Source: Escherichia coli
GTDB taxonomy: Bacteria; Pseudomonadota; Gammaproteobacteria; Enterobacterales; Enterobacteriaceae
DNA length: 64,000 nucleotides
Direction: 5' to 3' (one strand)
Assembly (NCBI RefSeq): GCF_013122565.1
Contig: NZ_CP053258.1
In this document: one piece after another, positions 1 through 64,000 of the stretch
Layout of the letters: each line of letters starts with the position of its first letter
Numbering within the stretch: the stretch's first letter is position 1
The notes under the pieces: generated by a model
Database searches by the model: none
What the model saw: only the letters and a program-made list of their open reading frames with translations
Told to the model about the DNA's origin: nothing
Position numbers and translations under genes: made by a program

Positions 1-1125
1 CCATTATTGCTGGATGAACTGCTCGATCCAAACACTCTCTACCAGCCGACGGCGACCGATGCCTACCGTGATGAACTGCGCCAGTATTTGCTGCGCGTGC
101 CGGAAGATGACGAAGAACAACAGCTTGAGGCGCTGCGTCAGTTCAAACAGGCGCAGCTGTTACGCATTGCGGCAGCGGATATCGCCGGTACGCTACCGGT
201 GATGAAAGTGAGCGATCACTTAACCTGGCTGGCGGAAGCTATGATAGATGCCGTCGTTCAGCAGGCGTGGGTTCAAATGGTGGCCCGCTACGGTAAGCCA
301 AATCACCTCAACGAACGTGAAGGGCGCGGTTTTGCGGTGGTCGGCTACGGCAAGCTGGGCGGCTGGGAGTTAGGCTACAGCTCCGATCTTGACCTGATCT
401 TCCTCCATGATTGTCCAATGGATGCGATGACTGACGGCGAGCGGGAAATCGATGGGCGACAGTTTTATCTGCGTCTGGCGCAACGCATTATGCATCTGTT
501 CAGTACGCGTACCTCTTCCGGCATTTTGTATGAAGTAGATGCTCGACTGCGTCCGTCCGGGGCGGCGGGAATGCTGGTGACATCCGCAGAAGCATTTGCC
601 GATTATCAGAAAAACGAGGCCTGGACGTGGGAACATCAGGCGCTGGTGCGTGCGCGTGTAGTGTACGGCGATCCGCAGCTCACCGCGCACTTTGACGCGG
701 TGCGTCGCGAGATTATGACGCTGCCGCGTGAAGGTAAAACTCTGCAAACGGAAGTGCGGGAAATGCGCGAGAAAATGCGCGCTCATCTCGGCAATAAACA
801 TCGCGATCGCTTTGATATCAAAGCCGATGAAGGCGGAATTACCGATATCGAATTTATTACCCAATATCTGGTGTTGCGCTACGCTCATGAAAAACCGAAG
901 TTAACGCGCTGGTCAGACAACGTGCGCATTCTGGAACTACTGGCGCAAAACGACATTATGGAAGAGCAGGAAGCGATGGCGCTGACCCGTGCTTACACGA
1001 CGCTGCGCGATGAACTTCATCATCTTGCATTACAGGAATTGCCGGGCCATGTGTCGGAGGATTGCTTCACCGCAGAGCGTGAACTGGTGCGGGCAAGCTG
1101 GCAGAAGTGGCTGGTGGAAGAATGA
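1..1125 (+). CDS. glnE: Glutamine synthetase adenylyltransferase GlnE, C-terminal part; 5' end lies outside the window
   Basis: Open frame from position 1 to a stop at 1125; translation matches the GlnE nucleotidyltransferase C-terminal domain as remembered; followed directly by hldE as in E. coli. Confidence 0.9.
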
Positions 1126-1172
1126 AGTATGGTATTATCGCGCGCAAATTTTGAATCTCTCAGGAGACAGGA

Positions 1173-2606
1173 ATGAAAGTAACGCTGCCAGAGTTTGAAC
1201 GTGCAGGAGTGATGGTGGTTGGTGATGTGATGCTGGATCGTTATTGGTACGGTCCCACCAGCCGTATCTCGCCGGAAGCGCCGGTGCCCGTGGTTAAAGT
1301 GAATACCATCGAAGAACGTCCGGGCGGCGCGGCTAACGTGGCGATGAACATCGCTTCTCTCGGTGCTAATGCACGCCTGGTCGGGTTGACGGGCATTGAC
1401 GATGCAGCGCGTGCGCTGAGTAAATCTCTGGCCGACGTCAACGTCAAATGCGACTTCGTTTCTGTACCGACGCATCCGACCATCACCAAATTACGGGTAC
1501 TTTCCCGCAACCAACAGCTGATCCGTCTGGATTTTGAAGAAGGTTTCGAAGGTGTTGATCCGCAGCCGCTGCACGAGCGGATTAATCAGACGCTGAGTTC
1601 GATTGGCGCGCTGGTGCTTTCTGACTACGCCAAAGGTGCGCTGGCAAGCGTACAGCAGATGATCCAACTGGCGCGTAAAGCGGGCGTTCCGGTGCTGATT
1701 GATCCAAAAGGTACCGATTTTGAGCGCTACCGCGGCGCTACGCTGTTAACGCCGAATCTCTCGGAATTTGAAGCTGTTGTCGGTAAATGTAAGACCGAAG
1801 AAGAGATTGTTGAGCGCGGCATGAAACTGATTGCCGATTACGAACTCTCGGCTCTGTTAGTGACCCGTTCCGAACAGGGTATGTCGCTGCTTCAACCGGG
1901 TAAAGCGCCGCTGCATATGCCAACCCAGGCGCAGGAAGTGTATGACGTTACCGGCGCGGGCGACACGGTGATTGGCGTCCTGGCGGCAACGCTGGCAGCG
2001 GGTAATTCGCTGGAAGAAGCCTGCTTCTTTGCCAATGCGGCGGCAGGCGTGGTGGTCGGCAAACTGGGAACCTCCACGGTTTCGCCGATCGAGCTGGAAA
2101 ATGCTGTACGTGGACGTGCAGATACCGGCTTTGGCGTGATGACCGAAGAGGAACTGAAGCTGGCTGTAGCGGCAGCGCGTAAACGCGGTGAAAAAGTGGT
2201 GATGACCAATGGCGTCTTTGACATCCTGCACGCCGGGCACGTCTCTTATCTGGCAAATGCCCGTAAACTGGGTGACCGTTTGATTGTCGCCGTCAACAGC
2301 GATGCTTCCACCAAACGGCTGAAAGGGGATTCCCGCCCGGTAAACCCACTCGAACAGCGTATGATTGTGCTGGGCGCACTGGAAGCGGTCGACTGGGTAG
2401 TGTCGTTTGAAGAGGACACACCGCAGCGCTTGATCGCCGGGATCCTGCCAGACCTGCTGGTGAAAGGCGGCGATTATAAACCAGAAGAGATTGCCGGGAG
2501 TAAAGAAGTCTGGGCCAACGGCGGCGAAGTGTTGGTGCTCAACTTTGAAGACGGTTGCTCAACCACTAATATTATCAAGAAGATCCAACAGGATAAAAAA
2601 GGCTAA
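1173..2606 (+). CDS. hldE: Bifunctional D-glycero-beta-D-manno-heptose-7-phosphate kinase / heptose-1-phosphate adenylyltransferase
   Basis: 477-aa ORF; N-terminal ribokinase-like domain with GAGD motif, C-terminal cytidylyltransferase-like domain; ribosome-binding site GGAGA upstream. Confidence 0.95.
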
Positions 2607-2619
2607 CCGGAAAGCGGTT
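2593..2619 (-). terminator. Putative minus-strand intrinsic terminator (hairpin AACCG/CGGTT followed by a U-run) overlapping the hldE stop; candidate ibsD mRNA terminator
   Basis: Read on the minus strand: gaaccgctttccggtt then agccTTTTTT. Confidence 0.35.
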
Positions 2620-2686
2620 CACAGATCTCGCTTCGTAGCAGGCTGGCCTATTGACGCTGTTGTTTTTTCAACCTAAAGTAAAGGAA

Positions 2687-2834
2687 CAAGGGTAAGGGAG
2701 GATTTCTCCCCCCTCTGATGAGTTGTTAGTAAGTCGGGAAACTTAACAGTAACAACACAACCAGTATGATGACGAGCTTCATCATAACCCTTTCCTTCTA
2801 TAAGGCCCCTTCCTCGGGAGGGGCTTTCCCGTTT
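2687..2834 (+). ncRNA. sibD: Sib-type antisense sRNA (antitoxin of ibsD); ends approximate
   Basis: Sigma70-like promoter TTGACG (2651-2656), 17-bp spacer, TAAAGT (2674-2679); hairpin 2805-2824 followed by a weak T-tract; fully antisense to the 19-aa ibs ORF. Confidence 0.6.
2726..2785 (-). CDS. ibsD: Type I toxin Ibs family, 19-aa hydrophobic peptide MMKLVIILVVLLLLSFPTY
   Basis: Hand translation of the minus strand gives ATG ATG AAG CTC GTC ATC ATA CTG GTT GTG TTG TTA CTG TTA AGT TTC CCG ACT TAC TAA; AGGAAAGGG ribosome-binding site upstream; missing from the supplied ORF track because it is shorter than the length cutoff. Confidence 0.8.
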   Translation of the reverse strand: MMKLVIILVVLLLLSFPTY

Positions 2835-2976
2835 CAGCCCCTTGCTGACTCCCCGATTGTTGATGAGCGCCGGACCCCGCGCAACGCTTTCCCTGATGCA
2901 GTTTTCTCTTCCCCGAGTCGACTCGCAAAATGCTGCAACATCCTGATCATTTGCACTTTTTAGCGGAACGCAGATA

Positions 2977-3005
2977 TAAAAAATCCCCGGCTTTTTGGGC
3001 CAGGG
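2977..3005 (-). terminator. Minus-strand intrinsic terminator (CCCUGGC/GCCGGGG stem with G-U wobble, then U6), copy within repeat unit 1, downstream of ibsE
   Basis: Same motif as the terminator after yqiK. Confidence 0.45.
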
Positions 3006-3061
3006 ATATGTGTTAATGAAACCTTCTTGACGCTGATTTTTTTTCAACCTAAAGTAAAGGA

Positions 3062-3210
3062 ACAAGGGTAAGGGAGGATTTCTCCCCCCTCTGATTGGCT
3101 GTTAATAAGCTGCGAAACTTACGAGTAACAACACAATCAGTATGATGACGAGCTTCATCATAACCCTTTCCTTATACAAGGCCCCTTCTTCGGGAGGGGC
3201 TTTCCCGTTT
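3062..3210 (+). ncRNA. sibE: Sib-type antisense sRNA (antitoxin of ibsE); ends approximate
   Basis: Promoter TTGACG (3027-3032), 17-bp spacer, TAAAGT (3050-3055); hairpin 3181-3200 plus T-tract; antisense to ibsE. Confidence 0.6.
3102..3161 (-). CDS. ibsE: Type I toxin Ibs family, 19-aa peptide MMKLVIILIVLLLVSFAAY
   Basis: Hand translation of the minus strand gives ATG ATG AAG CTC GTC ATC ATA CTG ATT GTG TTG TTA CTC GTA AGT TTC GCA GCT TAT TAA. Confidence 0.8.
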   Translation of the reverse strand: MMKLVIILIVLLLVSFAAY

Positions 3211-3353
3211 CAGCCCCTTGCTGACTCCCCGATTGTTGATGAGCGCCGGACCCCGCGCAACGCTTTCCCTGAGGTAGTTTTGCCTTCCCCGAGCGGTCAC
3301 GCAAAATGCTGCAACAGCCCGATCATTTGCACTTTTTATCGGAACGCAGATAT

Positions 3354-3381
3354 AAAAAATCCCCGGCTTTTTGGGCCAGGG
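3354..3381 (-). terminator. Intrinsic terminator downstream of yqiK (minus strand)
   Basis: Minus-strand hairpin ccctggcccaaaaagccgggg followed by auuuuuu, 19 nt after the yqiK stop. Confidence 0.6.
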
Positions 3382-3399
3382 ACGTTCATAGCTGAAAAT

Positions 3400-5061
3400 T
3401 TATTCTACGTTTTCGGCGACGGGAGTTGTTGAGGTTAAGGGTGAAGTCAATGCCGCCAGTGAGCCGCCTGAAACGCCAATTTCATTGAGCAAGGAGTCAA
3501 TCAGCGGTGCCTGTGTGCGGTAAGAGAGAGCGGCTGATAATGCTTGTTCCGCCAGGTTTCCGCCCCCCACATTACCCGTGTTTGCATCACCCGCAGCGCT
3601 GCCACGATTCAGACCATCGACCTGAATAATCTTGATACCGTCAATAGATTTCATCGGCTCAACGGATTTTTCTATTACCGCAGGTAGCGCCTGCAACAAG
3701 GCCAGTTTGAATTTAAGGCTGGTTTGTTCATCAGAAAGTACGTTGATAGCATCGTTCAGCGCACGTTGTGCTTCTGCTTCCGCCAGACCCTTTTTACGTG
3801 TAGCTTCGGCTAACTCAACGATAGCCGCCGCCTGCATCTCTGCGGCTTCTTTTTCTGCTTTCGCCCGCACGGTCAGTTCAACCGCTTTGGTTTCTGCATC
3901 CTGCGCGGCAGCGATTAGGGCAACTTGTTTAGCACGATCGGCTTCGGCAGTCTGGCGAGTGGTTTCTACGTTTTGTTGGGCGCTTACCGCTTCTGCAAGT
4001 GCGAGATTAGCACGCGCTTCTGCCTGGGACTGTTGTTCCGATTTGGCGGCAATAGCGATCGATTTCGTCTGGTTAGCGATTTCGGTGACCTGCTGCTGTT
4101 CGATCTCTTTAATGCGAACTTCACGTTCAGCTTCAACCTTTCTTGAGCGGACGGCCTGTTCGCGGTCGATTTCTGTTTCCTGAATCTGTCGTTCAGCCAG
4201 AATTCGTGTCTGCTCTGCTTCACGACGACGTTCAGCTTCAAAAGCCGCAATACGTGCATTCTGTTCGGCAGTACGGGTTTTAACCTGCTGCTCCTGCTCA
4301 AGCGTCATAAACGCTTCTTGCTGTTCAATCTCCAGCTTGCGCGATAGCGCATCGCGATTTTTTTCACGCACCGCAACTTCTACATCCTGTTCAACTTCGT
4401 TACGTTCGCGGCGACGGCGCTCTGTTTCCTGAGTCAGTTTGGTTAAACCTTCGGCGTCAAAGGCATTGTTCGGATTGAAATGTTCTTTCGAGGTCTGGTT
4501 AAAGTTGGTAAGTGAAACGCTCTCCAGTTCCAGACCGTTTTTCGACAGGTCTTCTGCCACTGTATTTTGCACCCCCTGCACGAAGTTCTCGCGGGTATCC
4601 TGTAACTCATGCATGGTCATTTGCGCAGCTGTTGCACGGAGGGCATCGACAAATTTATCTTCAACCAACATACGTAAGTCTTCAGGCGACAGGGTGCGTT
4701 GCCCCAGCGTCTGGGCAGCGGTGGCAATCCCTTCTACTGAAGGTTTTACCCGCACAAAGAAAGCGACTACTACATCGACGCGCATACGATCTTTCGTAAT
4801 CAGGCTATCAATAGTTGAGCGGCTGACTTCCAGCTTCAGAGTATTCATATTGATGGGGATTATTTCATGAAAGATCGGCATCACGATTGCGCCACCGCTC
4901 ATTACCACTTTTTGCCCCCCTAAGCCGGTACGGACAAATGCTTGCTCTGCCGAAGCGCGACGATAGAGCCTGGCGAAAATAATTCCAATAATAAACAGAA
5001 TGCATACGGCAATAATCGCGGTAAACATCCAGGAGGGCACAGAATTAGCAATATCATCCAT
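3400..5061 (-). CDS. yqiK: Flotillin-like SPFH/band-7 membrane protein
   Basis: 553-aa ORF; N-terminal transmembrane segment, SPFH domain, long Ala/Glu/Gln-rich coiled-coil region. Confidence 0.9.
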   Translation of the reverse strand: MDDIANSVPSWMFTAIIAVCILFIIGIIFARLYRRASAEQAFVRTGLGGQKVVMSGGAIVMPIFHEIIPINMNTLKLEVSRSTIDSLITKDRMRVDVVVAFFVRVKPSVEGIATAAQTLGQRTLSPEDLRMLVEDKFVDALRATAAQMTMHELQDTRENFVQGVQNTVAEDLSKNGLELESVSLTNFNQTSKEHFNPNNAFDAEGLTKLTQETERRRRERNEVEQDVEVAVREKNRDALSRKLEIEQQEAFMTLEQEQQVKTRTAEQNARIAAFEAERRREAEQTRILAERQIQETEIDREQAVRSRKVEAEREVRIKEIEQQQVTEIANQTKSIAIAAKSEQQSQAEARANLALAEAVSAQQNVETTRQTAEADRAKQVALIAAAQDAETKAVELTVRAKAEKEAAEMQAAAIVELAEATRKKGLAEAEAQRALNDAINVLSDEQTSLKFKLALLQALPAVIEKSVEPMKSIDGIKIIQVDGLNRGSAAGDANTGNVGGGNLAEQALSAALSYRTQAPLIDSLLNEIGVSGGSLAALTSPLTSTTPVAENVE

Positions 5062-5087
5062 TATTAAATTTCCTTTTGATTAATAAA

Positions 5088-5717
5088 TTACAATATTTGG
5101 GGCCAGGGATTGTTTTCCGCCAAATATCGAGTTGCAGAAAGTCGGCAAATAATTAACACTTTGTCTCCTTTAGTGAAAATTTTTCCTTCTTCAGGCTCCA
5201 GTAGTAAATAATGTATTTGGCCAAATTGATCGGTGAGTTTTCCTTCGCAGGGATTACCTGAAGTGGCTTGATGACCGGTAATTAACGCCATGCTACCAAT
5301 ATATTCTTCTTCTGTAATAGCTGAACTATGATCGCGTGGAATCCAGGGCGCAACTATTTTACCGGTATAATGCACCGCAATAATCGTAAATAGTAAACTG
5401 ACAGGAACCACAAACAGGTTCGAGAGTGGTGATTGCCAGACCATGATGCAGGTATGCTGCAACAGGATGCCAATAAGACCAAAAAAACCAGCCAGTAAGC
5501 AAAGAACGACGAGAGCTGGCAATCTTCCGATATTGAGATAATGAAGTGCCTGGCTAATATGACCTGTGGTTATGGAATCATAATGGTCAAGATGTGCATC
5601 AAGTGCACCGGAGAGCATGTGACCGCAGATAAGCGCAAAAATTTCTAAAAGGCCGATCAACAGTACAAAGGAAATAGCGAAAAGATAAGGGGTGTTATAG
5701 TCGGCGAATAAAATCAT
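5088..5717 (-). CDS. yqiJ: NfeD-like inner membrane protein, partner of YqiK
   Basis: 209-aa polytopic hydrophobic ORF immediately upstream of yqiK on the same strand. Confidence 0.85.
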
Positions 5718-5985
5718 ATGTCACTCCAATGTCCATTTAGTGACGCAATATTTACTTTGGGATAGTTTCCTTGCTTACATTTATCTTTGTTAATAATAAC
5801 ACATGTTAGAGAAGTTCTGGAAGAAAAAGTCTTTTAATATGGTTTTTTATTTTTCACTAAAAAGTGTGATCGGGGACAATATATTTACGCACGTTATGTT
5901 TAAAGGCACTACACTGATTGGGGAATACTGAAATCAGAAAAAGCATATGGCCTTAAAAGGTATGCGATAACCGGAGGATGTGCTT

Positions 5986-6186
5986 ATGGATCATAGTCTT
6001 AATTCTTTAAATAACTTCGATTTCCTGGCGCGTAGTTTTGCCAGAATGCACGCAGAAGGTCGCCCGGTCGATATTCTGGCCGTTACTGGTAACATGGATG
6101 AAGAACATAGAACCTGGTTTTGCGCACGTTATGCCTGGTATTGCCAACAGATGATGCAAACCAGAGAACTTGAATTAGAACACTGA
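5986..6186 (+). CDS. glgS: Glycogen synthesis / surface-composition regulator GlgS (66 aa)
   Basis: Translation [66 protein letters not shown]; long AT-rich upstream region. Confidence 0.9.
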
Positions 6187-6190
6187 TATT

Positions 6191-6213
6191 ACGGGCCGTC
6201 TGGCCCGTTTTTG
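6191..6213. terminator. Terminator hairpin (CGGGCC gtct GGCCCG + T-run) in the convergent glgS/ubiK junction
   Basis: Perfect 6-bp GC stem followed by TTTTT; sits between the stop codons of convergent genes. Confidence 0.6.
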
Positions 6214-6220
6214 TGTTGCT

Positions 6221-6520
6221 TTATTCTGCTTTATCAATAGGCGGGATAGCCGGAGGAGATTGAAGATCTGCTACCGAATTATTGCGCGCTTCCAGTTCAC
6301 TGATGCGTTGCTCCAGTAACGCCAGTTTCTCACGAGTCCGTAACAGGACTTGCGTTTGGACGTCGAACTCTTCACGGCTTACAAGGTCGAGGCGCGTCAG
6401 CTGCGCTTGTAGGGTTTGGCGGATTTTTTTCTCCACATCTTCCCCGAACTCCCTGATTCCTTTAGGCATTGATTCGTGAACCTGGCGAGCGATTTGCTCA
6501 ATTTTTTTCGGGTCAATCAT
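6221..6520 (-). CDS. ubiK: Ubiquinone biosynthesis accessory factor UbiK (YqiC, BMFP family)
   Basis: ORF 6221-6580; start placed at internal Met ([13 protein letters not shown]...) to give ~99 aa; coiled-coil protein. Confidence 0.8.
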
Positions 6521-6606
6521 TGTAGTTTCCCTGTACTGATAGGTGTTGAGTGCCATTGTAGTGCGATAAGGGTAAGTCATAAACCAGAATTATGTGAAGC
6601 TATGCG

Positions 6607-6635
6607 TTGCTGCCGCTAATCATTAGCGTTATAGT
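6607..6635 (+). promoter_or_regulatory. Putative ribB promoter (-35 TTGCTG, 17-bp spacer, -10 TATAGT)
   Basis: Hexamers with canonical spacing just upstream of the riboswitch aptamer. Confidence 0.5.
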
Positions 6636-6644
6636 GAATCCGCT

Positions 6645-6795
6645 TATTCTCAGGGCGGGGCGAAATTCCCCACCGGCGGTAAATCAACTTGGTTGAAAGC
6701 CCGCGAGCGCTTTGAGTGCGAACTCAAAGGACAGCAGATCCGGTGTAATTCCGGGGCCGACGGTTAGAGTCCGGATGGGAGAGAGTAACGATTCT
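6645..6795 (+). promoter_or_regulatory. FMN riboswitch (RFN element) in the ribB leader; boundaries approximate
   Basis: Conserved RFN core: GGGCGGGGCGAAATTCCCCACCGGCGGTAAA...CCGGGGCCGACGGTTAGAGTCCGGATGGGAGAG upstream of ribB. Confidence 0.85.
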
Positions 6796-6893
6796 GTCGG
6801 GCATGGACCCGCTCACGTTATTTTGGCTATATGCCGCCACTCCTAAGACTGCCCTGATTCTGGTAACCATAATTTTAGTGAGGTTTTTTTACC

Positions 6894-7547
6894 ATGAATC
6901 AGACGCTACTTTCCTCTTTTGGTACGCCTTTCGAACGTGTTGAAAATGCACTGGCTGCGCTGCGTGAAGGACGCGGTGTAATGGTGCTTGATGATGAAGA
7001 CCGTGAAAACGAAGGTGATATGATCTTCCCGGCAGAAACCATGACTGTTGAGCAGATGGCGCTGACCATTCGCCACGGTAGCGGTATTGTTTGCCTGTGC
7101 ATTACTGAAGATCGCCGTAAACAACTTGATCTGCCAATGATGGTAGAAAATAACACCAGCGCCTATGGCACCGGTTTTACCGTGACCATTGAAGCGGCTG
7201 AAGGTGTGACTACCGGTGTTTCTGCCGCTGACCGTATTACGACCGTTCGCGCAGCGATTGCCGATGGCGCAAAACCTTCTGATCTGAATCGCCCTGGCCA
7301 CGTTTTCCCACTTCGCGCGCAGGCAGGTGGTGTACTGACGCGTGGCGGTCATACTGAAGCGACTATTGATCTGATGACGCTGGCAGGCTTTAAACCGGCT
7401 GGTGTGCTGTGTGAGCTGACTAATGACGATGGCACGATGGCGCGTGCACCAGAGTGCATTGAGTTTGCCAATAAACACAATATGGCGCTCGTGACTATTG
7501 AAGACCTGGTGGCATACCGTCAGGCACATGAGCGTAAAGCCAGCTGA
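6894..7547 (+). CDS. ribB: 3,4-dihydroxy-2-butanone 4-phosphate synthase
   Basis: 217-aa ORF matching RibB as remembered ([17 protein letters not shown]). Confidence 0.95.
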
Positions 7548-7580
7548 AAACCGCTGCTTAATTTACTGCCTTAATCAAGA

Positions 7581-7614
7581 AACCGAAGTTGTAGCAGGCT
7601 TCGGTTTTTATTTT
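7581..7614 (+). terminator. Intrinsic terminator after ribB
   Basis: Stem AACCGAAG / CTTCGGTT followed by TTTTTATTTT. Confidence 0.7.
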
Positions 7615-7808
7615 GCCCTGCTATGCAAGATGTTAATTCCGCTTCTCTTTCTATGAGAAAATTTCATTAATATCAGGCATTCTTTTTCATTATGATCAAA
7701 ATCATATAATTGTTCCGTTATTATGCGACCATATGAATATATCCGAAAAAGGATATGTGAAATTTATGCGCTAAATGTTTAGTATTGTTAAATATTAAGG
7801 GTAAAAGG

Positions 7809-7979
7809 ATGTTTATCGCCTGGTACTGGATTGTATTGATTGCTCTGGTTGTGGTGGGTTATTTCCTGCATTTGAAACGTTATTGTCGGGCGTTTCGCCA
7901 GGACAGAGACGCACTGCTTGAAGCGCGGAACAAATACTTAAACAGTACGAGAGAAGAGACAGCTGAAAAGGTAGAATAA
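7809..7979 (+). CDS. Small hypothetical membrane protein (~56 aa): one transmembrane helix plus a charged tail
   Basis: ATG with AAGGG ribosome-binding site; translation MFIAWYWIVLIALVVVGYFLHLKRYCRAFRQDRDALLEARNKYLNSTREETAEKVE; AT-rich upstream region. Confidence 0.4.
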   Translation: MFIAWYWIVLIALVVVGYFLHLKRYCRAFRQDRDALLEARNKYLNSTREETAEKVE

Positions 7980-8036
7980 GGCTTTCGTGAAGCTGGCAGA
8001 AGTTGTCCATGCGCTGGACAACTTCTGATGTTGTTT

Positions 8037-8810
8037 TTAACCAATTCCCGCCGTTTGTAGTAGCACTAAACTGAATCCCATCACTGACATTCCACATAGT
8101 ACGCCATAGCTGGGGTTATTATTAGGGTCAATCTCTTTGGCGAGCGGCATTAATTCATCAACCGAGAGCGCCACCATAATTCCTGCAACCGCCGCCATGA
8201 TTGCCGCCATGACCACCGGGGAAATCATGCTACCGAGGATTAACCACGCCAGCACACCACCAAGAATTTCTGCCAATCCAGAAATCCCCGCCCACAGAAT
8301 TGCCGTGCGTTTAGAACCCGTTGCTGCATAAACCGGGCCTGCAACCGCCAGACCTTCAGGAATATTGTGCAACGCGACGGCCAGTGCGATGCCAAATCCC
8401 AGCTCCAGGTTGCTGCTCGCCGTGACAAAGGTGGCAATCCCTTCCGGGAAGTTATGCAGACTGATGCCGAGAGTGAGCAGAATGGCTGTGCGCTTGATCG
8501 ATTTTGGCAACGGCTGCACCGATTTTTGCATTAAATCCTGCGGATGCGCATGTGGCAACATGCGGTCCAGGCCAAAATAGCCAAGCAGACCGAAGATAAA
8601 CATTCCATAACCCAACACAGGCGACATTCCTTCAGCGGCTAGTGCGGCAGGAAGCATTTCCATTAATGAGATGAGCAACATGATCCCCGCCGCAAATCCT
8701 AGCGAAAACGCCAGTAAGCGGTTCGAGGGTTTTTGCCCGAGAACGCCGAGAAACGCGCCAATAAACGTGGCTGCCCCCGCCAGTATGGTCAGAATGAGAG
8801 GTACTGACAT
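8037..8810 (-). CDS. zupT: Zinc transporter ZupT (ZIP family)
   Basis: ORF 8037-8852; start placed at [12 protein letters not shown] (257 aa); ZIP-family HNxPEG motifs. Confidence 0.9.
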
Positions 8811-8925
8811 CGACAACTCCTTATAAATCTTCACCTTCAGGCAGATTGTCAAAATAACTGATGATCATCATCATTGTTATCCGGGTTCTTACTCCGCCGA
8901 ACAAGCGTATTGTGAGGATATCAAA

Positions 8926-9741
8926 ATGACACCTTTAGTTAAGGATATCATCATGTCTTCAACACGTATGCCAGCATTGTTTTTAGGTCACGGTAGTCCG
9001 ATGAACGTGCTGGAAGATAATTTGTATACCCGCAGCTGGCAGAAGTTGGGGATGACATTGCCACGCCCGCAAGCGATTGTGGTGGTTTCGGCTCACTGGT
9101 TTACCCGTGGAACAGGAGTGACCGCGATGGAGACGCCGCCCACGATTCATGACTTTGGTGGCTTCCCGCAGGCGCTGTACGATACGCATTATCCTGCTCC
9201 GGGTTCGCCTGCGCTGGCACAGCGTCTGGTTGAGCTGTTAGCGCCGATCCCGGTGACGCTGGATAAAGAAGCCTGGGGCTTTGACCACGGCTCGTGGGGC
9301 GTGCTGATTAAGATGTATCCTGACGCTGATATCCCGATGGTGCAGTTGAGTATCGACAGTAGCAAACCTGCCGCCTGGCATTTCGAAATGGGGCGCAAAC
9401 TGACAGCGCTGCGAGATGAAGGAATAATGTTGGTCGCCAGCGGTAACGTGGTGCATAACCTGCGCACAGTGAAGTGGCACGGTGATAGTTCACCGTATCC
9501 GTGGGCGACGTCGTTTAATGAGTATGTGAAAGCGAATCTGACGTGGCAAGGGCCAGTGGAACAACATCCTCTGGTGAATTACCTCGACCATGAAGGTGGC
9601 GCGTTATCGAACCCAACGCCAGAGCATTATCTGCCGTTGTTGTATGTGTTAGGTGCGTGGGATGGGCAGGAGCCAATTACCATTCCGGTTGAGGGTATAG
9701 AAATGGGCAGCCTGAGTATGCTGTCGGTGCAGGTAGGTTAA
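8926..9741 (+). CDS. ygiD: Extradiol ring-cleavage dioxygenase class III (4,5-DOPA dioxygenase-like)
   Basis: 271-aa ORF; position between zupT and ygiC; exact start uncertain. Confidence 0.8.
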   Translation: MTPLVKDIIMSSTRMPALFLGHGSPMNVLEDNLYTRSWQKLGMTLPRPQAIVVVSAHWFTRGTGVTAMETPPTIHDFGGFPQALYDTHYPAPGSPALAQRLVELLAPIPVTLDKEAWGFDHGSWGVLIKMYPDADIPMVQLSIDSSKPAAWHFEMGRKLTALRDEGIMLVASGNVVHNLRTVKWHGDSSPYPWATSFNEYVKANLTWQGPVEQHPLVNYLDHEGGALSNPTPEHYLPLLYVLGAWDGQEPITIPVEGIEMGSLSMLSVQVG

Positions 9742-9778
9742 CAATTACCGGATGGCGAATGCCATCCGGTATCATTGA

Positions 9779-10939
9779 TTATTCAACAAAAATATGTGGA
9801 TAAAACCGAGACATATCCTGGGTGATCAATGCACGGTCTTCACGAATGCCAATTCCGGCAGGTTGATCGTTCACCAGCCAGCTACCAATCAGCATATAGC
9901 TGTCGCCGAATTTCGGTAACGGGTGGAATTGCTGAACAATCATTCCTTCTTCGCCATACGGACCTTCCGCTGCTTCAATGGTTTTGCCGTTCTCAATGAT
10001 CGACACGTTTGCGCCTTCACGGGAGAAGATTGGTTTAACCACATATTTTTCCATTTGCGGATGATCATCTTCCGCAAAATAAGCGGGCAGCAGGTTCGGG
10101 TGATTCGGGAACATCTCCCACAGTAGCGGCAGCAATGCTTTGTTGGAGATAATGCTCTTCCATGCCGGTTCCAGCCAGCGTACGCCTGCATCCTCCAGCT
10201 TGGTGGAGAACATCTCACGCAGCATAAATTCCCACGGATACAGCTTGAACAGGTTAGAAATCACCTGATCCTGTAAATCCGTGAACTGACCTTTTTCACC
10301 TAACCCGATATCGTCAATGTAGAGGAACTCGGTAGCGATTTCAGCTTCCGTCGCGCAGTCCTGCAAATACTGAATGGTTCCGCGATCTTCCACCGTGTCG
10401 CGACAGCAGGTGAGATGCAGCAACTGGAAGCCATACTGTTCACGCAGCTCAACGAAGCGATCGATCAGTTTTTCTTGCAGACTGTTAAACTGGTCGCTGC
10501 CCTCCGGCAAGTTACCGGCGTTAAGCTGATCTTCCAGCCAGATCCACTGAAAGAACGCCGCCTCGTATAGTGACGTTGGCGTATCGGCGTTATTTTCCAG
10601 AAGTTTAGGTTCGCCAGTGCCATCCCACGCCAGATCAAGACGCGAATAAAGCGATGGCTGGTGCGTCAGCCATGACTGGCGCACAAAACTCCAGGTGTGT
10701 TTTGGAATGCGGAATTTGGTCATCAGCTCATCGCTGGCGATCACTTTTTCCACCACTTTCAGGCACATCTGGTGCAGTTCGGCGGTGACTTCTTCCAGCT
10801 TTTCAACCTGGGCGAGGGTCAACTTGTAGTAAGCATCTTCACACCAGTACGGCTCGCCGTACATGGTGTGAAAATTGAAACCGTATTCGCGGGCTTTCTC
10901 ACGCCAGTCCGGGCGCTCGGTAATACTCACTCTTTCCAT
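9779..10939 (-). CDS. ygiC: Glutathionylspermidine synthase-like ATP-grasp protein
   Basis: 386-aa ORF; downstream of ygiB on the same strand. Confidence 0.85.
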
Positions 10940-10944
10940 CGGTA

Positions 10945-11616
10945 TCAGCCACCCATTGAACGAGAAGAGGTACCGGTTGCGCTACGCTGCATAGTGCTTT
11001 GTTTGGCAACAGATTCACCAAAACCGCCACGGGTAACGGTAGTGGTGGTCGCCGGTTTTGGTGCCATTGCCGTCTTCGGTACGGTCATGGTGCGGCCTGG
11101 CTGGGCTGCGCCATAGTTTTTACCCGTCGCGTCGGTATATTTACCGTAAGCCGGGCTGGCTGGGTTTTTCGAGGAGAACAGCGGCTGCTGTGCAAATCCC
11201 GCGCCGCCGCCCATCAGACGCCCCATCATGTAACCGGCCATCAGCGGCATCCAGAAACTCCCGCTGGATTGCTGAGCCTGCGCCTGGTTTTCTGGTGCCA
11301 TGCCAGCCTGGGCTGGTGCTTGCTGGCACTGACCTTCACCAAATTCAGCAACACAGTCTTCACGGGTGGCGTATTTCGGCGCAGTACGTTCGGCTTCTTT
11401 CAGCGCATTGTTGTACGCGGTGGTACATTCGGCGCTTTTGCCTGGGTTTGCAGCTGAACAGTCGTCAGCATTTTGATAGAGAGACACTGTTTCATCACTC
11501 TTTTCACAGCCAGCCAGCATAAAAACAGTGGCAACCGCGAGAGCGACTGGTGTCAGATGGCGTGCGCTCCAGTTTTTGCGGAACGATGCGTGGCGTATGG
11601 ATTTTGTCCGTTTCAT
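10945..11616 (-). CDS. ygiB: DUF1190-family protein
   Basis: ORF 10945-11649; start placed at MKRTKSIRH (223 aa). Confidence 0.8.
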
Positions 11617-11763
11617 TTTTGTCTTCCGGGACCAGTGGTAAATACCCATCAGAATAGAGGATGGCTGGTCGAAATTGAAGCGAGAAGGGGGAAGAATGCG
11701 GCAGATAACCCGTATCTTTACGTTGCCTTACGTTCAGACGGGGCCGAAGCCCCGTCGTCGTCA

Positions 11764-13245
11764 TCAGTTACGGAAAGGGTTATGACCGTTACTGGTGGTA
11801 GTGCGTGCGGATGTTTGCTGAACGACGGGTGCCGGGCTATCAGGCGCATAACCATCAGCAATAGCATTCTGTTCCGGCGTTTGCGGGGCAACGTTTTCCG
11901 GATTAGTGGAAACCGGTTTGCTCAGCGCATTGTTCAGTGCCAGCAGATCCTGCTCGTTCAACGTACCCAAGGCTGACTTAATATTCAGCTGATTAATCAG
12001 GTAGTTATAACGCGCATTCGCCAGCTCTTGCTTGGCGTTGTACAGCGTGGTGGTCGCATCCAACACATCAACAATGGTACGCGTACCGACCGAGTAGCCC
12101 GCTTCCATCGCGTCTAATGAGCTTTGAGCGGAAACTACGGCTTGTTTGTAGGCGTTAATGCTACTGATAGAAGCATTAATGTTGTTGAAGGAGGAACGTA
12201 CGGTTTGCACGACGCTGCGATGCGCGCTTTCCAGTTGCTCGCTGGCACCGACAAAGTTGTACTGGGCCTGTTTCACCTGCGAGTTAACCATTCCGCCCTG
12301 ATAAATCGGCAGCGAGAAGCTCAGGCCAACTTTGTTCTGGCCCATATTGCTATCGTCATACTGGGTACCAGCGGCACCACGGGTTTTCGAACCGCTATAA
12401 GAGGTGTCAGAAATCCCGGTAGAAGCCGTTAAATCCAGAGTCGGTAAGTGACCATCCTGCGCCTGGCGAATTTGCTCGCGCGCCAGGTCCTGGCTCAAGC
12501 GTGCCTGTAACAGCGACAGGTTGCGTTTTTCGGCTTCTTTCAGCAGCGCGTTAACCGGCTGTGGTTTGTCGGTTTTAAAGTTTTCGACATTCAGCGCCGC
12601 CAGTTCCGGATAGTAGTTACCGGTGATCTGGCGCAGCTGCTCTACCGCGTTATCAAGGTTATTACGTGCGGTCACTTCGTTCGCCAGCACGGTATCGTAC
12701 TGCGCGCGGGCGTTCTGCACGTCGGTGATCGCTACCAGGCCCACGTTAAAACGTTGGGTGGTTTGATCTAATTGACGGTAGATCGCTTCTTTTTGCGCCT
12801 GTGTATAGGAAAGAACGTCAATAGCATTCAACACGTTGAAATAAGCGGTCGCGGTGTTGAGGATCAAGGTTTGCTGATCGGTCTGATACGTGACGTCCTG
12901 AATCCCTGCTGCTTTTTCCTGCAGCGTTAACGCACGCCATTTCGACATATCAAAAATGGATTGAGTTAACTGCAGGGACGCACTGGTCGCGTTAGAGTTG
13001 ATGCCGTTCGCGTCGCGGTAGCCGTTGCTATAGGTGTAATCTGCACCTAAACCTAGCTGTGGCAGTAATGGACTGCGCGCTTCATTAATTTTTTCAAAGG
13101 CAGCATCACGATCGGCGGCAGATTTACGCAATTCCGGGTTACTAAGGCGTGCTTGCTGATAAACTTGCATCAGGTTCTCGGCCTGGCTCAACGAACTGAA
13201 CCCAGAAAGGCTCAGGCCGATAAGAATGGGGAGCAATTTCTTCAT
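11764..13245 (-). CDS. tolC: Outer membrane efflux channel TolC
   Basis: ORF 11764-13284; start placed at MKKLLPILIGLSLSGFSSLSQA signal peptide (493 aa). Confidence 0.95.
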   Translation of the reverse strand: MKKLLPILIGLSLSGFSSLSQAENLMQVYQQARLSNPELRKSAADRDAAFEKINEARSPLLPQLGLGADYTYSNGYRDANGINSNATSASLQLTQSIFDMSKWRALTLQEKAAGIQDVTYQTDQQTLILNTATAYFNVLNAIDVLSYTQAQKEAIYRQLDQTTQRFNVGLVAITDVQNARAQYDTVLANEVTARNNLDNAVEQLRQITGNYYPELAALNVENFKTDKPQPVNALLKEAEKRNLSLLQARLSQDLAREQIRQAQDGHLPTLDLTASTGISDTSYSGSKTRGAAGTQYDDSNMGQNKVGLSFSLPIYQGGMVNSQVKQAQYNFVGASEQLESAHRSVVQTVRSSFNNINASISSINAYKQAVVSAQSSLDAMEAGYSVGTRTIVDVLDATTTLYNAKQELANARYNYLINQLNIKSALGTLNEQDLLALNNALSKPVSTNPENVAPQTPEQNAIADGYAPDSPAPVVQQTSARTTTSNGHNPFRN

Positions 13246-13321
13246 TTGCATTCCTTGTGGTGAAGCAGTATTTAGCGCGATCAAACTGTAAAATTATTGC
13301 GGATTCTAGCAGAAGCCGCTA

Positions 13322-13348
13322 CCGCAAAAGGTTGGCGTTACGTGCCAT
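13322..13348. promoter_or_regulatory. Putative mar/sox/rob box in the tolC promoter region
   Basis: Sequence ccgcaaaaggttggcgttacgtgccat (reverse complement ATGGCACGTAACGCCAACCTTTTGCGG) upstream of tolC; resembles the marbox consensus from memory. Confidence 0.4.
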
Positions 13349-13449
13349 AGGGCGTTAATGTGCCTCAATTTAACACATGACTGCTCAAACGGCAGTCAAA
13401 CGTCGCTGAAATTCACATTTAATTCACTATTAGTGCCAGGACATTAACA

Positions 13450-14079
13450 ATGCTTAAGCCAGACAACCTGCCCGTTACATTTGGCAAAAACGATGTAGAA
13501 ATTATTGCACGAGAAACACTTTATCGCGGCTTTTTTTCATTAGATCTTTATAGATTTCGTCATCGTCTATTCAACGGGCAAATGAGTCATGAGGTACGGC
13601 GGGAAATTTTTGAGCGCGGTCACGCCGCAGTCTTGCTACCCTTTGACCCAGTGCGTGATGAAGTTGTGCTGATTGAGCAGATTCGAATTGCCGCGTACGA
13701 CACTAGCGAAACCCCCTGGCTACTGGAGATGGTTGCCGGGATGATTGAAGAGGGTGAAAGTGTGGAAGATGTTGCCCGTCGCGAAGCGATTGAAGAGGCG
13801 GGGCTGATAGTCAAACGGACCAAACCGGTGTTAAGTTTCCTGGCAAGCCCGGGGGGCACCAGTGAGCGTTCGTCAATTATGGTGGGCGAAGTGGACGCCA
13901 CGACCGCAAGCGGTATTCATGGTCTGGCTGATGAAAACGAAGATATTCGCGTTCATGTGGTAAGCCGGGAACAGGCATACCAGTGGGTAGAAGAGGGGAA
14001 AATCGACAACGCAGCGTCGGTCATCGCTTTGCAATGGCTGCAGCTGCATCATCAAGCGTTAAAAAATGAGTGGGCATAA
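13450..14079 (+). CDS. nudF: ADP-ribose pyrophosphatase (Nudix)
   Basis: 209-aa ORF with Nudix box ([23 protein letters not shown]). Confidence 0.9.
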
Positions 14080-14502
14080 ATGAAGCGTTACACACCTGAC
14101 TTTCCTGAAATGATGCGCCTGTGCGAGATGAACTTTTCACAATTGCGCCGTTTGTTACCGCGCAATGACGCACCCGGCGAAACTGTAAGCTATCAGGTGG
14201 CAAACGCACAATATCGGCTGACGATTGTGGAATCGACCCGATACACTACCCTGGTGACAATAGAGCAGACTGCGCCTGCGATCAGTTACTGGAGCCTTCC
14301 GTCAATGACGGTGCGTCTGTATCATGACGCGATGGTGGCTGAAGTGTGTTCAAGCCAGCAGATTTTTCGCTTCAAAGCGCGGTATGATTATCCTAATAAA
14401 AAGTTGCATCAACGCGACGAAAAGCATCAAATTAATCAGTTTTTAGCGGACTGGTTGCGATACTGTTTAGCACATGGAGCGATGGCGATTCCGGTTTATT
14501 AG
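14080..14502 (+). CDS. yqiB: DUF1249-family protein
   Basis: 140-aa ORF starting immediately after the nudF stop. Confidence 0.8.
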
Positions 14503-14526
14503 CGTCGTGAAACCTAAGGACACCAT

Positions 14527-15354
14527 TTGGAAAGCCTGTTAACCCTTCCTCTGGCTGGTGAGGCCAGAGTCAGGATTTTACAAATTACCGATACTCACCT
14601 GTTTGCACAAAAGCACGAAGCCCTGTTAGGGGTAAACACCTGGGAAAGCTACCAGGCGGTGCTGGAGGCGATTCGTCCACATCAGCACGAATTCGACCTG
14701 ATTGTCGCGACAGGTGATTTAGCGCAGGATCAATCCTCTGCGGCCTATCAGCATTTCGCTGAAGGCATCGCAAGTTTTCGTGCGCCCTGCGTCTGGCTGC
14801 CGGGCAACCACGATTTCCAGCCCGCGATGTACAGCGCGTTACAGGATGCGGGTATCTCCCCGGCGAAGCGGGTATTTATTGGTGAGCAATGGCAAATCCT
14901 GTTGCTGGATAGCCAGGTGTTTGGCGTGCCGCACGGTGAGCTAAGCGAGTTTCAGCTTGAGTGGCTGGAACGTAAACTGGCTGATGCGCCAGAGCGCCAT
15001 ACGTTGCTGCTGCTGCATCATCATCCGCTACCTGCGGGTTGTAGTTGGCTTGATCAACACAGCCTGCGTAACGCGGGCGAACTGGATACCGTGCTGGCGA
15101 AGTTTCCGCACGTCAAATACTTGCTGTGCGGTCATATTCATCAGGAGCTGGATCTCGACTGGAATGGTCGCCGCCTGCTGGCAACGCCGTCGACCTGTGT
15201 GCAGTTTAAGCCGCACTGTTCCAACTTTACGCTGGATACTATCGCGCCCGGCTGGCGTACTCTCGAGTTACATGCTGATGGCACGCTGACCACCGAGGTG
15301 CATCGCCTGGCGGACACACGTTTCCAACCTGATACCGCTTCAGAAGGCTACTGA
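14527..15354 (+). CDS. cpdA: 3',5'-cyclic AMP phosphodiesterase (calcineurin-like metallophosphatase)
   Basis: 275-aa ORF; TTG start; metallophosphatase motifs GDLAQD, GNHD. Confidence 0.9.
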
Positions 15355-15935
15355 TGTCTACGCTTCTTTATTTACACGGTTTCAACAGCTCGCCGCGCTC
15401 TGCAAAAGCGAGCTTGTTAAAAAACTGGCTGGCGGAACATCACCCTGACGTTGAGATGATCATTCCTCAGTTGCCGCCGTATCCTTCCGACGCGGCAGAA
15501 CTGCTGGAATCCATTGTCCTGGAACATGGCGGCGATTCGCTGGGTATTGTCGGTTCGTCACTGGGGGGATATTACGCCACCTGGTTGTCGCAATGTTTTA
15601 TGCTGCCCGCAGTGGTGGTAAACCCGGCGGTGCGCCCGTTTGAACTGCTGACGGACTATCTCGGTCAGAACGAGAACCCCTACACCGGGCAGCAATATGT
15701 GCTAGAGTCACGCCATATTTACGATCTCAAAGTCATGCAGATTGACCCGCTGGAAGCGCCGGATTTGATCTGGCTGCTGCAACAGACGGGAGATGAAGTG
15801 CTGGATTACCGCCAGGCGGTGGCGTACTACGCTTCCTGCCGCCAGACTGTCATAGAAGGCGGCAACCACGCATTCACGGGCTTCGAAGATTATTTCAACC
15901 CGATCGTCGATTTTCTTGGTCTGCACCATCTCTGA
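15354..15935 (+). CDS. yqiA: Esterase YqiA (alpha/beta hydrolase)
   Basis: 193-aa ORF overlapping the cpdA stop by 1 nt (TGATG); GSSLGG nucleophile elbow. Confidence 0.85.
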
Positions 15936-15960
15936 CGATCAACTCGAATTGCTAACTTAA

Positions 15961-17856
<1,896 letters not shown>

Positions 17857-17867
17857 TAATCTTAACC

Positions 17868-17892
17868 CGGCAAACATGTGTTTTGCCGGGTT
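17868..17892. terminator. Terminator hairpin after parE (CCCGGCAAA cat gtg TTTGCCGGG)
   Basis: 9-bp perfect palindrome with T-rich flank; lies between parE and the first islet gene. Confidence 0.6.
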
Positions 17893-17900
17893 GTCGTTGA

Positions 17901-18770
17901 TTATTTTATTGGGCACAGTTTGTTACGATCTGGAAATAGTGTTGCCAGCGAACCAGCCAGAGTTTTCCAGTCCGTAGCCATTTTTTCTGCTTGTGCAGTT
18001 GTTATTACTGCACCTTGTTGTTTAATAAGCTCATCCTCCACTCTGGTATAGTGAATAATGGTAAAATCCGTAGAGGACCATTTATCCTTAGAGAACATCT
18101 TCGTCATCGCATGAATGTTTGCTTGCCCGTCATCGATAAAAATAATCGCGTCATATTTGTTCCCCATTTTATCCAGCATATAATCGAGAATTACGCCTTT
18201 ATCTTGCCCGGAAGAAAAAAATACCCCCTGGCTGTACAGCCATGACCGTTTGAGTTTCCCTTTTTCAAAGGGTGGCAAAGTATCCTCTTTCTTCCTGAGT
18301 GCGGAAGACGAAAAATCAATGCCGTTTCGCTTTAATTCCCGCAATGTCGGAAAGAGAGTATCCGGTGCACGGGATGTCAGAGCAAAAGCGGTATGCTTTT
18401 GTTGCCACTGTTTTAACATTGTCGGTAACTGTGGCTCGGTAAGCTGCATAGGGCTAAGTTCGTAAAGCATACTGATTGTATTTTCATACAGGCAAGGAAC
18501 TTTTTGCGAGTCATCCGGCTTTAAGGGCAATTTATCGGTTTGCCATTGATACCAGATATCACCGCCAATGCGTGTGCCACTCGTTAATAACGTATTATCA
18601 ATGTCAAAAACCAATAATATCTTATCGGATGGATAGAGAGTTTCCTTTTCGGTGATAATTTTACTGACCGCACTATATTCGCCAGTAACTATATTTTTTA
18701 CCTGTGCGTAAGATAAAGCAGGCAGAGCAGAGAGCATCATCCAGAGAATGATTTTAAATTTATTATTCAT
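17901..18770 (-). CDS. Secreted HAD-superfamily phosphatase (acid phosphatase-like)
   Basis: 289-aa ORF; N-terminal signal peptide (MNNKFKIILWMMLSALPALSYAQ); HAD motif I DIDNTL; later FIDDGQ motif. Confidence 0.65.
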   Translation of the reverse strand: MNNKFKIILWMMLSALPALSYAQVKNIVTGEYSAVSKIITEKETLYPSDKILLVFDIDNTLLTSGTRIGGDIWYQWQTDKLPLKPDDSQKVPCLYENTISMLYELSPMQLTEPQLPTMLKQWQQKHTAFALTSRAPDTLFPTLRELKRNGIDFSSSALRKKEDTLPPFEKGKLKRSWLYSQGVFFSSGQDKGVILDYMLDKMGNKYDAIIFIDDGQANIHAMTKMFSKDKWSSTDFTIIHYTRVEDELIKQQGAVITTAQAEKMATDWKTLAGSLATLFPDRNKLCPIK

Positions 18771-18783
18771 TTTTTATTCCAGA

Positions 18784-19518
18784 TTAGAAAGTATAAGTCA
18801 GACCCCAGCGCCAGCGGATTTGGCGATTACTTGATGTTTTATCCACACCTTTATAATCCGCAATACTCATATAGGGTATCCACGATCCAATTTTGTACCC
18901 TACTTTAAATGATGCGGTATAGTTTTTATGGCCATCATTCCACGTTAAATAACCATTATTGTAATAGACCAGGTTTAACTGATATTGGAAGTTGGTTTTT
19001 TGTGGTCGATAGTCGATCCACACATCATAACGGCGGTTATTACGATCATCGTTGCCATAACCTTTGGATTTATCGGTGGCTTTATCCATGTCATAACGAA
19101 ACCGACCCGAAACTTTCCATTCTTTGCTGAAGTCATAACCCGCAGAAAGACCATATTCGTAAGTTGACCAATATTGCGTGGTATCAAGCCAGAACATGGG
19201 TTCTAACCAGAATTTTTTGTCATCCAGCGGCTTAAAGCGGTAAACAACAGATAATCCTGTTCCGTTATTGCCAAATTGTGAGGGGTCCCACTTATCTTTA
19301 TCACCTTCATCGGTGTTATAGCGTAATTCTCCCATCAAACCGATACCATTACTAAAAAATGTACCAAATTCAACGCGGTCCGCGTGGGTGCGAGTATCAT
19401 CAAGATACTCATGACGATAATCAATAAATCCATGCGGCTGTTCTGCACAGACTAGTGTAGGTGACAGGCAGGATAACATTGTTATTCCTGCAAGTGATAT
19501 TTTAAGATAAGAATTCAT
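18784..19518 (-). CDS. Outer-membrane beta-barrel porin, KdgM/NanC family (tentative)
   Basis: 244-aa ORF; signal peptide; Tyr/Trp/Gly-rich alternating pattern; C-terminal ...GLTYTF; IDYRHE motif near the N-terminus. Confidence 0.6.
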   Translation of the reverse strand: MNSYLKISLAGITMLSCLSPTLVCAEQPHGFIDYRHEYLDDTRTHADRVEFGTFFSNGIGLMGELRYNTDEGDKDKWDPSQFGNNGTGLSVVYRFKPLDDKKFWLEPMFWLDTTQYWSTYEYGLSAGYDFSKEWKVSGRFRYDMDKATDKSKGYGNDDRNNRRYDVWIDYRPQKTNFQYQLNLVYYNNGYLTWNDGHKNYTASFKVGYKIGSWIPYMSIADYKGVDKTSSNRQIRWRWGLTYTF

Positions 19519-19613
19519 AATATTCCCTTTCAGAATAAAATATATTTTTGGTGATCGAATACACCATCTGATGATTCCAGGTATTAGAATGTTTTTGTAT
19601 CTATAGTTTGACT

Positions 19614-20738
19614 TTAAACTTTAAGTTTGTTTTCCTTATCAATGAATAGATAAAATTTCGTCTGTTGATGGGGCTGGAAATTATTATCAGATACAAATAT
19701 TAACGATGTATGCCCATCAATCAGAGGACCGAAGGTTACCCCTTCAATACAATCCGCAGAGGAAGTGTAATCAGCAAAATCAATTAATAATTTTTTACTG
19801 ACGGGTTGTAACGTGGATTTATTGGACCAATCTTGCAGACTGTCAATATTCTTGATATCGCTGGCAGCAGTTAAATCGACCATATAAACTCTGACAGAGT
19901 AATCCCAGTCATTGAACCCAGCACTGACGTTTCTGCCGGAACGTTCGATGACCAACAATTGGTGATCATTCAGCGCCAGGACCTCGGATACGCCATTATC
20001 ATTAATACCGAACTTACTCACTTGCGGAACAGGATCAGTAATATAGAGATATTCATGCAATTGCTTTGAAGGTCGACCGTCTGCATCTATAGAAAATTGC
20101 AGTAAGCGTGCTGTGCCTGAATTTATTGGACTTGCAATAGGCCCATCCTGTTTAAGGCTGCTTTCAACGGCGATAAAAAGTGATTTTCCATCTGGTGTAA
20201 CTGTCAGGCCCTCCCAGGCGTTGCCGCTGCGAATACCATTGCTGCTCTCTTTGTCAGAACTAATATTAAAGCGAGCAGGAAATAAAGACGTAAAATCTTT
20301 CTCCATTACGCCATCGAGAGTGCTCAGACGCAGTGGAGCACCTAACTCCGAACTCCAGAGTAATGATTTACCATTGTGTGTCAGGGCCAGACCTTCGGCA
20401 TCCACCGTATTGGTCACGAAAGGCTGCTGTTTTGCATCAAGCAGTGGACGCTGGTTGAGAAAATTCACTTGCTCAATGCCCCTGGATGATACCTGTATTT
20501 TTAGTGTATAAAGACTGGCATCTCCTTCTTTATTATTGTTTCTGCTATCGTTAATAGCATAGAAAATATTTTTTTTTGCATCAAATGTGATGGCTGATAG
20601 CCCCGCGATTGTGACATTGTTCTGCTTTTCTCCCGTCCGGAAGTTAAACTCCCCAGCATAATGAAGAAAACTGTTTGCCTGCGCTGTTGTGCATAACAGC
20701 GGTAATGCCAGAAAAATAGCGGCATATCTTATTTTCAT
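19614..20738 (-). CDS. Secreted beta-propeller-like protein, phytase-like esterase family (tentative)
   Basis: 374-aa ORF; signal peptide MKIRYAAIFLALPLLCTTAQA; repeated AEGLA / EGLTVTPDG / IEGVTF motifs. Confidence 0.5.
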   Translation of the reverse strand: MKIRYAAIFLALPLLCTTAQANSFLHYAGEFNFRTGEKQNNVTIAGLSAITFDAKKNIFYAINDSRNNNKEGDASLYTLKIQVSSRGIEQVNFLNQRPLLDAKQQPFVTNTVDAEGLALTHNGKSLLWSSELGAPLRLSTLDGVMEKDFTSLFPARFNISSDKESSNGIRSGNAWEGLTVTPDGKSLFIAVESSLKQDGPIASPINSGTARLLQFSIDADGRPSKQLHEYLYITDPVPQVSKFGINDNGVSEVLALNDHQLLVIERSGRNVSAGFNDWDYSVRVYMVDLTAASDIKNIDSLQDWSNKSTLQPVSKKLLIDFADYTSSADCIEGVTFGPLIDGHTSLIFVSDNNFQPHQQTKFYLFIDKENKLKV

Positions 20739-20765
20739 GATATTTACCTTTGTATATATATGATT

Positions 20766-21680
20766 TTAGTCGTGTTGTGAAAGAAAAAGATTAACCTCCG
20801 ATGGTGTCGGCAGATGACCTCTGGCACCTAATGCAGTAATATTTATTGCTGCTGTGGCAGAAGCAAATTTTAGTGCTTCAATTAAGGGCATGTTTTTTAT
20901 TAAGCTATAAACAAATGCACCATTAAAAGTATCTCCAGCGCCTGTGGTATCAATAACGGGAATTGTATAACTACCTATTTTTACTTGCTCATTGCCTTTG
21001 ACTGCAATTACTCCCCTAACATCCAGCGTAACCACGACAGCGTCAAGTTGATACTCGTCTTGTATATCATGCAGAAGTGTAAAATCTGGCTCTGTTGCAT
21101 AGCCACGAATAAAACCGTCATAATTAAATATCGCAATATCAGCAAGGTGTAAAATTCTGGCAAGGTGTTCAGGTGTTGCAATGATATGAGGCTCAATATC
21201 AACGACAACTTTTGTCATTTGGCTACGGGAATATTCGGCCAGCATACGAAATTTCTCGATATCTGCTGGCATCGTATAAAAATAACGGCTTTGCGCAATT
21301 GCCTGCAGGGCTTTTTCTTTATCCCACTCATGATCACTACCAGGCGAGTAAACCAACGTTTTTTCACCTAATTCATCAATAAAGATAATCGCGGTATTGG
21401 CAATCAATTCCGGAATTACCTGAACGAAATCACAATTTACATGATATTTTTTAAATCCATCAAGAATGATCGAGGCTGAATGATCATTGCCCACACATGA
21501 AACAGATACCACATTGAGACCCAGTTGTCCCATCGCACAGGCACTGTTGGCGACTGTGCCGCCAGCTTGTTCACCCAGACGTGTCCCGACAACTTTACCG
21601 CCACGAGTGGGGAGTGACGGGATAGATAAAAAAATATCTATATTTCCACTGCCTAAAGCGGCGACATCAAATTTCTTCAT
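20766..21680 (-). CDS. PfkB-family carbohydrate/nucleoside kinase
   Basis: ORF 20766-21734; start placed at MKKFDVAALG with GGGAGA ribosome-binding site; PfkB signature DTTGAGDTFNGAF. Confidence 0.8.
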   Translation of the reverse strand: MKKFDVAALGSGNIDIFLSIPSLPTRGGKVVGTRLGEQAGGTVANSACAMGQLGLNVVSVSCVGNDHSASIILDGFKKYHVNCDFVQVIPELIANTAIIFIDELGEKTLVYSPGSDHEWDKEKALQAIAQSRYFYTMPADIEKFRMLAEYSRSQMTKVVVDIEPHIIATPEHLARILHLADIAIFNYDGFIRGYATEPDFTLLHDIQDEYQLDAVVVTLDVRGVIAVKGNEQVKIGSYTIPVIDTTGAGDTFNGAFVYSLIKNMPLIEALKFASATAAINITALGARGHLPTPSEVNLFLSQHD

Positions 21681-21684
21681 AGTC

Positions 21685-22683
21685 TTATTTCTCCCTATGG
21701 CTAACGCGTTGCCCGCCTGCGTCGACATAATCACAACTTAAATGCCAGCACATTTCATATAACCACTGCATGACCAGAAATAAATTGTTGGACTCACTGG
21801 CGTCAGGTATAAAACTGATTAATTCTGCTGTCGCTCCCTGTTCAACAATTGCTTTTTGGGTTGCAAGGTAAAATGGGGACTCGCAGGATGTGGCTGGTAG
21901 TAAAATATAATGCTGACCGACACCAGCCTGATGTAAGCGTAATGAATGATAAAATTCTTCCAGTGGAAGGGCTGTCGCACGAATCTGTGGGCCGCAAGAA
22001 AGTAAATTGCTCCCCGATATTGCCAGTCCCCAACTTAAGCCACTCCCAAGAAACGTTATCTCTTTTTGTTGGTAAAAATGGCGCTTCTTTTGCTGCCAGT
22101 GCTGATTAATCTGGCTAAATTTCCCTTCCAAATCCTCTTCAATCTGCAGTGGTGTTAAGCCTGGACATAATTTTTGCGCTAAGCGCAGGAGGGCATAAAG
22201 TGTGACGCTACTACTTTGCGTTGGAATACCCTGCTTATTCGCCCATGTATAGAGCATGTTTTCTGTTATTGCGCAAAATGGTGTTCCAGGGCAATTCGTC
22301 ACACCCAGCACTTGCGCGTTTGAGCATACTGCGTGGCAGAGGGCGTCAACGGTCATTGATGGTCTGCCACTTGCACTGAGAATAATGATTAACGTTTCTT
22401 TCTGATAACGGGTTAAATCAGTCTGAAGGAAATCCCACGTTTGCAATGCGTAACAAAACAGATGTGTGTATTTCCCCAGCCAGGCGGCGGCACATAGTGC
22501 CACCGTCCAGGAGTCGCCCGATCCCACTATACAGACGCGTTCAACAGCACGTTTATCGAGCTGAAAAGTAGAAAAACATTCACCCCAGATAGCTGCCAAA
22601 TGGCGTAACGATGCCGCGGTAGCATTTATTTCCTCACGAGTTTGCGCTAATGGCATAACAGGAGTACGGGCTGGCATGTTCAT
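21685..22683 (-). CDS. SIS-domain sugar-phosphate isomerase/deglycase-like protein
   Basis: 332-aa ORF; SIS motifs (VGSGDSW, SASGRPS); start codon overlaps the stop of the upstream gene by 1 nt. Confidence 0.7.
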   Translation of the reverse strand: MNMPARTPVMPLAQTREEINATAASLRHLAAIWGECFSTFQLDKRAVERVCIVGSGDSWTVALCAAAWLGKYTHLFCYALQTWDFLQTDLTRYQKETLIIILSASGRPSMTVDALCHAVCSNAQVLGVTNCPGTPFCAITENMLYTWANKQGIPTQSSSVTLYALLRLAQKLCPGLTPLQIEEDLEGKFSQINQHWQQKKRHFYQQKEITFLGSGLSWGLAISGSNLLSCGPQIRATALPLEEFYHSLRLHQAGVGQHYILLPATSCESPFYLATQKAIVEQGATAELISFIPDASESNNLFLVMQWLYEMCWHLSCDYVDAGGQRVSHREK

Positions 22684-23759
22684 TATTTCTCCTGTGCCTG
22701 TAATGCAAGCAATGTCAGACCCGATGCGATCGCTTCAATATCGAAATCTTTATTATTTACGGCGCGGAAAAAGGCATATTTATCTTCAGGGAGCGCATCA
22801 AAACCGCGCCATGCCCCTGCAATTGCGCCTGCCATCGTAGCGATGCTATCGGTGTCATTGCCAATATTGGCGCAGGCATGAATGGTTTCCCAGGGTTCTC
22901 CTTTGCAGTACAGCAATAGACCGATTGCCGCAGGAATGGATTCATGGGCGGCAACAGAGTTACCAACCAAACCTTCCATTTCTCGCAGACAAGACTCCAG
23001 GTCATTGGCTCGTCTGGCGATGTCCGCTGCAAGTTGGATGCGCATGGCGATAGATGGCCCTGCGACACATCGTGCATATTGTTTGGCCAGGCGTTCGCCG
23101 TAATTCGCTCCCCAGATTGCGGCGTCCAGTAATGATGTGAGCGAGGCTTCTGGTAACATAGCTTGTGATGTCGCCGCAGCGATGGCGCAAGCGCTGGCAA
23201 TCGCAATATTGGTGTCATGCGAAGGTAGGCAAGTTATTAGCGCCAGGTGACACGCTTTTTCTTTCTTGCCTGGCCAGATCAATCCTGCCGGGGCTACACG
23301 CATTCCTGCGCCGTTCGTGGTGCCGACATTGGGTGCCTGACGAGAAGATGTTCCAATACGCCCAATGGTGTTTGTTGGTCTACCTTCTTTTAGTGCCTTG
23401 ACGATTTGTTCTGTTGTGGGGCCTTTATAATTTGCGTAGGGCTGCATATCGGCCCAACGCAGAAGACAAGCTAACCAGTCATTATTGGTGAAGTTATCAA
23501 ATCCAGCCTCAATTAACCCTTCTGAAAATACATACATTTGGCTGGAATCGTCGGTAATAAGTCCCGCAATACCATTTAATGAGCCAGCAAAGGTATCGGC
23601 AGGAGGAGAAACAAAGGCATTTAAAAAACCTCCCCATTGCGCTTTTATTTCATCAATGCTGTAGAGTTCAGTCGCTGCGCCTAATGCATCGCCCATACCC
23701 GCGCAGGCTAAAGAACCTAATATTTTGTTATAAATTACGGCTTGTTCTATTTTGTTCAC
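22683..23759 (-). CDS. ADP-ribosylglycohydrolase-family protein
   Basis: 358-aa ORF; N-terminal GMGDALGAATE and C-terminal GNDTDSIATMAG motifs typical of the family. Confidence 0.75.
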   Translation of the reverse strand: MNKIEQAVIYNKILGSLACAGMGDALGAATELYSIDEIKAQWGGFLNAFVSPPADTFAGSLNGIAGLITDDSSQMYVFSEGLIEAGFDNFTNNDWLACLLRWADMQPYANYKGPTTEQIVKALKEGRPTNTIGRIGTSSRQAPNVGTTNGAGMRVAPAGLIWPGKKEKACHLALITCLPSHDTNIAIASACAIAAATSQAMLPEASLTSLLDAAIWGANYGERLAKQYARCVAGPSIAMRIQLAADIARRANDLESCLREMEGLVGNSVAAHESIPAAIGLLLYCKGEPWETIHACANIGNDTDSIATMAGAIAGAWRGFDALPEDKYAFFRAVNNKDFDIEAIASGLTLLALQAQEK

Positions 23760-23772
23760 AATATTCTCTCTG

Positions 23773-24525
23773 TTACACGCTAAAACTGTCTTTTGTAATT
23801 CGTGCTTTGTAGGAGTACCGACTTGCGGGATAAACCATCTCTACATACTCCATTGGTTTGCGTTCCACGGATAACGTGACGCGGGTACAACTTAATACGA
23901 CGTCATCGGCAGTCAGTTCCAGTAATTGACGCTCAAGAGGCGAGGGAAGTCGGGCAGAGATAATTTCCGTTGCTTCTAAAGGTTTAATAGCGAGTTTTTC
24001 TTCCAGTAAAATATAGAGGGAACCCGTCGCCAGCAGCTCTTCCTGAGTTATTTCTTGTCCGTCATTTAACGCAAGCCATGATGTCTGAATACCCAGCGGC
24101 GTACTTCCCATATAGCGAATGCGTTTTATACAGAAAACGGTATGGACATGGATATCAAGTTCGAGATTTTTTCTGATAATATCACTTAGAGGAATATAAC
24201 CTATTTCAAGAATATTCTGTGCAGGTACGCCGCCACGAGCCTTAATGTCATCAGTAAAACTATGTAATAAATGATTTTCCCGACTGCGAGCCGGTAATGT
24301 AAATGTTCCTTGCCCGTGGACACTATGCAGGTATCCGCGTTGTTTCAAACTTTCTATTGCTTTCCGAATTGTTGTTCTGCTGCTTAAAAAATGTTCAGCA
24401 AGTTCTCTTTCTGTTGGTATAGCTTTGCCTTCTTTCCATTCACCGTTATCAATCTTTTTCTTTATTTCATCAAAAATTTCACGATGCTTAAGCTGACCTT
24501 TACTGGCTTTATAAATTCTTATCAT
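23773..24525 (-). CDS. GntR/HutC-family transcriptional regulator (winged-HTH + UTRA domain)
   Basis: 250-aa ORF; N-terminal HTH (PTERELAEHFLSSRTTIRKAIESL); first gene of the minus-strand cluster, divergent from the transporter. Confidence 0.8.
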   Translation of the reverse strand: MIRIYKASKGQLKHREIFDEIKKKIDNGEWKEGKAIPTERELAEHFLSSRTTIRKAIESLKQRGYLHSVHGQGTFTLPARSRENHLLHSFTDDIKARGGVPAQNILEIGYIPLSDIIRKNLELDIHVHTVFCIKRIRYMGSTPLGIQTSWLALNDGQEITQEELLATGSLYILLEEKLAIKPLEATEIISARLPSPLERQLLELTADDVVLSCTRVTLSVERKPMEYVEMVYPASRYSYKARITKDSFSV

Positions 24526-24707
24526 GACAAAGCCTCATTTCAAGTGGTTGATACCAACTCTACATTCTTTTATTTTTATTGCGCAGTATGCTTCTTTGTT
24601 ATCTGTGATATAAAACAGAAAAAACCACATTTATTATTAAAAATCATTCAGTTAAATGAGATTGGTTTTTATGTGATGCTGCTCAATATTAACTCAGTGG
24701 TTTGTTG

Positions 24708-24719
24708 TGGTATCTACCA
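24708..24719. promoter_or_regulatory. Palindrome TGGTATCTACCA in the divergent promoter region; candidate GntR/HutC operator
   Basis: Perfect inverted repeat TGGTA-tc-TACCA between the regulator and transporter genes. Confidence 0.4.
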
Positions 24720-24811
24720 ATGCATTTATTCTCACTCGTAAAGTTATGTGCTGAATGAGTTCCGATACATTTGTTTTTAATATAATTTCACGTGATCAAT
24801 GAGTGCTGTGT

Positions 24812-26143
24812 ATGAAACTGACAATAAATGAAAAGATAGGTTTTGGTGCCGGTGATATGGCTATTGCGATAGTAATGATGTCTTTAGCCATGATCATCAC
24901 TTATTTTTACACGGATGTATTTGGTCTGAAACCCGTCGACTTAGGTATTCTGTTATTTTCTGTACGTATCCTTGATGCTGTGATTGATCCAGTTGTGGGA
25001 ACAATGACAGACAGAACGAATACACGTTGGGGAAAATATCGGCCGTGGTTGCTTTTTATGTCAATACCGTTTGGGATAAGCATTTGGTTGATGTTCACCA
25101 CACCTGATACCGATTATTCAGTTAAGCTTTTATGGGCCTGGGCTACCTATGTGTTACTTACCTTGACCTATACGTTAATCGCTATTCCTTATGTTTCATT
25201 AATCAGCGTTATCACGGATGATCCACAAGAGCGATTGAGCGCCAATGGTTATCGTTTTGTTATGACAAAAATTGCCATGTTCGCCGTAACAATTATTGTT
25301 CCTTTATCTGCAATGTATCTTGGGAAGAATAACGTACAACTGGGTTATCAAATAGCAATGGGGGCAATGGGAATTCTGGCAACGTGTTTATGCCTGTATT
25401 GTTTTTTTAGCGTGAGAGAGCGCATCTACCATCCAAAACCCAGTCTCGGTATGGCCGCGCAGTTTCGGTTACTGATCAAAAATGATCAATGGCTCATTTT
25501 GGGCGCTGTAATTGCGATCATTATGTTTGGCGGGATTATTCGTAACTCTGTCGCTGCATATTATGCAAAATATTACCTGAATGGTGGGGATGCTTTAATT
25601 TCACCGTTTTTAACTTCAGGCGTGATCGCCTCTGTTCTGGCTATGATCGCTTGTACCTGGCTTACTCGACTCTACGACAAAATAAAAATATTTCGTTATA
25701 CCCAATTACTGGCGTTCGTGGTGGGTGGTGCGATGTATTTCGTGCAACCAAATTCTATAGTGTTAGCTTTTACATTTTATATTGTGGTGACCTTCCTGAC
25801 GGATATTCAGCTTCCCATTTATTGGGCATCCATTGCTGAGTCCGTGGATTACGGTGAAATGAAAACGGGGCAACGTGTTTCTGGCCTGGCATTTGGCGGG
25901 ATTCTCTTTTTCCAAAAGTTCGGTATGGGGCTGGCAGGGGGCTTTATCGGAATCGCTTTAGCCTATTTGGATTATCAACCTGGTGTAGAACAAACACCAC
26001 AGGCGCTGTGGGGGATCTGCCTGTTAATGACGATCATTCCCGCGATACTTAACCTGATTACCGGACTCATCATGCGATTTTATCTGATTAATAATGAATT
26101 TTACGAACAGATTAAAGCACGGTTACAGACGGCGGAAGAGTGA
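24812..26143 (+). CDS. GPH-family (glycoside-pentoside-hexuronide) cation symporter
   Basis: ORF 24803-26143 with about 12 predicted transmembrane helices; N-terminal GxGxGD and RWGKYRPW motifs typical of MelB/YicJ-like transporters; start uncertain. Confidence 0.75.
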   Translation: MKLTINEKIGFGAGDMAIAIVMMSLAMIITYFYTDVFGLKPVDLGILLFSVRILDAVIDPVVGTMTDRTNTRWGKYRPWLLFMSIPFGISIWLMFTTPDTDYSVKLLWAWATYVLLTLTYTLIAIPYVSLISVITDDPQERLSANGYRFVMTKIAMFAVTIIVPLSAMYLGKNNVQLGYQIAMGAMGILATCLCLYCFFSVRERIYHPKPSLGMAAQFRLLIKNDQWLILGAVIAIIMFGGIIRNSVAAYYAKYYLNGGDALISPFLTSGVIASVLAMIACTWLTRLYDKIKIFRYTQLLAFVVGGAMYFVQPNSIVLAFTFYIVVTFLTDIQLPIYWASIAESVDYGEMKTGQRVSGLAFGGILFFQKFGMGLAGGFIGIALAYLDYQPGVEQTPQALWGICLLMTIIPAILNLITGLIMRFYLINNEFYEQIKARLQTAEE

Positions 26144-26186
26144 ATATAAATGGCCGGCAAACAGCACCGGCCTCTTTTCAGGAATG

Positions 26187-26501
26187 TTAAATCCCTGGCT
26201 GCAGAATACGAATATTCATCTCCAGCACGTCACCTTTTACGGCTTCGCTATACGCCTTCATGTGCGGGGTTTGCAGATGCGCTTCAAGATGCGCGATGCT
26301 TTCCCACTGCTCTATCATCACGATAGAATCCGGTGCCATAGACTGGAAACTCACGCCAGCAGCGCAATCCACCATTGGCGCATAGCCGTGGCAACCTTCT
26401 TCTTTCAGTACGGTTGGAACGATTTTAGCAAACTGATCCAATACCGCCTGACGGTGATGTTGACCAGGACGAGTACGGATTTCTGCGATTACGGTAAGCA
26501 T
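26187..26501 (-). CDS. ygiN: Quinol monooxygenase
   Basis: 104-aa ORF (MLTVIAEIRTRPG...) downstream of mdaB. Confidence 0.9.
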   Translation of the reverse strand: MLTVIAEIRTRPGQHHRQAVLDQFAKIVPTVLKEEGCHGYAPMVDCAAGVSFQSMAPDSIVMIEQWESIAHLEAHLQTPHMKAYSEAVKGDVLEMNIRILQPGI

Positions 26502-26531
26502 GGTTAACTCCTTCTAAAGCCTGAGCTCTAG

Positions 26532-27113
26532 TTAACCAAAAATTTCCACAAGATGCTTGCGATATTCTTCAGTATAGCGGGGAACATCAGGCATTTTTAT
26601 CACGTCATTAGCGATAAATGTCGGCAGCGGTTCCATGCCAAGGAATTGGTTTGCTTTATGGAACGGCAGATACACACCGTCAACGCCAACGCCGTGGAAG
26701 AACTGATCTTTTTCGGTGAAGGCTTCCATTGGTGCGTTCCAGGTCAGAGAGAGCATATATTTTTTTCCCTGTACCAGGCCGCCGGAACCGTATTTTTTCG
26801 ACGGATCTTTGCGGGTACGACCATCGCTGGCATACAGCGTGCCGTGACCTTCGGTGAATACATCATCAATGTATTTTTTCACTGTCCACGGCGCGCCCAT
26901 CCACCAGCCTGGCATCTGCCAGATCACCACATCAGCCCAGAGAAAGTTTTGTACTTCCGCTTTGACATCGTAGTCGCTGTCGGCGCGAACGATGCGGACA
27001 TCATGCCCGAGGTCGCGCAGTGTGCCATCCGCGACTTCGGTCAGGGTGTCGTTCAGTTGACCATTGGAGTGGGCGAATTTTTTCGCGCCGTTGATAATCA
27101 GGATGTTGCTCAT
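26532..27113 (-). CDS. mdaB: NADPH:quinone oxidoreductase MdaB
   Basis: 193-aa flavodoxin-like ORF (MSNILIINGAKKF...). Confidence 0.9.
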   Translation of the reverse strand: MSNILIINGAKKFAHSNGQLNDTLTEVADGTLRDLGHDVRIVRADSDYDVKAEVQNFLWADVVIWQMPGWWMGAPWTVKKYIDDVFTEGHGTLYASDGRTRKDPSKKYGSGGLVQGKKYMLSLTWNAPMEAFTEKDQFFHGVGVDGVYLPFHKANQFLGMEPLPTFIANDVIKMPDVPRYTEEYRKHLVEIFG

Positions 27114-27222
27114 TTTTTAACCTCAAGGTGAGACGTTTTCCGACTATAGTACGTCACAGAGCGGTACGGTGAAATTAGCAAAATGTGCAAAGTCTTTTGC
27201 GAATTTAGCAAAAATCTTACCC

Positions 27223-28572
27223 TTACCAGCTTACCTTCGCCTCAAATCCACCTTGTTTCGCATTCCCAAATTCAACATTCATGCCATGCAATTTGGCGAT
27301 TCGCTGGACAATCGATAGCCCAAGCCCGCTGCCGGTAGCGGTTTGTCCGGGTGGGCGATAGAAGCGTTCGCCAATTCTCGCCAGTGCCTCTGGTGTCACA
27401 CCGGGGCCGTTATCCCTCACGATGAAATTATCAGCATTCAGCGTGACGTCTACCACGCTGCCCTGTGGACTGTAGCGCACGGCGTTATCCAGCAAATTTC
27501 GCACCAACAAACTTAGCAATAGCGGTTGTCCGGTGCGTTTGATGCCGTGGGCATTGAGTGTCAGTCGCACGTCAATTTTCGCCTGCTGCGCCGTGTGGTA
27601 AATATCCATCACCGACGATTGCAGGAGATCTTCAAGCGGGATCTCCGCGACGTCCTGAAGGTTATCCAGTGAGTCCAGCCGCGATAGCGTGAGCAGTTGA
27701 TCAACCAGACGAGTAGCGCGATCGATCCCGGAATGTAATTGAAGCAGTGCTTTTTTCCGCGCCTGCGGATCATCGTCAGAGAGCTGCGCAACTTCGGTTT
27801 GCACTTTCAGCGCTGTTAACGGGCTACGAAGTTCGTGAGCTGCGTCGGAGGTAAAGCGTCGTTCACGAACCATCATCGCATGTGTGCGGGCGAACAGTTG
27901 ATTTAGCGACTCAACCAACGGACGCACTTCGCTGGGTACGCCAGTCGCGTTTAGTGGTTTTTCCGAGTCAGGGTCACGCATACGTAGCGCCAGCGCCAGC
28001 TTGTTCAGCGGCGCGAGTTCACGACCCAGTAGTACCATCATGATGATTAACATAATCGGCAGTGCGACCAGCCACGGGAGCAATTGCCCGGTAACAATCG
28101 CCAGCGCCATGTCTTCACGGTATTCCCATTCCTGACCAACAACGATGCGATATTTGCCATCAGGTGAGGTCATCCAGACAAAACGCCATTGATCTTTATC
28201 GCCCACCAGTTGCCCGTCAGCAAAACCTTCCCGTTGATAGCTATAGGGAATATCTTCTCCGTTATCGCCATCGTTAAGGACCATTCTGCCGTCGTGGGTA
28301 AAGATGGCAAAGGTCAGCGCATCGTCATCAACATGACCGTGTTTTAATTTATTTGGCGTCTGTGCCATGCGATCCGCCGCGTTGATTTCGTTGAGATCGA
28401 GCGTACTTAACCGCTTGGCAAACAGCATCAGTTGGGTGTCGAACAACTCATCGACGTTATCCGTTGTTTGTTTCCAGGCGACAAAGCTGGAAAGCAGCCA
28501 GGTCACCGAGGCCAGAATTAAAAAGATTAGCGTCAGCCTGACACGCAGACTAAGACGTTGGGTAAATTTCAT
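27223..28572 (-). CDS. qseC: Sensor histidine kinase QseC
   Basis: 449-aa ORF; two transmembrane segments, H-box HELRSPL, ATPase domain; overlaps qseB by 4 nt. Confidence 0.9.
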
Positions 28573-29228
28573 TTCTCACCTAATGTGTAGCCAATACCAT
28601 GCACGGTACGAATAAAATCACTGCCGAGTTTGCGTCGCAGATGATGCACATGCACTTCAACGGCATTACTGGTGACCTCTTCGTCCCAGGTATACAGTTT
28701 CTCTTCAATCAGTTTGCGCGGCAGTACCCGACCAGCGTTACGCATCAGTAATTCCAGCAGAGCAAATTCTTTTGGTTTCAGTATTAAGGGTTCGCCAGCC
28801 AGCGTGGCGATACGTTTGCCGGGGTCGAGCATGACGTTACCGTGGCGCAGTTCGTTGCTGGCCTGGCCGTTGGTTCGGCGCATCAGAGCTTCCAGCCTGG
28901 CGGCGACTTCTATCAACGCAAAAGGTTTACACAGATAATCGTCAGCTCCCAGACGCAGCCCCTCAACACGTTCCGCTAACGCATCGCGCGCGGTCAGGAT
29001 CAGTACCGGCTCACGCTGACCTTTTTCTCGCCATTCGCGCAAAATATCGCGACCATCCATGCCTGGTAAGGTTAAATCCAGGATCACCGCATCATAAGGC
29101 GCACTATATAGCGCCTCTTTTCCCTGACGACCTTGTGTAAACCAGTCGACGCTAAAACCCATTTTACCAAGGCCAGTTTTGATGCCGTCGCCAATCAGCA
29201 TGTCATCTTCTATCAGTAAAATTCGCAT
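28569..29228 (-). CDS. qseB: Response regulator QseB (OmpR family)
   Basis: 219-aa ORF; receiver domain (MRILLIEDD...DLTLPGMDG) and winged-helix output domain. Confidence 0.9.
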
Positions 29229-29379
29229 TTTTTCATCCCTGCGATAACCGTATTTGCTGCCAGTAAACCGTGTTGTAACGCGCTCTGTACAGCATTAAAT
29301 TTTATTTTTTTCCCTTAAGAAGTTGTTAAGGACTATCTTGTTAAATGCTCGGAAACAGACATTAAAGGGAGTAATAAAC

Positions 29380-29772
29380 ATGAAAAAATTCGCAGCAGTA
29401 ATCGCAGTAATGGCCCTGTGCAGCGCACCGGTGATGGCAGCAGAGCAGGGCGGTTTTTCTGGCCCATCGGCAACGCAAAGTCAGGCTGGAGGATTCCAGG
29501 GGCCGAACGGCAGCGTAACGACCGTAGAAAGCGCAAAATCCCTGCGTGACGACACCTGGGTAACCCTGCGCGGCAATATCGTTGAACGCATCTCTGACGA
29601 TCTCTACGTGTTCAAAGATGCCAGCGGTACTATCAATGTTGATATCGACCACAAACGCTGGAACGGCGTGACGGTGACGCCGAAAGATACGGTTGAGATC
29701 CAGGGGGAAGTCGATAAAGACTGGAATTCTGTTGAAATTGACGTAAAACAGATCCGCAAAGTAAATCCGTAA
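29380..29772 (+). CDS. ygiW: Periplasmic BOF (OB-fold) family protein YgiW
   Basis: ORF 29323-29772; start placed at MKKFAAVIAVMALCSAPVMA signal peptide (130 aa). Confidence 0.85.
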   Translation: MKKFAAVIAVMALCSAPVMAAEQGGFSGPSATQSQAGGFQGPNGSVTTVESAKSLRDDTWVTLRGNIVERISDDLYVFKDASGTINVDIDHKRWNGVTVTPKDTVEIQGEVDKDWNSVEIDVKQIRKVNP

Positions 29773-29824
29773 TTGTTACCGCTCCCGGGACGCGTTCCCG
29801 GGAATAATTTCGCAGGGAGGCAAA

Positions 29825-30307
29825 ATGACAAACCTGACACTGGATGTAAACATTATCGATTTCCCATCAATCCCTGTGGCGATGTTGCCGCACCGCTGTA
29901 GCCCTGAATTGCTCAACTACAGCGTGGCGAAATTTATCATGTGGCGTAAAGAGACGGGGCTTTCTCCTGTTGACCAAAGCCAGACTTTTGGCGTCGCCTG
30001 GGACGACCCTGCCACCACCGCACCGGAAGCGTTTCGCTTTGATATCTGCGGCAGCGTTAGCGAACCGATTCCCGATAATCGTTATGGTGTGAGTAATGGT
30101 GAACTTACCGGTGGACGTTATGCCGTGGCCCGCCACGTTGGCGAGCTGGACGATATTTCACACACGATATGGTGCATCATTCGCCACTGGCTGCCTGCAA
30201 GCGGCGAGAAAATGCGTAAAGCACCGATTCTGTTTCACTACACCAATCTTGCCGAAGGGGTGACAGAGCAGCGACTGGAAACGGATGTTTATGTGCCGTT
30301 GGCGTGA
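29825..30307 (+). CDS. ygiV: GyrI-like small-molecule-binding protein YgiV
   Basis: 160-aa ORF following ygiW. Confidence 0.8.
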   Translation: MTNLTLDVNIIDFPSIPVAMLPHRCSPELLNYSVAKFIMWRKETGLSPVDQSQTFGVAWDDPATTAPEAFRFDICGSVSEPIPDNRYGVSNGELTGGRYAVARHVGELDDISHTIWCIIRHWLPASGEKMRKAPILFHYTNLAEGVTEQRLETDVYVPLA

Positions 30308-30437
30308 TGCCTGACTCCAGCTTCCCTTATAAATTCCTGCTTCAAACTGGCGCTACTAATGCGCCACTTTCTTATATGGTCAATCACTTTCCTTAAAGAA
30401 TACGTTTTGTGTGGTCACTATCTCCGTACATCTAACT

Positions 30438-30481
30438 AACCTTTTAGGTGCTTTTTCATTGCTGTAATTAACCTTTTAGGT
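30438..30481. promoter_or_regulatory. Two AACCTTTTAGGT palindromes (30438-30449 and 30470-30481): MqsA operator sites in the mqsRA promoter
   Basis: Two perfect ACCT-n4-AGGT palindromes about 20 bp apart, 30-70 bp upstream of mqsR. Confidence 0.75.
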
Positions 30482-30511
30482 TATAACTAAAGTAACAGGG
30501 AGGCGGGGGTT

Positions 30512-30808
30512 ATGGAAAAACGCACACCACATACACGTTTGAGTCAGGTTAAAAAACTTGTCAATGCCGGGCAAGTTCGTACAACACGTAGTGCACTGTT
30601 AAATGCAGATGAGTTAGGTTTGGATTTTGATGGTATGTGTAATGTTATCATTGGATTATCAGAGAACGACTTTTATAAAAGCATGACCACCTACTCTGAT
30701 CATACTATCTGGCAGGATGTTTACAGACCCAGGCTTGTTACAGGCCAGGTTTATCTTAAAATTACGGTAATTCATGACGTACTGATCGTCTCATTTAAGG
30801 AGAAGTAA
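30512..30808 (+). CDS. mqsR: Type II toxin MqsR (mRNA interferase)
   Basis: 98-aa ORF MEKRTPHTRLSQVKKLV...; immediately precedes mqsA. Confidence 0.9.
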   Translation: MEKRTPHTRLSQVKKLVNAGQVRTTRSALLNADELGLDFDGMCNVIIGLSENDFYKSMTTYSDHTIWQDVYRPRLVTGQVYLKITVIHDVLIVSFKEK

Positions 30809-30809
30809 T

Positions 30810-31205
30810 ATGAAATGTCCGGTTTGCCACCAGGGAGAAATGGTTTCTGGCATTAAAGATATTCCATACACCTTCCGTGGACGAAAAACAGTATTGAAAG
30901 GTATCCACGGTTTATATTGTGTCCATTGCGAAGAGAGCATCATGAATAAAGAAGAGTCAGATGCTTTCATGGCGCAAGTAAAGGCATTTCGGGCTTCGGT
31001 GAATGCCGAAACAGTGGCACCTGAATTTATAGTGAAGGTTCGAAAAAAGCTCTCTCTTACACAAAAAGAGGCAAGCGAAATTTTTGGGGGAGGTGTAAAT
31101 GCGTTTTCGCGTTACGAAAAAGGCAATGCCCAACCTCATCCTTCCACAATCAAACTTTTACGTGTTCTGGATAAGCATCCAGAACTATTAAATGAAATCC
31201 GTTAA
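30810..31205 (+). CDS. mqsA: Antitoxin MqsA (zinc-ribbon + HTH-XRE)
   Basis: 131-aa ORF; N-terminal CxxC...CxxC zinc ribbon; C-terminal HTH; starts 2 nt after the mqsR stop. Confidence 0.9.
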   Translation: MKCPVCHQGEMVSGIKDIPYTFRGRKTVLKGIHGLYCVHCEESIMNKEESDAFMAQVKAFRASVNAETVAPEFIVKVRKKLSLTQKEASEIFGGGVNAFSRYEKGNAQPHPSTIKLLRVLDKHPELLNEIR

Positions 31206-31337
31206 TTAATGGAAAAGCGGGGGCAACTCGCTTTTTTCTTTACCGGAGTGTGAGCCAAATCACTCGTGATAAGTTTGAGCAAACAATGCCACAGGCGTAT
31301 TGTTGTCGGGCTTATAATTTCTCCGGTAAGGAATACC

Positions 31338-32945
31338 ATGTATACGCGAAATTTATTATGGCTGGTCAGCCTGGTAAGTGCGGCTCCTCTCTACGCTGCT
31401 GACGTTCCCGCCAATACACCGCTCGCCCCGCAACAAGTCTTTCGTTACAACAATCATAGCGACCCAGGTACGCTCGACCCGCAAAAGGTGGAGGAGAATA
31501 CTGCCGCGCAGATTGTGCTGGATCTGTTTGAAGGTCTGGTATGGATGGACGGTGAAGGCCAGGTGCAGCCCGCTCAGGCTGAACGCTGGGAGATACTGGA
31601 CGGCGGCAGGCGCTATATTTTCCATCTGCGTAGCGGTTTGCAGTGGTCCGACGGTCAGCCTCTGACGGCAGAGGATTTTGTCCTCGGCTGGCAGCGCGCG
31701 GTTGACCCGAAAACGGCAAGCCCTTTTGCTGGCTATCTGGCACAGGCGCACATTAACAATGCCGCGGCTATTGTTGCGGGTAAAGCAGATGTTACATCGC
31801 TGGGTGTCAAAGCGACGGATGATCGTACTCTTGAGGTTACGCTTGAGCAGCCGGTTCCTTGGTTCACGACGATGCTCGCCTGGCCGACGCTGTTCCCGGT
31901 TCCTCATCATGTCATCGCTAAACATGGCGATAGCTGGAGTAAGCCAGAGAACATGGTTTACAACGGTGCCTTTGTGCTTGATCAGTGGGTAGTTAACGAA
32001 AAGATTACTGCACGCAAAAATCCAAAGTACCGCGATGCGCAACATACAGTATTGCAACAGGTTGAGTATCTGGCGCTGGATAATTCGGTCACCGGCTATA
32101 ACCGCTATCGCGCGGGAGAGGTCGATCTCACCTGGGTTCCGGCGCAGCAAATTCCCGCCATTGAAAAATCACTGCCTGGCGAGCTACGAATTATCCCGCG
32201 GCTGAACAGCGAATATTACAACTTTAACCTTGAGGAACCGCCATTTAACGATGTGCGGGTGCGTCGGGCGCTATATCTTACGGTTGATCGACAGCTTATT
32301 GCGCAAAAGGTACTGGGGTTGAGGACGCCCGCAACCACGCTGACGCCGCCAGAGGTAAAAGGCTTTAGCGCGACGACGTTCGATGAACTGCAAAAGCCAA
32401 TGAGTGAGCGCGTCGCGATGGCAAAAGCCTTGCTGAAACAGGCGGGATACGACGCCTCTCATCCGCTACGCTTTGAGCTTTTCTACAACAAGTACGATCT
32501 GCATGAAAAGACCGCGATAGCGTTGTCTTCCGAATGGAAAAAATGGCTGGGTGCACAGGTGACGCTGCGCACAATGGAGTGGAAAACTTATCTTGATGCC
32601 CGACGAGCCGGTAATTTCATGCTGTCTCGGCAGTCGTGGGATGCGACGTATAATGATGCTTCCAGCTTCCTGAACACGCTCAAAAGCGATAGTGAAGAAA
32701 ACGTCGGTCACTGGAAAAATGCGCAGTATGACGCCTTACTAAACCAGGCCACGCAGATCACTGATGCGACAAAGCGTAATGCGTTGTATCAGCAGGCAGA
32801 AGTGATCATCAACCAACAGGCACCGCTGATTCCTATCTACTATCAGCCGTTAATCAAACTGCTTAAACCCTACGTTGGCGGTTTTCCGCTGCATAATCCC
32901 CAGGATTATGTCTACAGCAAAGAGTTGTATATCAAGGCACATTGA
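31338..32945 (+). CDS. ygiS: Periplasmic solute-binding protein, family 5 (oligopeptide/deoxycholate-binding-like)
   Basis: ORF 31266-32945; start placed at MYTRNLLWLVSLVSAAPLYA signal peptide (535 aa). Confidence 0.85.
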   Translation: MYTRNLLWLVSLVSAAPLYAADVPANTPLAPQQVFRYNNHSDPGTLDPQKVEENTAAQIVLDLFEGLVWMDGEGQVQPAQAERWEILDGGRRYIFHLRSGLQWSDGQPLTAEDFVLGWQRAVDPKTASPFAGYLAQAHINNAAAIVAGKADVTSLGVKATDDRTLEVTLEQPVPWFTTMLAWPTLFPVPHHVIAKHGDSWSKPENMVYNGAFVLDQWVVNEKITARKNPKYRDAQHTVLQQVEYLALDNSVTGYNRYRAGEVDLTWVPAQQIPAIEKSLPGELRIIPRLNSEYYNFNLEEPPFNDVRVRRALYLTVDRQLIAQKVLGLRTPATTLTPPEVKGFSATTFDELQKPMSERVAMAKALLKQAGYDASHPLRFELFYNKYDLHEKTAIALSSEWKKWLGAQVTLRTMEWKTYLDARRAGNFMLSRQSWDATYNDASSFLNTLKSDSEENVGHWKNAQYDALLNQATQITDATKRNALYQQAEVIINQQAPLIPIYYQPLIKLLKPYVGGFPLHNPQDYVYSKELYIKAH

Positions 32946-33082
32946 TGCCTTTATCGCCGTCGGAGCACGTCCGGCGGCGCTATTCACGCTGATCTCCTGT
33001 GACTCGACGCGGCAGATAATGTAGTATCTCCGGCAATATTGCCCCTTTGAAGGCTGGCGAATAAGTTGAGGAATCAGAATTA

Positions 33083-35341
33083 ATGAGCGATATGGCAGAG
33101 CGCCTTGCGCTACATGAATTTACGGAAAACGCCTACTTAAACTACTCCATGTACGTGATCATGGACCGTGCGTTGCCGTTTATTGGTGATGGTCTGAAAC
33201 CTGTTCAGCGCCGCATTGTGTATGCGATGTCTGAACTGGGCCTGAATGCCAGCGCCAAATTTAAAAAATCGGCCCGTACCGTCGGTGACGTACTGGGTAA
33301 ATACCATCCGCACGGCGATAGCGCCTGTTATGAAGCGATGGTCCTGATGGCGCAGCCGTTCTCTTACCGTTATCCGCTGGTTGATGGTCAGGGGAACTGG
33401 GGCGCGCCGGACGATCCGAAATCGTTCGCGGCAATGCGTTACACCGAATCCCGGTTGTCGAAATATTCCGAGCTGCTATTGAGCGAGTTGGGGCAGGGGA
33501 CGGCTGACTGGGTGCCAAACTTCGACGGCACTTTGCAGGAGCCGAAAATGCTACCTGCCCGTCTGCCAAACATTTTGCTTAACGGCACCACCGGTATTGC
33601 CGTCGGCATGGCGACCGATATTCCACCGCATAACCTGCGTGAAGTGGCTCAGGCGGCAATCGCATTAATCGACCAGCCGAAAACCACGCTCGATCAGCTG
33701 CTGGATATCGTGCAGGGGCCGGATTATCCGACTGAAGCGGAAATTATCACTTCGCGCGCCGAGATCCGTAAAATCTACGAGAACGGACGTGGTTCAGTGC
33801 GTATGCGCGCGGTGTGGAAGAAAGAAGATGGCGCGGTGGTTATCAGCGCATTGCCGCATCAGGTTTCAGGTGCGCGCGTACTGGAGCAAATTGCTGCGCA
33901 AATGCGCAACAAAAAGCTGCCGATGGTTGACGATCTGCGCGATGAATCTGACCACGAGAACCCGACCCGTCTGGTGATTGTGCCGCGTTCCAACCGCGTG
34001 GATATGGATCAGGTGATGAACCACCTCTTCGCTACCACCGATCTGGAAAAGAGCTATCGCATTAACCTCAATATGATCGGTCTGGATGGTCGTCCGGCGG
34101 TGAAAAACCTGCTGGAAATTCTCTCCGAATGGCTGGTGTTCCGCCGCGATACCGTGCGCCGCCGACTGAACTATCATCTGGAGAAAGTCCTCAAGCGCCT
34201 GCATATCCTCGAAGGTTTGCTGGTGGCGTTTCTCAATATCGACGAAGTGATTGAGATCATTCGTAATGAAGATGAACCGAAACCGGCGCTGATGTCGCGG
34301 TTTGGCCTTACGGAAACCCAGGCGGAAGCGATCCTCGAACTGAAACTGCGTCATCTCGCCAAACTGGAAGAGATGAAGATTCGCGGTGAGCAGAGTGAGC
34401 TGGAAAAAGAGCGCGACCAGTTGCAGGGCATTTTGGCTTCCGAGCGTAAAATGAATAACCTGCTGAAGAAAGAACTGCAGGCAGACGCGCAAGCCTACGG
34501 TGACGATCGTCGTTCGCCGTTGCAGGAACGCGAAGAAGCGAAAGCGATGAGCGAGCACGACATGCTGCCGTCTGAACCTGTCACCATTGTGCTGTCGCAG
34601 ATGGGCTGGGTACGCAGCGCTAAAGGCCATGATATCGACGCGCCGGGCCTGAATTATAAAGCGGGTGATAGCTTCAAAGCGGCGGTGAAAGGTAAGAGCA
34701 ACCAACCGGTAGTGTTTGTTGATTCCACCGGTCGTAGCTATGCCATTGACCCGATTACGCTGCCGTCGGCGCGTGGTCAGGGCGAACCGCTCACCGGCAA
34801 ATTAACGTTGCCGCCTGGGGCGACCGTTGACCATATGCTGATGGAAAGCGACGATCAGAAACTGCTGATGGCTTCCGATGCGGGTTACGGTTTCGTCTGC
34901 ACCTTTAACGATCTGGTGGCGCGTAACCGTGCAGGTAAGGCTTTGATCACCTTACCGGAAAATGCCCATGTTATGCCGCCGGTGGTGATTGAAGATGCTT
35001 CCGATATGCTGCTGGCAATCACTCAGGCAGGCCGTATGTTGATGTTCCCGGTAAGTGATCTGCCGCAGCTGTCGAAGGGCAAAGGCAACAAGATTATCAA
35101 CATTCCATCGGCAGAAGCCGCGCGTGGCGAGGATGGTCTGGCGCAACTGTACGTTCTGCCGCCGCAAAGCACGCTGACCATTCATGTTGGGAAACGCAAA
35201 ATTAAACTGCGTCCGGAAGAGCTACAGAAAGTCACTGGCGAACGTGGACGCCGCGGTACGTTGATGCGCGGTTTGCAGCGTATCGATCGTGTTGAGATCG
35301 ACTCTCCTCGCCGTGCCAGCAGCGGTGATAGCGAAGAGTAA
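33083..35341 (+). CDS. parC: DNA topoisomerase IV subunit A
   Basis: 752-aa ORF; GyrA-like N-terminus with active-site region AAMRYTE. Confidence 0.95.
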
Positions 35342-35574
35342 TATGCCGGGGCGGGCGCTGTTTCCTCCCGCTTGCAAGGAACGCCGGATGAAACGTTAAG
35401 TCGTCATCCGGCAGCGTATTCAACCCCCGGAAACGATAAAAATTCCCTTGAAACCGTTGTTTATTCATGCGTTGCGATTAACAATACGCTTTTCCAGAGA
35501 GCGGCTTTTAACAATGCCCTAACCTGATTTCAGGTGACGTACAATGCCAGTCTCTCAGACCTTCAGAGGGTGTT

Positions 35575-36312
35575 ATGCTATATATCTTTCGTCTTATTAT
35601 TACCGTGATTTACAGCATCTTAGTCTGTGTATTCGGCTCCATTTACTGCCTTTTCAGCCCGCGTAACCCGAAACATGTGGCCACCTTTGGGCATATGTTT
35701 GGCCGTCTTGCGCCGCTGTTCGGCCTGAAAGTTGAGTGCCGCAAACCTGCAGACGCTGAAAGCTACGGCAATGCTATCTATATCGCTAACCACCAGAACA
35801 ACTATGACATGGTGACAGCATCGAACATTGTGCAACCGCCGACGGTGACGGTAGGTAAAAAGAGCTTGCTGTGGATCCCCTTCTTCGGGCAGTTGTACTG
35901 GTTAACCGGCAACTTATTGATCGACAGAAACAATCGCACTAAAGCTCACGGCACTATTGCGGAAGTCGTGAATCACTTCAAAAAACGCCGTATTTCCATC
36001 TGGATGTTCCCGGAAGGAACCCGCAGTCGTGGTCGCGGCCTGCTACCGTTCAAAACCGGGGCATTTCACGCGGCAATTGCGGCAGGCGTCCCGATTATTC
36101 CCGTGTGCGTCTCTACAACTTCGAATAAGATTAATCTTAATCGACTGCACAACGGTCTGGTGATTGTCGAAATGCTGCCGCCAGTTGATGTCAGTCAGTA
36201 TGGCAAAGATCAGGTTCGTGAGCTGGCTGCCCATTGTCGTTCGATAATGGAACAAAAAATCGCCGAGCTCGATAAAGAAGTCGCAGAGCGCGAAGCCGCC
36301 GGAAAAGTTTAA
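35575..36312 (+). CDS. plsC: 1-acyl-sn-glycerol-3-phosphate acyltransferase
   Basis: 245-aa ORF; acyltransferase motifs NHQNNYD and FPEGTR. Confidence 0.9.
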   Translation: MLYIFRLIITVIYSILVCVFGSIYCLFSPRNPKHVATFGHMFGRLAPLFGLKVECRKPADAESYGNAIYIANHQNNYDMVTASNIVQPPTVTVGKKSLLWIPFFGQLYWLTGNLLIDRNNRTKAHGTIAEVVNHFKKRRISIWMFPEGTRSRGRGLLPFKTGAFHAAIAAGVPIIPVCVSTTSNKINLNRLHNGLVIVEMLPPVDVSQYGKDQVRELAAHCRSIMEQKIAELDKEVAEREAAGKV

Positions 36313-36386
36313 GTCGGCAATCTGTATTTTTGCGGGGAACACTTTCCTGCACGGTATTACTTTAGCCAGTTTTACATGGAGCAAAT

Positions 36387-37799
36387 ATGTCACTCAGTCG
36401 GCGTCAGTTCATTCAGGCATCGGGGATTGCACTTTGTGCAGGCGCTGTTCCCCTGAAGGCCAGCGCAGCCGGGCAACAGCAACCGCTACCCGTTCCGCCG
36501 CTGCTTGAATCTCGCCGTGGGCAACCGCTGTTTATGACTGTACAACGCGCGCACTGGTCATTTACGCCAGGGACACGCGCGTCGGTCTGGGGAATCAATG
36601 GTCGTTACCTGGGGCCGACTATCCGCGTCTGGAAGGGCGACGATGTTAAGCTTATTTACAGCAACCGGCTGACAGAAAATGTCTCAATGACGGTGGCCGG
36701 GCTACAGGTACCTGGCCCGCTGATGGGCGGGCCGGCACGGATGATGTCGCCAAACGCTGACTGGGCACCCGTACTGCCTATTCGCCAGAACGCAGCTACT
36801 CTGTGGTATCACGCCAATACTCCCAACCGCACGGCTCAGCAGGTCTATAACGGCCTTGCCGGAATGTGGCTGGTGGAAGATGAAGTCAGCAAGTCGCTGC
36901 CTATCCCCAACCATTATGGTGTGGATGATTTTCCGGTCATTATCCAGGATAAACGGCTGGATAACTTTGGTACGCCAGAATACAACGAACCGGGAAGCGG
37001 CGGCTTTGTTGGTGATACACTACTGGTTAACGGTGTGCAAAGCCCGTACGTTGAAGTCTCGCGTGGCTGGGTGCGCTTGCGACTGCTGAACGCGTCGAAC
37101 TCTCGTCGCTATCAACTACAGATGAGCGATGGTCGCCCGTTACATGTGATTTCTGGCGATCAGGGATTCCTGCCTGCTCCTGTATCGGTGAAGCAACTTT
37201 CGCTGGCACCGGGCGAGCGCCGCGAGATTCTGGTGGATATGAGCAACGGTGATGAAGTGTCGATCACCTGTGGCGAAGCGGCGAGCATTGTTGATCGTAT
37301 TCGTGGCTTCTTTGAGCCATCCAGCATTCTGGTTTCTACCCTGGTGCTAACGCTGCGCCCAACCGGCCTTCTGCCGCTGGTCACAGACAGTCTTCCTATG
37401 CGCTTGCTGCCAACTGAAATCATGGCCGGTTCGCCGATTCGCAGTCGCGATATCAGTCTGGGTGATGACCCGGGTATTAATGGACAACTGTGGGACGTCA
37501 ACCGTATTGATGTCACCGCGCAGCAAGGAACGTGGGAACGCTGGACGGTACGCGCGGACGAGCCGCAAGCGTTCCATATTGAAGGTGTGATGTTCCAGAT
37601 CCGTAACGTGAATGGCGCGATGCCGTTCCCGGAAGACAGAGGCTGGAAAGATACCGTTTGGGTTGACGGACAAGTGGAGCTGCTTGTTTATTTCGGTCAG
37701 CCTTCCTGGGCGCACTTCCCGTTCTACTTCAACAGTCAGACGCTGGAAATGGCGGACCGTGGCTCGATAGGGCAACTGTTAGTCAATCCGGTACCGTAA
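36387..37799 (+). CDS. ftsP: Cell division protein FtsP (SufI), multicopper-oxidase fold, Tat-secreted
   Basis: 470-aa ORF; twin-arginine signal SRRQFIQASG. Confidence 0.9.
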   Translation: MSLSRRQFIQASGIALCAGAVPLKASAAGQQQPLPVPPLLESRRGQPLFMTVQRAHWSFTPGTRASVWGINGRYLGPTIRVWKGDDVKLIYSNRLTENVSMTVAGLQVPGPLMGGPARMMSPNADWAPVLPIRQNAATLWYHANTPNRTAQQVYNGLAGMWLVEDEVSKSLPIPNHYGVDDFPVIIQDKRLDNFGTPEYNEPGSGGFVGDTLLVNGVQSPYVEVSRGWVRLRLLNASNSRRYQLQMSDGRPLHVISGDQGFLPAPVSVKQLSLAPGERREILVDMSNGDEVSITCGEAASIVDRIRGFFEPSSILVSTLVLTLRPTGLLPLVTDSLPMRLLPTEIMAGSPIRSRDISLGDDPGINGQLWDVNRIDVTAQQGTWERWTVRADEPQAFHIEGVMFQIRNVNGAMPFPEDRGWKDTVWVDGQVELLVYFGQPSWAHFPFYFNSQTLEMADRGSIGQLLVNPVP

Positions 37800-37849
37800 T
37801 GGACCAATTCATCGCTCCACTGAGTGGTGGGGCGATACAAGGATGAAAC

Positions 37850-39274
37850 ATGGATGGCATGGGATGGATGATTATTTTGGTACTTCCCTTTCTTTGGATG
37901 GGGTATGGACTGGCGTTGTTAATCATAACGGGGTGCGCTTTTGAATCTAAGGGGATTCGTCGCGTTCTGCTATGGGGTGTTGCGCCTCAGTTTATTATTC
38001 TTTGTATTGCGACCTTATTGCTTTACTGGACTAACTCTCGGTTAATTTATGTTTTTGTCTTTTTTCAGCCAGTTTTATGTATCACCACGGCAATTTTTTT
38101 ATTTGCTGGTAAAAAAACACAATATTCCAGATTGCTGTTTACTCTGTCTCATGTGATTTTTCTCGCTGGCGTTTTATATCAGGGGCATAGGGAAAATCTG
38201 CAATACATAATTAATAACGACTGGAAGGAATATAAAATAACGCGTTTATTTGAGCAAGTGCAGGACAATGGGGCGCATGCGCTGAATAACGATGTAACTT
38301 GTTCAGAATTAATGCAACTACTCACACTGGCAGCGGAACGTAATGACGTCAAAGAAGAGACGTTACGTACTCTTATTGCAAAGAAAGTATCGCCATTTCT
38401 GACAATGTCAGATAACTGTACGGGTGAGAATTCAGTAGAGACTTATTCTGTATATACTACGCCTTTTATGGCAGCTATTCAAAATCATAATATACATTCT
38501 GTCCGTTTTTTTAGTCAATTGCTTATGGGAAACTCATCAAAAGCAAAAAATAATCGTGACATTGTGCGCCGGGCAAACCCATTGATCGAAGTGTATAAAT
38601 ATAGTCATGGTTCTAAAAAACAACGTAAGTCAGGGTTAGAAATAAGTAAGCAATTAATGGCCATTATGCCAGAGCTATTAACAGATGCCGTCTGGCGTGC
38701 CGTGCTCAATGTATATGATGCCGATGCAGCACGATGGTTCTGGCGTAAGCAACCACCAGAAAATCGGTTGTATCGCTTAAAGGCTATGGCATTAATACCA
38801 CAAACGGATGCGCTATTGGCGGAGATTCGACAAACTCCAGAGGTACTGAATATCTCGTCTGAGGGAGACCTGAATGAAGAGGAGTTTCTCCATTTCTTAA
38901 TTTATGGAGGAGATACCGCTGTAATACATGCACTGGTTGAAAAAGGAATAGTTAACTGGCAGCACCTTATGAACATTGAGGGGTTTGATAAGGACCCCTT
39001 AATTTGGGCTATTTCAAAACTGGGAGAAAATGACAATGACCGGGAGGTTTTGACATTAATTATTCATGATATTAATGCGCAAAATGCACTGCCGGAGGAT
39101 CGCATAGCCAAATATTTAACGCGGACGGGATCAATGGGCGAGATTTTTTTAAAGGCGGGCGTACATTGTGATAAGTTATATGCGGCAATTGAGTCCGACA
39201 AAAAGCGAAATAATGGTATGTATAGTCAAAACGCCAGGGAAGAAGTGGATCGAGTATGTACGCCCGCAAAATAG
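37850..39274 (+). CDS. Hypothetical membrane protein, paralog A: about four N-terminal transmembrane helices and a helical (possibly ankyrin-like) C-terminal domain
   Basis: 474-aa ORF with AGGA ribosome-binding site; AT-rich codon usage; clear paralogy to the next ORF; not part of the K-12 gene order I recall. Confidence 0.6.
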   Translation: MDGMGWMIILVLPFLWMGYGLALLIITGCAFESKGIRRVLLWGVAPQFIILCIATLLLYWTNSRLIYVFVFFQPVLCITTAIFLFAGKKTQYSRLLFTLSHVIFLAGVLYQGHRENLQYIINNDWKEYKITRLFEQVQDNGAHALNNDVTCSELMQLLTLAAERNDVKEETLRTLIAKKVSPFLTMSDNCTGENSVETYSVYTTPFMAAIQNHNIHSVRFFSQLLMGNSSKAKNNRDIVRRANPLIEVYKYSHGSKKQRKSGLEISKQLMAIMPELLTDAVWRAVLNVYDADAARWFWRKQPPENRLYRLKAMALIPQTDALLAEIRQTPEVLNISSEGDLNEEEFLHFLIYGGDTAVIHALVEKGIVNWQHLMNIEGFDKDPLIWAISKLGENDNDREVLTLIIHDINAQNALPEDRIAKYLTRTGSMGEIFLKAGVHCDKLYAAIESDKKRNNGMYSQNAREEVDRVCTPAK

Positions 39275-39319
39275 GTGCAGTTTGGGGCGGTTAAGGAATA
39301 AAAAATAAAGGACTAAGCC

Positions 39320-40729
39320 ATGCGTAATGATGAATTTTTTCACCATTTTACTTTGACACTGTTTATGTTGGGTGGCTATCTACTGACTCTGTTCATCGTT
39401 ATCGTCCTTTCCTTTTTTAGCCCATTATGCCGAAAAATGGTCTTCCATGGCGCATTGCCGCAATTGATGATGGCAATAACGGTGTCGCTCGGTTTATATT
39501 ATCTGGAACGATACTCTTTTGCGGTATGGGCCTTACTGGATTCTTTTTGGATATTATTCCCCTGCCTGTTATTGATCATAGTGATAAATAAATGGTTAAA
39601 GCGTTCCCTTGTATGGATGAGTGCTTGTCATATTATGTGCTTGCTGTTGTTACTCTGGCAGGTGCAGCCCACGTTATTTAAAATCAGCTTTTATCACCAA
39701 CAATTAAGTCACCTGGCTCAGGCAGAGCAGGAAAATTTCCGCACACTGGATGCGATTCACGATACGCAACGTCTGGAAGCGATGTTACTGGTAGCGTTGA
39801 AATCCCCGGAAAATCAAACCTCTGAAAATGCCTTTCGCTATCTGTCAGGGCGAATCTCACCATTTGCTATACCTTCCATTGGCGATGAACAGTATTCTAC
39901 CCGCACTTTTTTTACGATTGCGTTGGAACATTACAACGCCCGCGCCATCCGCGCGTTTAGCCGCTTTCTGCAAGGAAATTCCTCAAAAGCGCAGGAATAT
40001 CGTGCGATTGTTCATCAAAAAAATCCACTGCAGCAGATGTACCGGGGAATAAGTTTGCCAATTCGTTTTAGTGAAGAAGAGATCGCCCGTCACATTATTG
40101 CCGCTCGCGAGATAAGCCTCACCTTACTGCCCCTGATGCCAGAATTATTAAACGAAGAGGCGTATGCAAATGTCATTGATGCTTATGACAGCGCAACGCT
40201 GAAGGCTTTTTGGCAGTTCCAGCTGCCGCCTACGCCGGTTTTGCGCCTGGAAGCGATGTCGGTAATTCCCATGACAGCGGCACTGGTTCAACAGGTGAGA
40301 GAGTCACCAAAACGGCTTGAACTGGAAGATAAAAGTGGCAGGACAGTACTAACTTACATCGTGCGCTTTGGAAATATTGCCGCAGTACAGGCACTGATTG
40401 ACGCTAATCTGATCGACTGGCAACGGCTTCGCCAATCGACAGAAAGGTCAACACCATTATTACTGGCGACCTGGCGACAAAAATACGACGATGATCATGT
40501 AATCTTCCCATTGATTTTAAAGGACATGCTGGCAAAAAATGCGCCACCCTCAGCAGAGGAAATAATGAACTGCCTTAAGGATGGTATGACCGCAGATGAT
40601 TTTTTCTCTGCCGGAATGAGCAACACGCAATTCTGTTCTGCGATTGAACAAAGCCTCCAGGCGAAAACGTCAGTATTACCGGCGAATCGATTACGCCATC
40701 TGCAATCCTCGCTGTGTGCAAAGCTGTAA
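39320..40729 (+). CDS. Hypothetical membrane protein, paralog B, same architecture as paralog A
   Basis: 469-aa ORF; shared blocks with paralog A, e.g. FSRFLQGNSSKAQEYRAIV vs FFSQLLMGNSSKAKNNRDIV and RLEAMSVIPMTAAL vs RLKAMALIPQTDAL. Confidence 0.6.
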   Translation: MRNDEFFHHFTLTLFMLGGYLLTLFIVIVLSFFSPLCRKMVFHGALPQLMMAITVSLGLYYLERYSFAVWALLDSFWILFPCLLLIIVINKWLKRSLVWMSACHIMCLLLLLWQVQPTLFKISFYHQQLSHLAQAEQENFRTLDAIHDTQRLEAMLLVALKSPENQTSENAFRYLSGRISPFAIPSIGDEQYSTRTFFTIALEHYNARAIRAFSRFLQGNSSKAQEYRAIVHQKNPLQQMYRGISLPIRFSEEEIARHIIAAREISLTLLPLMPELLNEEAYANVIDAYDSATLKAFWQFQLPPTPVLRLEAMSVIPMTAALVQQVRESPKRLELEDKSGRTVLTYIVRFGNIAAVQALIDANLIDWQRLRQSTERSTPLLLATWRQKYDDDHVIFPLILKDMLAKNAPPSAEEIMNCLKDGMTADDFFSAGMSNTQFCSAIEQSLQAKTSVLPANRLRHLQSSLCAKL

Positions 40730-40844
40730 CCAACCGGAAGTTAAGTCATCCGCTGAAAACATCGCATTAACTTTTCGATTTCTCTTTCGTTCCGGCTTAT
40801 AATCCCCGGCCTTTGATTATTTTTTTATCATTTCTGGAAGCAAA

Positions 40845-43064
40845 ATGAGCTCTATCTCCCTGATCCAACCGGATCGCGACCTGTTCTCCTGGCCGCAGTA
40901 CTGGGCCGCCTGTTTTGGACCGGCACCGTTTTTGCCGATGTCTCGTGAAGAGATGGATCAACTTGGCTGGGATAGCTGCGACATCATTTTGGTTACTGGC
41001 GACGCGTATGTCGATCACCCAAGCTTCGGGATGGCGATTTGCGGTCGTATGCTGGAAGCGCAGGGCTTTCGCGTCGGGATCATCGCCCAGCCGGACTGGA
41101 GCAGCAAAGACGACTTTATGCGTCTGGGTAAACCGAATCTGTTTTTCGGCGTTACTGCTGGCAACATGGATTCGATGATCAACCGCTATACCGCCGATCG
41201 CCGTTTACGTCATGACGATGCCTACACGCCGGATAACGTCGCGGGTAAGCGACCGGATCGCGCCACACTGGTTTATACCCAGCGTTGTAAAGAGGCGTGG
41301 AAAGATGTGCCGGTGATCCTCGGCGGTATTGAGGCTAGTCTGCGCCGTACCGCGCATTATGATTACTGGTCCGATACCGTGCGCCGTTCCGTGCTGGTGG
41401 ATTCCAAAGCCGACATGCTGATGTTCGGTAACGGTGAGCGTCCGTTGGTGGAGGTGGCGCACCGTCTGGCGATGGGCGAGCCGATTAGTGAAATCCGCGA
41501 TGTGCGTAATACTGCGATTATCGTAAAAGAGGCGTTGCCAGGCTGGAGCGGTGTGGATTCCACCCGTCTCGATACCCCAGGGAAAATCGACCCGATCCCG
41601 CATCCGTATGGCGAAGATCTGCCGTGCGCGGATAACAAACCTGTTGCGCCGAAAAAGCAGGAAGCGAAAGCCGTAACCGTGCAGCCGCCGCGCCCGAAAC
41701 CGTGGGAAAAAACCTACGTATTGCTGCCTTCTTTCGAGAAAGTGAAGGGCGATAAAGTGCTGTACGCCCATGCTTCGCGCATTCTGCACCACGAAACCAA
41801 CCCTGGCTGCGCCCGCGCATTGATGCAAAAACACGGCGACCGCTATGTGTGGATCAACCCGCCTGCTATCCCGCTTTCTACCGAAGAGATGGACAGCGTT
41901 TTTGCGCTGCCGTACAAGCGCGTGCCGCATCCGGCCTATGGCAATGCCCGTATTCCGGCTTACGAAATGATCCGTTTCTCGGTCAACATTATGCGCGGCT
42001 GCTTTGGCGGCTGCTCTTTCTGTTCTATCACTGAGCACGAAGGGCGCATTATTCAGAGCCGTTCGGAAGATTCGATCATTAATGAGATTGAAGCGATCCG
42101 CGACACCGTTCCAGGTTTTACGGGCGTAATTTCCGATCTCGGTGGGCCAACTGCCAACATGTATATGTTGCGCTGCAAATCGCCACGCGCTGAGCAAACC
42201 TGCCGCCGTTTGTCCTGCGTTTACCCGGATATTTGTCCGCATATGGACACGAACCACGAACCAACGATCAACCTCTATCGCCGTGCGCGTGATCTGAAAG
42301 GCATTAAAAAGATCCTGATTGCCTCTGGTGTGCGTTATGACATCGCCGTAGAAGATCCGCGCTATATCAAAGAACTGGCGACCCATCACGTCGGCGGTTA
42401 TCTGAAGATTGCCCCGGAACATACCGAAGAAGGGCCGTTATCGAAGATGATGAAGCCGGGCATGGGCAGCTATGACCGCTTTAAAGAGCTGTTCGATACC
42501 TACTCGAAACAGGCAGGTAAAGAGCAGTATCTGATCCCCTATTTCATCTCCGCGCACCCGGGTACGCGTGATGAAGATATGGTGAATCTGGCGCTGTGGC
42601 TGAAAAAGCATCGTTTCCGTCTCGACCAGGTACAGAACTTCTACCCATCGCCGCTGGCTAACTCGACCACCATGTATTACACCGGGAAAAACCCGCTGGC
42701 GAAGATTGGTTATAAGAGTGAAGACGTCTTCGTACCGAAGGGCGACAAGCAGCGTCGTTTGCATAAAGCGTTGTTGCGTTACCACGATCCGGCAAACTGG
42801 CCGTTAATCCGCCAGGCGCTGGAAGCGATGGGCAAAAAGCATCTGATTGGCAGCCGTCGCGATTGCTTAGTGCCTGCGCCAACCATTGAAGAGATGCGTG
42901 AAGCTCGTCGCCAGAACCGCAATACCCGTCCGGCGTTGACGAAACATACGCCGATGGCGACCCAGCGTCAGACGCCTGCTACGGCAAAAAAAGCGTCGTC
43001 TACGCAATCTCGTCCGGTGAATGCTGGTGCGAAGAAACGCCCTAAAGCGGCGGTTGGACGTTAA
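40845..43064 (+). CDS. ygiQ: Radical-SAM protein YgiQ (UPF0313)
   Basis: 739-aa ORF; radical-SAM cysteine motif CFGGCSFC; Lys/Arg-rich C-terminal tail. Confidence 0.9.
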
Positions 43065-43134
43065 ATTCGCTGTTCCCGGTAGCAGAATTGCTACCGGGGA
43101 TATTACTTCAGAATCTATCTCATTAGGCATTTAT

Positions 43135-43491
43135 TTATATGCCGAAATGTATCATGTGTTTATTTTCTCTGATAGCTTTTTGTATTACTTCTGATAAAGA
43201 AAGAAGTAAAGGATCGTGCTGGAATTTTGTATCCGATACAACAATATGAAGAAACTGATTTAATGAATCTGGTGGGATAATGGTGACTCCGTAGCGAGCA
43301 AGCGCATAACCTGGACGATTTAAACTATGATAGAAGGTTTTTATTGTCTGAAGTTGTTCCCACCATTCATCAATATAAATGTCATCATCAATATAAACGC
43401 AATTATATTTTTCAGGTTCATAGTGACCATAATCTTTATCAGTATCAATTTCATCAATAATACCAAATTCGGTTTTAATCATAATGACCAT
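43135..43491 (-). CDS. Small acidic hypothetical protein (118 aa)
   Basis: ORF with AT-rich composition downstream of the yqhG-like paralog on the same strand; no family recognised. Confidence 0.4.
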   Translation of the reverse strand: MVIMIKTEFGIIDEIDTDKDYGHYEPEKYNCVYIDDDIYIDEWWEQLQTIKTFYHSLNRPGYALARYGVTIIPPDSLNQFLHIVVSDTKFQHDPLLLSLSEVIQKAIRENKHMIHFGI

Positions 43492-43673
43492 GCTTTTTAA
43501 TTGTTATGCAGAAAAATGCCAGGAAAATGATTTAAATTGAATTTTCTGGGGTGATTTGTAATCTTGCTTGTCATATAGATGAGCCATCCAACGAGGTTGT
43601 GCAACATTTAATGAGGGAGACTGGACCAGAACAAGGCTGGGGATTAATATAGAAATGATTAACAATAGTGGCT

Positions 43674-44597
43674 TCATTTTGTCGTTGTTTCCATATTATT
43701 TTTAGCAGATTCCGCCTGTAATTTTTTGATTTCTTGTTCTCTGTGGCGTGCAAACTCTTTACGGGTCGTGACGCGTTCATACAAAGTAATATCGGTAATC
43801 CCCCCACTCCGCATGCCCAAATGACCTCGTATATCCATATCAAATGTTCCAGCTATCCGGACATAATCGCCATTTAGCTGACGAGCACGAGTTAAGGTCA
43901 CGACTGGGTTTGGGAAATCAATATCCAACCACACGCTATCACTTTGAACAAAATTTTCCCAGGATTCTTTATTTAAATATAAGGCGTTGCCTTCAAACTC
44001 AATATTGCCGACACCTTCGACAACCACCTTTTGCAAATGGTATTTTTCTGGCTGCGCAAGTAGTGCCGTCATTGATATCGAATGAGAAAAATGATCGCTT
44101 GAGGGTTCATTAATTACAGCTCTGCGTTTCATTCGCGTATCTTCACGTATTTCTGCCCGTAGACTGTTAGGCATTTCATTACCATCATCGATGTCTTCTA
44201 TTAGCCAGCGATGATTATCATTTTCACGAACCAGCATCAGCCCCAGTAACCGGTGGACATTGGTGCGATTTTGTTTGATAACCAACTGCAACAGTACATG
44301 CGTTCGGCCGCCATTTAGGTGTGTGCTTTGGATTATTTCTGCAGAAACGAAAGTATCATCAACACAGCGACACAAAAGATTATTATTCAGCCAGGGTGTC
44401 ATTTTGCCAGGAGTAGCGCTCATATTACTTCGCAAATCGAGACTGAATTCATCGGTTATTGGTATATCGCCATTACTGGTCAATGGTTGGTACAAACGTT
44501 CTATCGCTTCATTAATCGATTCTTTGCACAACACGTTTCCGCTGAAGCCACAGAACAGCAGAATAAAAAAACAGGTGTGCCAGCGTCGCATAATCAT
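43674..44597 (-). CDS. Secreted YqhG-like (DUF3828-like) protein, second paralog
   Basis: 307-aa ORF with signal peptide; shares motifs with the dkgA-proximal yqhG ORF (NHRWLIEDI vs NGRWVIDDI). Confidence 0.6.
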   Translation of the reverse strand: MIMRRWHTCFFILLFCGFSGNVLCKESINEAIERLYQPLTSNGDIPITDEFSLDLRSNMSATPGKMTPWLNNNLLCRCVDDTFVSAEIIQSTHLNGGRTHVLLQLVIKQNRTNVHRLLGLMLVRENDNHRWLIEDIDDGNEMPNSLRAEIREDTRMKRRAVINEPSSDHFSHSISMTALLAQPEKYHLQKVVVEGVGNIEFEGNALYLNKESWENFVQSDSVWLDIDFPNPVVTLTRARQLNGDYVRIAGTFDMDIRGHLGMRSGGITDITLYERVTTRKEFARHREQEIKKLQAESAKNNMETTTK

Positions 44598-44670
44598 GCC
44601 CTTATGTTTGGCTTTTTCTTAGCAAACAGCCTCTAACCCGGCAACTGACATGCTGCCGGGGATTTTTTTA

Positions 44671-44928
44671 TCATTCTGCGTACATACGCATGCAGCGCAG
44701 GCAATCAAAATAGTCCTGTGCATCAAGACGCGTATTGGCTCTGTTAGCTTCGGATTTGGCAGCATAGATTTGTGGGCGTAGTGCTTTCATATCCTGCTCA
44801 AGCCGGGCGATTTTGGCATTTAATGTTTGTACATTGCTCGCCAGTTGATTGACCTTTTGCTCATTGACGCAGCCACTGAGCAAGCAGGTTGCCAGAACAA
44901 CAGCTCCCACGGTGAAAATCGTTTTCAT
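44671..44928 (-). CDS. yqhH: Lpp-like small lipoprotein YqhH
   Basis: 85-aa ORF; lipobox LLSGC; coiled-coil; C-terminal Cys-rich tail. Confidence 0.85.
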
Positions 44929-44978
44929 ATAGTGTTCCCTTTTATTTATTGTTCCGGCTAATTGTTATTTAATTCAGC

Positions 44979-45905
44979 TCATTGCTTTAATCTGGCGGCG
45001 GTTTTCGCCTCAATCTGCTTAAGTAGGCTGCCGCTGTTCGGGCGGATAAAATCAGCGATTTCCCACTTACCTTCGCGCCGCTGTAAAACCAGCTCTTGCT
45101 CTTCGTTGTTGCCATTGGTCAGCGTAAAACGAACATGAATGCGGGCGGAATCGGCGGTTTTCTCCAGGACTCGAATTTCATCAACGCGTGAAAATAGCGA
45201 CTCTTCGCCAAAACAGATCGGATTGTCGTAAATAAATTGCCGTTCTATTTGCATATCTTCATCGGGATTGTTGGCCGTCTTGAAGGTGGTTTTATAGAAG
45301 GCATTGACCGCCTGGCGGTAAGAGTCGGAAACCACCCACGTCCACGGCCAGCTATAATCAGCAATATGTTCAAAGAGTTCAGCAACAAAGGATTCTGGCT
45401 GTTCTTTTTGCAACGAAGCTAAAGCGGCCAGCGTTTTTTCATTCTCGCTATTAACGGCATGCCAGATACTGCCATGATTGCTGACAATATCATCAATGAC
45501 CCAACGACCATTTTCCGCCACCATTTTCAGTGTCTGTGTGGTCTTTTCTTTATCATCTTTAAAGATACGAAAGCGCACAACGGCATCGGCATGATCGACG
45601 TCAGTTTGGGTTATCGCTACGCTTTCTAACACCAGCTCGCCAAAATCCTGACAATCACAAACCGGATCATAATCCAGCCAGCCAATATTGCCCGGTAGTG
45701 TAAGATTGTCGTTCAGGGTAAGCGCCTGTTGAATACGCGCTGAAGTTATCGCCCGCTCTCCGGTTTCACCGAAATAAGGCGTACTGGCATCTGATTTATA
45801 GTTCTGATAAATCTGCCGGACTGTTTGTTCTACGGTCTGTGAAGGAGGCTGCGCGTGTACGGTAAAACTTGCCAGGGCTGCTAAAAACAGAAGTATTATT
45901 TTCAT
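44979..45905 (-). CDS. yqhG: Secreted DUF3828-family protein YqhG
   Basis: 308-aa ORF with signal peptide MKIILLFLAALASFTVHA; adjacent to dkgA. Confidence 0.75.
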   Translation of the reverse strand: MKIILLFLAALASFTVHAQPPSQTVEQTVRQIYQNYKSDASTPYFGETGERAITSARIQQALTLNDNLTLPGNIGWLDYDPVCDCQDFGELVLESVAITQTDVDHADAVVRFRIFKDDKEKTTQTLKMVAENGRWVIDDIVSNHGSIWHAVNSENEKTLAALASLQKEQPESFVAELFEHIADYSWPWTWVVSDSYRQAVNAFYKTTFKTANNPDEDMQIERQFIYDNPICFGEESLFSRVDEIRVLEKTADSARIHVRFTLTNGNNEEQELVLQRREGKWEIADFIRPNSGSLLKQIEAKTAARLKQ

Positions 45906-46104
45906 CTGTTTTTCACCTCTCCGTTGCGTTTATCCCGGGTGTAGATGAGTTGTTCCTTTAAGAGCTTCCGGCTCTGCATGATGATGTCCTTATATTTGGC
46001 ATTCCTGAACAAGGAAGAGTAACAATGGGCAGGACGCGAGGGGAATAAATGATTTCTGAAAAGTCCGGTAGCGGAACATTACCGCCACCGGGAAAATTTG
46101 CACG

Positions 46105-46932
46105 TTAGCCGCCAAACTGGTCAGGATCGGGACCGAGACGCTTGCCCTGATCGAGTTTTGCAATCTCGCCGAGTTCGTCTTTGTCGAGACGGAAATCCCA
46201 GACATCAAAGTTTTCGGCAATACGTGAAGGTGTGACCGATTTCGGGATCACCACCAGGCCGCTATCCAGATGCCAGCGGATAACAATCTGCGCCGGGGTT
46301 TTGCCGTATTTATCTGCCAGATCGCGAATGACTTTCTGATCGAAAACGCCTTTCCCTCCTTGCGCTAATGGGCTCCAGGATTCGGTCTGGATTTTGTGTG
46401 TCGCGTTCCAGGCATGTAGCTGGCGTTGTTGCATCAGCGGGTGAAGTTCGATCTGATTAATAACAGGCGTCACGCCAGTTTCATCAATCAGGCGTTGCAG
46501 GTGATGGATCTGGAAGTTGCACACGCCGATGCTTTTGATTAATCCCTCTTTTTGCAATTCGATCATGCCTTTCCATGCTTCGACATAATGGTCGATAGCG
46601 GGAACGGGCCAGTGCATTAAGTAGAGGTCGATATAATCAAGCTGGAGTTTTTTCAGGCTGTCGAGCAGGGCTTCGCGGGGGCGCTTGTGGTCGTCGTTCC
46701 ACAGCTTAGTGGTGATGAACAGTTCTTCTCTGTTGACTGAGGCATTTTTCAGGGCTTTGCCGACACCTTCTTCGTTCTTATAGGCCGCGGCGGTATCAAT
46801 CGAGCGATAACCCACTTCTAACGCTTTTTGAATGGCGGTGATTACTTCCTCATTACTTGCTTGCCAGACGCCCAGTCCCAGCTGGGGCATGACATTGCCA
46901 TCCTGTAGCTTAATAACGGTTGGATTAGCCAT
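46105..46932 (-). CDS. dkgA: 2,5-diketo-D-gluconate reductase A / methylglyoxal reductase (aldo-keto reductase)
   Basis: 275-aa ORF with aldo-keto reductase motifs. Confidence 0.9.
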   Translation of the reverse strand: MANPTVIKLQDGNVMPQLGLGVWQASNEEVITAIQKALEVGYRSIDTAAAYKNEEGVGKALKNASVNREELFITTKLWNDDHKRPREALLDSLKKLQLDYIDLYLMHWPVPAIDHYVEAWKGMIELQKEGLIKSIGVCNFQIHHLQRLIDETGVTPVINQIELHPLMQQRQLHAWNATHKIQTESWSPLAQGGKGVFDQKVIRDLADKYGKTPAQIVIRWHLDSGLVVIPKSVTPSRIAENFDVWDFRLDKDELGEIAKLDQGKRLGPDPDQFGG

Positions 46933-47036
46933 ACGTTCCTCCTTTATATGAACTCACCGGAGCAGGCTCCGGTGAGGTGTTGTGAACTTAAGTCTGGACG
47001 AAATGCCCGAAAACGAAAGTTTGAGGCGTAAAAAGC

Positions 47037-48200
47037 TTAGCGGGCGGCTTCGTATATACGGCGGCTGACATCCAGCGTAATGTCATGATTTTCGCCCAGT
47101 TGGGTCATGCCGTGCTCTTCCAGTTTTTTCAGCAAAGCCGGGATGGAGCTGCCGTCCAGACCGTAGTCGGAGAGGTGGGTCGGCACGCCTAATTGCTCAA
47201 AGAAATTGCGGGTTGCGGCAATCGCGGCGTCAATACGCTCATCGTCGGAACCTTCAGTGATGTTCCAGACGCGTTCAGCATATTGCAGCAGCTTAGCGCG
47301 CTTGGTATCGCGTTTTTCATTCCACAGTGCAGGCAGGATGATAGCCAGTGTTTGCGCGTGATCCAGACCGTGCATCGCAGTCAGTTCGTGGCCCAGCATA
47401 TGCGTTGCCCAGTCCTGCGGTACGCCAGCGCCGATCAAACCGTTCAGCGCCTGAGTCGCCGCCCACATGACGTTGGCGCGCACATCGTAGTTTTCTGGCT
47501 CTTTCAGGGCTTTCGGACCATCTTCGATCAGCGTCAACAAAATGCCTTCTGCGAAACGGTCCTGAATTTTGGCATCAACCGGTTTGGTAACATACTGTTC
47601 CACGGTGTGTACAAAGGCGTCCACTACGCCGTTAGCCACCTGACGCGGCGGCAGGGTGTAGGTATAAACCGGATCGAGCACGGCAAATACGGGCTGAACA
47701 TGGGCAGAATGGAACGCCTGCTTGTCGCCTGTGGTTTTACGGGAGATCACCGCACCGGCGTTGGATTCTGAACCGGTTGCTGGCAGCGTCAGCACACAGC
47801 CCATCGGGATGGCGCTTTTAATCTCTTTACCGCCCGTTTGCAGAATGTGCCACGGATCGATATTTTCCGGATAGTTAGCCGCTGCGGCGATAAATTTGGT
47901 GCCGTCCAGTACAGAACCGCCGCCAACCGCCAGCAGGAAAGTCACTTTTTGTTCGCGAACCAGTTTCACGGCGTTCATCAGCGTTTCATAAGCCGGGTTT
48001 GGCTCAATACCGCCAAATTCCAGCACGTCCATGCCTTTCAGGGCATCCAGAACTTGATCGAGAACGCCGGTTTTTTTCACGCTGCCGCCGCCGTAGGTAA
48101 TCAATACGCGAGCATCGTGAGGAATTTGTTCGCGTAAACCAGCGATTGCGCCTTTACCAAACAGAATGCGGGTTGGGGTGTGCAGATTAAAGTTGTTCAT
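47037..48200 (-). CDS. yqhD: NADPH-dependent aldehyde reductase (iron-containing alcohol dehydrogenase family)
   Basis: ORF 47037-48224; start placed at [17 protein letters not shown] (387 aa). Confidence 0.9.
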
Positions 48201-48336
48201 TACTTGCTCCCTTTGCTGGGTCAATATGAGGGCAGAGAACGATCTGCCTGATGTTTTTCATTGTGGTCGCCAGCGCCGTACCTCTCAATGCTTATTTCTG
48301 CCAATGTCTTGCCTATTTCTCCAGAGTGCTGGAGAA

Positions 48337-49293
48337 ATGCTACAAAATTGCGCACAATCAAATTGCCGCATTCTTCCTAAGAAATTACGCGATATGAAAC
48401 GTGAAGAGATTTGCCGCTTGCTGGCGGATAAAGTTAATAAACTGAAAAATAAAGAAAATAGTTTGTCAGAACTGTTGCCCGATGTGCGTTTGTTGTATGG
48501 CGAGACGCCTTTCGCACGCACACCGGTGATGTACGAGCCTGGCATCATAATTCTCTTTTCCGGACATAAAATCGGTTATATCAATGAACGCGTGTTTCGT
48601 TATGATGCCAATGAATACCTGCTGCTGACGGTGCCGTTGCCGTTTGAGTGCGAAACCTATGCCACGTCAGAGGTGCCGCTGGCAGGGTTGCGTCTCAATG
48701 TCGATATTTTGCAGTTACAGGAACTGTTGATGGACATTGGCGAAGATGAGCATTTCCAGCCGTCGATGGCAGCCAGCGGGATTAACTCCGCCACGTTATC
48801 AGAAGAGATTTTATGCGCGGCGGAGCGGTTACTCGACGTGATGGAGCGACCACTGGATGCGCGTATTCTCGGCAAACAGATCATCCGCGAAATTCTGTAC
48901 TACGTGCTGACCGGACCTTGCGGCGGCGCGTTACTGGCGCTGGTCAGTCGCCAGACTCACTTCAGTCTGATTAGCCGCGTGCTGAAACGGATTGAGAATA
49001 AATACACCGAAAACCTGAGCGTCGAGCAACTGGCGGCAGAAGCCAACATGAGCGTATCGGCGTTCCACCATAATTTTAAGTCTGTCACCAGCACCTCGCC
49101 GTTGCAGTATTTGAAGAATTACCGTCTGCATAAGGCGCGGATGATGATCATCCACGACGGCATGAAGGCCAGCGCAGCAGCGATGCGCGTCGGCTATGAA
49201 AGCGCATCGCAATTTAGCCGTGAGTTTAAACGTTATTTCGGTGTGACGCCGGGAGAAGATGCGGCAAGAATGCGGGCGATGCAGGGGAATTAA
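48337..49293 (+). CDS. yqhC: AraC-family transcriptional regulator YqhC
   Basis: ORF 48166-49293 truncated to an internal Met to give 318 aa; C-terminal AraC HTH; divergent from yqhD. Confidence 0.8.
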
Positions 49294-49332
49294 ATACGTT
49301 CCCGGTACAGCAACCGGGAACGGGGAAAATCG

Positions 49333-49992
49333 TCAGGCGTTACAGTATTTTTTTTTAATCACCACAAACAGCGTGCCTAACAAGCCAGCGGTTAACAAGG
49401 CAATTGGCAGGATCATCAGGAACGTCATTACCTGATCTTCATGGCGTTTAACGAACGGAATCATACTTAAGGCATAGCCGAAACTGGTTACCACGCTGAC
49501 CCACAGCAATCCGCTTAACCAGTTGAAAAACTGGAAACGGCGGTTTGGCAGACCGGAAATTCCCGCCATGGTTGGCAGCAGCGTACGGACAAATGCAAGA
49601 AAACGTCCAGCCAGCAGCGCCAGCAGACCGTGGCGGTCAAACATGCAGGTGGCGCGCTGGTGATATTTAGCAGGAAGCTGTGCCAGCCAGCCTTTCACCG
49701 TTTTGGTATTCCCTAACCAGCGCCCCTGAATATAACTTAGCCAGCAGCCCAGACTTGCTGCGGCGGTCAGAATCGCAATCGTAGGCAGAAAATCCATAAC
49801 CCCCTGGGCAATCAATGCGCCTGCCAGTATCAACAAGCTGTCGCCTGGCAAAAATGAGGCGGGCAGCAGGCCGTTTTCTAAAAACAGCGTGGCAAACATG
49901 ACAAAGTAAACAACGCTAACAATATGAGGATCCGCCAGCGCGGCAAAGTCGTGTTGCCAGAGCGCAGCGATGATATCTTGAATAACAGCCAT
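49333..49992 (-). CDS. yghB: DedA-family inner membrane protein
   Basis: 219-aa polytopic ORF. Confidence 0.85.
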
Positions 49993-50131
49993 GGACTTTC
50001 CTGTGGAACAGCGTTTAAGCCTTTATCTGCCTATTGTACTCCTGAATCGTCCGGGACGCCTTGATCCCGGACGCAACAATTTAAGACTTTTCACAATAAA
50101 ATGTCTGCAAAATTGTCCAAAAGTGGCAATG

Positions 50132-51319
50132 TTATACAATCCGCGCAAAACCGGCGTCCAGATCGGCAATCAGATCGTCGACATCTTCCAGACCAATATG
50201 CAGGCGAATCAAGGTCCCGCTAAAATCGATCTCGCCTTGTGGGCGAATGGCGGCGATATGTTCTGGTTGATTTGCCAGGATCAACGATTCATACCCGCCC
50301 CACGAGTAGGCCATGCTGAATAAACTGAAGTTATCCAGATAGTTCGCCAGCTCTTCATCATTGAGTTTTTTCTTAAGCACAAAGGAAAATAGCCCGCTGC
50401 TGCCTGTAAAGTCTCGTTTCCAGAATTCGTGTCCTTTACTGCCAGGCAGGGCAGGGTGGTTAACTCGCGCAACTTGCGGATGTTCTGCCAGCCATTCGGC
50501 CACTTTCAGACTGCTTTCATGATGTTGACGCAAACGCACACCTAATGTGCGCAGGCCACGGCTGGTTATATAGGCGGTATCGGCATCGACCATCTGGCCC
50601 ATCAGATAGGCATTTTCCCGTAGCTGCTCCCAGCAACGGGCATTGCACACGGCAGTGCCAATCATCGCATCTGAATGCCCAACCAGATATTTGGTGGCGG
50701 CCTGAATAGAAACATCGATGCCAAAATCCAGCGCCTTAAACAGCACACCGGCTGCCCAGGTGTTGTCGATCATAATGATGGCATCCGGCACCACACTGCG
50801 CACGGCGGCAACAATCGCCGGAACGTCGTGGACTTCCATAGTGATGGAACCCGGCGATTCCAGAAACACGATTTTAGTGTTTGGCTGCAGATGCTTAACG
50901 ATATCGGCACCAATCAGCGGATCAAACCACGATGTCGTTACGCCCAGTTTGCTGAGGATTTTGCTACAGAAATCCTGACTCGGTTCATAGGCGGTGTTGG
51001 TCATCAACACATGATCGCCCTGTTCGACAAAAGCAAGAATCGAATTAGCAACCGCTGCCGCCCCGCAGGGAAATAGCGCGCAGCCTGCGCCACCTTCCAG
51101 TTCACACATCGCTTGTTGTAAGGAAAAATGGGTTAACGTTCCGCGCCGTCCATAGAACAACTCGCCATTGGCGCGATTGCGCGTCGCGTGCTTTTTGGCT
51201 TCCATACTCTCAAATACCAGCGAAGAAGCGCGCTGAATCACGCTATTTACCGCGCCGAGAGTGTATTTTTTGCTGCGTCCTGCATTCACCAGTTGAGTAT
51301 CAAGCTTTTTGTCCGCCAT
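50132..51319 (-). CDS. metC: Cystathionine beta-lyase (PLP-dependent)
   Basis: ORF 50132-51454; start placed at [14 protein letters not shown] (395 aa); PLP lysine region. Confidence 0.9.
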
Positions 51320-51337
51320 GTCGGGATTCCTGTTTTT

Positions 51338-51356
51338 ATACGTCTGGATGTCTAAA
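51338..51356 (-). promoter_or_regulatory. Putative tandem MetJ boxes (AGACATCC AGACGTAT on the minus strand) in the metC leader
   Basis: Two 8-bp repeats resembling the AGACGTCT met-box consensus just upstream of the metC ribosome-binding site. Confidence 0.4.
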
Positions 51357-51482
51357 CTAGCATGAATATTCGCGGGCGCATCCTGAAGAATTGGCATAAA
51401 GCAGAAAATTTTCGCAAATGGCGTGCTGGTGACTTTTTTACTGCGTAAACGCAAGGAAAAGAAAGCAAAGGTACGGCAGTAT

Positions 51483-51510
51483 GCAAATAGTAATGAGAAC
51501 GACTATCAAT
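51483..51510 (+). promoter_or_regulatory. Putative Fur box upstream of exbB
   Basis: AATAGTAATGAGAACGAC hexamer-repeat pattern resembling GATAAT-type Fur sites; exbBD is a classic Fur target. Confidence 0.3.
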
Positions 51511-51570
51511 TCGACGTCGTTTTGATATTATTATGCGCAGATTTTGTGACTTGCGTCCTGGAGATACACA

Positions 51571-52305
51571 GTGGGTAATAATTTAATGCAGACGGACCTT
51601 TCCGTCTGGGGTATGTATCAGCACGCCGATATTGTCGTTAAGTGCGTGATGATTGGGCTTATTTTGGCCTCCGTAGTCACCTGGGCAATCTTCTTCAGTA
51701 AGAGCGTAGAGTTCTTCAATCAGAAGCGTCGCCTTAAGCGCGAGCAGCAACTGCTGGCTGAAGCGCGTTCCTTAAACCAGGCCAACGATATCGCCGCTGA
51801 TTTTGGTAGCAAAAGCTTAAGCCTGCATTTGCTCAATGAAGCGCAGAATGAGCTGGAACTGTCAGAAGGCAGCGACGATAACGAAGGTATTAAAGAACGT
51901 ACCAGCTTCCGTCTGGAGCGTCGGGTCGCCGCAGTAGGTCGTCAAATGGGCCGCGGTAACGGCTATCTGGCAACCATCGGCGCGATTTCGCCGTTCGTTG
52001 GTCTGTTTGGTACGGTCTGGGGCATCATGAACAGCTTTATTGGTATCGCGCAAACGCAGACTACTAACCTGGCAGTCGTTGCGCCGGGTATCGCAGAAGC
52101 TCTGTTAGCAACGGCAATCGGCCTCGTGGCAGCGATTCCTGCGGTCGTTATCTATAACGTATTTGCACGCCAGATTGGCGGCTTTAAAGCGATGCTGGGT
52201 GATGTTGCAGCGCAGGTATTGTTGCTGCAAAGCCGTGACCTGGATCTGGAAGCCAGCGCCGCTGCGCATCCGGTTCGTGTCGCACAAAAATTACGCGCAG
52301 GATAA
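51571..52305 (+). CDS. exbB: TonB-system energiser ExbB
   Basis: 244-aa ORF with three transmembrane segments. Confidence 0.95.
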   Translation: MGNNLMQTDLSVWGMYQHADIVVKCVMIGLILASVVTWAIFFSKSVEFFNQKRRLKREQQLLAEARSLNQANDIAADFGSKSLSLHLLNEAQNELELSEGSDDNEGIKERTSFRLERRVAAVGRQMGRGNGYLATIGAISPFVGLFGTVWGIMNSFIGIAQTQTTNLAVVAPGIAEALLATAIGLVAAIPAVVIYNVFARQIGGFKAMLGDVAAQVLLLQSRDLDLEASAAAHPVRVAQKLRAG

Positions 52306-52311
52306 TGCCCG

Positions 52312-52737
52312 ATGGCAATGCATCTTAACGAAAACCTCGATGATAACGGCGAAATGCATGATATCAACGTGACGCCGTTTATCGACGTGATGTTGGTTCT
52401 GCTGATTATCTTTATGGTGGCGGCACCGTTAGCGACGGTAGATGTGAAGGTGAACTTGCCTGCTTCTACCAGCACGCCGCAGCCGCGCCCGGAAAAACCG
52501 GTTTATCTGTCGGTGAAGGCAGACAACTCGATGTTTATCGGTAACGATCCGGTCACCGATGAAACAATGATTACGGCGTTGAATGCGTTAACCGAAGGCA
52601 AGAAAGACACCACCATCTTCTTCCGAGCGGATAAAACCGTCGATTACGAGACGTTGATGAAGGTAATGGATACGCTGCATCAGGCGGGTTACCTGAAGAT
52701 AGGTCTGGTCGGCGAAGAAACCGCCAAAGCGAAGTAA
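52312..52737 (+). CDS. exbD: TonB-system energiser ExbD
   Basis: 141-aa ORF immediately after exbB. Confidence 0.95.
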   Translation: MAMHLNENLDDNGEMHDINVTPFIDVMLVLLIIFMVAAPLATVDVKVNLPASTSTPQPRPEKPVYLSVKADNSMFIGNDPVTDETMITALNALTEGKKDTTIFFRADKTVDYETLMKVMDTLHQAGYLKIGLVGEETAKAK

Positions 52738-52743
52738 AGTAGA

Positions 52744-52962
52744 ATTGCCTGATGCGCTACGCTCATCAGGCCTACAAAATCTATTGCAACATGTTGAATC
52801 TTCGTGCGTTTGTAGGCCGGATAAGGCGTTCACGCCGCATCCGGCATTAGGGGCTCAATGCCTGATGCGCTACGCTCATCAGGCCTACAAAATCTATTGC
52901 AACATGTTGAATCTTCATGCGTTTGTAGGCGGATAAGGCGTTTTCGCCACATCAGGTAAGAG
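52744..52962. repeat. REP/BIME cluster: two tandem ~113-bp units, each with paired REP palindromes
   Basis: Repeated gcctgatgcgctacgctcatcaggcctaca and gtaggccggataaggcgtt...gccgcatccggca motifs. Confidence 0.85.
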
Positions 52963-53008
52963 TGAATTCACAATGATGCCCGGTTGCTTTTCACAACCGG
53001 GCATTTTT

Positions 53009-53893
53009 TTAACCTAAATGCTCGCCGCCGCACACGCCGTGCACTTCTGCGGTGACGTAGCTCGACTCCTGACTTGCCAGATAAACATATACAGGGGCCA
53101 GTTCCGCCGGTTGCCCCGCACGCTTCATCGGCGTTTGCTGACCAAACTGCGGGATCTTATCCTGCGTTTGTCCGCCGGAAATTTGCAGTGCTGTCCAGAT
53201 TGGGCCTGGCGCGACAATATTCACCCGAATACCTTTCTCTGCGACCTGTTTTGCCAGGCCACGGCTGTAGTTCAGAATTGCCGCCTTCGTAGCCGCATAG
53301 TCCAGTAAATGCGGGCTTGGCTGGTATGCCTGGATTGACGAAGTGGTGATGATACTTGCACCTTTCGGTAGCAGGGGGATCGCTTCCTGGGTTAGCCAGA
53401 ACAGCGCGAAAACGTTAATGGCAAAGGTCTTTTGAAACTGTTCGCTGGTGAGGTCTGCAATATCAGGAATGGCAACCTGTTTCCCGGCGACCAGCGCCAT
53501 AATATCCAGCCCGCCTAAGGCCTTATGCGCTTCGTGAACCAGCGAACGGGCAAATTTCTCATCGCTTAAATCGCCTGGCAGCAGAACGGCTTTGCGTCCG
53601 CATTCTTCAATGATCTTTTTCACATCCTGAGCGTCTTCTTCTTCCACGGGAAGATAACTGATCGCCACGTCAGCCCCTTCACGCGCGTAAGCGATGGCGG
53701 CAGCGCGACCGATTCCGGAATCGCCCCCTGTCACCAGGGCTTTACGATCTTTCAGGCGACCGCTACCAACATAGGTTTTCTCGCCGCAATCCGGTACCGG
53801 TGTCATCTTCGCCTGGATGCCTGGCGTCGGTTGTTTCTGTTTGGGATATTCACCAGTGTAATACTGCGTGGTCGGGTCTTTTAAATGAGACAT
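53009..53893 (-). CDS. yghA: Short-chain dehydrogenase/reductase YghA
   Basis: 294-aa ORF; Rossmann motif [10 protein letters not shown]. Confidence 0.9.
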
Positions 53894-54014
53894 CGTTTTT
53901 CTCCCTTCAGGTTCAACGTCCTTTAAGGGTAGACGCTCTCGATGCGTTGATAAGGGAACCAGGAAAATCCCTAAACCTCAGAATTATGCGACAAAGGTTT
54001 AATGGATATGTTGA

Positions 54015-54578
<564 letters not shown>

Positions 54579-54617
54579 TCTGATTCGGGCGCGGTTCTCG
54601 CGCCCGTTATTAACAGG

Positions 54618-55658
54618 TCATTTATCGGAAGACGCCTGCCACAGATTCAGCTCGCCATCGGCGATATGCTGATCAATCTGCGCCAGCTCCTCGGTGCTAA
54701 ATGTCAGATTATTCAGCGCCTGCACGTTCTCCTCTAGTTGCTCCGCGCGGCTGGCACCAATCAATACCGACGTCACGCGATCATCTTTCAGCAACCAGCT
54801 TAACGCCATTTGCGCCATTGATTGTCCACGATGCTGTGCCATGTCATTCAATAATCGCAGGCTGTTGAGGTTGGCTTCGGTGAGCATTTTCGGCGTCAGG
54901 CCACGAACTTTATTCCCTTCACGATGCATCCGTGAATCTTGCGGAATGCCGTTGAGATATTTTCCGGTCAGCAATCCCTGAGCCAGAGGAGTAAAGGCAA
55001 TGCAGCCCACGCCGTTATTTTGCAGGGTATCCAGCAGGCCGCTTTTATCCACCCAGCGGTTCAGCAAATTGTACGAAGGTTGATGAATTAACAACGGAAT
55101 TTTCCACTCGCGCAGTAACTCGACCATTTTTTGCGTCCGCTCTGGCGAGTAAGAGGAGATCCCGACATAAAGCGCCTTACCGCTTTGTACCGCATGAGCC
55201 AGCGCAGAGGCGGTTTCTTCCATCGGCGTATTTTCATCAACGCGATGAGAGTAAAAGATATCGACATACTCAAGCCCCATACGCTTCAGGCTTTGGTCGA
55301 GGCTGGCGAGCAGGTATTTACGTGAACCGCCAGAGCCGTAAGGGCCGGGCCACATATCGTAGCCAGCCTTGGTAGAGATAATCAGTTCATCGCGATAAGC
55401 GGCAAAATCCTCCCGCAGCAGGCGACCAAAGTTCTCTTCTGCGCTTCCTGGAGGCGGCCCGTAATTGTTGGCTAAATCAAAGTGCGTAATGCCTAAATCA
55501 AACGCTTTACGCAGGATCGCACGCTGTGATTCCAGCGCGTTAACGTGACCGAAATTGTGCCATAAACCGAGCGATAACGCGGGCAGGCGTAAACCGCTTT
55601 TTCCGCAATAACGGTACTGCATCTGCCCGTAACGCTCGGGATTCGCTAACCAGACCAT
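54618..55658 (-). CDS. gpr: L-glyceraldehyde 3-phosphate reductase (aldo-keto reductase)
   Basis: 346-aa ORF (MVWLANPERYGQMQYRYCGKSGLRLPALSLG...). Confidence 0.9.
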   Translation of the reverse strand: MVWLANPERYGQMQYRYCGKSGLRLPALSLGLWHNFGHVNALESQRAILRKAFDLGITHFDLANNYGPPPGSAEENFGRLLREDFAAYRDELIISTKAGYDMWPGPYGSGGSRKYLLASLDQSLKRMGLEYVDIFYSHRVDENTPMEETASALAHAVQSGKALYVGISSYSPERTQKMVELLREWKIPLLIHQPSYNLLNRWVDKSGLLDTLQNNGVGCIAFTPLAQGLLTGKYLNGIPQDSRMHREGNKVRGLTPKMLTEANLNSLRLLNDMAQHRGQSMAQMALSWLLKDDRVTSVLIGASRAEQLEENVQALNNLTFSTEELAQIDQHIADGELNLWQASSDK

Positions 55659-55811
55659 GACCTCTCCTTTCCACCATTCAATTTCGAAACAATGTTTCTA
55701 GTTTAGCGATTCATCAGTGCGTATCCCGTAGTCTGGCTCACAGAGTGACGAAAAACTGGGCAAAAACACGTGCTTATGCTTTGCTTAAAAAAACACCAAG
55801 TGAGGAGTGCA

Positions 55812-56702
55812 ATGATGCCGCGTTTAACCGCCAAAGATTTCCCACAAGAGTTGCTGGATTACTACGACTATTACGCTCACGGGAAAATCTCGAAACGTGA
55901 GTTCCTCAACCTTGCGGCGAAGTATGCGGTAGGCGGGATGACGGCATTAGCGTTGTTTGATTTGCTCAAGCCAAATTATGCGCTGGCGACTCAGGTAGAG
56001 TTTACCGACCCGGAAATTGTTGCTGAGTACATCACGTATCCTTCGCCAAATGGTCACGGCGAGGTGCGGGGTTATCTGGTGAAGCCCGCAAAGATGAGCG
56101 GCAAAACGCCAGCCGTAGTGGTGGTGCATGAGAATCGTGGACTGAATCCGTATATCGAAGATGTGGCACGGCGAGTGGCGAAGGCGGGGTATATCGCCCT
56201 GGCACCTGACGGCTTAAGTTCCGTTGGAGGTTATCCGGGAAATGATGATAAAGGTCGTGAGCTGCAACAGCAGGTTGATCCAACCAAACTGATGAATGAT
56301 TTCTTTGCCGCAATTGAGTTTATGCAACGCTATCCGCAAGCGACAGGCAAAGTGGGTATTACTGGATTTTGCTATGGCGGTGGCGTATCGAACGCGGCGG
56401 CTGTCGCGTATCCGGAACTGGCCTGCGCGGTGCCGTTTTATGGTCGACAGGCACCCACCGCCGATGTGGCGAAGATTGAAGCGCCTTTACTGCTCCACTA
56501 CGCGGAACTGGACACCCGAATCAACGAGGGCTGGCCCGCTTACGAGGCGGCGTTGAAAGCCAATAATAAGGTTTATGAGGCGTATATCTATCCGGGGGTT
56601 AATCACGGATTCCATAATGATTCCACGCCCCGTTATGACAAATCTGCCGCCGATCTTGCCTGGCAAAGAACGCAGAAATGGTTCGATAAATATCTCTCCT
56701 GA
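55812..56702 (+). CDS. yghX: Dienelactone hydrolase-family protein, apparently intact
   Basis: ORF 55770-56702; start placed at MMPRLTAKDF with GAGGAG ribosome-binding site; uninterrupted 296-aa frame. Confidence 0.75.
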   Translation: MMPRLTAKDFPQELLDYYDYYAHGKISKREFLNLAAKYAVGGMTALALFDLLKPNYALATQVEFTDPEIVAEYITYPSPNGHGEVRGYLVKPAKMSGKTPAVVVVHENRGLNPYIEDVARRVAKAGYIALAPDGLSSVGGYPGNDDKGRELQQQVDPTKLMNDFFAAIEFMQRYPQATGKVGITGFCYGGGVSNAAAVAYPELACAVPFYGRQAPTADVAKIEAPLLLHYAELDTRINEGWPAYEAALKANNKVYEAYIYPGVNHGFHNDSTPRYDKSAADLAWQRTQKWFDKYLS

Positions 56703-56820
56703 TAGGTTTATCTCTTACGGGATTACGTCTTAAACAAGCATGAAAAAATAGCGTGCGCAAAAGTCGTTCTTTGCCTAAAATATCGCTATATATAACAATA
56801 TATAGCGAATGAGGTGAACG

Positions 56821-57108
56821 ATGAATAACCATTTTGGTAAAGGCTTAATGGCGGGATTAAAAGCAACGCATGCCGACAGTGCGGTTAATGTGACTAAATA
56901 CTGTGCCGATTATAAACGCGGTTTTGTATTAGGCTACTCACACCGGATGTACGAAAAGACCGGAGATCGCCAGCTTAGCGCCTGGGAAGCGGGTATTCTG
57001 ACGCGCCGCTATGGACTGGATAAAGAGATGGTAATGGATTTCTTTCGTGAGAATAATTCCTGTTCTACGTTGCGCTTTTTTATGGCCGGTTATCGCCTCG
57101 AAAATTGA
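56821..57108 (+). CDS. yghW: DUF2623-family protein YghW
   Basis: 95-aa ORF upstream of the hyb operon. Confidence 0.8.
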
Positions 57109-57296
57109 TCAAACATACGTATTATCTTGCTTTAATTAATTACACTAATGCTTCTTCCCTTCGTTTTAGCGCCCCGCCGCAGTATCATGATATCGATAAC
57201 CATAATAAATGTGTGGTAAATGGCGCATCGATCGCATTATTGATTTTGCGATTGAGGCAAAATATATGCCAGGTCTTCGCAACGGAATAACAATAA

Positions 57297-58415
57297 ATGA
57301 CTGGAGATAACACCCTCATCCATTCTCACGGCATTAACCGTCGTGATTTCATGAAGCTTTGTGCAGCATTAGCCGCCACCATGGGGTTAAGTAGCAAAGC
57401 CGCTGCAGAGATGGCCGAATCGGTTACTAACCCGCAGCGTCCGCCAGTTATCTGGATTGGCGCGCAGGAGTGCACCGGTTGTACGGAATCTCTGCTTCGT
57501 GCAACGCATCCAACGGTAGAAAACCTCGTGCTGGAGACTATCTCTCTGGAATATCACGAAGTGCTTTCCGCCGCCTTCGGTCATCAGGTCGAAGAGAACA
57601 AACATAACGCTCTTGAGAAGTACAAAGGGCAGTATGTGTTAGTGGTGGATGGTTCCATCCCATTAAAAGATAATGGGATTTATTGCATGGTCGCCGGTGA
57701 GCCGATTGTGGATCACATCCGCAAAGCGGCGGAAGGCGCAGCAGCGATTATCGCTATCGGTTCCTGCTCTGCGTGGGGCGGTGTTGCCGCAGCTGGAGTT
57801 AACCCGACTGGCGCAGTCAGCCTGCAAGAAGTTCTGCCAGGCAAAACCGTTATCAACATTCCGGGCTGCCCGCCGAACCCGCACAACTTCCTCGCGACCG
57901 TTGCGCACATCATCACTTACGGCAAGCCGCCGAAACTGGATGACAAAAACCGTCCGACCTTCGCCTATGGCCGTCTGATTCACGAACACTGCGAACGTCG
58001 CCCGCACTTCGATGCTGGTCGTTTTGCCAAAGAGTTCGGTGATGAAGGCCACCGCGAAGGCTGGTGCCTGTACCACCTCGGCTGTAAAGGGCCAGAAACT
58101 TACGGCAACTGCTCAACGCTGCAATTCTGCGATGTTGGCGGTGTGTGGCCGGTGGCGATTGGTCACCCGTGCTATGGCTGTAACGAAGAAGGTATCGGCT
58201 TCCATAAAGGCATCCATCAGCTTGCCAACGTCGAAAATCAGACTCCGCGTTCACAGAAACCGGACGTTAATGCTAAAGAAGGCGGCAACGTCTCGGCAGG
58301 CGCTATTGGTTTGCTCGGCGGTGTGGTTGGGCTGGTTGCCGGTGTCAGCGTGATGGCGGTGCGTGAACTGGGTCGTCAGCAAAAGAAAGATAACGCTGAC
58401 TCACGGGGAGAATAA
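57297..58415 (+). CDS. hybO: Hydrogenase-2 small subunit (Tat signal)
   Basis: 372-aa ORF; twin-arginine motif RRDFMK; Fe-S cysteine clusters. Confidence 0.95.
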
Positions 58416-58417
58416 CC

Positions 58418-59404
58418 GTGAACAGACGTAATTTTATTAAAGCAGCCTCCTGCGGGGCATTGCTGACGGGCGCGCTGCCGTCTGTCAGTCATGCGGCTGC
58501 TGAAAACCGCCCGCCAATTCCGGGATCGCTGGGGATGTTGTACGACTCGACCTTGTGCGTTGGCTGCCAGGCTTGCGTCACCAAGTGTCAGGATATCAAT
58601 TTCCCTGAACGTAACCCGCAAGGGGAACAGACCTGGTCGAACAACGACAAACTGTCGCCGTATACCAATAACATCATTCAGGTGTGGACCAGCGGCACAG
58701 GGGTCAACAAAGACCAGGAGGAGAACGGCTACGCGTACATTAAGAAACAGTGTATGCACTGCGTCGATCCGAACTGTGTCTCTGTGTGCCCGGTCTCTGC
58801 ACTGAAAAAAGATCCGAAAACCGGCATTGTCCATTACGACAAAGATGTGTGCACCGGCTGCCGTTACTGCATGGTCGCCTGCCCATACAATGTGCCGAAG
58901 TACGACTACAACAACCCGTTTGGTGCGCTGCATAAGTGCGAGCTGTGCAACCAGAAAGGTGTGGAACGTCTCGATAAAGGCGGTCTGCCTGGCTGCGTAG
59001 AAGTGTGCCCGGCGGGCGCGGTGATTTTTGGTACGCGTGAAGAGCTGATGGCGGAGGCGAAAAAACGTCTGGCGCTGAAGCCTGGCAGCGAATACCACTA
59101 TCCGCGTCAGACGCTGAACTCTGGTGACACTTACCTGCATACGGTGCCGAAATATTATCCGCATCTGTACGGCGAGAAAGAGGGCGGCGGTACTCAGGTT
59201 CTGGTACTGACGGGTGTGCCTTATGAAAATCTCGACCTGCCGAAACTGGACGATCTTTCTACCGGTGCGCGTTCCGAAAATATTCAACACACCCTGTATA
59301 AAGGCATGATGCTACCACTGGCTGTGCTGGCGGGCTTAACCGTGCTGGTTCGTCGCAACACCAAAAACGACCATCACGACGGAGGAGACGATCATGAGTC
59401 ATGA
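58418..59404 (+). CDS. hybA: Hydrogenase-2 ferredoxin-type Fe-S subunit
   Basis: 328-aa ORF; Tat motif RRNFIK; four CxxCxxCxxxCP ferredoxin motifs. Confidence 0.95.
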
Positions 59405-60572
59405 TCCACAACCGCTGGGCGGCAAAATCATCAGTAAACCGGTCATGATTTTTGGACCGTTAATCGTCATCTGTATGCTCCTGATTGTGAAGCGTCTGGT
59501 GTTCGGTCTGGGCTCTGTCTCTGACCTGAACGGCGGCTTCCCGTGGGGCGTGTGGATCGCGTTTGACCTGCTGATTGGCACCGGCTTTGCCTGTGGCGGC
59601 TGGGCGCTGGCGTGGGCGGTATACGTCTTTAACCGTGGGCAATACCATCCGCTGGTGCGTCCGGCGCTGTTGGCGAGTCTGTTCGGTTACTCACTGGGTG
59701 GCTTGTCGATCACTATCGACGTGGGTCGCTACTGGAACCTGCCGTACTTCTACATTCCGGGTCACTTCAACGTGAACTCGGTACTGTTCGAGACGGCGGT
59801 CTGTATGACCATCTACATCGGCGTGATGGCTCTGGAGTTTGCTCCGGCACTGTTTGAACGTCTGGGCTGGAAGGTGTCGCTACAGCGTCTGAACAAGGTG
59901 ATGTTCTTCATCATCGCGCTCGGCGCGCTGTTGCCGACCATGCACCAGTCTTCAATGGGGTCACTGATGATCTCGGCGGGCTACAAGGTGCATCCGCTGT
60001 GGCAGAGCTATGAAATGTTGCCGCTGTTCTCGCTGCTGACGGCGTTCATCATGGGCTTCTCGATTGTCATCTTTGAAGGTTCGCTGGTGCAGGCGGGTCT
60101 GCGTGGCAACGGTCCGGATGAAAAGAGCCTGTTCGTCAAGCTGACCAACACCATCAGTGTGTTGCTGGCAATTTTCATCGTGCTGCGCTTTGGCGAGCTT
60201 ATCTATCGCGACAAGCTGTCGTTAGCGTTTGCCGGTGACTTCTACTCCGTGATGTTCTGGATTGAAGTCCTGCTGATGCTCTTCCCGCTGGTCGTTCTGC
60301 GTGTGGCGAAGCTGCGTAATGATTCCCGCATGCTGTTCCTGTCAGCACTGAGCGCACTGTTAGGTTGTGCAACCTGGCGTCTGACCTATTCGCTGGTGGC
60401 ATTCAACCCGGGCGGCGGTTACGCCTACTTCCCGACCTGGGAAGAACTGTTGATTTCTATTGGTTTTGTGGCTATTGAGATTTGCGCTTACATCGTACTC
60501 ATTCGTCTACTGCCGATACTTCCTCCTTTAAAACAAAACGATCATAATCGTCATGAGGCGAGCAAAGCATGA
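59394..60572 (+). CDS. hybB: Hydrogenase-2 integral membrane subunit
   Basis: 392-aa polytopic ORF overlapping hybA by 11 nt. Confidence 0.95.
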
Positions 60573-62272
60573 GCCAGAGAATTACTATTGATCCGGTAAC
60601 CCGTATTGAGGGGCATTTACGCATCGATTGCGAAATCGAAAATGGCGTCGTTTCGAAAGCATGGGCTTCCGGTACCATGTGGCGCGGCATGGAAGAGATC
60701 GTGAAAAACCGCGATCCGCGCGATGCATGGATGATTGTGCAACGTATCTGTGGCGTATGTACTACCACTCACGCGCTGTCTTCCGTTCGTGCGGCAGAAA
60801 GTGCGCTGAATATCGACGTTCCGGTTAACGCGCAATACATCCGTAACATCATTCTGGCTGCGCACACCACGCATGACCATATCGTTCATTTCTATCAGCT
60901 TTCGGCGCTGGACTGGGTGGACATCACTTCTGCACTGCAAGCTGATCCAGCCAAAGCCTCCGAAATGCTGAAAGGTGTTTCGACCTGGCATCTGAACAGT
61001 CCGGAAGAGTTCACCAAAGTTCAGAACAAGATCAAAGATCTGGTTGCCAGCGGTCAGTTGGGTATTTTCGCCAATGGCTACTGGGGTCACCCGGCGATGA
61101 AACTGCCGCCGGAAGTGAACCTGATTGCGGTAGCGCACTACCTGCAAGCGCTGGAGTGCCAGCGTGACGCTAACCGCGTCGTGGCGCTGCTGGGCGGTAA
61201 AACGCCGCACATTCAGAACCTGGCGGTAGGTGGGGTCGCTAACCCGATCAACCTCGACGGTCTGGGCGTGCTGAACCTTGAGCGCCTGATGTACATCAAG
61301 TCTTTCATCGACAAGCTGAGCGACTTTGTTGAGCAGGTTTATAAGGTTGATACCGCCGTTATCGCCGCTTTCTACCCGGAATGGCTGACGCGCGGTAAAG
61401 GTGCAGTGAACTACCTGAGCGTGCCGGAGTTTCCAACCGACAGCAAAAACGGCAGCTTCCTGTTCCCGGGCGGCTACATTGAGAATGCGGATCTGTCCTC
61501 GTATCGTCCGATCACTTCTCATTCCGATGAATACCTGATTAAAGGCATTCAGGAGAGCGCGAAGCACTCCTGGTATAAAGACGAAGCGCCGCAGGCTCCG
61601 TGGGAAGGCACCACCATTCCGGCTTATGATGGTTGGTCTGACGACGGTAAATACTCCTGGGTGAAATCACCGACTTTCTACGGCAAAACGGTAGAAGTGG
61701 GTCCGCTGGCTAACATGCTGGTGAAACTGGCGGCAGGACGTGAGTCTACCCAGAACAAACTGAATGAAATCGTTGCGATTTATCAGAAACTGACTGGCAA
61801 CACGCTGGAAGTGTCACAGCTGCACTCCACGCTGGGCCGTATTATTGGTCGTACCGTTCACTGCTGCGAATTGCAGGATATCCTGCAAAATCAATACAGT
61901 GCACTGATCACCAATATCGGCAAAGGCGATCACACCACCTTCGTGAAACCGAACATTCCGGCAACGGGTGAGTTCAAAGGTGTTGGCTTCCTCGAAGCGC
62001 CGCGCGGTATGCTCTCTCACTGGATGGTGATCAAAGACGGTATCATCAGCAACTACCAGGCAGTTGTTCCATCAACCTGGAACTCTGGCCCGCGTAACTT
62101 CAATGATGACGTCGGTCCTTACGAGCAGTCGCTGGTGGGTACACCGGTTGCTGATCCGAATAAACCGCTGGAAGTGGTGCGTACCATTCACTCCTTCGAC
62201 CCGTGCATGGCCTGTGCGGTACACGTAGTGGATGCCGACGGCAACGAAGTGGTTTCAGTGAAGGTTCTGTAA
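60569..62272 (+). CDS. hybC: Hydrogenase-2 large [NiFe] subunit
   Basis: 567-aa ORF; N-terminal RICGVCTTTH and C-terminal DPCMACAVH nickel-binding motifs. Confidence 0.95.
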   Translation: MSQRITIDPVTRIEGHLRIDCEIENGVVSKAWASGTMWRGMEEIVKNRDPRDAWMIVQRICGVCTTTHALSSVRAAESALNIDVPVNAQYIRNIILAAHTTHDHIVHFYQLSALDWVDITSALQADPAKASEMLKGVSTWHLNSPEEFTKVQNKIKDLVASGQLGIFANGYWGHPAMKLPPEVNLIAVAHYLQALECQRDANRVVALLGGKTPHIQNLAVGGVANPINLDGLGVLNLERLMYIKSFIDKLSDFVEQVYKVDTAVIAAFYPEWLTRGKGAVNYLSVPEFPTDSKNGSFLFPGGYIENADLSSYRPITSHSDEYLIKGIQESAKHSWYKDEAPQAPWEGTTIPAYDGWSDDGKYSWVKSPTFYGKTVEVGPLANMLVKLAAGRESTQNKLNEIVAIYQKLTGNTLEVSQLHSTLGRIIGRTVHCCELQDILQNQYSALITNIGKGDHTTFVKPNIPATGEFKGVGFLEAPRGMLSHWMVIKDGIISNYQAVVPSTWNSGPRNFNDDVGPYEQSLVGTPVADPNKPLEVVRTIHSFDPCMACAVHVVDADGNEVVSVKVL

Positions 62273-62766
62273 TGCGTATTTTAGTCTTAGGGGTCGGCAA
62301 TATTTTGCTGACCGATGAAGCCATCGGCGTGCGGATTGTCGAAGCGTTAGAGCAACGATACATTCTGCCGGATTATGTTGAGATCCTCGATGGCGGCACG
62401 GCGGGAATGGAGCTGCTTGGCGACATGGCAAATCGCGATCATCTGATTATTGCGGATGCCATTGTGTCGAAGAAGAGCGCGCCGGGAACGATGATGATCC
62501 TGCGGGATGAAGAAGTTCCGGCGTTGTTTACCAACAAAATATCTCCGCATCAGCTTGGCCTGGCCGACGTATTGTCGGCCCTGCGCTTCACCGGTGAGTT
62601 TCCGAAAAAGCTGACCCTGGTCGGCGTGATCCCGGAATCGCTGGAGCCACACATCGGCTTAACACCGACGGTTGAAGCAATGATTGAACCTGCGCTTGAG
62701 CAGGTTCTGGCTGCGCTGCGCGAATCAGGCGTGGAAGCCATCCCACGGGAGGCGATTCATGACTGA
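62272..62766 (+). CDS. hybD: Hydrogenase-2 maturation endopeptidase
   Basis: ORF 62203-62766; start placed at MRILVLGVGN (164 aa), overlapping the hybC stop by 1 nt (TAATG). Confidence 0.9.
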   Translation: MRILVLGVGNILLTDEAIGVRIVEALEQRYILPDYVEILDGGTAGMELLGDMANRDHLIIADAIVSKKSAPGTMMILRDEEVPALFTNKISPHQLGLADVLSALRFTGEFPKKLTLVGVIPESLEPHIGLTPTVEAMIEPALEQVLAALRESGVEAIPREAIHD

Positions 62767-63247
62767 AGAGATAGCAGGTTTCCAGACCTCCCCGAAGGCG
62801 CAAGTACAGGCAGCGTTTGAAGAAATTGCCCGGCGTTCGATGCACGATCTCTCTTTTCTGCATCCTTCAATGCCGGTGTATGTTTCTGACTTTACGCTGT
62901 TTGAAGGTCAGTGGACGGGGTGTGTGATCACCCCGTGGATGCTGAGTGCGGTTATCTTCCCCGGCCCGGATCAACTCTGGCCGCTGCGCAAAGTGAGTGA
63001 AAAAATTGGTCTACAACTGCCGTATGGCACTATGACCTTTACCGTTGGCGAACTGGACGGTGTTTCGCAATATCTCTCCTGTTCGCTGATGTCGCCGCTT
63101 TCGCATAGCATGTCGATTGAAGAGGGCCAACGCCTGACGGATGACTGCGCACGAATGATCCTTTCGCTGCCAGTCACCAATCCGGATGTACCACACGCAG
63201 GGCGTCGCGCCCTGCTGTTTGGCCGCAGGAGTGGCGAAAATGCATGA
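62759..63247 (+). CDS. hybE: Hydrogenase-2 operon chaperone HybE
   Basis: ORF 62684-63247; start placed at MTEEIAGFQTSPKAQ (162 aa). Confidence 0.85.
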   Translation: MTEEIAGFQTSPKAQVQAAFEEIARRSMHDLSFLHPSMPVYVSDFTLFEGQWTGCVITPWMLSAVIFPGPDQLWPLRKVSEKIGLQLPYGTMTFTVGELDGVSQYLSCSLMSPLSHSMSIEEGQRLTDDCARMILSLPVTNPDVPHAGRRALLFGRRSGENA

Positions 63248-63581
63248 GTTGTCGCTTTGCCAGAGCGCCCTTGAAATTATCCAACGGCAGGCGGAGCAGC
63301 ACGATGTTAAGCGCGTCACCGCCGTGTGGCTGGAAATTGGCGCGCTCTCCTGCGTTGAGGAGAGCGCCGTCCGTTTTAGTTTTGAAATTGTCTGCCACGG
63401 AACGGTGGCGCAAGGGTGCGATTTACATATCGTCTATAAACCCGCCCAGGCCTGGTGCTGGGATTGCAGCCAGGTGGTGGAGATTCATCAGCACGATGCG
63501 CAGTGTCCGATCTGTCATGGCGAGCGGTTGCGTGTCGATACCGGCGATTCGCTGATCGTCAAAAGTATTGAAGTTGAATAA
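63240..63581 (+). CDS. hybF: Hydrogenase nickel-incorporation protein (HypA-like)
   Basis: ORF 63186-63581; start placed at MHELSLCQSALEI (113 aa); CxxC...CxxC zinc motif. Confidence 0.9.
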   Translation: MHELSLCQSALEIIQRQAEQHDVKRVTAVWLEIGALSCVEESAVRFSFEIVCHGTVAQGCDLHIVYKPAQAWCWDCSQVVEIHQHDAQCPICHGERLRVDTGDSLIVKSIEVE

Positions 63582-63593
63582 CCGGAGTTAACA

Positions 63594-63842
63594 ATGTGTA
63601 TTGGCGTTCCAGGCCAGGTGCTGGCTGTCGGTGAAGATATTCACCAGCTTGCGCAGGTTGAAGTATGTGGTATCAAGCGCGACGTGAATATCGCCCTGAT
63701 TTGTGAAGGTAACCCTGCCGATCTGCTGGGCCAGTGGGTGCTGGTACACGTCGGATTTGCCATGAGCATCATCGACGAAGATGAAGCCAAAGCCACATTA
63801 GACGCGCTGCGCCAAATGGATTACGACATTACCAGCGCGTGA
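63594..63842 (+). CDS. hybG: Hydrogenase maturation factor (HypC-like)
   Basis: 82-aa ORF beginning MCIGVPGQV (conserved N-terminal Cys). Confidence 0.9.
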
Positions 63843-63854
63843 TGATTAGCTTTT

Positions 63855-63935
63855 GTAGGCCTGATAAGACGCGATAGCGTCGCATCAGGCATTGTGCTCG
63901 ATTGCCGGATGCGGCGTGAATGCCTTATCCGGCCT
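63855..63935. repeat. REP palindromic units downstream of hybG
   Basis: gtaggcctgataagacgcgatagcgtcgcatcaggc and gccggatgcggcgtgaatgccttatccggcc. Confidence 0.8.
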
Positions 63936-64000
63936 GGATGGCTTGCTGCGACGAACACCAATCCTTACCCCTGACGCTTATCTTCCGTATTCGTCTCGAA

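Follow-up and report, generated by a model that had tools for sequence, protein, structure and literature searches.

An intact K-12-type mqsRA toxin–antitoxin operon at its usual chromosomal locus in Escherichia coli

The locus at positions 30438–31205 of the window, i.e. the whole 64-kb stretch of Escherichia coli DNA analysed here, is with a probability of about 95% a chromosomal mqsRA type II toxin–antitoxin operon of the K-12 type, intact and located at the usual ygiV/ygiS site. This span opens with the first base of the distal operator 12-mer and closes with the final base of the mqsA stop codon. The operon is an already known system in a known place, real but ordinary; a preliminary description of the locus had likewise called the module known, and a K-12-type mqsRA at the K-12 locus is what was found. 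The assignment relies on the close similarity of both proteins to solved K-12 structures, on the organization of the operators and on the surrounding gene order, and no feature of the sequence speaks against it.

Gene structure of the operon

Gene order is of the reverse type, with the toxin gene mqsR first and the antitoxin gene mqsA directly downstream on the same strand. Both genes are read on the + strand from ATG to TAA. The first, mqsR (30512–30808), encodes a protein of 98 aa, by family a toxin with GCU/GCA-specific endoribonuclease activity, and the second, mqsA (30810–31205), a protein of 131 aa, by family an antitoxin and repressor. Both reading frames are whole, as originally described; a frameshift or premature stop, sought in each gene by ORF reading and by comparison with K-12, is absent (0 internal stops or frameshifts). 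The genes meet at the junction GAG AAG TAA T ATG. Their spacer is a single nucleotide (T at 30809) and not the 2 nt first reported, since the mqsR stop codon ends at 30808 and the mqsA ATG begins at 30810; the K-12 annotation has the same spacing. Putative Shine–Dalgarno elements, read from the sequence on the + strand, are GGGAGG for mqsR (30498–30503, 8 nt before the ATG) and AAGGAG for mqsA (30797–30802, 7 nt before the ATG), the latter within the 3′ end of mqsR.

The MqsR toxin and its S52N allele

Alignment with the characterized K-12 proteins, a check proposed in the preliminary description, confirms the identity of both partners. MqsR is identical at 97 of 98 positions to chain B of PDB 3hi2 (E = 4.7e-62), with S52N as the sole change. 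It covers the full PF15723 profile (MqsR_toxin) with 120 bits for a cut-off of 26.2, and no NCBIfam model matches it. The residues K56, Q68, Y81 and K96, all of which affect toxicity (PMC2791442), are kept, and two of them, K56 and Y81, are strictly needed for RNA cleavage (PMC9636575). When 110 full-length homologues are aligned, K56 and Q68 do not vary and Y81 and K96 hardly do; D53 and F54 are likewise invariant or nearly so.

The S52N replacement results from a G to A substitution at 30666 and lies four positions before the catalytic K56. Across these 110 homologues, column 52 varies widely (A 29, S 18, K 16, Q 13, T 9, G 7, R 6 and D 4), and residue 52 is neither among those showing substrate-induced chemical-shift changes nor flagged as catalytic (PMC9636575). 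Because of this hypervariability and the lack of a substrate-induced shift, S52N is probably neutral. The allele is rare: among the complete RefSeq E. coli genomes, 2297 have mqsR, and A at 30666 occurs in 0 of them; all match the 81-nt probe at ≤98.8%. The exact N52 protein is public as WP_171460351.1 and QJU26971.1 and was found on only four contigs, one of which, from Logan run SRR11451224, shares 6.3 kb with the window at 100% identity. The gene mqsR contains one GCU site and mqsA three, versus ∼3.3 and ∼4.4 expected from base composition, which is no striking depletion.

The MqsA antitoxin

MqsA is identical over 131 of 131 residues to the K-12 protein of PDB 2kz8, 3gn5 and 3o9x (E = 2.4e-86). 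It matches PF15731 (MqsA_antitoxin) with 188 bits, far above the curated cut-off, as well as NCBIfam TIGR03830 (147 bits) and TIGR03831. An N-terminal CxxC...CxxC domain is followed by a C-terminal HTH-XRE domain. The four cysteines C3, C6, C37 and C40, known as zinc ligands (PMC2791442), are present, and so are N97 and R101, which are cited in PMC5422877 as the DNA-binding residues of MqsA and would contact DNA here.

Operators

The 12-mer AACCTTTTAGGT is found in exactly two copies, at 30438–30449 and 30470–30481. Its 11-nt core ACCTTTTAGGT likewise has two copies in the 64 kb (30439–30449 and 30471–30481) and was found in none of 100 dinucleotide-preserving shuffles; with one mismatch allowed in the core search, chance matches become plausible. 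Relaxing the motif to ACCT-N3-AGGT adds no match anywhere in the 64-kb window. The two sites represent a 17-nt direct repeat TAAYTAACCTTTTAGGT (30433–30449 and 30465–30481), with its copies 32 bp apart. Two perfect palindromes in the promoter had been announced for this locus. The two exact repeats are indeed there, but the 12-mer is not self-complementary, its symmetric parts being ACCT and AGGT around an asymmetric TTT.

On the + strand, the predicted distal MqsA operator (30439–30449) reads ACCT TTT AGGT and has 4-bp arms (TAACCT...AGGTGC), and the predicted proximal operator (30469–30483) reads TAACCT TTT AGGTTA and has 6-bp arms (TAACCT/AGGTTA). In the K-12 mqsRA promoter, a 15-bp palindrome lies nearer the gene and an 11-bp palindrome farther upstream, with centres 32 bp apart (PMC4894380). 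The sites of the window correspond to these published palindromes, the distal one to the 11-bp and the proximal one to the 15-bp element, in size, order and 32-bp spacing (PMC4894380), so that the likeness to the MqsA binding-site architecture noted earlier is upheld. Both sites map to K-12 coordinates with one constant offset, of 1978 nt to NC_000913.3.

Promoters and terminators

A putative sigma-70 promoter, pRA (30459–30487, + strand), can be drawn upstream of mqsR, with a −35 hexamer TTGCTG (30459–30464), a 17-nt spacer and a −10 hexamer TATAAC (30482–30487). This is the best pair of hexamers upstream of the gene (8 of 12 matches), and the −35/−10 assignment is inferred. With the hexamers so placed, the proximal operator fills the spacer of pRA and reaches into the −10 element by two bases, and the end of the distal operator is 10 nt upstream of the −35 element. 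An arrangement of this kind is well suited to repression through occlusion of the promoter.

Two constitutive promoters inside mqsR, pA1 and pA2, have been reported to transcribe mqsA independently of mqsR (PMC6918082). A promoter scan of the window gives a promoter-like site within mqsR (TTGTTA-16-TAAAAT, 30735–30762, + strand), the position of which fits the published pA1; pA2 is expected ∼111 nt upstream of this site, near 30620–30651, from the description in PMC6918082. The internal-promoter region is K-12 DNA except at 30666 and 30793, and the surroundings of pA2 are K-12 DNA except at 30666.

Terminator-like hairpins are found 3′ of ygiV and 3′ of mqsA. The first (30348–30366, + strand), seen by terminator scan and by folding, is TGGCGC-TACTAAT-GCGCCA followed by a T-rich tail. 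It lies 41 nt past the ygiV stop codon, inside the module-specific segment described below, and is probably where transcription of ygiV stops, so that read-through would be kept from the mqsRA promoter. The second (31211–31237, + strand; GGAAAAGCGGG / CTCGCTTTTTT) has a fold of −12.8 kcal/mol and ends in a T6 run; it was seen by folding and was not reported by the simple terminator scan.

Proposed mechanism

The activity of mqsRA in this strain is inferred from the near-identity of its proteins and DNA to those of K-12. By analogy with the mechanism established for the K-12 system, MqsR would be a small endoribonuclease of RelE fold that cleaves single-stranded RNA at GCU and, less efficiently, at GCA, with no need of the ribosome and with Lys56 and Tyr81 as catalytic residues; RNA cleavage by MqsR at GC[A/U], independent of translation, is established (PMC2814082). 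MqsA would act as a fully folded dimer, the N-terminal zinc domain of which binds MqsR and sterically blocks access of RNA, and the C-terminal HTH domain of which binds the ACCT-N3-AGGT dyads. Because these two dyads flank and overlap the −35/−10 region of the operon promoter, MqsA would repress mqsRA transcription. Deletion of mqsRA raises pRA activity ∼3-fold (PMC6918082). MqsR in excess would displace MqsA from DNA and have no co-repressor role, in line with the summary given in PMC7167474, where MqsR is described as displacing MqsA and not as a co-repressor. Finally, the two constitutive promoters within mqsR would transcribe mqsA alone, and the antitoxin would thus stay in excess.

Comparison with K-12 MG1655

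The K-12 MG1655 genes mqsR (b3022) and mqsA (b3021), formerly ygiU and ygiT, share with the window the locus, the neighbours, the terminator and the 1-nt spacing. A gap-free comparison of positions 30250–31400 (1151 bp) with K-12 MG1655 shows eight substitutions and no indel. Three of the eight are in mqsR (A28 synonymous, S52N and S94 synonymous), two in mqsA, both synonymous, and three in the mqsA–ygiS spacer; overall, four of the five coding changes are synonymous. The 204-nt ygiV–mqsR region (30308–30511), which contains the promoter and both operators, does not differ from K-12. The neighbourhood qseC, qseB, ygiW, ygiV, mqsR, mqsA, ygiS and parC is that of K-12 in reverse orientation. The gene after mqsA, ygiS, encodes a family-5 periplasmic solute-binding protein (PF00496, SBP_bac_5).

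A presence/absence segment carrying mqsRA

The module is present in 2282–2297 of 5426 complete E. coli genomes (∼42%), and ∼58% are without it. When the occupied site is aligned with two empty ones, an mqsRA presence/absence segment of 927 bp is delimited (30310–31236, + strand), which has 40.6% G+C versus 49.7% for the window. In genomes without the module, such as O157:H7 ECP19-2498 and EC9682, the 5 nt GGGAA stand in place of 30310–31236 and a distance of 108 nt separates ygiV from ygiS. The left junction is found 2 nt past the ygiV stop codon, the right junction at the foot of the ygiS leader stem, and the terminator-like hairpins at 30348–30366 and 31211–31237 are near both ends. A search of the segment ends gave no convincing sign of a target-site duplication or of terminal inverted repeats, only short two-copy matches that are probably due to chance. 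Of the homologues named from other genera, the closest show only ∼66–71% identity. Collectively, a discrete low-G+C segment with a hairpin near each end and with distant homologues in other genera suggests an old horizontal acquisition. [quoted passage not shown] The adherent-invasive (AIEC) strain NRG857c has been reported to be without mqsRA (PMC7232551).

Several observations concern the surroundings of the segment. In strain LD91-1 (L009, 12895–13441), mqsRA and ygiS are both absent and ygiV is directly followed by parC; therefore, the ygiV–parC interval takes at least three structural forms within the species. Genomes without the mqsRA cassette are also without the ygiV hairpin, and ygiV transcription may there read through into the ygiS leader. 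This leader folds strongly, with an MFE of −38 kcal/mol (31230–31345; z = −3.9), and 0 of 200 shuffles fold as well. Its 13-bp closing stem pairs 31236–31248 with 31321–31333, and the 3′ arm covers the ygiS Shine–Dalgarno sequence. The stem is kept in genomes without mqsRA, the right junction of the cassette falling exactly at its foot. No Rfam family matches 29000–33000 at E up to 1, and the ygiS leader (31236–31333) is also without a match.

Relation to other systems

The Pseudomonas putida KT2440 MqsR/MqsA pair (PP_4205/PP_4204) has the same gene order and the same ACCT-N3-AGGT operator core (PMC5422877), and its MqsR is also devoid of co-repressor function (PMC5422877). The P. putida proteins share 58% (MqsR) and 45% (MqsA) identity with those of E. 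coli K-12 (PMC5422877). In P. putida KT2440 a single palindrome overlaps the ribosome-binding site (PMC5422877), whereas the window has two copies, 32 bp apart, over the promoter. The tripartite MqsR/MqsA/MqsC phage-defence system of E. coli C496_10 (PMC10783111) likewise pairs an RNase toxin of the MqsR family with an antitoxin of the MqsA family. It differs by a third gene, for the SecB-type chaperone MqsC, in place of which ygiS is found here, past the terminator-like hairpin. Classification of the present locus as an anti-phage system was considered and rejected: PADLOC gave no match for MqsR or YgiS and only weak HTH matches to RmrA for MqsA, and MqsC is absent.

[quoted passage not shown] However, unlike the toxins of the HigBA type, MqsR cuts RNA at GC[A/U] independently of the ribosome (PMC2814082), and unlike their antitoxins, MqsA binds zinc through its N-terminal domain and is folded over its whole length (PMC2791442).

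Other features of the window

Three further accessory regions absent from K-12 are found in the window. Between parE and ygiN, an 8.3-kb island (17853–26186) encodes a DUF2608 protein, a KdgM-family porin, a phytase-like esterase and a PfkB kinase, together with a SIS-domain protein, an ADP-ribosylglycohydrolase, a GntR/UTRA regulator and an MFS_2 transporter; it looks like a catabolic cluster for a sugar or nucleoside derivative. Between ftsP and ygiQ, a 3-kb islet (37801–40772), found at 96.9% identity in only 13 of the 5426 complete E. coli genomes, contains two tandem paralogues of ∼470 aa (37850–39274 and 39320–40729) that are 26% identical (E = 3e-45). These have hydrophobic N-termini, only sub-threshold ankyrin matches and no PADLOC or NCBIfam match. 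Between ygiQ and yqhH, a 1.6-kb islet (43066–44636), found in 128 of 5426 genomes, contains two minus-strand ORFs, 43135–43491 (118 aa) and 43674–44597 (307 aa), which have no Pfam, PADLOC or NCBIfam match and appear as hypothetical proteins in other annotations. Compared with K-12, the window is without the ygiL–yqiGHI fimbrial operon (∼6.6 kb, with IS2 in K-12) and without ygiZ (∼590 bp), the corresponding sites being 6218–6289 and 27218–27222. At ∼2651–3382, two tandem copies match the K-12 sibD/ibsD and sibE/ibsE type I toxin–antitoxin repeats, with a cross-match of ∼92%.

Alternative readings of the locus and its role

An origin of the reading frames and repeats by chance, or decay of the locus into a pseudogene pair, can be dismissed in view of the E-values versus solved proteins (4.7e-62 for MqsR and 2.4e-86 for MqsA), of an exact operator core recovered in 0 of 100 shuffles and of two genes free of stop codons and frameshifts. 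A subtler possibility is that the module is intact but that S52N weakens or alters the toxin, be it in activity, RNA preference or binding to MqsA. The rarity of N52 (0 of 2297 complete genomes, and a protein known from only four contigs) and its distance of only four positions from the catalytic K56 speak for such an effect. It is nevertheless very improbable, given that position 52 is among the most variable columns of the family and is neither part of the RNA-binding chemical-shift set nor flagged as catalytic, that S to N is a conservative polar change, and that the remaining four coding changes are synonymous, indicating continued purifying selection. A composite reading, in which the 927-bp segment is a horizontally acquired cassette that alters ygiV termination and ygiS read-through, with N52 separately altering the toxin, is held to be quite unlikely.

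The role of the intact K-12-type module in the cell is a matter of dispute. Its qualification as a stress-regulatory element, made in the preliminary description, follows earlier publications that assert such a function, which an independent study could not reproduce (PMC6918082). According to the stress and biofilm model, MqsA is a global repressor acting on rpoS, csgD and cspD, and stress-triggered proteolysis of MqsA frees MqsR; the claims come from overexpression studies (PMC4894380; review PMC4803016). In the independent study, however, mqsRA had no effect on stress tolerance or biofilm formation, the activity of the rpoS, csgD and cspD promoters was unaffected at near-native MqsA levels, and mqsA was made constitutively (PMC6918082). 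Moreover, the 64-kb window offers no additional ACCT-N3-AGGT site, and the absence of the module from ∼58% of complete E. coli genomes is hard to square with a core regulatory role. Regulation of stress and biofilm thus appears unlikely. A further reading, possible but less likely than not, is that the module is mainly a horizontally acquired cassette, self-maintaining (addictive) or anti-phage, and not a host regulator. The discrete 927-bp segment with 40.6% G+C in a 49.7% window, its variable presence across E. coli, the ∼66–71% identity of the nearest named homologues in other genera and the blocking of phage T2 by the related three-gene MqsRAC (PMC10783111) are all consistent with it. Against this stand the absence of a gene for the SecB-like chaperone MqsC, with ygiS coming after mqsA, the lack of a PADLOC match for MqsR, the lack of demonstrated anti-phage activity for the two-gene K-12 type in the literature examined, and segment ends without target-site duplication or terminal repeats.

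Implications

With mqsRA among the best-characterized toxin–antitoxin systems and a copy nearly identical to the reference, the intact K-12-type operon has little importance beyond correct annotation. The S52N toxin allele of this lineage is rare and probably neutral; under the readings judged improbable above, this N52 MqsR might alter toxin activity. The accessory status of the module (∼42% of genomes) and its sharp boundaries fit an acquired cassette and not a core regulator. Under the composite reading, held above to be quite unlikely, ygiV transcription would end differently with and without the cassette, and read-through into ygiS would likewise depend on it. This could explain some of the contradictory mqsRA phenotypes (ygiS/deoxycholate) as polar effects and not as effects of the toxin.

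Follow-up and report, generated by a model that had tools for sequence, protein, structure and literature searches.

The ftsP–ygiQ locus and its two open reading frames

Between ftsP, which ends at 37799, and ygiQ, which starts at 40845, the 64,000-nt stretch of Escherichia coli DNA analysed here (the window) carries an accessory segment with two open reading frames, ORF1 and ORF2 (table 1). The sequence-only reading had described two ORFs on the same strand (474 and 469 aa), both with ribosome-binding sites of their own, as paralogous but much diverged genes, the first of them AT-rich, filling what is normally a short intergenic region. This description holds throughout. An AAGGA site stands 6–7 nt upstream of the ATG of both ORFs, and BLASTP aligns the two products at 26% identity across 460 aa (E = 3e-45). 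The GC content of ORF1 is 0.407 (GC3 0.379) against 0.55–0.565 in ftsP and ygiQ, and that of ORF2 is also low at 0.457 (GC3 0.481). In E. coli lacking the segment, the gap between ftsP and ygiQ measures ~110 nt. The strand opposite ORF1 and ORF2 contains no ORF of at least 80 aa.

The 50-nt spacer between ftsP and ORF1 contains a stable RNA hairpin. It has no U tract and is therefore not a canonical terminator, and a scan of the spacer for promoter or terminator consensus sequences found nothing exceeding shuffled expectation. The 36-nt hairpin spacer that usually follows ftsP occurs nowhere in the window; since this usual terminator hairpin is missing, the ORF1–ORF2 pair is probably transcribed here by read-through from ftsP.

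Table 1. Features of the ftsP–ygiQ segment, in coordinates of the window.
Feature	Position	Strand	Basis
Accessory segment, 2,970 bp, ftsP stop codon to conserved ygiQ upstream region	37800..40769	+	Alignment with empty site of strain EC0430
Stable RNA hairpin in ftsP–ORF1 spacer	37811..37836	+	Folding −19.2 kcal/mol, z −3.84 vs shuffles
ORF1 ribosome-binding site AAGGA	37839..37843	+	Direct sequence reading
ORF1, 474 aa, 'upstream' type of family	37850..39274	+	ORF listing, orthologs, dN/dS
ORF1 four-helix transmembrane module, aa 1–112, conserved R37, P46-Q47	37850..38185	+	Hydropathy, charge, conservation
ORF1 helical ankyrin-like domain, aa 113–474, C440/C470	38186..39271	+	Alignment to ORF2; weak Ank_2 match aa 340–411
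ORF2 ribosome-binding site AAGGA	39308..39312	+	Direct sequence reading
ORF2, 469 aa, 'downstream' type of family	39320..40729	+	ORF listing, orthologs, dN/dS
ORF2 four-helix transmembrane module, aa 1–118	39320..39673	+	AF2 helices, loop charges, conservation
ORF2 ankyrin-like alpha-solenoid domain, aa 119–469, ~8–9 helix-hairpin units	39674..40726	+	
Two ORF2 ankyrin repeats recognisable by sequence, aa 336–368 (DKSGRTVLTYIVRFGNIAAVQALIDANLIDWQRL) and aa 372–410 (includes STPLLLA)	40325..40549	+	Pfam Ank_2, profile and KANK2 matches
ORF2 conserved cysteine pair C439 and C466, last two helices, putative disulfide	40634..40717	+	

Ankyrin-like domain, membrane module and predicted topology

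Each protein comprises four N-terminal transmembrane helices followed by a helical domain, as had been proposed from the letters alone; hydropathy, charge and AF2 agree on this arrangement, and the domain spans ~350 aa. The fold of the C-terminal domain is ankyrin-like. In its model (pLDDT 91.3) antiparallel helix pairs, linked through hairpin loops, are stacked on one another, and the earlier suggestion of degenerate ankyrin-type repeats, for which structure prediction had been named as a check, is borne out by this model together with the family-profile and KANK2 matches. The Pfam Ank_2 matches are borderline: E = 0.0015 and 0.00098 at aa 329–387 of ORF2, E = 0.14 in ORF1, and E = 0.001 reached in one of 28 relatives. 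Many giant proteins of the canonical multi-ankyrin kind are matched by positions 326–364 of the family profile, each at 4–30 of its repeats; P0040, one of these proteins, was confirmed with Pfam as a multi-Ank_2 protein, and the ankyrin domain of KANK2 is also matched (E = 0.0024). A 33-residue TPLH-like repeat with a beta-hairpin is found in both of the ORF2 repeats listed in table 1, the other repeats being degenerate; AF2 places a beta bridge at ORF2 residues 336/342, and the domain model has the same bridge at its positions 219/225.

The last two helices of the domain carry a pair of cysteines, 23–35 residues apart, in all 17 full-length members, which share ~20% mutual identity; further cysteines in the domain are few. 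The pair probably acts as a putative disulfide staple at the C-terminal end of the ankyrin domain. Elsewhere in the C-terminal domain, conservation falls on Pro, Leu, Ala, Asn, Phe and Trp. Because none of the conserved residues is of a catalytic type, the domain is rather more plausibly a protein-binding scaffold than an enzyme.

The orientation of the proteins can be predicted from the loops of the membrane module. In all 18 diverged relatives compared, loops 1–2 and 3–4 contain 2–4 Lys/Arg and almost no acidic residues, while the N-terminal tail and loop 2–3 are neutral or acidic. The same parity is seen in a variant with eight transmembrane helices. Given the positive-inside rule and the cysteine pair, the likely topology places both termini outside, with the ankyrin domain in the periplasm, a point on which the sequence-only reading was silent. 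Were the domain cytoplasmic instead, each protein could be a membrane-tethered scaffold or regulator that holds a cytoplasmic partner at the inner membrane. Most bacterial ankyrin proteins are indeed cytoplasmic, including YahD and ArpA of E. coli K-12, and the AF2 model carries no orientation; however, the uniform loop charges, the invariant cysteine pair in an otherwise cysteine-poor domain and the parity of the eight-helix variant all speak against this arrangement, which we consider improbable.

Conservation along the protein is lowest in the membrane module, which AF2 models with low confidence in ORF2 (pLDDT 46–67; helices at 2–31, 35–61, 65–92 and 96–137). Helix 2 of the module nevertheless has a near-invariant Arg and Pro-Gln, and helix 4 has a conserved His (R38, P47-Q48 and His105 in ORF2). 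Such conservation within an otherwise variable module would suit a protein in which the four helices are the working part, either as an oligomeric channel or transporter-like pore or as a binder of a lipid or undecaprenyl-linked substrate, with the ankyrin domain in a regulatory role as in TRP channels or ACD6. ORFs of 120–132 aa that encode the module alone persist beside family genes, one member has the module twice, and Foldseek gives matches to plant PGG/ACD6-like proteins that lie below significance (E = 0.13–0.26). Against this, the module-only ORFs may be mere remnants, Pfam finds no PGG match in the family even at E up to 10 and no transporter match, the Wzy_C match is weak (E = 0.0085) and occurs in 1/28 members, the module is the part that varies most, and the order of domains is the reverse of that in the plant proteins. 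A channel or substrate-binding role is thus quite improbable.

An Enterobacteriaceae protein family and its loss from nearly all E. coli

No characterised family is matched, in keeping with the earlier description of the pair as uncharacterised. Apart from Ank_2, Pfam holds no usable family for ORF1, ORF2 or their relatives; matches to Wzy_C, FlaF, LRAT and 7TMR-DISM, with E of at least 0.0085, are not common to the relatives and were set aside as noise. NCBIfam, PADLOC and PHROGs yielded nothing usable (in PADLOC, no families at E up to 1), and a literature search via RefSeq and UniProt accessions found no paper on the family. Foldseek with the full-length model against AFDB50 returned family members, followed by weak matches to eukaryotic repeat proteins. 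About 30 sequence clusters of relatives exist, detected solely in Enterobacteriaceae. ORF1 and ORF2 are best explained as functional products of an ancient duplication within a protein family that had not been described before and is confined to the Enterobacteriaceae.

As to distribution across Enterobacteriaceae, for which the sequence-only reading had proposed BLAST, the genes are rare in E. coli and their relatives lie in the ftsP–ygiQ slot of several genera. E. whittamii has both genes in the identical slot, and one or both types occupy it in E. albertii, Escherichia sp. MOD1-EC7003, Salmonella enterica subsp. salamae, Superficieibacter electus and Pseudocitrobacter corydidari; a genome-wide locus scan, with a narrow alignment and strict search patterns, found three species representatives. 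A neighbour-joining tree puts ORF1 together with the Salmonella salamae gene, and ORF2 together with the downstream genes of Superficieibacter and Pseudocitrobacter. Because the two ORFs group with genes of different genera, the duplication is older than these genera. The history first suggested for the pair, horizontal acquisition followed by duplication, is not supported: the same slot is occupied in other species and the duplication precedes their splits.

The family seems to have occupied this slot for a long time and to have been lost from it repeatedly. The slot also contains fragments, fusions and transmembrane-only remnants, and family fragments are present in E. albertii, Salmonella Typhi and others. 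Allele exchange via the conserved flanks is possible, since dS in both ORFs does not track that of the flanks. An origin in plasmids or phages was rejected, as tblastn against both gave no family match. Functional coupling to ftsP, suggested by adjacency, was likewise rejected, because some relatives stand alone outside the slot, in housekeeping contexts, and because other genes or long gaps separate ftsP from the family gene in Pseudocitrobacter and Salmonella. No conserved neighbour of any kind, toxin genes included, was found in 10 genomic contexts.

The flanks are matched by 5,425 complete E. coli genomes; the segment is present in 13 of these, at 96.6–97% identity, and the other 5,412 have the 36-nt hairpin spacer in its place. 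The edges of the segment, aligned with the empty site of EC0430, show a plain replacement with no flanking repeats, and a recent insertion with target-site repeats was rejected on this ground. The ORF1–ORF2 locus has been lost cleanly from nearly all E. coli. ORF2 is broken in five of the 13 carriers, four of them through a 519-bp deletion and the fifth through an IS1 insertion; ORF1 is intact in all carriers examined, and neither ORF is interrupted in the window or in E. whittamii.

Against five orthologs, dN/dS is 0.21–0.25 for ORF1 (ortholog identities 96%, 92% and 75%) and 0.18–0.31 for ORF2 (identities from 96% to 50%), compared with 0.00–0.06 for the flanking genes. The ratio is below 1 in every domain, in shallow and deep comparisons alike, and domain-wise pairwise dN/dS reveals no hot region that would mark localised positive selection. 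Identity between genera is 37–50% for the family and 90–93% for ftsP. ORF1 and ORF2 are real genes under purifying selection and not chance ORFs; the possibility that they are pseudogenes, named earlier as a ground for refutation, is countered by these ratios, by the intact frames in the window and by the known relatives. In its fast divergence, tandem paralogs, fragments and fusions, and recurrent losses, the family resembles immunity genes in their evolution.

Sporadic, fast-evolving, AT-rich, stand-alone tandem paralogs with a predicted envelope location might also be expected of a single-gene anti-phage or superinfection-exclusion system, in which a phage protein for injection or lysis would be caught by the periplasmic ankyrin domain. 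PADLOC and PHROGs give no match, however, the family is absent from phages and plasmids, and it occupies a slot between core genes or other housekeeping contexts rather than a recognisable defence island, which leaves this role very unlikely. It is very doubtful, too, that the genes are decaying relics without present function in E. coli and heading for loss: their absence from 99.8% of complete E. coli genomes, the broken ORF2 copies and the fragments elsewhere would fit, but the intact ORFs in the window and in E. whittamii, the unbroken ORF1 in all carriers examined and purifying selection at every depth and in every domain would not.

Candidate function and comparison with known ankyrin proteins

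An envelope-associated role, raised by the sequence-only reading, is plausible. The best explanation as a whole is that ORF1 and ORF2 are membrane-tethered periplasmic binders, to which we assign a probability of about 40%. The four-helix module would anchor each protein in the inner membrane, and each paralog would capture or sequester, at the membrane surface, a protein of the periplasm or envelope. The invariant polar residues of the membrane module weigh against its being a plain anchor and suggest that it does more.

The leading specific version of the tethered binder is an immunity-like neutraliser of an incoming toxin that acts in the periplasm, a tentative proposal that we regard as unlikely; on this version the two paralogs would have different targets or form a heterodimer. 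The ankyrin immunity proteins known so far, which are small lipoproteins or are Sec-exported, lack four transmembrane helices, the 10 contexts contain neither a toxin gene nor a conserved neighbour, and pairwise dN/dS is uniformly below 1. Slightly less likely again is the fuller form of this proposal, a stand-alone membrane-tethered immunity or decoy array, without a linked toxin, directed against periplasm-acting toxins (T6SS/CDI effectors, colicins) or phage envelope proteins and subject to gene birth and death at ftsP–ygiQ. Confirmation of the orientation and of a binding partner might show that gut bacteria have immunity of a toxin-independent kind. The locus clearly exemplifies an old gene array that evolves fast and is kept, in some lineages, in a fixed slot of the core genome.

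Most work on ankyrin repeats in bacteria concerns secreted effectors directed at eukaryotic hosts. Few periplasmic ankyrin proteins are known, and these bind specific enzymes and neutralise or support them. Precedents for a binder that neutralises enzymes in the periplasm are Bd3460 of Bdellovibrio (PMC4686830; PDB 5cea) and Tli of E. cloacae, which counters the T6SS Tle lipase (PDB 7ubz). The predicted periplasmic position of the ankyrin domain matches theirs, but Tli and Bd3460 are small lipoproteins or secreted proteins encoded beside their toxin, whereas here there is a four-helix anchor and none of the 10 contexts has an adjacent toxin. They have no sequence relation to the family at E up to 1, and their structural scores are no better than those of other ankyrin proteins. 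AnkB of Pseudomonas aeruginosa (PDB 9iq8) has ~180 aa and one anchor, and its gene shares the katB-ankB operon with a catalase gene, in contrast to the 469–474 aa and four helices of ORF1 and ORF2, which have ftsP and ygiQ as neighbours and no catalase nearby. ACD6-type plant proteins with a PGG domain are likewise single polypeptides in which ankyrin repeats are joined to a membrane module of several compactly arranged helices, but they are eukaryotic and have the opposite domain order, the module being N-terminal here. Compared with canonical ankyrins (IkBa, ankyrin-1, DARPins), 2–3 of the ~8–9 hairpins are recognisable by sequence, and the four-helix N-terminal membrane module and the terminal conserved cysteine pair are the family's own. 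If the orientation and a binding partner are confirmed, the joining of a conserved four-helix membrane module to a predicted periplasmic ankyrin domain would represent a new architecture for envelope biology.

The ORF pair and its slot

The sequence-only reading described a tandem, same-strand pair of paralogous genes with their own ribosome-binding sites, the first markedly AT-rich, and this description is correct. The products of ORF1 and ORF2 share 26% identity across 460 residues (E 3e-45), AAGGA lies 6-7 nt 5' of the ATG in both, and the opposite strand holds no overlapping ORF of at least 80 aa. Base composition and positions are listed in the table.

The flanks were matched in 5,425 of 5,426 complete Escherichia coli genomes, of which only 13 contain the accessory segment, always on the chromosome and at 96.6-97.0% identity; in the remainder, ftsP and ygiQ are ~110 nt apart. 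When aligned against an empty site, the segment replaces a 36-nt spacer and shows no flanking repeats at its edges. This spacer contains a GC-rich hairpin, ACTCGCCC-GAGGA-GGGCGAGT, which is absent from the entire window and unrelated to the stable hairpin between ftsP and ORF1. Because the latter has no U tract, and no consensus for a promoter or terminator is evident in the ftsP-ORF1 spacer, read-through from ftsP into ORF1 appears plausible. Beyond ygiQ there is another rare accessory segment, found in 128 of the 5,426 genomes (GC 0.33-0.43); its 118-aa ORF has no family match, while its 307-aa ORF has a signal-peptide-like start and is a distant YqhG/DUF3828 paralog. The Rfam matches are ordinary for the E. 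coli region concerned.

Features of the window and of compared family loci (window positions unless a locus, L, is named)
Feature	Position	Strand	Remarks
Two Sib RNAs (Rfam)	2651-2800, 3027-3176
FMN riboswitch (Rfam)	6642-6790
ftsP	end 37799		GC 0.565, GC3 0.592
Accessory segment	37800-40769		2,970 bp
Stable hairpin	37811-37836		in 50-nt ftsP-ORF1 spacer; -19.2 kcal/mol, z -3.8
ORF1 (upstream type)	37850-39274	+	474 aa; GC 0.407, GC3 0.379
IS1 in strain EC2641	about 39257		near ORF1 end
Deletion in carriers	39307-39825		519 bp
ORF2 (downstream type)	39320-40729	+	469 aa; GC 0.457, GC3 0.481
ygiQ	start 40845		GC 0.551, GC3 0.624
Second accessory segment	43135-44597	-	between ygiQ and yqhH
ES173 (Rfam)	46971-47034
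Two naRNA4 (Rfam)	52815-52885, 63858-63934
Transmembrane-only ORF, Superficieibacter	L004 9433-9795
Transmembrane-only ORF, E. albertii	L005 7444-7842
587-aa member, Pseudocitrobacter	L006 8001-9764		upstream gene; P0156/P0014
Transmembrane-only ORF, Pseudocitrobacter	L006 11270-11641
Neighbourhood of family gene and Barstar gene, Enterobacter cancerogenus	L014 9425-9847

The horizontal acquisition followed by duplication proposed for the pair is not supported. The ftsP-ygiQ slot is occupied in several species: by both genes in E. whittamii, by the ORF2 type only in Escherichia sp. MOD1-EC7003, by the ORF2 type and a 132-aa piece left from the N-terminus of a third type in E. albertii, by the ORF1 type only in Salmonella salamae, by the ORF2 type and a transmembrane-only ORF in Superficieibacter, and by a 587-aa/472-aa pair with a transmembrane-only ORF in Pseudocitrobacter. 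Other family members are single genes outside the slot. In a neighbour-joining tree ORF1 groups with the Salmonella salamae gene and ORF2 with the Superficieibacter and downstream Pseudocitrobacter genes, and the duplication therefore predates these genera. The slot appears to have long housed a family evolving via gene birth and death, rather than to have taken up a recent insertion that was later duplicated. Synonymous divergence (dS) in the ORFs is out of step with the flanks, being lower against E. whittamii (0.18 and 0.28; flanks 0.35-0.56) and far higher against MOD1-EC7003 (0.74; flanks 0.15-0.22), a pattern consistent with old alleles or with alleles swapped by recombination through the conserved flanks.

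Predicted fold and membrane orientation

The full-length AF2 model of ORF2 (pLDDT 79.6) bears out the expected four N-terminal transmembrane helices (2-31, 35-61, 65-92 and 96-137), which are long and of low confidence; the all-helical domain after them is well predicted. When this domain was modelled separately, using 28 relatives, it formed ~8-9 helix hairpins (pLDDT 91.3, pTM 0.86); its known counterparts include several DARPins. The suggested degenerate ankyrin-type repeats are thus supported by the domain model, by two ORF2 repeats visible by eye (aa 336-368 and 372-410, the latter with STPLLLA), by borderline Pfam Ank_2 hits (E ~1e-3 for ORF2, 0.14 for ORF1) and by a match to the KANK2 ankyrin domain (E 0.0024); the sequence-level backing is weaker than the structural. 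Conservation in the domain falls on Pro, Leu, Ala, Asn, Phe and Trp, and nothing suggests catalysis.

To this reading we add a predicted location for the ankyrin domain. In each of loops 1-2 and 3-4, the 18 diverged relatives compared have 2-4 Lys/Arg and almost no acidic residues; loop 2-3, like the short tail at the N-terminus, is neutral or acidic. By the positive-inside rule, both termini would lie outside, with the ankyrin domain in the periplasm. The 587-aa Pseudocitrobacter member, whose membrane module is duplicated to eight helices, keeps the same parity and loop-charge pattern. Every one of the 17 full-length members has a cysteine following a conserved Ala-Gly and a second 23-35 residues on, near the C-terminus; the pair sits on the last two helices of a domain with few other cysteines. 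Conserved pairs like this are characteristic of exported domains with a structural disulfide, and this one lends independent support to the predicted periplasmic orientation. A rival orientation, with the ankyrin domain facing the cytoplasm, would run against both the loop charges and the cysteines.

The membrane module might alternatively be a channel or transporter-like unit. It is the least conserved region of the protein, but nonetheless keeps Arg38, Pro47-Gln48 (helix 2) and one His (helix 4). In Superficieibacter, Pseudocitrobacter and E. albertii, transmembrane-only ORFs of 120-132 aa adjoin full-length family genes, retain the R..PQ and CH motifs and could be remnants or free-standing proteins.

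Distribution, selection and loss

With word-based searches, matches were confined to close relatives from Escherichia and Superficieibacter. A profile run exhaustively against 1.84 billion cluster representatives gave 129 matches, ~30 of them family members or fragments; every named one belongs to the Enterobacteriaceae (Escherichia, Salmonella enterica including subsp. salamae, Pseudocitrobacter, Atlantibacter hermannii, Enterobacter cancerogenus and Superficieibacter), to which AFDB contributes E. albertii and Phytobacter members as well as split S. Typhi copies. The other matches are giant multi-repeat proteins aligned at profile positions ~326-364 only, one of which proved to be a canonical multi-Ank_2 protein. 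PGAP labels family genes 'hypothetical', 'membrane protein' or 'ankyrin repeat domain-containing protein', and no paper was found to mention their accessions. NCBIfam, PADLOC and PHROGs offer no model for the family, and no copies were found on plasmids or phages. Phage exclusion is a rival reading of what the genes may do.

Nei-Gojobori dN/dS was calculated against five orthologs (from E. coli LD91-1, E. whittamii, Escherichia sp. MOD1-EC7003, an E. albertii-like contig, and Salmonella salamae or Superficieibacter). Values are 0.18-0.31 for ORF1 and ORF2 alike, with constraint in every domain, and both therefore encode proteins under purifying selection; parC, plsC, ftsP and ygiQ give 0.00-0.06 in the same pairs, and the two ORFs change at roughly ten times the pace of the adjacent genes. 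Broken copies show them to be dispensable as well: a deletion common to 4 of the 13 carriers removes the ORF2 start (ribosome-binding site and membrane module), and EC2641, another carrier, has an IS1 insertion and an ORF2 frameshift. Such losses might suggest genes in decay, a reading opposed by the purifying selection and by an ORF1 intact in all E. coli carriers examined. One protein of a public assembly (P0026, 123 aa) joins an ORF1-type N-terminus to an ORF2-type C-terminus, evidently through a large deletion between the paralogs.

Candidate function and known ankyrin binders

Across the 10 contexts examined there is no conserved neighbour gene, and each gene therefore seems to act alone. 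In Enterobacter cancerogenus, the single family gene adjoins a Barstar (RNase-immunity) gene along with two small ORFs. The most defensible reading is an inner-membrane-anchored scaffold, predicted to face the periplasm, where its ankyrin domain would bind a protein partner. An immunity-like role is the leading specific guess, and a doubtful one, at perhaps one chance in four; it is suggested by a fast-evolving, patchy, tandem-duplicated and repeatedly lost family and by known periplasmic ankyrin binders. Against it count the lack of a linked toxin gene in the 10 contexts, the anchors of known immunity proteins, which are unlike the four-helix anchor here, and the conserved polar residues of the membrane module, which hint at a role for the module itself.

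AnkB, a periplasmic ankyrin protein, is linked with the catalase KatB. Known periplasmic ankyrin proteins bind specific enzymes, neutralising or assisting them: the target of E. cloacae Tli is a T6SS lipase, and Bd3460 acts against Bdellovibrio endopeptidases (PMC4686830). Nothing in the analysis points to a new mechanism; although uncharacterised and of unusual architecture, the family is of a known kind, the ankyrin-repeat binding proteins.

Follow-up and report, generated by a model that had tools for sequence, protein, structure and literature searches.

What are the two genes that lie between yqhH and ygiQ in the E. coli chromosome analysed here, and do they belong together? In K-12 MG1655 this locus contains only yqhG and yqhH, followed after a gap of 42 bp by ygiQ, whereas in the window (the whole 64,000-nucleotide stretch of E. 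coli DNA that was analysed) the yqhH-ygiQ gap holds an extra segment of about 1.56 kb with two open reading frames on the minus strand, here called ORF307 and ORF115 (Table 1). A sequence-only reading of this DNA had described them as additions relative to K-12, and a synteny comparison agrees: both are missing from K-12, and of 5426 complete E. coli genomes 128 (2.4%) carry the segment, in each case chromosomal and at the yqhH-ygiQ site. RefSeq labels both genes "hypothetical protein" throughout the carriers, and in themselves they are ordinary accessory genes of that kind. The segment, which lies in a hypervariable hotspot between dkgA and ygiQ, varies from strain to strain and carries two functional genes that evolved independently of each other. 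The reading that we prefer as a whole, at about even odds (roughly 0.5), makes the first (ORF307) periplasmic and the second (ORF115) cytoplasmic; by analogy from fold and domain family, both products may have binding roles.

Table 1. Features in and beside the extra segment (window positions)
Feature	Position	Strand	Remarks and evidence
Terminator hairpin, ygiQ-side copy of the yqhH/ygiQ terminator, CCCGGTAGCAGAATTGCTACCGGGGATATT; right segment boundary	43075..43104		Direct-repeat family D2; aligned with the single K-12 hairpin
ORF115, 115-aa acidic protein	43135..43482	-	Longest ORF 118 aa, from 43491
ORF57, in the 191-bp spacer, overlaps the ORF307 stop by 4 nt	43504..43677	-	Without RefSeq annotation
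ORF307/305, 305-aa secreted two-domain protein	43674..44591	-	Longest ORF 307 aa, from 44597; sequence, annotation, family
Charged C-terminal helix of ORF307, residues 279-306	43677..43763	-	AF2 H279-306, pLDDT >=90
C-terminal OB-fold domain of ORF307	43764..44090	-	Structure comparison, confident model
DUF3828-like N-domain of ORF307 (NTF2-like, YqhG/Tai3/YbjP-type)	44178..44525	-	BLASTP, Pfam, hhalign
Signal peptide of ORF307, MRRWHTCFFILLFCGFSGNVLC then KE	44526..44591	-	Sequence and family alignment, by eye
Terminator hairpin, yqhH-side copy; left segment boundary	44637..44666		Direct repeat, K-12 alignment
yqhH, Lpp-like lipoprotein; in the resident yqhGH operon, which precedes the extra pair	44671-44928	-	
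yqhG, periplasmic, two NTF2-like domains; in the resident yqhGH operon, which precedes the extra pair	44979-45905	-	

The two hairpin copies that bound the segment are 77% identical and are spaced 1562 bp apart, and apart from this duplication no integrase, IS element or tRNA was found at the borders. The sequences at the segment junctions differ between the window and K-12, and the segment may have been either inserted here or lost from K-12. A search of Rfam for structured RNAs gave nothing close to gathering scores. The resident yqhGH operon is activated by BglJ-RcsB (PMC3950696); the K-12 hairpin downstream of it has a U-run, but the yqhH-side copy in the window has none on the minus strand, the direction of the yqhGH transcripts, so transcription from yqhGH may read through into ORF307.

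Both genes are real, since relatives of the 115-aa protein at 46–68% identity occur in other phyla and the dN/dS values of the two genes are 0.11–0.23 (115-aa protein) and 0.13–0.28 (305-aa protein), over dS up to 0.67–1.6. Both are under purifying selection. Between E. coli and E. albertii dS is 1.6–1.8 in the segment genes and 0.4–0.5 in the flanking genes. The segment could conceivably be decaying, functionless DNA, a relic of a larger ancestral locus that is heading for loss, as might be read from its presence in so few E. coli genomes, from the degenerate frame in its spacer, from variants that have lost an internal stretch between 10-bp repeats, and from an IS1 insertion in one carrier genome. 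This is very unlikely, being largely refuted by the dN/dS values; moreover, both frames are intact in 4/4 full-length alleles compared (those of the window, O158:H23, WB61 and E. albertii), and the protein families of both genes are conserved across genera and phyla.

The spacer frame, ORF57, is probably a non-functional remnant and not a gene. In O158:H23 a CAA to TAA change makes a stop in it, WB61 has lost 10 bp close to its end, and the CT01 version joins its frame to the ORF307 N-domain. Other strains thus carry it broken by a stop, shortened or fused, and for this reason we reject it as a small secreted protein. Scans of Pfam, NCBIfam, PADLOC and PHROGs gave no family match for it.

The true start of ORF307 is probably slightly inside the longest frame, at MRRW, where RefSeq homologues and the family alignment begin, giving a protein of 305 amino acids. 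It begins with a signal peptide, recognised by inspection, whose n-, h- and c-regions (MRRWH, TCFFILLFCGFSG and NVLC, then KE) are conserved in the family; the AAALA-then-DE ending of homologues suits signal peptidase I, and no canonical lipobox is present. ORF307 should therefore be periplasmic, and the claim in the sequence-only reading that the larger protein is secreted holds up. The same reading had called it a second yqhG-like gene, a duplicate of YqhG (E. coli b3013), which is correct for one part of the protein only. BLASTP aligns YqhG and ORF307 with 20% identity over 124 amino acids (E 2e-5; pairwise E 2e-5 to 1e-4), and hhalign joins the two families with 96% probability (E 3.3e-9, 147 columns), aligning their signal peptides with each other and ending at about residue 157. 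The N-terminal domain of ORF307 is thus, as far as sequence comparison can tell, homologous to the first (DUF3828) domain of YqhG, and the detectable homology is limited to this N-terminal part.

Pfam alone gives a weaker picture of this domain. PF12883 (DUF3828) matches ORF307 at residues 66–139 with E 0.025 and score 15.3, below Pfam significance, and among 13 family members none matches at E<=0.001 and one at E<=0.1. This weak match was all that scans of Pfam, NCBIfam, PADLOC and PHROGs gave for the protein. DUF3828 is marked by a mid-domain Asp and by a Trp towards the C-terminus with two hydrophobic residues behind it (PMC3924330), and ORF307 has corresponding motifs, C-x-C-V-D-D and W-L-I: its family conserves the Asp that follows C-R-C-V as well as W131-L-I, and these align with the QD and W-V-I of YqhG. 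The C-x-C-x-D motif, the W plus two hydrophobics and the locus itself are common to the two proteins. The AF2 model of the domain is weak (pLDDT 38–78), and the family alignment, used as a sequence profile against the PDB, found no relevant chain.

Beyond the N-domain the two architectures part, and ORF307 is not a duplicate of YqhG. In YqhG the DUF3828 domain is followed by a second NTF2-like domain (PMC3924330), whose only match in a PDB sequence search was a weak one of DUF4878 type (structure 3k7c), whereas the C-terminal half of ORF307 is, by structure comparison, a confidently modelled five-stranded OB barrel followed by a helix that is present family-wide but varies in sequence. The consensus of the OB fold is LIANPEKYHGK.V.V.GVGNLEFEGNALYL...LWI...NG.YV.VEG.FD...GH.G..SG.I.DITRYE. 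Its closest structural likenesses, the periplasmic OB-fold proteins DUF3299 (PA4066, PDB 4hsp), YgiW/BOF (1nnx) and a Klebsiella "nucleic acid-binding lipoprotein" (3f1z), are only 8–17% identical to it, and no Pfam match, including DUF3299 and BOF, was found to the OB region in any of 13 family members. The module, about 105 amino acids long and extracytoplasmic, instead forms a large family of its own (1620 representatives) with a conserved H/E/D/H set; it is found as a secreted protein by itself, in fusion with DUF3828, or forming the outer portion of HTH-TM regulators.

Other members of the DUF3828 superfamily suggest what the N-domain might do. Tai3 (PDB 4HZ9) and YbjP, a TolC-binding lipoprotein, are periplasmic, as the ORF307 N-domain is predicted to be, and are non-catalytic protein binders (bioRxiv 10.1101/2025.03.19.644130). 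ORF307 has an OB domain in addition, and differs from YbjP in having no lipobox and from Tai3 in its gene context, its neighbours being yqhH, ORF115 and ygiQ, with no adjacent Tae3/NlpC-P60 gene or T6SS cluster. No toxin or enzyme domain was recognised in ORF307 in Pfam and PADLOC scans. By analogy, it could be a periplasmic non-catalytic binding protein that works beside YqhG and YqhH in the cell envelope, its NTF2-like domain holding a small ligand or a protein in the manner of Tai3 and YbjP. The OB module could be a second extracytoplasmic ligand-binding unit, given that HTH-TM-OB regulators have this module as their external portion.

The ORF307 family appears confined to Enterobacteriaceae; a scan of species-representative genomes returned 3 loci, which marks it as rare and is too few for statistics. 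Relatives lie directly upstream of yqhG in E. albertii, Superficieibacter and one further genus, and two of them overlap the yqhG start, so that in other genera relatives of ORF307 and YqhG are encoded by adjacent, overlapping genes. In uropathogenic E. coli, YqhG has an effect on type 1 fimbriae and on virulence. It lies in a hypervariable locus together with its own paralogues, and a partner family in the same operon in other genera offers a comparative handle on its function.

The second gene, ORF115, also probably starts slightly inside its longest frame, at MIKTEF, where RefSeq homologues and the family alignment begin, which gives 115 amino acids. It was described earlier as acidic, AT-rich and of no obvious family, and this is upheld: its pI is 4.9 and its GC content 31.9%, and it has no match in Pfam (even at E<=10), NCBIfam, PADLOC or PHROGs. 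It has no signal peptide and no hydrophobic segment, and is therefore probably cytoplasmic. Its family, of over 2000 clusters, comes for the most part from gut Firmicutes, with a few members in Enterobacterales, and is well conserved: mean column identity is 62%, and the E. coli protein is 57–68% identical to those of Clostridia. In six independent contexts no conserved gene neighbour was found; one of these contexts is a small RepA_N plasmid. Together with the roughly 1600 representative clusters of the OB module, this family brings to light two large protein families that lie outside Pfam and NCBIfam.

By structure comparison ORF115 has the same fold as DMP12 and YfbM. YfbM (E. coli b2272, DUF1877; PDB 1ryl; 167 aa) has no sequence or profile similarity to it (hhalign 0.2%) and offers no clue to its function. 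DMP12 (Neisseria NMB2123; PDB 3w1o) is a DNA mimic that binds HU, and its fold and the low pI of ORF115 raise the idea that the latter is likewise a DNA mimic, with an acidic surface that fills the DNA site of HU or of another nucleoid or DNA-binding protein. We consider this a long shot. There is no detectable sequence relation between the two, the ORF115 family profile finding 0 matches in the PDB at E<=10, and they differ in range (Neisseria as against Firmicutes and a few Enterobacterales) and in gene context. Most of the ORF115 family has a pI of 4.4–5.2, but acidity is not kept in the nearest relatives, in Escherichia (6.7 in the E. albertii-type protein and 5.5 in another E. coli allele). 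Most invariant residues are K, R, H, C, T or S on the beta-sheet, among them C28, K48, H52, R56, T67, K108 and H112; the polar ones carry a basic or neutral side chain, D33 being the sole near-invariant acidic position. Such a pattern would fit a small enzyme or a ligand-binding site no less than an inhibitor that binds proteins. None of 50,697 phage records contains the family, and it is found on 4 of 72,556 plasmids, all four of them large Firmicutes replicons, so ORF115 is not an anti-restriction mimic of the Ocr/ArdA kind borne by phages or plasmids. Some UniProt relatives carry the label of a barstar-like inhibitor, which we also reject, since there is no profile or fold similarity.

For ORF115, then, our preferred reading is of a gene that acts alone. 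It may have reached Escherichia by transfer across phyla, as its GC content of 32% suggests, and we infer the direction, from Firmicutes to Escherichia, from composition and distribution only; the small gene appears to have been moved in this way and then kept under purifying selection. Its product would be a cytoplasmic protein that most likely binds some other macromolecule and is not a partner of ORF307.

The last point runs against the sequence-only reading, which speculated that ORF307 is a secreted effector and ORF115 its cognate binding protein; a role of ORF115 as chaperone or immunity protein for ORF307 is considered with it. The two genes are indeed neighbours on one strand, and no terminator is predicted to separate them; all 128 segment-bearing E. 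coli genomes retain the 115-aa gene together with the 5' half or more of the 305-aa gene, and both families also occur at the E. albertii dkgA-ygiQ locus. There, however, yqhG separates them, and outside Escherichia each family is found without the other. Salmonella, Superficieibacter and two other Enterobacteriaceae have ORF307 relatives and no ORF115 gene (three of these four relatives are at the dkgA-ygiQ locus directly upstream of yqhG, and the Salmonella copy is near acnB), and in the six non-Escherichia contexts sampled (five Firmicutes-type and Leminorella) the ORF115 family stands alone with no ORF307 relative nearby. The CT01 and LP5-1 variants have lost the OB domain and kept the 115-aa gene intact. 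The expected compartments of the two proteins differ, ORF307 has no toxin or enzyme domain, and no toxin domain was recognised in ORF115 either. Third-position GC is 22% in ORF115, 40% in ORF307 and 48–62% in the flanking genes, and the difference between the first two values argues for separate origins. Because the two genes differ in base composition and in distribution, the effector and binding-partner proposal is unsupported, and we regard it as highly improbable; a functional link of the two families within Escherichia is nevertheless conceivable, because they share a locus in both E. coli and E. albertii.

Each genus examined has its own set of genes between dkgA and ygiQ, and this interval is a hypervariable hotspot across Enterobacteriaceae. 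Among its cargo are paralogues of the DUF3828 and OB kinds, lipoproteins resembling Lpp and, in two genera, a SUKH-type protein of 421 aa (SMI1_KNR4 or SUKH-1, E 3.4e-5). Islands of toxin and immunity genes are known elsewhere, as in the maf loci, and the hotspot might similarly gather orphan immunity proteins that protect against toxins from competing bacteria. The DUF3828 proteins YqhG and ORF307 would then neutralise periplasm-acting NlpC/P60 amidases of the Tae3 type, as Tai3 does, and ORF115 here and the SUKH protein elsewhere would neutralise cytoplasm-acting toxins. Tai3, the best-characterised DUF3828 protein, is a periplasmic immunity protein against the T6SS amidase Tae3 (bioRxiv 10.1101/2025.03.19.644130), DUF3828 genes often share an operon with NlpC/P60 genes (PMC3924330), and one YqhG allele is named "YqhG/Tai3 family protein" in RefSeq. 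The SUKH-1 protein, the presence/absence variation, paralogue arrays and domain shuffling at the locus, and the very deep E. coli-E. albertii divergence at synonymous sites also fit.

Several observations nevertheless make this explanation unlikely. No effector, T6SS, CDI or Rhs gene stands beside the module in any locus examined, and the ORF115 family was never beside a toxin gene in the contexts sampled; its conservation between E. coli and Clostridia is unusually high for an immunity protein. The Gln of the QDx motif, which is implicated in Tae3 inhibition, is Val in ORF307 (V-D-D in the window) and Leu in the E. albertii-type protein (L-D-D), and Q is found only in more distant members of the family (QDD, QDE, QPD). 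In a phylogenetic tree YqhG and Tai3 fall into different families (bioRxiv 10.1101/2025.03.19.644130). PADLOC gave no match, its library being one of phage defence and not of interbacterial immunity.

A bolder form of the idea, which we hold to be quite doubtful as a whole, is that dkgA-ygiQ is a previously unrecognised chromosomal "immunity depot" that stores and shuffles orphan inhibitor genes against contact-dependent toxins. Its periplasmic set could be the Tai3-like DUF3828 paralogues, YqhG among them, with the OB module that is not in Pfam, and its cytoplasmic set could be the SUKH proteins with the DMP12-fold 115-aa family from gut Firmicutes. Only if this were true would current understanding change. 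YqhG and the DMP12-fold proteins would then also share one functional explanation.

We note finally a 210-aa zinc-ribbon-like gene with no family match, which lies upstream of ORF115 in the CT01 variant and is present as a fragment in E. albertii; neither the window nor the Firmicutes contexts contain it.

The minus strand of the window carries, in order, yqhD, dkgA, yqhG, yqhH, ORF307, ORF57 and ORF115. The sequence-only reading had stated that E. coli K-12 has only yqhG and yqhH at this site and had described an extra gene pair between ygiQ and yqhH, and both points were right: yqhH and ygiQ are adjacent in K-12 MG1655, 42 bp apart, and ORF307 and ORF115 are present in the window and not in K-12. 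The extra DNA is flanked by two diverged copies (77% identical, spacing 1562 bp) of a hairpin whose K-12 counterpart is one single yqhH/ygiQ terminator, and GC content drops to 33-34% across window positions 43000-43800. By megablast the segment is present in 128 of 5426 complete E. coli genomes, only in the chromosome and at the same site every time, and it is full-length in 121 genomes at 95-97% identity. The flanks are ordinary E. coli genes; the DkgA protein is identical to that of K-12 (dS 0.045). ORF307 and ORF115 are already in databases, both annotated "hypothetical protein".

Features of the segment between yqhH and ygiQ and of its surroundings in the window
Feature	Coordinates	Strand	Remark
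yqhG	44979-45905	-	window gene
yqhH	44671-44928	-	window gene
Terminator-hairpin copy, yqhH side	44637-44666		edge of segment
ORF307	43674-44591 (305 aa); 43674-44597 as longest ORF (307 codons)	-	start from RefSeq model and homologues
ORF57	43504-43677 (57 codons)	-	overlaps stop of ORF307 (ATGA)
ORF115	43135-43482 (115 aa); 43135-43491 as longest ORF (118 codons)	-	start from RefSeq model and homologues
Terminator-hairpin copy, ygiQ side	43075-43104		edge of segment
ygiQ	40845-43064	+	3' end faces ORF115
ftsP-ygiQ insert, second ~470-aa gene	39320-40729	+	between ftsP and ygiQ
ftsP-ygiQ insert, first ~470-aa gene	37850-39274	+	between ftsP and ygiQ

ORF307 and ORF115 are real genes, functional and of independent origins. 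The RefSeq models and the homologues of both start a few codons into the longest ORFs, and Nei-Gojobori comparison with alleles from other E. coli and E. albertii gives dN/dS values of 0.13-0.28 for ORF307 and 0.11-0.23 for ORF115, comparable to those for yqhG and yqhH; these values contradict the notion that the segment is simply decaying DNA. ORF57, which resembles a signal peptide, is probably a relic and not a gene, since RefSeq does not annotate it and it is disrupted in other strains, by a stop in O158:H23 (CAA>TAA), by a 10-bp deletion close to its end in WB61 and by in-frame fusion to the N-terminal domain of ORF307 in CT01.

The ORF307 protein is composed of a typical signal peptide, a DUF3828-like domain, an OB fold and a charged helix. 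It had been called a second yqhG-like protein, and this holds for the secretion signal and first domain and fails for the C-terminal half, which is unrelated to YqhG. The proposed pairwise alignment does detect homology: BLASTP against the neighbouring YqhG aligns residues 26-136 only (20% identity, E 2e-5), and a profile-profile comparison of the ORF307 family with a YqhG alignment (96% probability, E 3.3e-9, 147 columns) spans the signal peptide and first domain and then ends. ORF307 is thus a YqhG paralogue by domain, and its origin as a YqhG duplicate is rejected. Its only Pfam match is a sub-threshold one to DUF3828 (E 0.025), an NTF2-like domain of secreted proteins of Gram-negative bacteria (PMC3924330). 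The characterised DUF3828 proteins are Tai3, a periplasmic immunity protein against the T6SS amidase Tae3, YbjP, a lipoprotein partner of TolC, and YqhG, which is periplasmic and of unknown mechanism (bioRxiv 10.1101/2025.03.19.644130). ORF307 shares with DUF3828 proteins the conserved Asp and the Trp-plus-two-hydrophobics motif. In place of the Gln of the QDx motif it has Val. Signal peptidase I-type cleavage sites in the family alignment, together with the signal peptide and the lack of a lipobox, indicate that ORF307 is probably exported to the periplasm.

Among 1.84 billion representative proteins ORF307 has 1620 relatives at E<=1e-3, nearly all of which align with its residues ~165-280 only, and none of these OB-module relatives has a Pfam or NCBIfam assignment. 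They fall into four architectures: 130-170 aa proteins that have a signal peptide, a lipobox or a membrane anchor; proteins extended by further domains at the C-terminus; Firmicutes proteins in which an XRE-type HTH at the N-terminus and a transmembrane segment precede the OB module; and fusions of the OB module to DUF3828, one or two times. In two proteins of the third type from Firmicutes metagenomes (P0076 and P0085) the module is the C-terminal, presumably external part, a position that implies a sensor or ligand-binding role. The OB module makes up the outer portion of membrane-bound HTH regulators and so resembles an extracytoplasmic unit for ligand binding, and Tai3 and YbjP both bind proteins; by analogy, we infer that ORF307 is a periplasmic non-catalytic binding protein that would act with YqhG and YqhH.

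The K-12 hairpin (~4886-4927 of locus L014) has an A-run and a T-run on its sides and so terminates transcription in both directions. Of the two window copies, the one on the yqhH side retains the T-run for the ygiQ-sense strand and has lost the other run, which would give the U-run of yqhGH-sense transcripts; the one on the ygiQ side lacks both. Carrier strains may therefore terminate their yqhGH and ygiQ transcripts differently. The yqhGH promoter is activated by BglJ-RcsB (PMC3950696), and, given the lost U-run, read-through from it into the module may occur.

Relatives of ORF307 at 53-73% identity are found in E. albertii, Salmonella and further enterobacterial assemblies, and members of the family usually share an operon with yqhG. 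Three loci came out of a scan that took one genome per species: Escherichia sp. MOD1-EC7003 (94% identity, yqhH followed by ORF307 as in the window), Superficieibacter electus (57%) and a Flavobacterium protein that has only the OB module. The E. albertii interval reads dkgA, a 298-aa ORF307 homologue that overlaps the yqhG start, yqhG, a 115-aa ORF115 homologue, an extra Lpp-like gene, yqhH and ygiQ. A further enterobacterial genus has dkgA, a divergent lipoprotein, a 309-aa homologue overlapped by yqhG, yqhG, a HIT protein, a 386-aa paralogue carrying two copies of the OB module, an Lpp-like gene and ygiQ. The interval is expanded to ~8 kb in Superficieibacter, where the ORF307 homologue is accompanied by a SUKH protein, an OB fragment, HIT, a pair of YqhG paralogues and a further DUF3828+OB paralogue. 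In another enterobacterium it encodes a 421-aa SMI1_KNR4 (SUKH-1) protein (E 3.4e-5) and a lipoprotein, together with one protein that is OB-only and one that has a single DUF3828 domain. The Salmonella homologue lies outside the interval, near acnB. Content differs in every genus examined (L028, S. electus, 2973-11254; loci L022, 5001-7880, and L009, 4395-8829), and the cargo of these three loci includes a CarboxypepD_reg-type lipoprotein, arrays of DUF3828 and DUF3828+OB paralogues and Lpp-like lipoproteins. The dkgA-ygiQ interval, not previously recognised as such, is thus a hypervariable envelope-protein hotspot, in which a small set of secreted-protein modules recurs as paralogues. For ORF307 and yqhG the dS between E. 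coli and E. albertii (L012) is 1.6-1.8, versus 0.37-0.49 for the neighbouring dkgA and yqhD, which suggests that yqhG and ORF307 are ancient alleles or were swapped in by recombination; YqhG is only 71% identical between the two species.

ORF115 had been described as a small, acidic, AT-rich ORF of no obvious family, and this was accurate: its pI is 4.9, its GC content 31.9%, and no family was matched in Pfam, NCBIfam, PADLOC or PHROG, nor did its family profile match PDB sequences. A single-sequence search finds 47 relatives (46-96% identity) and a profile search 2048 clusters at E<=1e-3, all without a name or "hypothetical"; this family and the OB module are thus two large families outside every Pfam and NCBIfam model, and, like the DUF3828+OB architecture, are new. 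The protein has no export signal, and modelling gives it a DMP12/YfbM fold with no sequence relation to YfbM (hhalign 0.2%). Barstar, compared because two AFDB relatives bear that label, was rejected (0.13%). By Foldseek against AFDB50 and the named matches, the family lies mostly in Firmicutes (Clostridia, Bacilli and Negativicutes, including Hungatella, Clostridium, Caldicellulosiruptor, Niallia, Bacillus thuringiensis and Sporomusa) and, within Enterobacterales, in Escherichia and Leminorella only; the gene appears to have been acquired across phyla. GC3 is 22% in ORF115, 40% in ORF307 and 48-62% in flanking core genes. Relatives are solitary among unrelated neighbours in six independent contexts: with a spore permease and IS elements in the vicinity, flanked by an ABC transporter and a TetR gene, next to parA on a RepA_N plasmid, between PHP and hydrolase genes, with a two-component system on one side and a GH106 gene on the other, and behind a GNAT gene in Leminorella. 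None was found among 50,697 phage records, and only four plasmids, all large Firmicutes replicons, carry one.

DMP12 (118 aa, pI 4.39) binds HU, and its gene sits at the 3' end of the maf-3 locus (PMC3643605). ORF115 may be a DMP12-type DNA mimic, but two features weaken this reading. Most family members have a pI of 4.4-5.2, but acidity is not conserved (5.5 and 6.7 in the nearest Escherichia relatives), and the invariant residues (G7, C28, K48, R56, G65, T67, P70, P71, S73, K108, H112 and G114) are mostly basic or polar. The ORF115 protein most likely binds another macromolecule in the cytoplasm. The most interesting rival possibility is that dkgA-ygiQ is a depot of orphan immunity genes. 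In its favour are the homology to Tai3, the presence of a SUKH protein in this hotspot, the maf-3 location of DMP12, the arrays of paralogues and the depth of allelic divergence. Against it, there is no effector gene nearby, ORF307 lacks the QDx Gln, a published phylogeny sets YqhG apart from Tai3 (bioRxiv 10.1101/2025.03.19.644130), and the conservation of ORF115 (mean column identity 62%) is unusual among immunity proteins.

The suggestion that ORF307 and ORF115 form an effector/cognate-binding-protein pair was not upheld. Outside Escherichia each family is found without the other, in E. albertii yqhG separates the two homologues, their base compositions differ strongly and the proteins should be in different compartments. 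Synteny across E. coli genomes also argues against a pair: in CT01 the OB-domain region of ORF307 is deleted between two 10-bp direct repeats, AATCCCCA[AG]C, and both this variant and LP5-1 have lost the OB domain and gained a 210-aa zinc-ribbon-like gene with ORF115 intact. In E. albertii a fragment of the 210-aa gene, 44 aa long and 61% identical, is found immediately upstream of the ORF115 homologue (L012 6849-6980), so the older neighbour of ORF115 was a different gene. We keep the reservation that a lineage-specific functional link may exist, given that both families are at the locus in two Escherichia species. The 210-aa protein itself (CT01, L017 3000-4259; LP5-1, L016) has a CxxC...CxxC pattern and matched no family.

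A second insertion lies nearby, between ftsP and ygiQ, genes that are adjacent in K-12 and O158:H23. It encodes two paralogous ~470-aa proteins (26% identity, E 3e-45) that match nothing in the three collections searched (NCBIfam, PADLOC and PHROG); both are hydrophobic in their N-terminal third. The insert has a GC content of 41-46% and is present in 13 of the 5426 complete E. coli genomes, at 97% identity at best.

Follow-up and report, generated by a model that had tools for sequence, protein, structure and literature searches.

The DNA between metC and exbB in the window, the whole 64,000-nucleotide stretch of Escherichia coli DNA analysed here, is almost certainly the known divergent control region of metC and exbBD, composed of a MetJ module and a Fur module; an upstream extension of the metC reading frame is spurious. 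The MetJ operator, the Fur operator and the correct metC start have already been established on identical DNA of strain K-12. The identity to K-12, the matrix score with its statistics, the phylogenetic footprints and the assignment of the MetC N-terminus come from the present analysis; MetJ and Fur binding and the in vivo regulation are taken from published papers.

A 501-base query around the region matched E. coli O157:H7 chromosomes with 100% identity and was found in 5422 of 5426 complete E. coli genomes. Positions 51300-51600 of the window are also 100% identical to K-12 MG1655, so that results published for K-12 are valid here base for base. RefSeq annotation of the identical O157:H7 DNA places the metC start codon at 51319-51317 on the minus strand and the exbB GTG at 51571, which makes 51320-51570 the exact intergenic region (Table 1). 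A sequence-only reading of the window had located a control region between metC on the minus and exbB on the plus strand and had called its pattern consistent with the known regulation of these genes; both statements hold, the latter on identical DNA for MetJ (Augustus & Spicer, 2011) as well as for Fur (Chen et al., 2007; Gao et al., 2023). In the RefSeq annotation of the identical DNA, metC and exbBD are flanked by yghB and yqhC at one end and by yghA at the opposite end; yqhC, too, is over-extended by the mechanical ORF track. Small ORFs within the intergenic region (51 aa on the plus and 44 aa on the minus strand) were rejected as genes, as conservation is block-wise with indels and not codon-like. 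An Rfam scan of positions 50900-52000 at a permissive threshold returned no RNA family.

For comparative footprinting, a species-representative genome collection was scanned with ExbB, which yielded 80 loci ranging from Escherichia to Photorhabdus and Pseudomonas. The divergent metC-exbB arrangement is kept in most Enterobacterales. An alignment of 21 genera of Enterobacteriaceae revealed discrete conserved blocks, separated by spacers that vary freely and carry indels, and these blocks correspond in position to the operators and both extended -10 elements. Among the E. coli strains fetched, the two that diverge most showed 26 and 10 substitutions per 501 bp, and both -10 elements, the Fur cluster and the met boxes were free of them; in the more divergent strain, 12 of the 15 intergenic changes fall in 51363-51425.

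Table 1. Genes, regulatory elements and conserved blocks in and around the metC/exbB intergenic region (window coordinates).
Feature	Position	Strand	Remarks
Divergent metC/exbB intergenic control region	51320-51570		251 bp; RefSeq on identical DNA
metC, cystathionine beta-lyase, 395 aa	50132-51319	-	RefSeq CDS; Pfam Cys_Met_Meta_PP; PDB 1cl1_A
exbB, GTG start, 244 aa	51571-52305	+	RefSeq CDS; Pfam MotA_ExbB
exbD, downstream of exbB	52312-52737	+	RefSeq CDS; Pfam ExbD
metC Shine-Dalgarno AGGAA	51327-51331	-	7 nt before ATG; AGG conserved in 21 genera
exbB Shine-Dalgarno TGGAGA	51559-51564	+	7 nt before GTG; GGAG invariant in 21-genus alignment
MetJ operator, two contiguous met boxes	51338-51353	-	AGACATCC (51353-51346) + AGACGTAT (51345-51338)
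Predicted metC promoter, extended -10 (TGnTAnnnT)	51354-51362	-	TGCTAGTTT; abuts met box 1
Spurious 45-codon in-frame metC extension	51320-51454	-	TTG at 51454-51452; mechanical ORF track
Third conserved (central) block	51433-51460		CTTTTTTACTGCGTAAACGCAAGGAAAAG; core 51437-51458; dyad TGCG-N4-CGCA
Published predicted CpxR box	51455-51469	+	GGAAAagaaaGCAAA; PSSM 9.98, Zhao et al. 2022 Table S4
Fur operator cluster, conserved block	51481-51514		TATGCAAATAGTAATGAGAACGACTATCAATTCG; 34 bp; nearly every column invariant in 21 genera
Fur core, 7-1-7 inverted repeat	51494-51508		TGAGAACGACTATCA; centre 51501, -70 from exbB GTG
Predicted exbB promoter, extended -10	51523-51531	+	TGATATTAT; 29 nt after Fur core start
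Conserved block, met boxes and upstream flank	51337-51362		21-genus alignment
Conserved block, central block	51438-51456		21-genus alignment
Conserved block, Fur cluster	51481-51514		21-genus alignment
Conserved block, exbB extended -10 region	51520-51531		21-genus alignment
Conserved block, inside predicted exbB leader	51539-51548		21-genus alignment
Conserved block, Shine-Dalgarno and exbB coding	51558 onward		21-genus alignment

Operators of metC and exbBD

Positions 51338-51353 are the published MetJ operator of metC. The symmetrised information matrix and the thresholds of Augustus & Spicer (2011; PMC3228920) were applied to the whole 64 kb, an operator being defined as at least two contiguous 8-bp boxes like AGACGTCT, each with at least one-quarter of the consensus score and with a sum of at least 12.58 bits. 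The two boxes upstream of metC, which read ATACGTCTGGATGTCT on the plus strand, scored 8.96 and 9.96 bits, that is 18.92 bits compared with the threshold of 12.58. After dinucleotide shuffling of the intergenic region, none of 5000 sequences reached 18.92 bits (maximum 15.84) and 20 of 5000 reached 12.58 bits. The metC pair is the top MetJ match in the window, where just two sites exceed the thresholds; the other one (13.97 bits, 35693-35708) lies within a 245-aa ORF, and about one such match is expected by chance per 64 kb. The octamer adjoining the metC pair scored below zero, hence the operator consists of two boxes only. MetJ operators are located near a promoter, usually no more than about 75 bp from the start of a methionine-regulon gene. 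The metC boxes lie 18 nt upstream of the ATG and 6 nt upstream of the AGGAA sequence (51331-51327), and adjoin the extended -10 element TGCTAGTTT of a predicted promoter. Tandem met-box-like octamers just upstream of the metC ribosome-binding site had been part of the sequence-only reading, which had set a MetJ weight-matrix scan as the test, and the scan supports them.

For K-12, the metC (b3008) site is listed in Table S1 of Augustus & Spicer (2011, BMC Genomics 12:558; PMC3228920) as the operator AGACATCCAGACGTAT, with the same 16-mer, two boxes, 18.92 bits and a distance of 18 nt from the start. Sequence, position, number of boxes and score are all identical to those found here, and there is no difference between the two operators, both being one locus, here in the genome of an O157:H7 strain. 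In that study, the metC/exbB intergenic DNA was shifted by MetJ in gels, and exbB, which shares the intergenic region with metC, showed no in vivo regulation by MetJ. Met-box pairs with 15-23 bits at 13-22 nt from the ATG were detected in about 27 Enterobacteriaceae loci; in Shimwellia, the boxes are 43 nt from the metC ATG, a start that was extrapolated. The pair is absent in Erwinia, Pantoea, Tatumella, Dickeya, Yersinia, Xenorhabdus, Photorhabdus and Providencia. The occurrence of met boxes in Enterobacteriaceae only agrees with the published observation that metboxes are present at about half of the Enterobacterales metC genes (PMC3228920).

On the other side of the region, positions 51481-51514 are the published Fur operator of exbBD. 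Fur sites were scored here by consensus matches only. The core at 51494-51508 agrees with the 7-1-7 consensus TGATAATnATTATCA in 11 of 14 positions, with 2.3% of shuffles being equal or better, and with the ChIP-exo motif TGAnAATnATTcTCA in 11 of 13 positions, a value attained by 1.2% of shuffles. The classical Fur 19-mer GATAATGATAATCATTATC is matched in 13 of 19 positions at 51489-51507 (p ~0.08 from shuffles), and this poor match characterizes the site as divergent from the textbook consensus. The top GATAAT-like array, GCAAAT AGTAAT GAGAAC GACTAT at 51483-51506, has four hexamers with four of six matches each; its total of 16 out of 24 is matched by 15% of shuffles and is within chance. 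As the Fur pattern is weak by consensus, its reality rests on conservation and on the published experiments.

The Fur core TGA[G/T]AA[C/T]nACTATCA was found upstream of exbB in 68 of the 69 Enterobacterales loci fetched and in none of 13 Pseudomonas loci. In Enterobacterales it is present with or without a divergent metC, in Enterobacteriaceae about 70 nt from the start codon, and the 7-1-7 match rises to 13 of 14 positions in Yersinia, Photorhabdus and Providencia. Chen et al. (2007; NAR 35:6762, PMC2189734) described a Fur site of 19.1 bits at K-12 coordinate 3150076, at -70 from exbB, within a cluster of three sites over 31 bp, which had been overlooked by an earlier model and was confirmed by gel shift with 150 nM Fur; a proposed Fur box of exbD showed no Fur binding. 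The DNA of this K-12 cluster is identical to that of the window, without any sequence difference; the centre of the 7-1-7 core (51501) falls on the -70 coordinate given there, and the conserved block agrees in extent with the 31-bp cluster. Gao et al. (2023; NAR 51:3618, PMC10164565) assigned an iron-replete Fur ChIP-exo peak to exbB. In the tables of this nine-strain study, exbB is listed nine times among the ChIP-exo peaks (of which the MG1655 and W3110 rows were inspected), exbB and exbD are labelled as core Fur regulon, the ortholog table contains the O157 locus tag ECs3890, and metC is absent. Provided that the coordinates refer to NC_000913.2, the MG1655 peak (3150091-3150113) corresponds to window positions 51464-51486 and thus lies at the cluster's left end, where it abuts the core and is not centred on it.

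Of the GATAAT-like array that the sequence-only reading had seen upstream of exbB, the Fur site has stood, being published and conserved, but the array alone fails the chance test (p ~0.15). Matrix scores below threshold had been named as the result that would speak against the reading; for Fur, the scores are borderline by crude consensus, and not so by the published information-theory model with its 19.1 bits. The array had been described without coordinates and may instead have been GATATTATTATG at 51524-51535, a sequence that is more probably the exbB -10 region.

Could the met-box and Fur-box matches be chance resemblances in AT-rich intergenic DNA that have no regulatory role? The scores of the Fur consensus and of the hexamer array, which fall inside the range of shuffled sequences, would allow this, and the threshold-level MetJ pair in the coding ORF illustrates that such matches do arise by chance. 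The MetJ score of the metC boxes, on the other hand, is far beyond the shuffle distribution, the met boxes and the Fur site are both phylogenetically footprinted, and both sites have been bound experimentally on identical DNA. We therefore regard this explanation, whose probability is minimal, as practically disproved by the conservation together with the gel shifts and ChIP-exo data in the literature.

The N-terminus of MetC

The mechanical ORF track gives metC as an ORF at 50132-51454 with a TTG start and 440 aa, 45 codons more than the annotated MetC of 395 aa. A metC gene translated from the TTG at 51454, yielding a protein with a 45-residue N-terminal extension, is very improbable, even though E. 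coli and E. albertii have 61 open codons upstream in this frame, with an in-frame TTG at codon -45. In RefSeq, for both O157 and K-12, and in the curated K-12 record, MetC has 395 aa and starts with MADKK. The same holds for the crystallised E. coli enzyme (PDB 1CL1), which comprises 395 aa from MADKK and whose residues 1-395 align to residues 46-440 of the ORF. The tblastn alignments of MetC begin at residue 1 in more than 50 genera (nearly all loci). Citrobacter, Kluyvera, Pluralibacter, Pseudocitrobacter and others have a stop codon at a distance of 2-11 codons upstream of the metC ATG, and in the genera with an open upstream frame the lengths of the extension are inconsistent. Moreover, the extension stretch exhibits the conservation of regulatory blocks with indels, which is not codon-like. 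The ATG is preceded by the Shine-Dalgarno sequence AGGAA, whereas a pyrimidine run and no purine-rich Shine-Dalgarno sequence precedes the TTG, and an extension of 45 codons would run across the operator, the promoter and the Shine-Dalgarno sequence. The extension is an artefact of ORF calling, in which an open frame and a TTG came together by accident, as the sequence-only reading had thought probable.

Promoters and layout of the two modules

TGnTAnnnT occurs exactly twice in the region, once on each strand and directed at the gene of that strand, compared with 0.38 expected by chance. The TG, T1, A2 and T6 of both extended -10 elements are conserved in 21 genera, and TTTTGnTATnAT at the exbB element is invariant across them. 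In nearly all loci, those of Erwinia and Dickeya among them, the motif TG.TAT.AT keeps the same +29 distance from the first position of the Fur core. TGnTAACGT was found at the matching place upstream of metC in Erwinia, Pantoea and Dickeya, all of which are devoid of met boxes.

A -35/-10 scan of the region detected no sigma-70 promoter and no terminator. Such a scan demands a -35 match and hence misses extended -10 promoters; in view of its result, the promoter assignments are based on the extended -10 motifs and conservation only. The supplements of Kim 2012 have no entry for a metC or exbB transcription start, and phrase searches on the promoters gave nothing new. From the position of the two elements, transcription of metC is predicted to start at about 51346-51350, within met box 1, and that of exbB at about 51537-51539, which would place the implied -35 position of exbB (about 51503-51508) inside the Fur core. 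Both the overlap of the met boxes with the predicted start of metC and that of the Fur core with the exbB -35 would be usual layouts for occlusion; as promoters and transcription starts are predictions, the occlusion mechanism is a prediction too.

Taken in this way, the control region consists of two independent repressor-operator modules, located back to back about 150 bp apart. When S-adenosylmethionine is abundant, two MetJ dimers would bind the boxes cooperatively over the predicted start and block initiation at metC. Under iron-replete conditions, Fe(II)-Fur would bind overlapping sites covering the exbB -35 and repress exbBD, the energy-transducing partners of TonB. Each repressor controls its own gene only. 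In E. coli, metJ/metBL and metE/metR are likewise back-to-back genes with tandem met boxes in between, but there one operator of three to four boxes serves both genes, whereas in the metC/exbB region a minimal operator of two boxes is for metC only and exbB has its own regulator.

The conserved central block

The intergenic region is not fully explained by MetJ and Fur, since it contains a third conserved block. The core that is conserved in this central block reads TTTaCTGcGTaA(a/g)CGCAAgGAAa. Across about 25 genera the block is near-invariant and equals the operators in conservation, with both flanks varying. In every genus that has the block, its distance to the Fur core is exactly 34 bp in spite of changes in the bases between them, and its distance to the met boxes differs between genera. 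The fixed spacing to the Fur core together with the variable spacing to the met boxes suggests that the block belongs to the exbB side, and it is probably a cis-element, phased with the exbB promoter. The block is restricted to Enterobacteriaceae and is present as a single copy in E. coli (5422 genomes), that is, not a dispersed repeat.

To our knowledge, none of the consensus sites of MetR, PurR, CRP, FNR, LexA, PhoP, OmpR, Ada, NagC/Mlc or sigma-54, -E, -32 and -28 fits the block convincingly. A full-text literature search for its sequence retrieved no relevant paper, nor did a search with YeiE as a lead.

Besides MetJ and Fur, a third regulator acting through 51433-51460 might add an input to exbBD and possibly to metC, be it a dyad-binding factor, CpxR or the factor behind the stronger anaerobic repression of exbB. 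We consider the likelihood of this to be somewhat below even. The near-invariance of the block and its fixed 34-bp spacing to the Fur core are in its favour, and it would fit several published observations. An FNR ChIP-chip peak without a recognisable FNR motif was reported at exbB/metC (Grainger et al., 2007). Stronger repression of exbB under anaerobic conditions has also been reported, and anaerobic repression of tonB is described as requiring a second upstream factor (Young & Postle, 1994, as given in a citing paper). With respect to CpxR, the E. coli block GTAAAcgcaaGGAAA matches the consensus GTAAA-N5-GTAAA in 9 of 10 positions, and the CpxR box predicted by Zhao et al. (2022) adjoins the block in a paper that also reports changed metC and exbB mRNA levels under Cpx-activating conditions. 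That box is a PSSM prediction, however, and by qRT-PCR in the same study the metC response was independent of cpxR, being alike with and without it (0.08 vs 0.06). Only the first pentamer of the predicted box (51455-51469) lies in conserved sequence. In a CpxR box, conservation is expected in the pentamers and not in the spacer, but in the central block the invariant CGCA falls in the would-be spacer and the first pentamer drifts to GTAAG and GTGAG, and this speaks against CpxR being the full explanation. A similar motif is lacking upstream of tonB and a second copy is lacking in the E. coli genomes, both of which weaken the case for a third regulator in general. Likewise, nothing points to RNA structure: an RNA hairpin was rejected as a reading of the block, because genera with TGTT in place of TGCG retain CGCA with no compensatory change, and there is no Rfam match.

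That the block with its core TTTaCTGcGTaAaCGCAAgGAAa is the operator of another regulator and provides a third input to ExbBD expression can be put forward only tentatively and is rather unlikely. The E. coli tonB promoter offers a parallel. Like exbB, it is a Fur-repressed part of the Ton energy-transduction system, and a further upstream element may exist at each of them, a second factor at exbB being a hypothesis. The two differ in that the tonB upstream region contains no sequence resembling the central block.

The discovery value of the region is small, as its regulation is textbook knowledge, and the residual novelty is the conserved central block. The outcome shows that real operators are recognisable from sequence alone and that a mechanical ORF track over-extends metC. 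If a regulator does bind the central block, it might explain the reported oxygen-dependent repression of exbB or the FNR ChIP signal. The TonB system gates the uptake of siderophores, vitamin B12, colicins and phages, and control of its energy transduction would gain an input should the central block prove to be a regulator site.

Conserved block and FNR signal between metC and exbB

Between the MetJ and Fur operators lies a third strongly conserved block, CTTTTTTACTGCGTAAACGCAAGGAAAAG, which contains the dyad TGCG-N4-CGCA. The spacing from this block to the Fur core was exactly 34 bp in approximately 25 genera of the Enterobacteriaceae, and the sequences flanking the block were variable. A literature search found no regulator assigned to it.

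In a published ChIP-chip study, an FNR peak was reported at exbB/metC without an identifiable FNR site (Grainger et al., 2007). Inspection of the metC/exbB region for TTGAT-N4-ATCAA revealed no such sequence. The two half-sites found there, ATCAA and TTGAT, are in the wrong order and at the wrong spacing for an FNR site.

Coordinates of features in and around the metC/exbB locus
Feature	Window position	Location or other coordinates
MetJ-matrix match AGACGGCCAAACATAT	35693-35708	within a 245-aa ORF
yqhC (+), mechanical ORF	48166-49293	
FNR ChIP-chip peak	~51382	K-12 NC_000913.2, 3150195
Conserved block CTTTTTTACTGCGTAAACGCAAGGAAAAG	51433-51460	between MetJ and Fur operators
FNR half-site ATCAA	51505-51509	
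Palindrome CGACGTCG, 8 bp	51513-51520	between Fur core and exbB -10 element
FNR half-site TTGAT	51522-51526	
exbB (WP_000527844.1)	51571-52305	
Two tandem repeat copies	52746-52956	between exbD and yghA
gpr pseudogene	~54618 onward	O157:H7 record L001, 6419-6501

Other met-box-like sequences

Apart from the metC operator, AGACGGCCAAACATAT (13.97 bits) was the sole match above the MetJ matrix thresholds in the 64 kb; approximately one match of this kind is expected by chance per 64 kb. The palindrome CGACGTCG has a met-box-like core, GACGTC, yet its MetJ matrix score was below zero, and it was only partially conserved across genera.

Gene calls, repeats and product names around the locus

The mechanical ORF for yqhC comprises 375 aa compared with 299 aa (900 nt) in RefSeq, an upstream over-extension of the same kind as that seen for metC. 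The O157:H7 record matching the window marks gpr, the gene for L-glyceraldehyde 3-phosphate reductase, as a pseudogene with a frameshift. K-12 locus tags skip from b3006 (exbB) to b3008 (metC) in the K-12 record (L086, NC_000913.3, 3151985-3152235), and this jump in the numbering suggests that b3007 was an ORF formerly called in the metC/exbB intergenic region and later withdrawn.

The repeat copies downstream of exbD share 72 nt at 99% identity and 27 nt at 85%, with a spacing of 113, and have palindromic, GC-rich ends. They look like extragenic repeats of the REP/BIME type and give rise to small, spurious ORFs in which the peptide sequence is repeated.

In the genome records examined (L001, L002, L083 and L084), ExbB is named 'tol-pal system-associated acyl-CoA thioesterase' by RefSeq/PGAP. 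Pfam identifies the protein as a MotA/TolQ/ExbB proton channel, and the curated K-12 record names it 'Ton complex subunit ExbB'. The thioesterase designation suits YbgC, and the name given to ExbB therefore appears to be an annotation error that has been propagated.

Follow-up and report, generated by a model that had tools for sequence, protein, structure and literature searches.

The duplicated repeat between exbD and yghA of Escherichia coli is REP222 of K-12 (its EcoCyc name), an element already known and catalogued; its identity as a REP array is secure, and the class that fits it best is the atypical BIME. We consider it highly probable that this assignment, combined with the origin and the protection of mRNA 3' ends proposed below, is the best overall explanation of the site. 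Clusters of REPs and BIMEs belong to the textbook picture of intergenic DNA in E. coli. The array described here was found in a 64,000-nucleotide stretch of an E. coli chromosome (the window), in which metC, exbB and exbD are followed by the convergent yghA. In other complete E. coli genomes, the same site carries two units, one unit or none, and in some of them the array is interrupted by the insertion sequence IS621.

Results

Two tandem REP-pair units between exbD and yghA

A repeat search of the window revealed a direct repeat of 72 nt (52746-52817 and 52859-52930) with 71 identical positions (99%) at a spacing of 113 bp, which continues over a further 27 nt (52818-52844 and 52930-52956) at 85% identity. 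A match of 71/72 cannot be a product of chance in 64 kb. When the two complete units were aligned with MAFFT, they showed seven differences in the first 101 columns, two of them substitutions ahead of the y REP and the others, one deletion and four substitutions, inside it; the last ~12 columns of the alignment are non-homologous flank. Tandem Repeats Finder returned no rows for the array (1.97 copies), an empty output that does not outweigh the direct alignments, since the array holds only about two copies.

The four palindromes, scored against the canonical REP sequences quoted in PMC11208160 (Table 1), are footed by GTAG or CTAC, lie outside genes, between the stop codons of exbD and yghA, and are highly repeated. 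Their predicted hairpins have stabilities of about -15 to -16 kcal/mol for z1a and z1b and of -21 kcal/mol for y1, but of only about -9 kcal/mol for y2. The original prediction, made from the sequence of the window, had described two near-identical tandem units of ~113 bp with a pair of REP palindromes each, located between convergent genes. The self-alignment upholds the units and places them within a few bases of the predicted position, and the convergent orientation is borne out by the ORF list and by the matching records; as to the palindromes, the prediction stands for z1a, y1 and z1b, and needs correction for y2, which is decayed.

A 601-nt query over the site found matches in 5,425 of the 5,426 complete E. 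coli genomes, at no fewer than 182,029 places, with a median of at least 37 places per genome, so that the repeat is dispersed genome-wide. This dispersal, together with the matches to canonical REPs, confirms the proposed REP/BIME nature of the sequence. The closest match to the query came from strain C21 (99.5%), K-12 reaching 99.2%, and the arrays of MG1655 and of the window are separated by three substitutions. An entry "REP222, 5 REPs" is listed for exbB, exbD and yghA in PMC10100675; REP222 of K-12 occupies the same locus and has the same two-unit structure as the array of the window, in which we find four palindromes as compared to the five credited there.

Table 1. Features of the exbD-yghA region. 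Positions are those of the window unless a record is named.
Feature	Position	Strand	Basis or remark
exbD CDS	52312-52737	+	ORF list; stop TAA 52735-52737; same annotation in matching E. coli records
Segment in filled alleles, missing in empty-site alleles	52739-52971	.	233 bp, ends ambiguous by 1-2 nt; allele alignment
Repeat unit 1, 113 bp (z1 REP, L-like linker, y REP, head-to-head spacer)	52744-52856	+	Repeat search, MAFFT
z1a, short z-type REP, CTAC at 3' end	52746-52775	+	28/30 vs canonical short z
Linker 1, diverged BIME-1 L motif, 36 nt	52776-52811	-	- strand reading AAACGCACGAAGATTCAACATGTTGCAATAGATTTT; PWM 16.6 bits
IHF-like core ATTCAACATGTTG in linker 1	52787-52799		Core match
y1, intact y-type REP, GTAG at 5' end	52812-52845	+	34/35 vs canonical y
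Rfam naRNA4 (RF02564) match (y1, spacer, z1b)	52815-52885	+	65.5 bits vs gathering score 59.5
Head-to-head spacer ATTAGGGGCTCAA, 13 nt, unit 1 to unit 2	52846-52858	.	Length as S-type spacer
Repeat unit 2, 112 bp (z1 REP, L-like linker, decayed y REP)	52857-52968	+	Repeat search, MAFFT
z1b, short z-type REP	52859-52888	+	28/30 vs canonical short z
IS621 at ATCAGGCCT^AC in unit-2 z1	L003:1100-1330; L005:620-1925; L006:3019-3999		Equivalent to window 52878-52888
Linker 2, diverged L motif, 36 nt	52889-52924	-	PWM 18.7 bits
IHF-like core in linker 2	52900-52912		Core match
y2, decayed y-type REP	52925-52956	+	30/35 vs canonical y; 4 substitutions + 1-nt deletion
exbBD intrinsic terminator, 12-bp stem then T7 run	52975-53012	+	Terminator scan; downstream of array
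yghA CDS	53009-53893	-	ORF list and matching records; convergent with exbD

The linkers are diverged L motifs

A blastn search with the linker as the only query found no copies across E. coli genomes beyond the exbD-yghA locus, so homology to the L motif of BIMEs had to be shown with a profile. L motifs were sampled by scanning one genome per species for the pattern GGCCTAC-N28-40-GTAGGCCKGATAAG, which yielded at least 120 loci from E. albertii, Pseudocitrobacter, Citrobacter, E. coli and others, comprising at least 130 tail-to-tail linkers, at least 81 of them 35 nt long. The consensus of the sampled linkers (AAAATCGTGCAAATTCAATATATTGCAG...) has a y REP on the left, a short z REP on the right and conserved outer flanks. 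From 74 of the tail-to-tail linkers (E. albertii, Pseudocitrobacter, Citrobacter and E. coli), a position weight matrix (PWM) of 28 positions was built. The two linkers of the array account for two of the top three scores among the 127,944 28-mers of the window, a level reached by none of 50,000 shuffles, and their match has the right register and, with y on the left and z on the right, the orientation of the sampled motifs. Among true members of the family, which average 37 bits, 97% outscore them. Both linkers preserve an exact copy of the core ATTCAA-N4-TTG, which 53 of the 74 sampled members share. The profile is convincing only because the linkers match in exact register between CTAC and GTAG feet. 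A 28-mer at 61877-61904 (+) that has no adjacent REP feet scores 18.3 bits on the same matrix; this match is probably due to chance and illustrates the limited specificity of the PWM outside the REP register.

Judging from the sequence of the core, each L linker probably offers a site for IHF on the DNA, the affinity of which may be weak, given that the linkers score below nearly all true L motifs; the IHF binding named in the original prediction is thus plausible for this array. The simple IHF consensus WATCAANNNNTTR was set aside as an indicator: the linker matches it with one mismatch, which is weak on its own, as the window contains roughly one match of this kind per kb.

Classification of the array

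BIME-1 elements combine z1 and y REPs with a long L linker, often with an IHF site, and occur as single copies; BIME-2 elements combine z2 and y REPs with short linkers in tandem copies; and atypical BIMEs are multi-copy chimeras of parts of both (PMC3333891). To tell the two z types apart, we relied on REP325, whose units consist of Y plus Z2 and form the basis of the Rfam naRNA4 model (PMC4550694). The alignment of this model to the array leaves a 7-nt gap in the model's Z2 hairpin; the short z is thus 7 nt shorter than the Z2 of naRNA4, and we therefore equate the long z with z2 and the short z of the array with z1. The short z also flanks the L motifs in the scanned sample.

With BIME-1 (RIP/RIB), the array shares the REP types, the tail-to-tail inversion of y and z1, the orientation of L and the IHF core, with linkers of 36 nt compared to the canonical 35 nt and with a sequence diverged into the lowest 3% of members. 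Canonical BIME-1 elements, however, are single copies with conserved outer motifs, whereas the array is made of two tandem copies, the flanks of which are unlike the conserved outer sequences. With BIME-2 and REP325, it shares tandem y/z units transcribed from an upstream gene, a match to the naRNA4 model and a tandem copy number that varies between strains (0, 1 or 2 units); it differs from them in its z1 REPs and its long tail-to-tail L linkers, BIME-2 having the longer z2, short linkers and the preference of gyrase. Being of BIME-1 composition, but duplicated and devoid of the outer A/B motifs, the array is therefore an atypical BIME, and its succession of z1, L, y, 13-nt spacer, z1, L and y, with a head-to-head spacer of S length and tandem copies, shows no substantive difference from that class.

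Tandem REP pairs were also observed in other species of the scanned sample. In E. albertii (L014:6980-7477), four copies are repeated with a period of 147 bp, and all four linkers carry the L core; Pseudocitrobacter faecalis has three copies at 112 bp (L073:8831-9107) and two at 107 bp (L054:4432-4593), with linkers of approximately L length, as inferred for the former from the length of the match. A metagenome-assembled genome (MAG) labelled Desulfonatronum sp. (L049, SKYX01000059.1) contains a y/z REP pair of enterobacterial type, the tail-to-tail linker of which measures 35 nt; the pair may represent enterobacterial DNA contaminating the MAG bin. Beyond the REP elements, gathering-level Rfam matches in the window comprise two SIB RNAs (2651-2800 and 3027-3176, +), an FMN riboswitch (6642-6790, +) and the ES173 sRNA (46971-47034, -).

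Presence, absence and copy number across strains

The locus-specific linker was found in 3,787 of the 5,426 complete E. coli genomes, at 7,464 places and with a median of two per genome. Two linkers are present in ~3,680 genomes (~68%), one in ~110 (~2%) and none in 1,639 (30%); an intact 601-bp locus or its one-unit form was recovered from 3,590 genomes. That the copy number varies between strains had been anticipated in the original prediction, and the survey bears this out with alleles of zero, one and two units as well as alleles interrupted by IS621. Carriers of the two-unit array include K-12 and O157:H7, and the empty alleles include those of ST131 and EC958, which belong to phylogroup B2. 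The extent of the segment concerned was defined by aligning the window with MG1655 and with one-unit and zero-unit alleles, the records of filled and empty loci spanning 601 and 368 bp, respectively. With 30% of strains devoid of the array, it is dispensable, and any function that it has for the host is non-essential.

In the allele alignment, the one-unit form corresponds to unit 2 preceded by the left flank of unit 1. As the y REP is intact in unit 1 and decayed in unit 2, this form is best read as a deletion and not as an ancestor from before the duplication; we infer that one-unit alleles arose secondarily, by deletion through the near-perfect repeat of 72 nt. A synthetic query of the order unit 1-unit 1-unit 2 retrieved no three-unit allele among its best 30 matches, all of which had the 601-bp span and aligned in two pieces. 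Up to four linker places were counted in at least one genome, which could reflect an allele of three or four units, duplication of a larger segment or an error of assembly.

Outside E. coli, the exbD-yghA region of Salmonella enterica (L127:1927-2039) holds a lone REP that differs from those of E. coli (GTAGGCCGGGTAAGGCGAAGTCGCCACCCGGC) and has a T-run after it, and in Citrobacter a REP-like palindrome stands at the 3' flank of exbD next to a different neighbouring gene. These REPs indicate that the 3' flank of exbD has been colonised repeatedly and independently in related genera; both loci have diverged too far to tell whether E. coli gained or lost the array. Among the loci obtained from the E. 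albertii type strain in the L-motif scan, exbD was not represented, which is weak evidence that the array is absent there.

The array as a target of IS621

Both z1 REPs contain the 11-mer ATCAGGCCTAC (52765-52775 in z1a and 52878-52888 in z1b), which is a naturally observed target of IS621 (PMC11208160). In strains FORC_041 and C7, this IS110-family element resides inside z1b (...CTTATCAGGCCT/TGTATTATCC...ACAGTATCT/ATAAAATC..., slashes marking the junctions), and records L003, L005 and L006 have it exactly at the target (...ATCAGGCCT/TGTATT...ACAGTATCT/A(T)AAAATC). As in natural IS621 targets, the 11-mer is present and the insertion follows its CT core. With a junction-specific query, we found at least 126 records with IS621 in unit 2 at 99% identity or more; ~915 further records match this query at 80-90%, and are presumably IS621 copies beside other L motifs elsewhere, to which junctions of the IS621 right end with the linker align at 86-90%. 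The number of genomes that have the linker but no intact locus is 197 (3,787 - 3,590).

Transcription signals and RNA folding

The intrinsic terminator of exbBD is invariant in all four aligned alleles, filled and empty alike. It lies 3' of the array in the filled alleles and directly after the exbD stop codon in the empty ones (...GCGAAATAAAAATGATGCCCGG...), which makes the 233-bp segment part of the exbBD 3'UTR. On the opposite strand, the terminator hairpin is not followed by a U-tract, and a Rho-termination region has been mapped in MG1655 at 3151021 (+), antisense inside exbD and corresponding to about position 52530 (-) of the window (Adams et al. 2021, supplementary file 2). From these two observations it follows that transcription coming from yghA traverses the array, the Rho region implying transcripts that span the whole of it and extend into exbD antisense. 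Term-seq tables list no 3' end in the exbD-yghA intergenic region, possibly on account of discarded repeat reads or low expression. When compared to shuffled sequences, the region 52735-53015 folds with exceptional stability as RNA of either strand, at -109.2 kcal/mol (z -7.0) and -112.2 kcal/mol (z -7.8).

Discussion

For REPs and BIMEs in general, a wide range of functions has been proposed, including that of a barrier to exonucleases on mRNA, attenuation of transcription, targeting by insertion sequences and mobilisation by TnpA-REP, and further IHF binding for BIME-1, gyrase cleavage for BIME-2 and the production of HU-binding naRNAs. At the exbD-yghA site, we propose that a REP/BIME inserted and was subsequently duplicated, with the REP-associated Y1 transposase (TnpA-REP/RAYT) as one possible agent and recombination or slippage between REPs as the other, and that the distal y REP would have decayed after this duplication. 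The array would be transcribed into the 3' end of the exbBD mRNA and, by read-through of a hairpin which, on that strand, is not followed by a U-tract, also into the yghA mRNA. Its stable hairpins would impede 3'-to-5' exonucleases and thereby stabilise the upstream mRNA, leaving over REP-containing decay intermediates, for the removal of which RhlB, PNPase and RNase E would be needed.

Considering its position, the stability of its fold and the published data on yghA, the most likely effect of the array is to protect the 3' ends of the exbBD and yghA transcripts. REP-containing yghA transcripts have been observed at the REP222 locus, and both the full-length yghA RNA and an intermediate of ~300 nt were stabilised by fluoride-induced ATP depletion, by inactivation of RNase E and by truncation of the degradosome, in a 2023 study of one strain in which fluoride stabilised many transcripts with and without REPs (PMC10100675). 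The role of mRNA stabiliser, already suggested in the original prediction, is in line with this stabilised intermediate and with the location of the array upstream of the exbBD terminator.

Alternatively, the array might be purely selfish or neutral DNA that hitch-hikes at this site, without measurable consequences for exbBD, yghA or the structure of the chromosome. We regard this as possible, if on balance unlikely. It would agree with the absence of the array from some 30% of complete genomes in which the locus is otherwise unchanged, with the decay of y2, with the tolerance of both the deletion to one unit and the insertion of the 1.3-kb IS621, and with a linker sequence that is unique to the locus at the sensitivity of blastn. 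Against it speak the three hairpins, out of four, that have stayed intact and stable in most strains and the yghA decay intermediates containing REP222 that were seen experimentally (PMC10100675); moreover, hairpins that precede the terminator in a 3'UTR can hardly fail to affect exonucleolytic decay.

A more doubtful alternative is that the array down-regulates the synthesis of ExbD, by stalling ribosomes at a REP hairpin within 15 nt of the stop codon. Liang, Rudd and Deutscher reportedly found in 2015 that a REP near the stop stalls the terminating ribosome, with mRNA cleavage and trans-translation as the consequences. Translational down-regulation is associated with REPs within 15 nt of a stop codon, and the limit of <16 nt quoted in PMC12306157 includes the z1a stem, which starts 9 nt after the exbD TAA; so short a distance puts exbD among the candidates for translational control by a REP. 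However, empty alleles also have a hairpin in this position, their terminator starting ~4 nt after the stop, and a hairpin near the stop is therefore not specific to the array; furthermore, we did not find exbD named among the tested cases.

Still less probable, in our view, is a main role in DNA architecture or topology, through bending by IHF or cleavage by gyrase, or as an attenuator of transcription between exbBD and yghA that shields each of these convergent units from the other. Published reports describe BIMEs as binding sites for IHF and gyrase and as transcription attenuators, and the homology of the linkers to L motifs with conservation of the IHF core would suit an architectural site. 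The preference of gyrase, however, is documented for BIME-2 (y+z2), unlike the y+z1+L composition found here, and neither exbD nor yghA is mentioned in the supplementary files consulted for the gyrase Topo-Seq paper, so that the gyrase binding envisaged in the original prediction is not sustained for this array. As an insulator, the array would be inefficient, since transcription in the yghA direction passes through it and needs Rho inside exbD to stop; exbBD, in turn, is already served by a genuine intrinsic terminator.

We consider it very unlikely that processing of the exbBD 3'UTR releases from the array a naRNA4-like, nucleoid-associated non-coding RNA that binds HU. The Rfam match does lie on the exbBD sense strand and above the gathering score, and the naRNAs of REP325 are likewise made from the promoter of an upstream gene (PMC4550694). 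Yet the model is essentially y-spacer-z, on which any such REP pair scores: the other BIME of the window (63855-63934), composed of a long z (z2), a 13-nt spacer (63891-63903) and y, attains a higher score of 85.7 bits (-), which suggests that naRNA4 fires on generic y/z REP pairs. In addition, the z hairpin of the array falls 7 nt short of Z2, the array is absent in 30% of strains, and REP222 is not mentioned in PMC4550694 as a naRNA locus. Finally, a 63-aa ORF exists mechanically at 52745-52936 (+), but we reject a small-protein reading as next to impossible, the ORF having a TTG start and a frame built of REP palindromes, being unannotated in every RefSeq record inspected, and belonging to a segment that is dispensable, missing as a whole in 30% of genomes.

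The output of ExbB and ExbD, which energise TonB, could differ systematically between E. coli lineages on account of the array, a conjecture that we rate as improbable. Were it true, strains with two units would have a more stable exbBD 3' end, and might also show stalling of ribosomes at the exbD stop and possess two IHF sites spaced by 113 bp, all of which ST131-type strains would lack; the polymorphism would then amount to a cis-regulatory difference in the capacity for iron uptake, and not to neutral repeat turnover. For E. coli as a species, the exbD-yghA array provides a clean marker of presence or absence and of copy number between lineages, and constitutes a natural landing pad for IS621, an element mobilised by a bridge-RNA recombinase.

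Follow-up and report, generated by a model that had tools for sequence, protein, structure and literature searches.

Does the reading frame between gpr and yghW in this stretch of Escherichia coli DNA encode a complete YghX hydrolase, where K-12 carries a frameshifted pseudogene, and is an intact frame peculiar to this strain or the usual state of the gene? The window analysed here is a single stretch of 64,000 nucleotides, and the features that define the yghX locus within it are listed below; the names gpr, yghW and hybO are taken from homologous annotated RefSeq loci.

54618..55658, minus strand: gpr, 346 aa, upstream neighbour of yghX
55802..55807, plus strand: Shine-Dalgarno sequence GAGGAG, 4 nt before the ATG at 55812 and 7 nt before the ATG at 55815
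55815..56702, plus strand: yghX coding sequence, 295 aa plus TGA; an alternative in-frame ATG at 55812 gives 296 aa
56821..57108, plus strand: yghW, 95 aa, downstream neighbour of yghX
57297, following yghW: start of hybO

The plus-strand frame is uninterrupted from a GTG at 55770 to the TGA stop codon at 56700-56702 (55770..56702, 310 aa), and two adjacent ATG codons, 55812-55814 and 55815-55817, lie in the same frame. The unbroken frame of 296-310 aa reported in the preliminary description is thus borne out, its length being 310, 296 or 295 aa according to the start codon and its end lying at 56702 in each case; the strong ribosome-binding site reported with it is read at 55802-55807, and the reported position between gpr and yghW agrees with the annotated homologous loci. 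The order gpr-yghX-yghW-hyb in our ORF map of the window is the same as in the RefSeq annotation of K-12, ATCC 8739, CFSAN018748 and ST131, and alignment shows that both the GAGGAG sequence and the region upstream of yghX are conserved among K-12, ATCC 8739 and CFSAN018748. The two start codons read ATGATG (55812-55817) here and in CFSAN018748, and ACGATG in K-12 and ATCC 8739, which leaves the second ATG as the one common to all. We take 55815 as the better start, because RefSeq/PGAP begins yghX at the second ATG in other strains (888-nt CDS), the first codon is ACG in K-12, and the K-12 small protein YqhI, to which we return below, begins MPRL. Translation would then initiate at the ATG at 55815, 7 nt past GAGGAG, and the use of this codon in K-12 is shown by the detection of YqhI. 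Minus-strand and out-of-frame ORFs of 52-93 aa inside yghX were dismissed as by-products of the coding region.

Two further observations concern the surroundings of the gene. A perfect palindrome with 11-bp arms, TCGCTATATAT-AACA-ATATATAGCGA, occupies 56783-56808, directly 5' of the Shine-Dalgarno sequence of yghW (start 56821). K-12, CFSAN018748 and ST131 share both arms without change, and variation is confined to the base that opens the 4-nt spacer, A in the window (AACA) and G in K-12 and ST131 (GACA). The palindrome may serve as an operator or form an RNA hairpin. The 19 kb between 45000 and 64000, from metC/yqhD to the hyb operon, are at most 98.6% identical to any of the 5,426 complete RefSeq E. 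coli genomes, and the source strain accordingly comes from a lineage or mosaic with few representatives among complete RefSeq E. coli; for the 1.3-kb yghX region the nucleotide identity to any of these genomes is at most 98.9%.

The encoded protein agrees with the YghX family and the DLH (dienelactone hydrolase) family in all of the sequence and fold comparisons made. It matches the NCBIfam profile NF041440 ('YghX family hydrolase') with 585 bits against a curated cut-off of 460 bits (E=2.3e-176, profile positions 1-292 of 292), and residues 85-295 match the Pfam DLH profile (PF01738) with 162.9 bits against a gathering score of 21 bits (E=1.1e-47, profile positions 1-217 of 217); a chance ORF is ruled out by these two E-values. 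Residues 2-37 match the Pfam family 'YqhI-like' (PF23678). The exact protein is on record as WP_171460693.1/QJU27965.1 from E. coli, where it is rare and found on 3 contigs. Residues 59-294 are 97-98% identical to PDB entry 4ZV9, the YghX of E. coli O157:H7 Sakai ('EcoDLH'), whose crystal structure predates this analysis. An AlphaFold2 (AF2) model of the window protein, with a mean pLDDT of 96 and a pTM of 0.92, superimposes on 4ZV9 with an rmsd of 1.0 Å and a TM score of 0.98, and Foldseek comparison of this model with the dienelactone hydrolase ClcD (PDB 1DIN) gave E=9.6e-17 and a TM score of 0.83 (normalised to the target). Taken as a whole, these results are best explained by an intact yghX at 55815-56702, which very probably encodes a full-length, 295-aa precursor of a YghX-family hydrolase.

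The preliminary description had given yghX as a frameshifted pseudogene in K-12. This is correct, since the K-12 gene has suffered a 2-bp and a 1-bp deletion, and the annotation agrees ('frameshifted' in BW2952 by RefSeq/PGAP; pseudogene b4658 in MG1655). Alignment of the window to the K-12 region, the check proposed at the time, places the two frameshifts as follows, together with the K-12 gene that overlaps the first of them.

55923..55924, plus strand: TA of codon 37 (TAT), missing from both K-12 and ATCC 8739; first lesion by alignment
56284, plus strand: one C of CCAACCAAAC, deleted in K-12 and retained in ATCC 8739; second lesion by alignment
55815-55925 in the window, 3147597-3147740 in K-12 MG1655: yqhI, 5' remnant of yghX

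ATCC 8739 thus carries the first lesion only. In K-12 the gene is split into three ORFs of 47, 141 and 136 aa, of which the first reads MPRLTAKDFPQELLDYYDYYAHGKISKREFLNLAAK followed by CGRRDDGISVV, the second holds residues 38-157 and the third residues 160-295.

The 47-aa ORF is already known under another name. YqhI (b4755, 47 aa), which begins MPRL, was detected in K-12 by epitope tagging (PMC6001520), and a second study reports a ribosome profiling signal, induction under low Mg2+ by RNA-seq, and a yqhI deletion phenotype that is not complemented by the YqhI protein (PMC11429745). Its sequence is identical to the first K-12 yghX fragment, namely residues 1-36 followed by 11 out-of-frame residues, and in the MG1655 annotation yqhI is listed apart from the yghX pseudogene, with which it overlaps. 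It is therefore essentially established that YqhI arises from the pseudogene as a by-product, a frameshifted remnant of the N-terminal signal region, and is not a dedicated small-protein gene; the passages of PMC6001520 and PMC11429745 consulted do not state this origin. The 2-bp deletion in codon 37, which falls inside the predicted signal peptide, would end translation after 47 aa and so give rise to YqhI, and a later 1-bp deletion would account for the second K-12 lesion. Detection of YqhI also means that the promoter, Shine-Dalgarno sequence and start codon of yghX are active in K-12.

The spread of these lesions was followed in 5,426 complete E. coli genomes with short probes that seed megablast on one allele only. 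The K-12-type TA deletion was found in 1251 of the 5426 (23%) and the K-12-type C deletion in 1198, and the ungapped TA site was matched in 3490 with a 55-nt probe on which deletion alleles cannot seed. About 684 genomes matched neither TA-site probe, owing to nearby SNPs; these are probably SNP-rich lineages such as B2. Both ST131, taken as a representative of the divergent yghX alleles, and CFSAN018748 have yghX annotated as intact. A 40-nt probe over the TA site, matched by 843 genomes, had been replaced, as nearby SNPs blocked megablast seeding. An even sample of 39 records from the whole ranking included 11 of the K-12-type length, one with an independent +1 frameshift and one with an in-frame +3 change. 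The +1 frameshift is that of E. coli IAL7252, where yghX is annotated as a pseudogene, and it could be an assembly error; the in-frame +3 allele is that of E. coli 0H26 and is annotated as intact. The counts of 1251 and 1198, together with ATCC 8739, which has the TA deletion only, fit successive deletions in K-12, in which TA would have been lost first and C later from an already dead gene.

Outside E. coli, YghX homologues of 294-299 aa with 85-92% identity occur under the source names Citrobacter, Pseudescherichia, Enterobacter, Kosakonia and Leclercia, and full-length relatives reach down to about 35% identity. The outgroup Enterobacteriaceae share neither of the K-12 deletions. As the outgroups are full-length and most E. 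coli are intact, the intact frame is both the ancestral and the majority state. The suggestion that this strain may retain the functional ancestral allele is therefore supported, in that the frame is common to the outgroups. The intact gene is not special to the strain, being the majority state in E. coli, and the word 'functional' needs a caveat on account of a substitution, L287Q, that we discuss below. Comparison of the window allele with that of ST131 gave 39 synonymous and 5 non-synonymous differences, a dN/dS of 0.034, and the intact alleles are subject to purifying selection.

Conservation of the active site was assessed in an alignment of 31 diverse full-length YghX homologues, with ClcD as the reference for residue equivalence.

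56130..56132, plus strand: GAG, Glu106, equivalent to Glu36 of ClcD (HMMER alignment, ClcD variant 4U2C); E in 25 of 31 homologues
56370..56372, plus strand: TGC, Cys186, nucleophile in G-F-C-Y-G-G, equivalent to Cys123 of ClcD; C in 29 of 31 homologues
56511..56513, plus strand: GAC, Asp233, equivalent to Asp171 of ClcD; D in all 31 homologues
56604..56606, plus strand: CAC, His264, equivalent to His202 of ClcD; H in 29 of 31 homologues

By this alignment Cys186, Asp233 and His264 are the canonical dienelactone hydrolase triad, in line with the Cys-His-Asp triad described for 4ZV9/EcoDLH in PMC8533429 and in a recent preprint (bioRxiv 10.1101/2025.10.30.685675). The preliminary description had named a Ser-Asp-His triad, the lack of which was to count against the gene; that expectation was mis-specified. 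A serine nucleophile is rejected, as the motif reads G-F-C-Y-G-G and the nucleophile is a cysteine, and the triad itself is complete. By analogy with its family, YghX would work as a Cys-His-Asp alpha/beta hydrolase of the DLH type, and its mature domain (about 237 aa, with the 4ZV9 fold) would hydrolyse an ester, a lactone or a thioester by way of an acyl-cysteine. That the family is named after dienelactone does not imply that YghX turns it over. This compound is an unlikely natural substrate, because YghX lies outside any chlorocatechol cluster, its neighbours being gpr, yghW and hyb; the literature searched contained no enzymology of YghX on dienelactone, and no localisation, activity or substrate data for it other than a negative paraoxon assay. 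The preprint that compared a panel of DLH proteins reports EcoDLH to be without phosphotriesterase (paraoxonase) activity (bioRxiv 10.1101/2025.10.30.685675). The genomic context of one distant homologue, which has SusC-like and glycosidase neighbours, showed no conserved partner and gave no clue to the substrate.

The N-terminus poses a separate problem, as the 4ZV9 construct omits residues 1-58, beginning at residue 59/60, and the segment upstream of the hydrolase domain has the appearance of an export signal.

55815..55988, plus strand: predicted Tat-type (twin-arginine-type) signal peptide, residues 1-58, from alignment and residue counts
55890..55907, plus strand: SKREFL, codons 26-31, twin-arginine-like motif in which Lys replaces the first Arg

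Within residues 1-58 the n-region has D18, Y20 and H22; S26-K27-R28-E29-F30-L31 comes next, then an h-region of weak hydrophobicity, a c-region with K52, and lastly A56-L57-A58. The h-region consists of 12 uncharged residues, Y37 to F48, flanked by K36 and D49, with A56-L57-A58 beyond them. Of the 31 homologues, 25 have R and 5 have K at position 27, and R28 (29/31) and F30 (28/31) are strongly kept; in the n-region the counts are 22/31 for D18 and 26/31 for both Y20 and H22, and at the putative cleavage site 19/31 for A56 and 24/31 for A58. The consensus of these sequences is L-Y-D-x-Y-x-H-x4-R-R-x-F-L, followed by a Gly/Ala-rich stretch and L-x-P-x-x-A-x-A-x-Q-V. A wider survey of 184 aligned YghX sequences of 280-315 aa separated the distant homologues that bear the motif, with R-R in 34 of 37, A-x-A in 33 of 37 and an uncharged stretch of 11-27 residues (at least 15 in 26 of 37), from the enterobacterial representatives, which have K-R and A-x-A in 134 of 134 and 12-15 uncharged residues in all but one. 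Judged by sequence, many of the distant homologues carry textbook Tat signal peptides, and the prevalence of R-R among them (34 of 37) indicates that the family was ancestrally R-R and that the enterobacterial clade has a K-R variant. The window protein itself, with S-K-R-E-F-L-N, lacks the R-R of a strict Tat motif, and it matched neither TIGR01409 nor Pfam TAT_signal (PF10518); two distant homologues score 16.4 and 15.8 against the TIGR01409 cut-off of 16.7, and NCBI gives one homologous fragment the name 'twin-arginine translocation signal domain-containing protein'. Lysine is tolerated at the position of the first arginine in Tat signals. Some 600 bp downstream of yghX, the start of hybO (57297-57410) encodes a canonical Tat signal, which offers a contrast to the K-R of YghX within the window.

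We think that the YghX family is on balance probably exported by the Tat pathway and cleaved after A-x-A, here A56-L57-A58. Residues 1-58 would act as a twin-arginine-type signal, K-R-x-F-L in the enterobacteria and R-R-x-F-L in the distant relatives; YghX would fold in the cytoplasm, be exported by Tat and be cleaved after A56-L57-A58. The chief alternative, which we regard as possible though doubtful, is that YghX is not exported at all and that residues 1-58 form an uncleaved three-helix module ('YqhI-like') packed on the hydrolase, so that the protein is cytoplasmic or membrane-associated and the Tat resemblance of the enterobacterial sequences is vestigial. Structure prediction speaks for such a module: the AF2 model, with its high pTM, has a pLDDT of at least 90 over residues 1-60 (55815-55994), with helices at 11-21, 27-37 and 44-51, and this confidence, atypical of a cleaved signal peptide, would fit an ordered N-terminal module. 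So does the n-region motif D18/Y20/H22, which the alignments place as conserved down to about 35% identity, apparently well beyond what targeting would need, as do the invariant K-R of the enterobacterial representatives and the charged K36 and D49 that bound the h-region. Against it stand the distant homologues, whose R-R-x-F-L, 15-27 uncharged residues and A-x-A are those of textbook Tat signals, the tolerance of Tat signals for lysine at the first position, K52 in the c-region and the conserved A-x-A, which are signal-peptide features, and the fact that the catalytic domain crystallised without residues 1-58. A search with a profile of the N-terminal 62 residues found only DLH proteins or short fragments among the best 120 of 511 matches; the restriction to DLH proteins in these matches can be counted in favour of a module, and the search as such is compatible with a signal peptide as well as with a domain.

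The conservation of L-Y-D-x-Y-x-H in the n-region and the AF2 prediction of order over the whole segment also led us to consider a speculative and rather improbable combination, in which the N-terminus docks on the folded hydrolase before export, as an intramolecular inhibitor or a proofreading handle, such that the enzyme would be inactive, or its cysteine protected, until Tat export and cleavage.

An intact frame is not proof of full activity, because the window allele carries a private substitution at a conserved hydrophobic position.

56673..56675, plus strand: CAG (Gln), codon 287, private L287Q through T to A at 56674, in the C-terminal helix

Position 287 lies within the C-terminal helix of the AF2 model (276-294). 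Among 183 homologues none has Q there, and 171 have L, I, V or M; the codon is CTG in the three DNA comparators, the residue is Leu in the seven full-length (295-aa) cluster members compared, and L or V stands at the equivalent position of the PDB homologues 4ZV9 (Leu), 3F67, 9BLD, RIB26 and ClcD. A polar residue at this conserved and probably buried site might destabilise the fold and leave the allele impaired within an intact frame, a cryptic pseudogene in the making; the rarity of the exact protein, noted above, would agree with this. We consider such an impairment unlikely, as proteins often tolerate one exchange in a terminal helix, the rest of yghX shows a pattern of purifying selection, and the triad and Glu106 are intact.

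It is, finally, highly improbable that the frame is intact yet silent in the window strain, with no phenotypic consequence: a consensus scan of 55550-56950 for promoters and terminators did find no sigma-70-like site on the plus strand upstream of yghX, and nothing exceeding shuffle expectation, but the upstream region and Shine-Dalgarno sequence are conserved, the dN/dS of 0.03 implies expression and selection, and the same 5' region drives YqhI translation in K-12 (epitope tagging, ribosome profiling and low-Mg2+ RNA-seq).

The intact yghX found here is the ordinary and usual state of the gene in E. coli and was already known. As first stated the observation is of little importance, since the pseudogene status of K-12 yghX, the intact annotation in other strains and the 4ZV9 structure are all on record; metabolic engineering even uses the pseudogene as a neutral site for integration (PMC7677707). 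What the present analysis adds are the exact K-12 lesions and their frequencies, the cysteine nucleophile, a probable Tat signal, the origin of YqhI and the caveat of L287Q. That YqhI is a by-product of a pseudogene bears on the reading of YqhI null phenotypes. If YghX is indeed exported, our results suggest that a periplasmic cysteine hydrolase delivered by Tat would be missing from models of the E. coli periplasm that are based on K-12.

Comparison with known systems sets the protein in context. With Tat signal peptides the N-terminus of YghX shares a long n-region, a basic pair followed by x-F-L, a weak h-region, a basic residue in the c-region and A-x-A; it differs from them in the enterobacterial Lys in place of the first Arg, in the conserved D-x-Y-x-H of the n-region and in a segment that AF2 predicts to be ordered. 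ClcD of Pseudomonas knackmussii (PDB 1DIN; carboxymethylenebutenolidase, EC 3.1.1.45) has the same alpha/beta-hydrolase fold, and its Cys-Asp-His triad and Glu36 all align with their YghX equivalents, whereas overall identity is about 25% and ClcD, with 236 aa, has no counterpart of YghX residues 1-58. The K-12 locus, composed of the yghX pseudogene (b4658) and yqhI (b4755), is about 98% identical to the window in DNA sequence and has the same Shine-Dalgarno sequence and the same start codon, and it differs in the missing TA and C and in the ACG that replaces the first of the tandem ATG codons. EcoDLH (4ZV9) is the product of the same gene at the same locus, with the same PGAP length of 295 aa and the same Cys-Asp-His triad, and the window protein differs from it by a few substitutions, the private L287Q among them.
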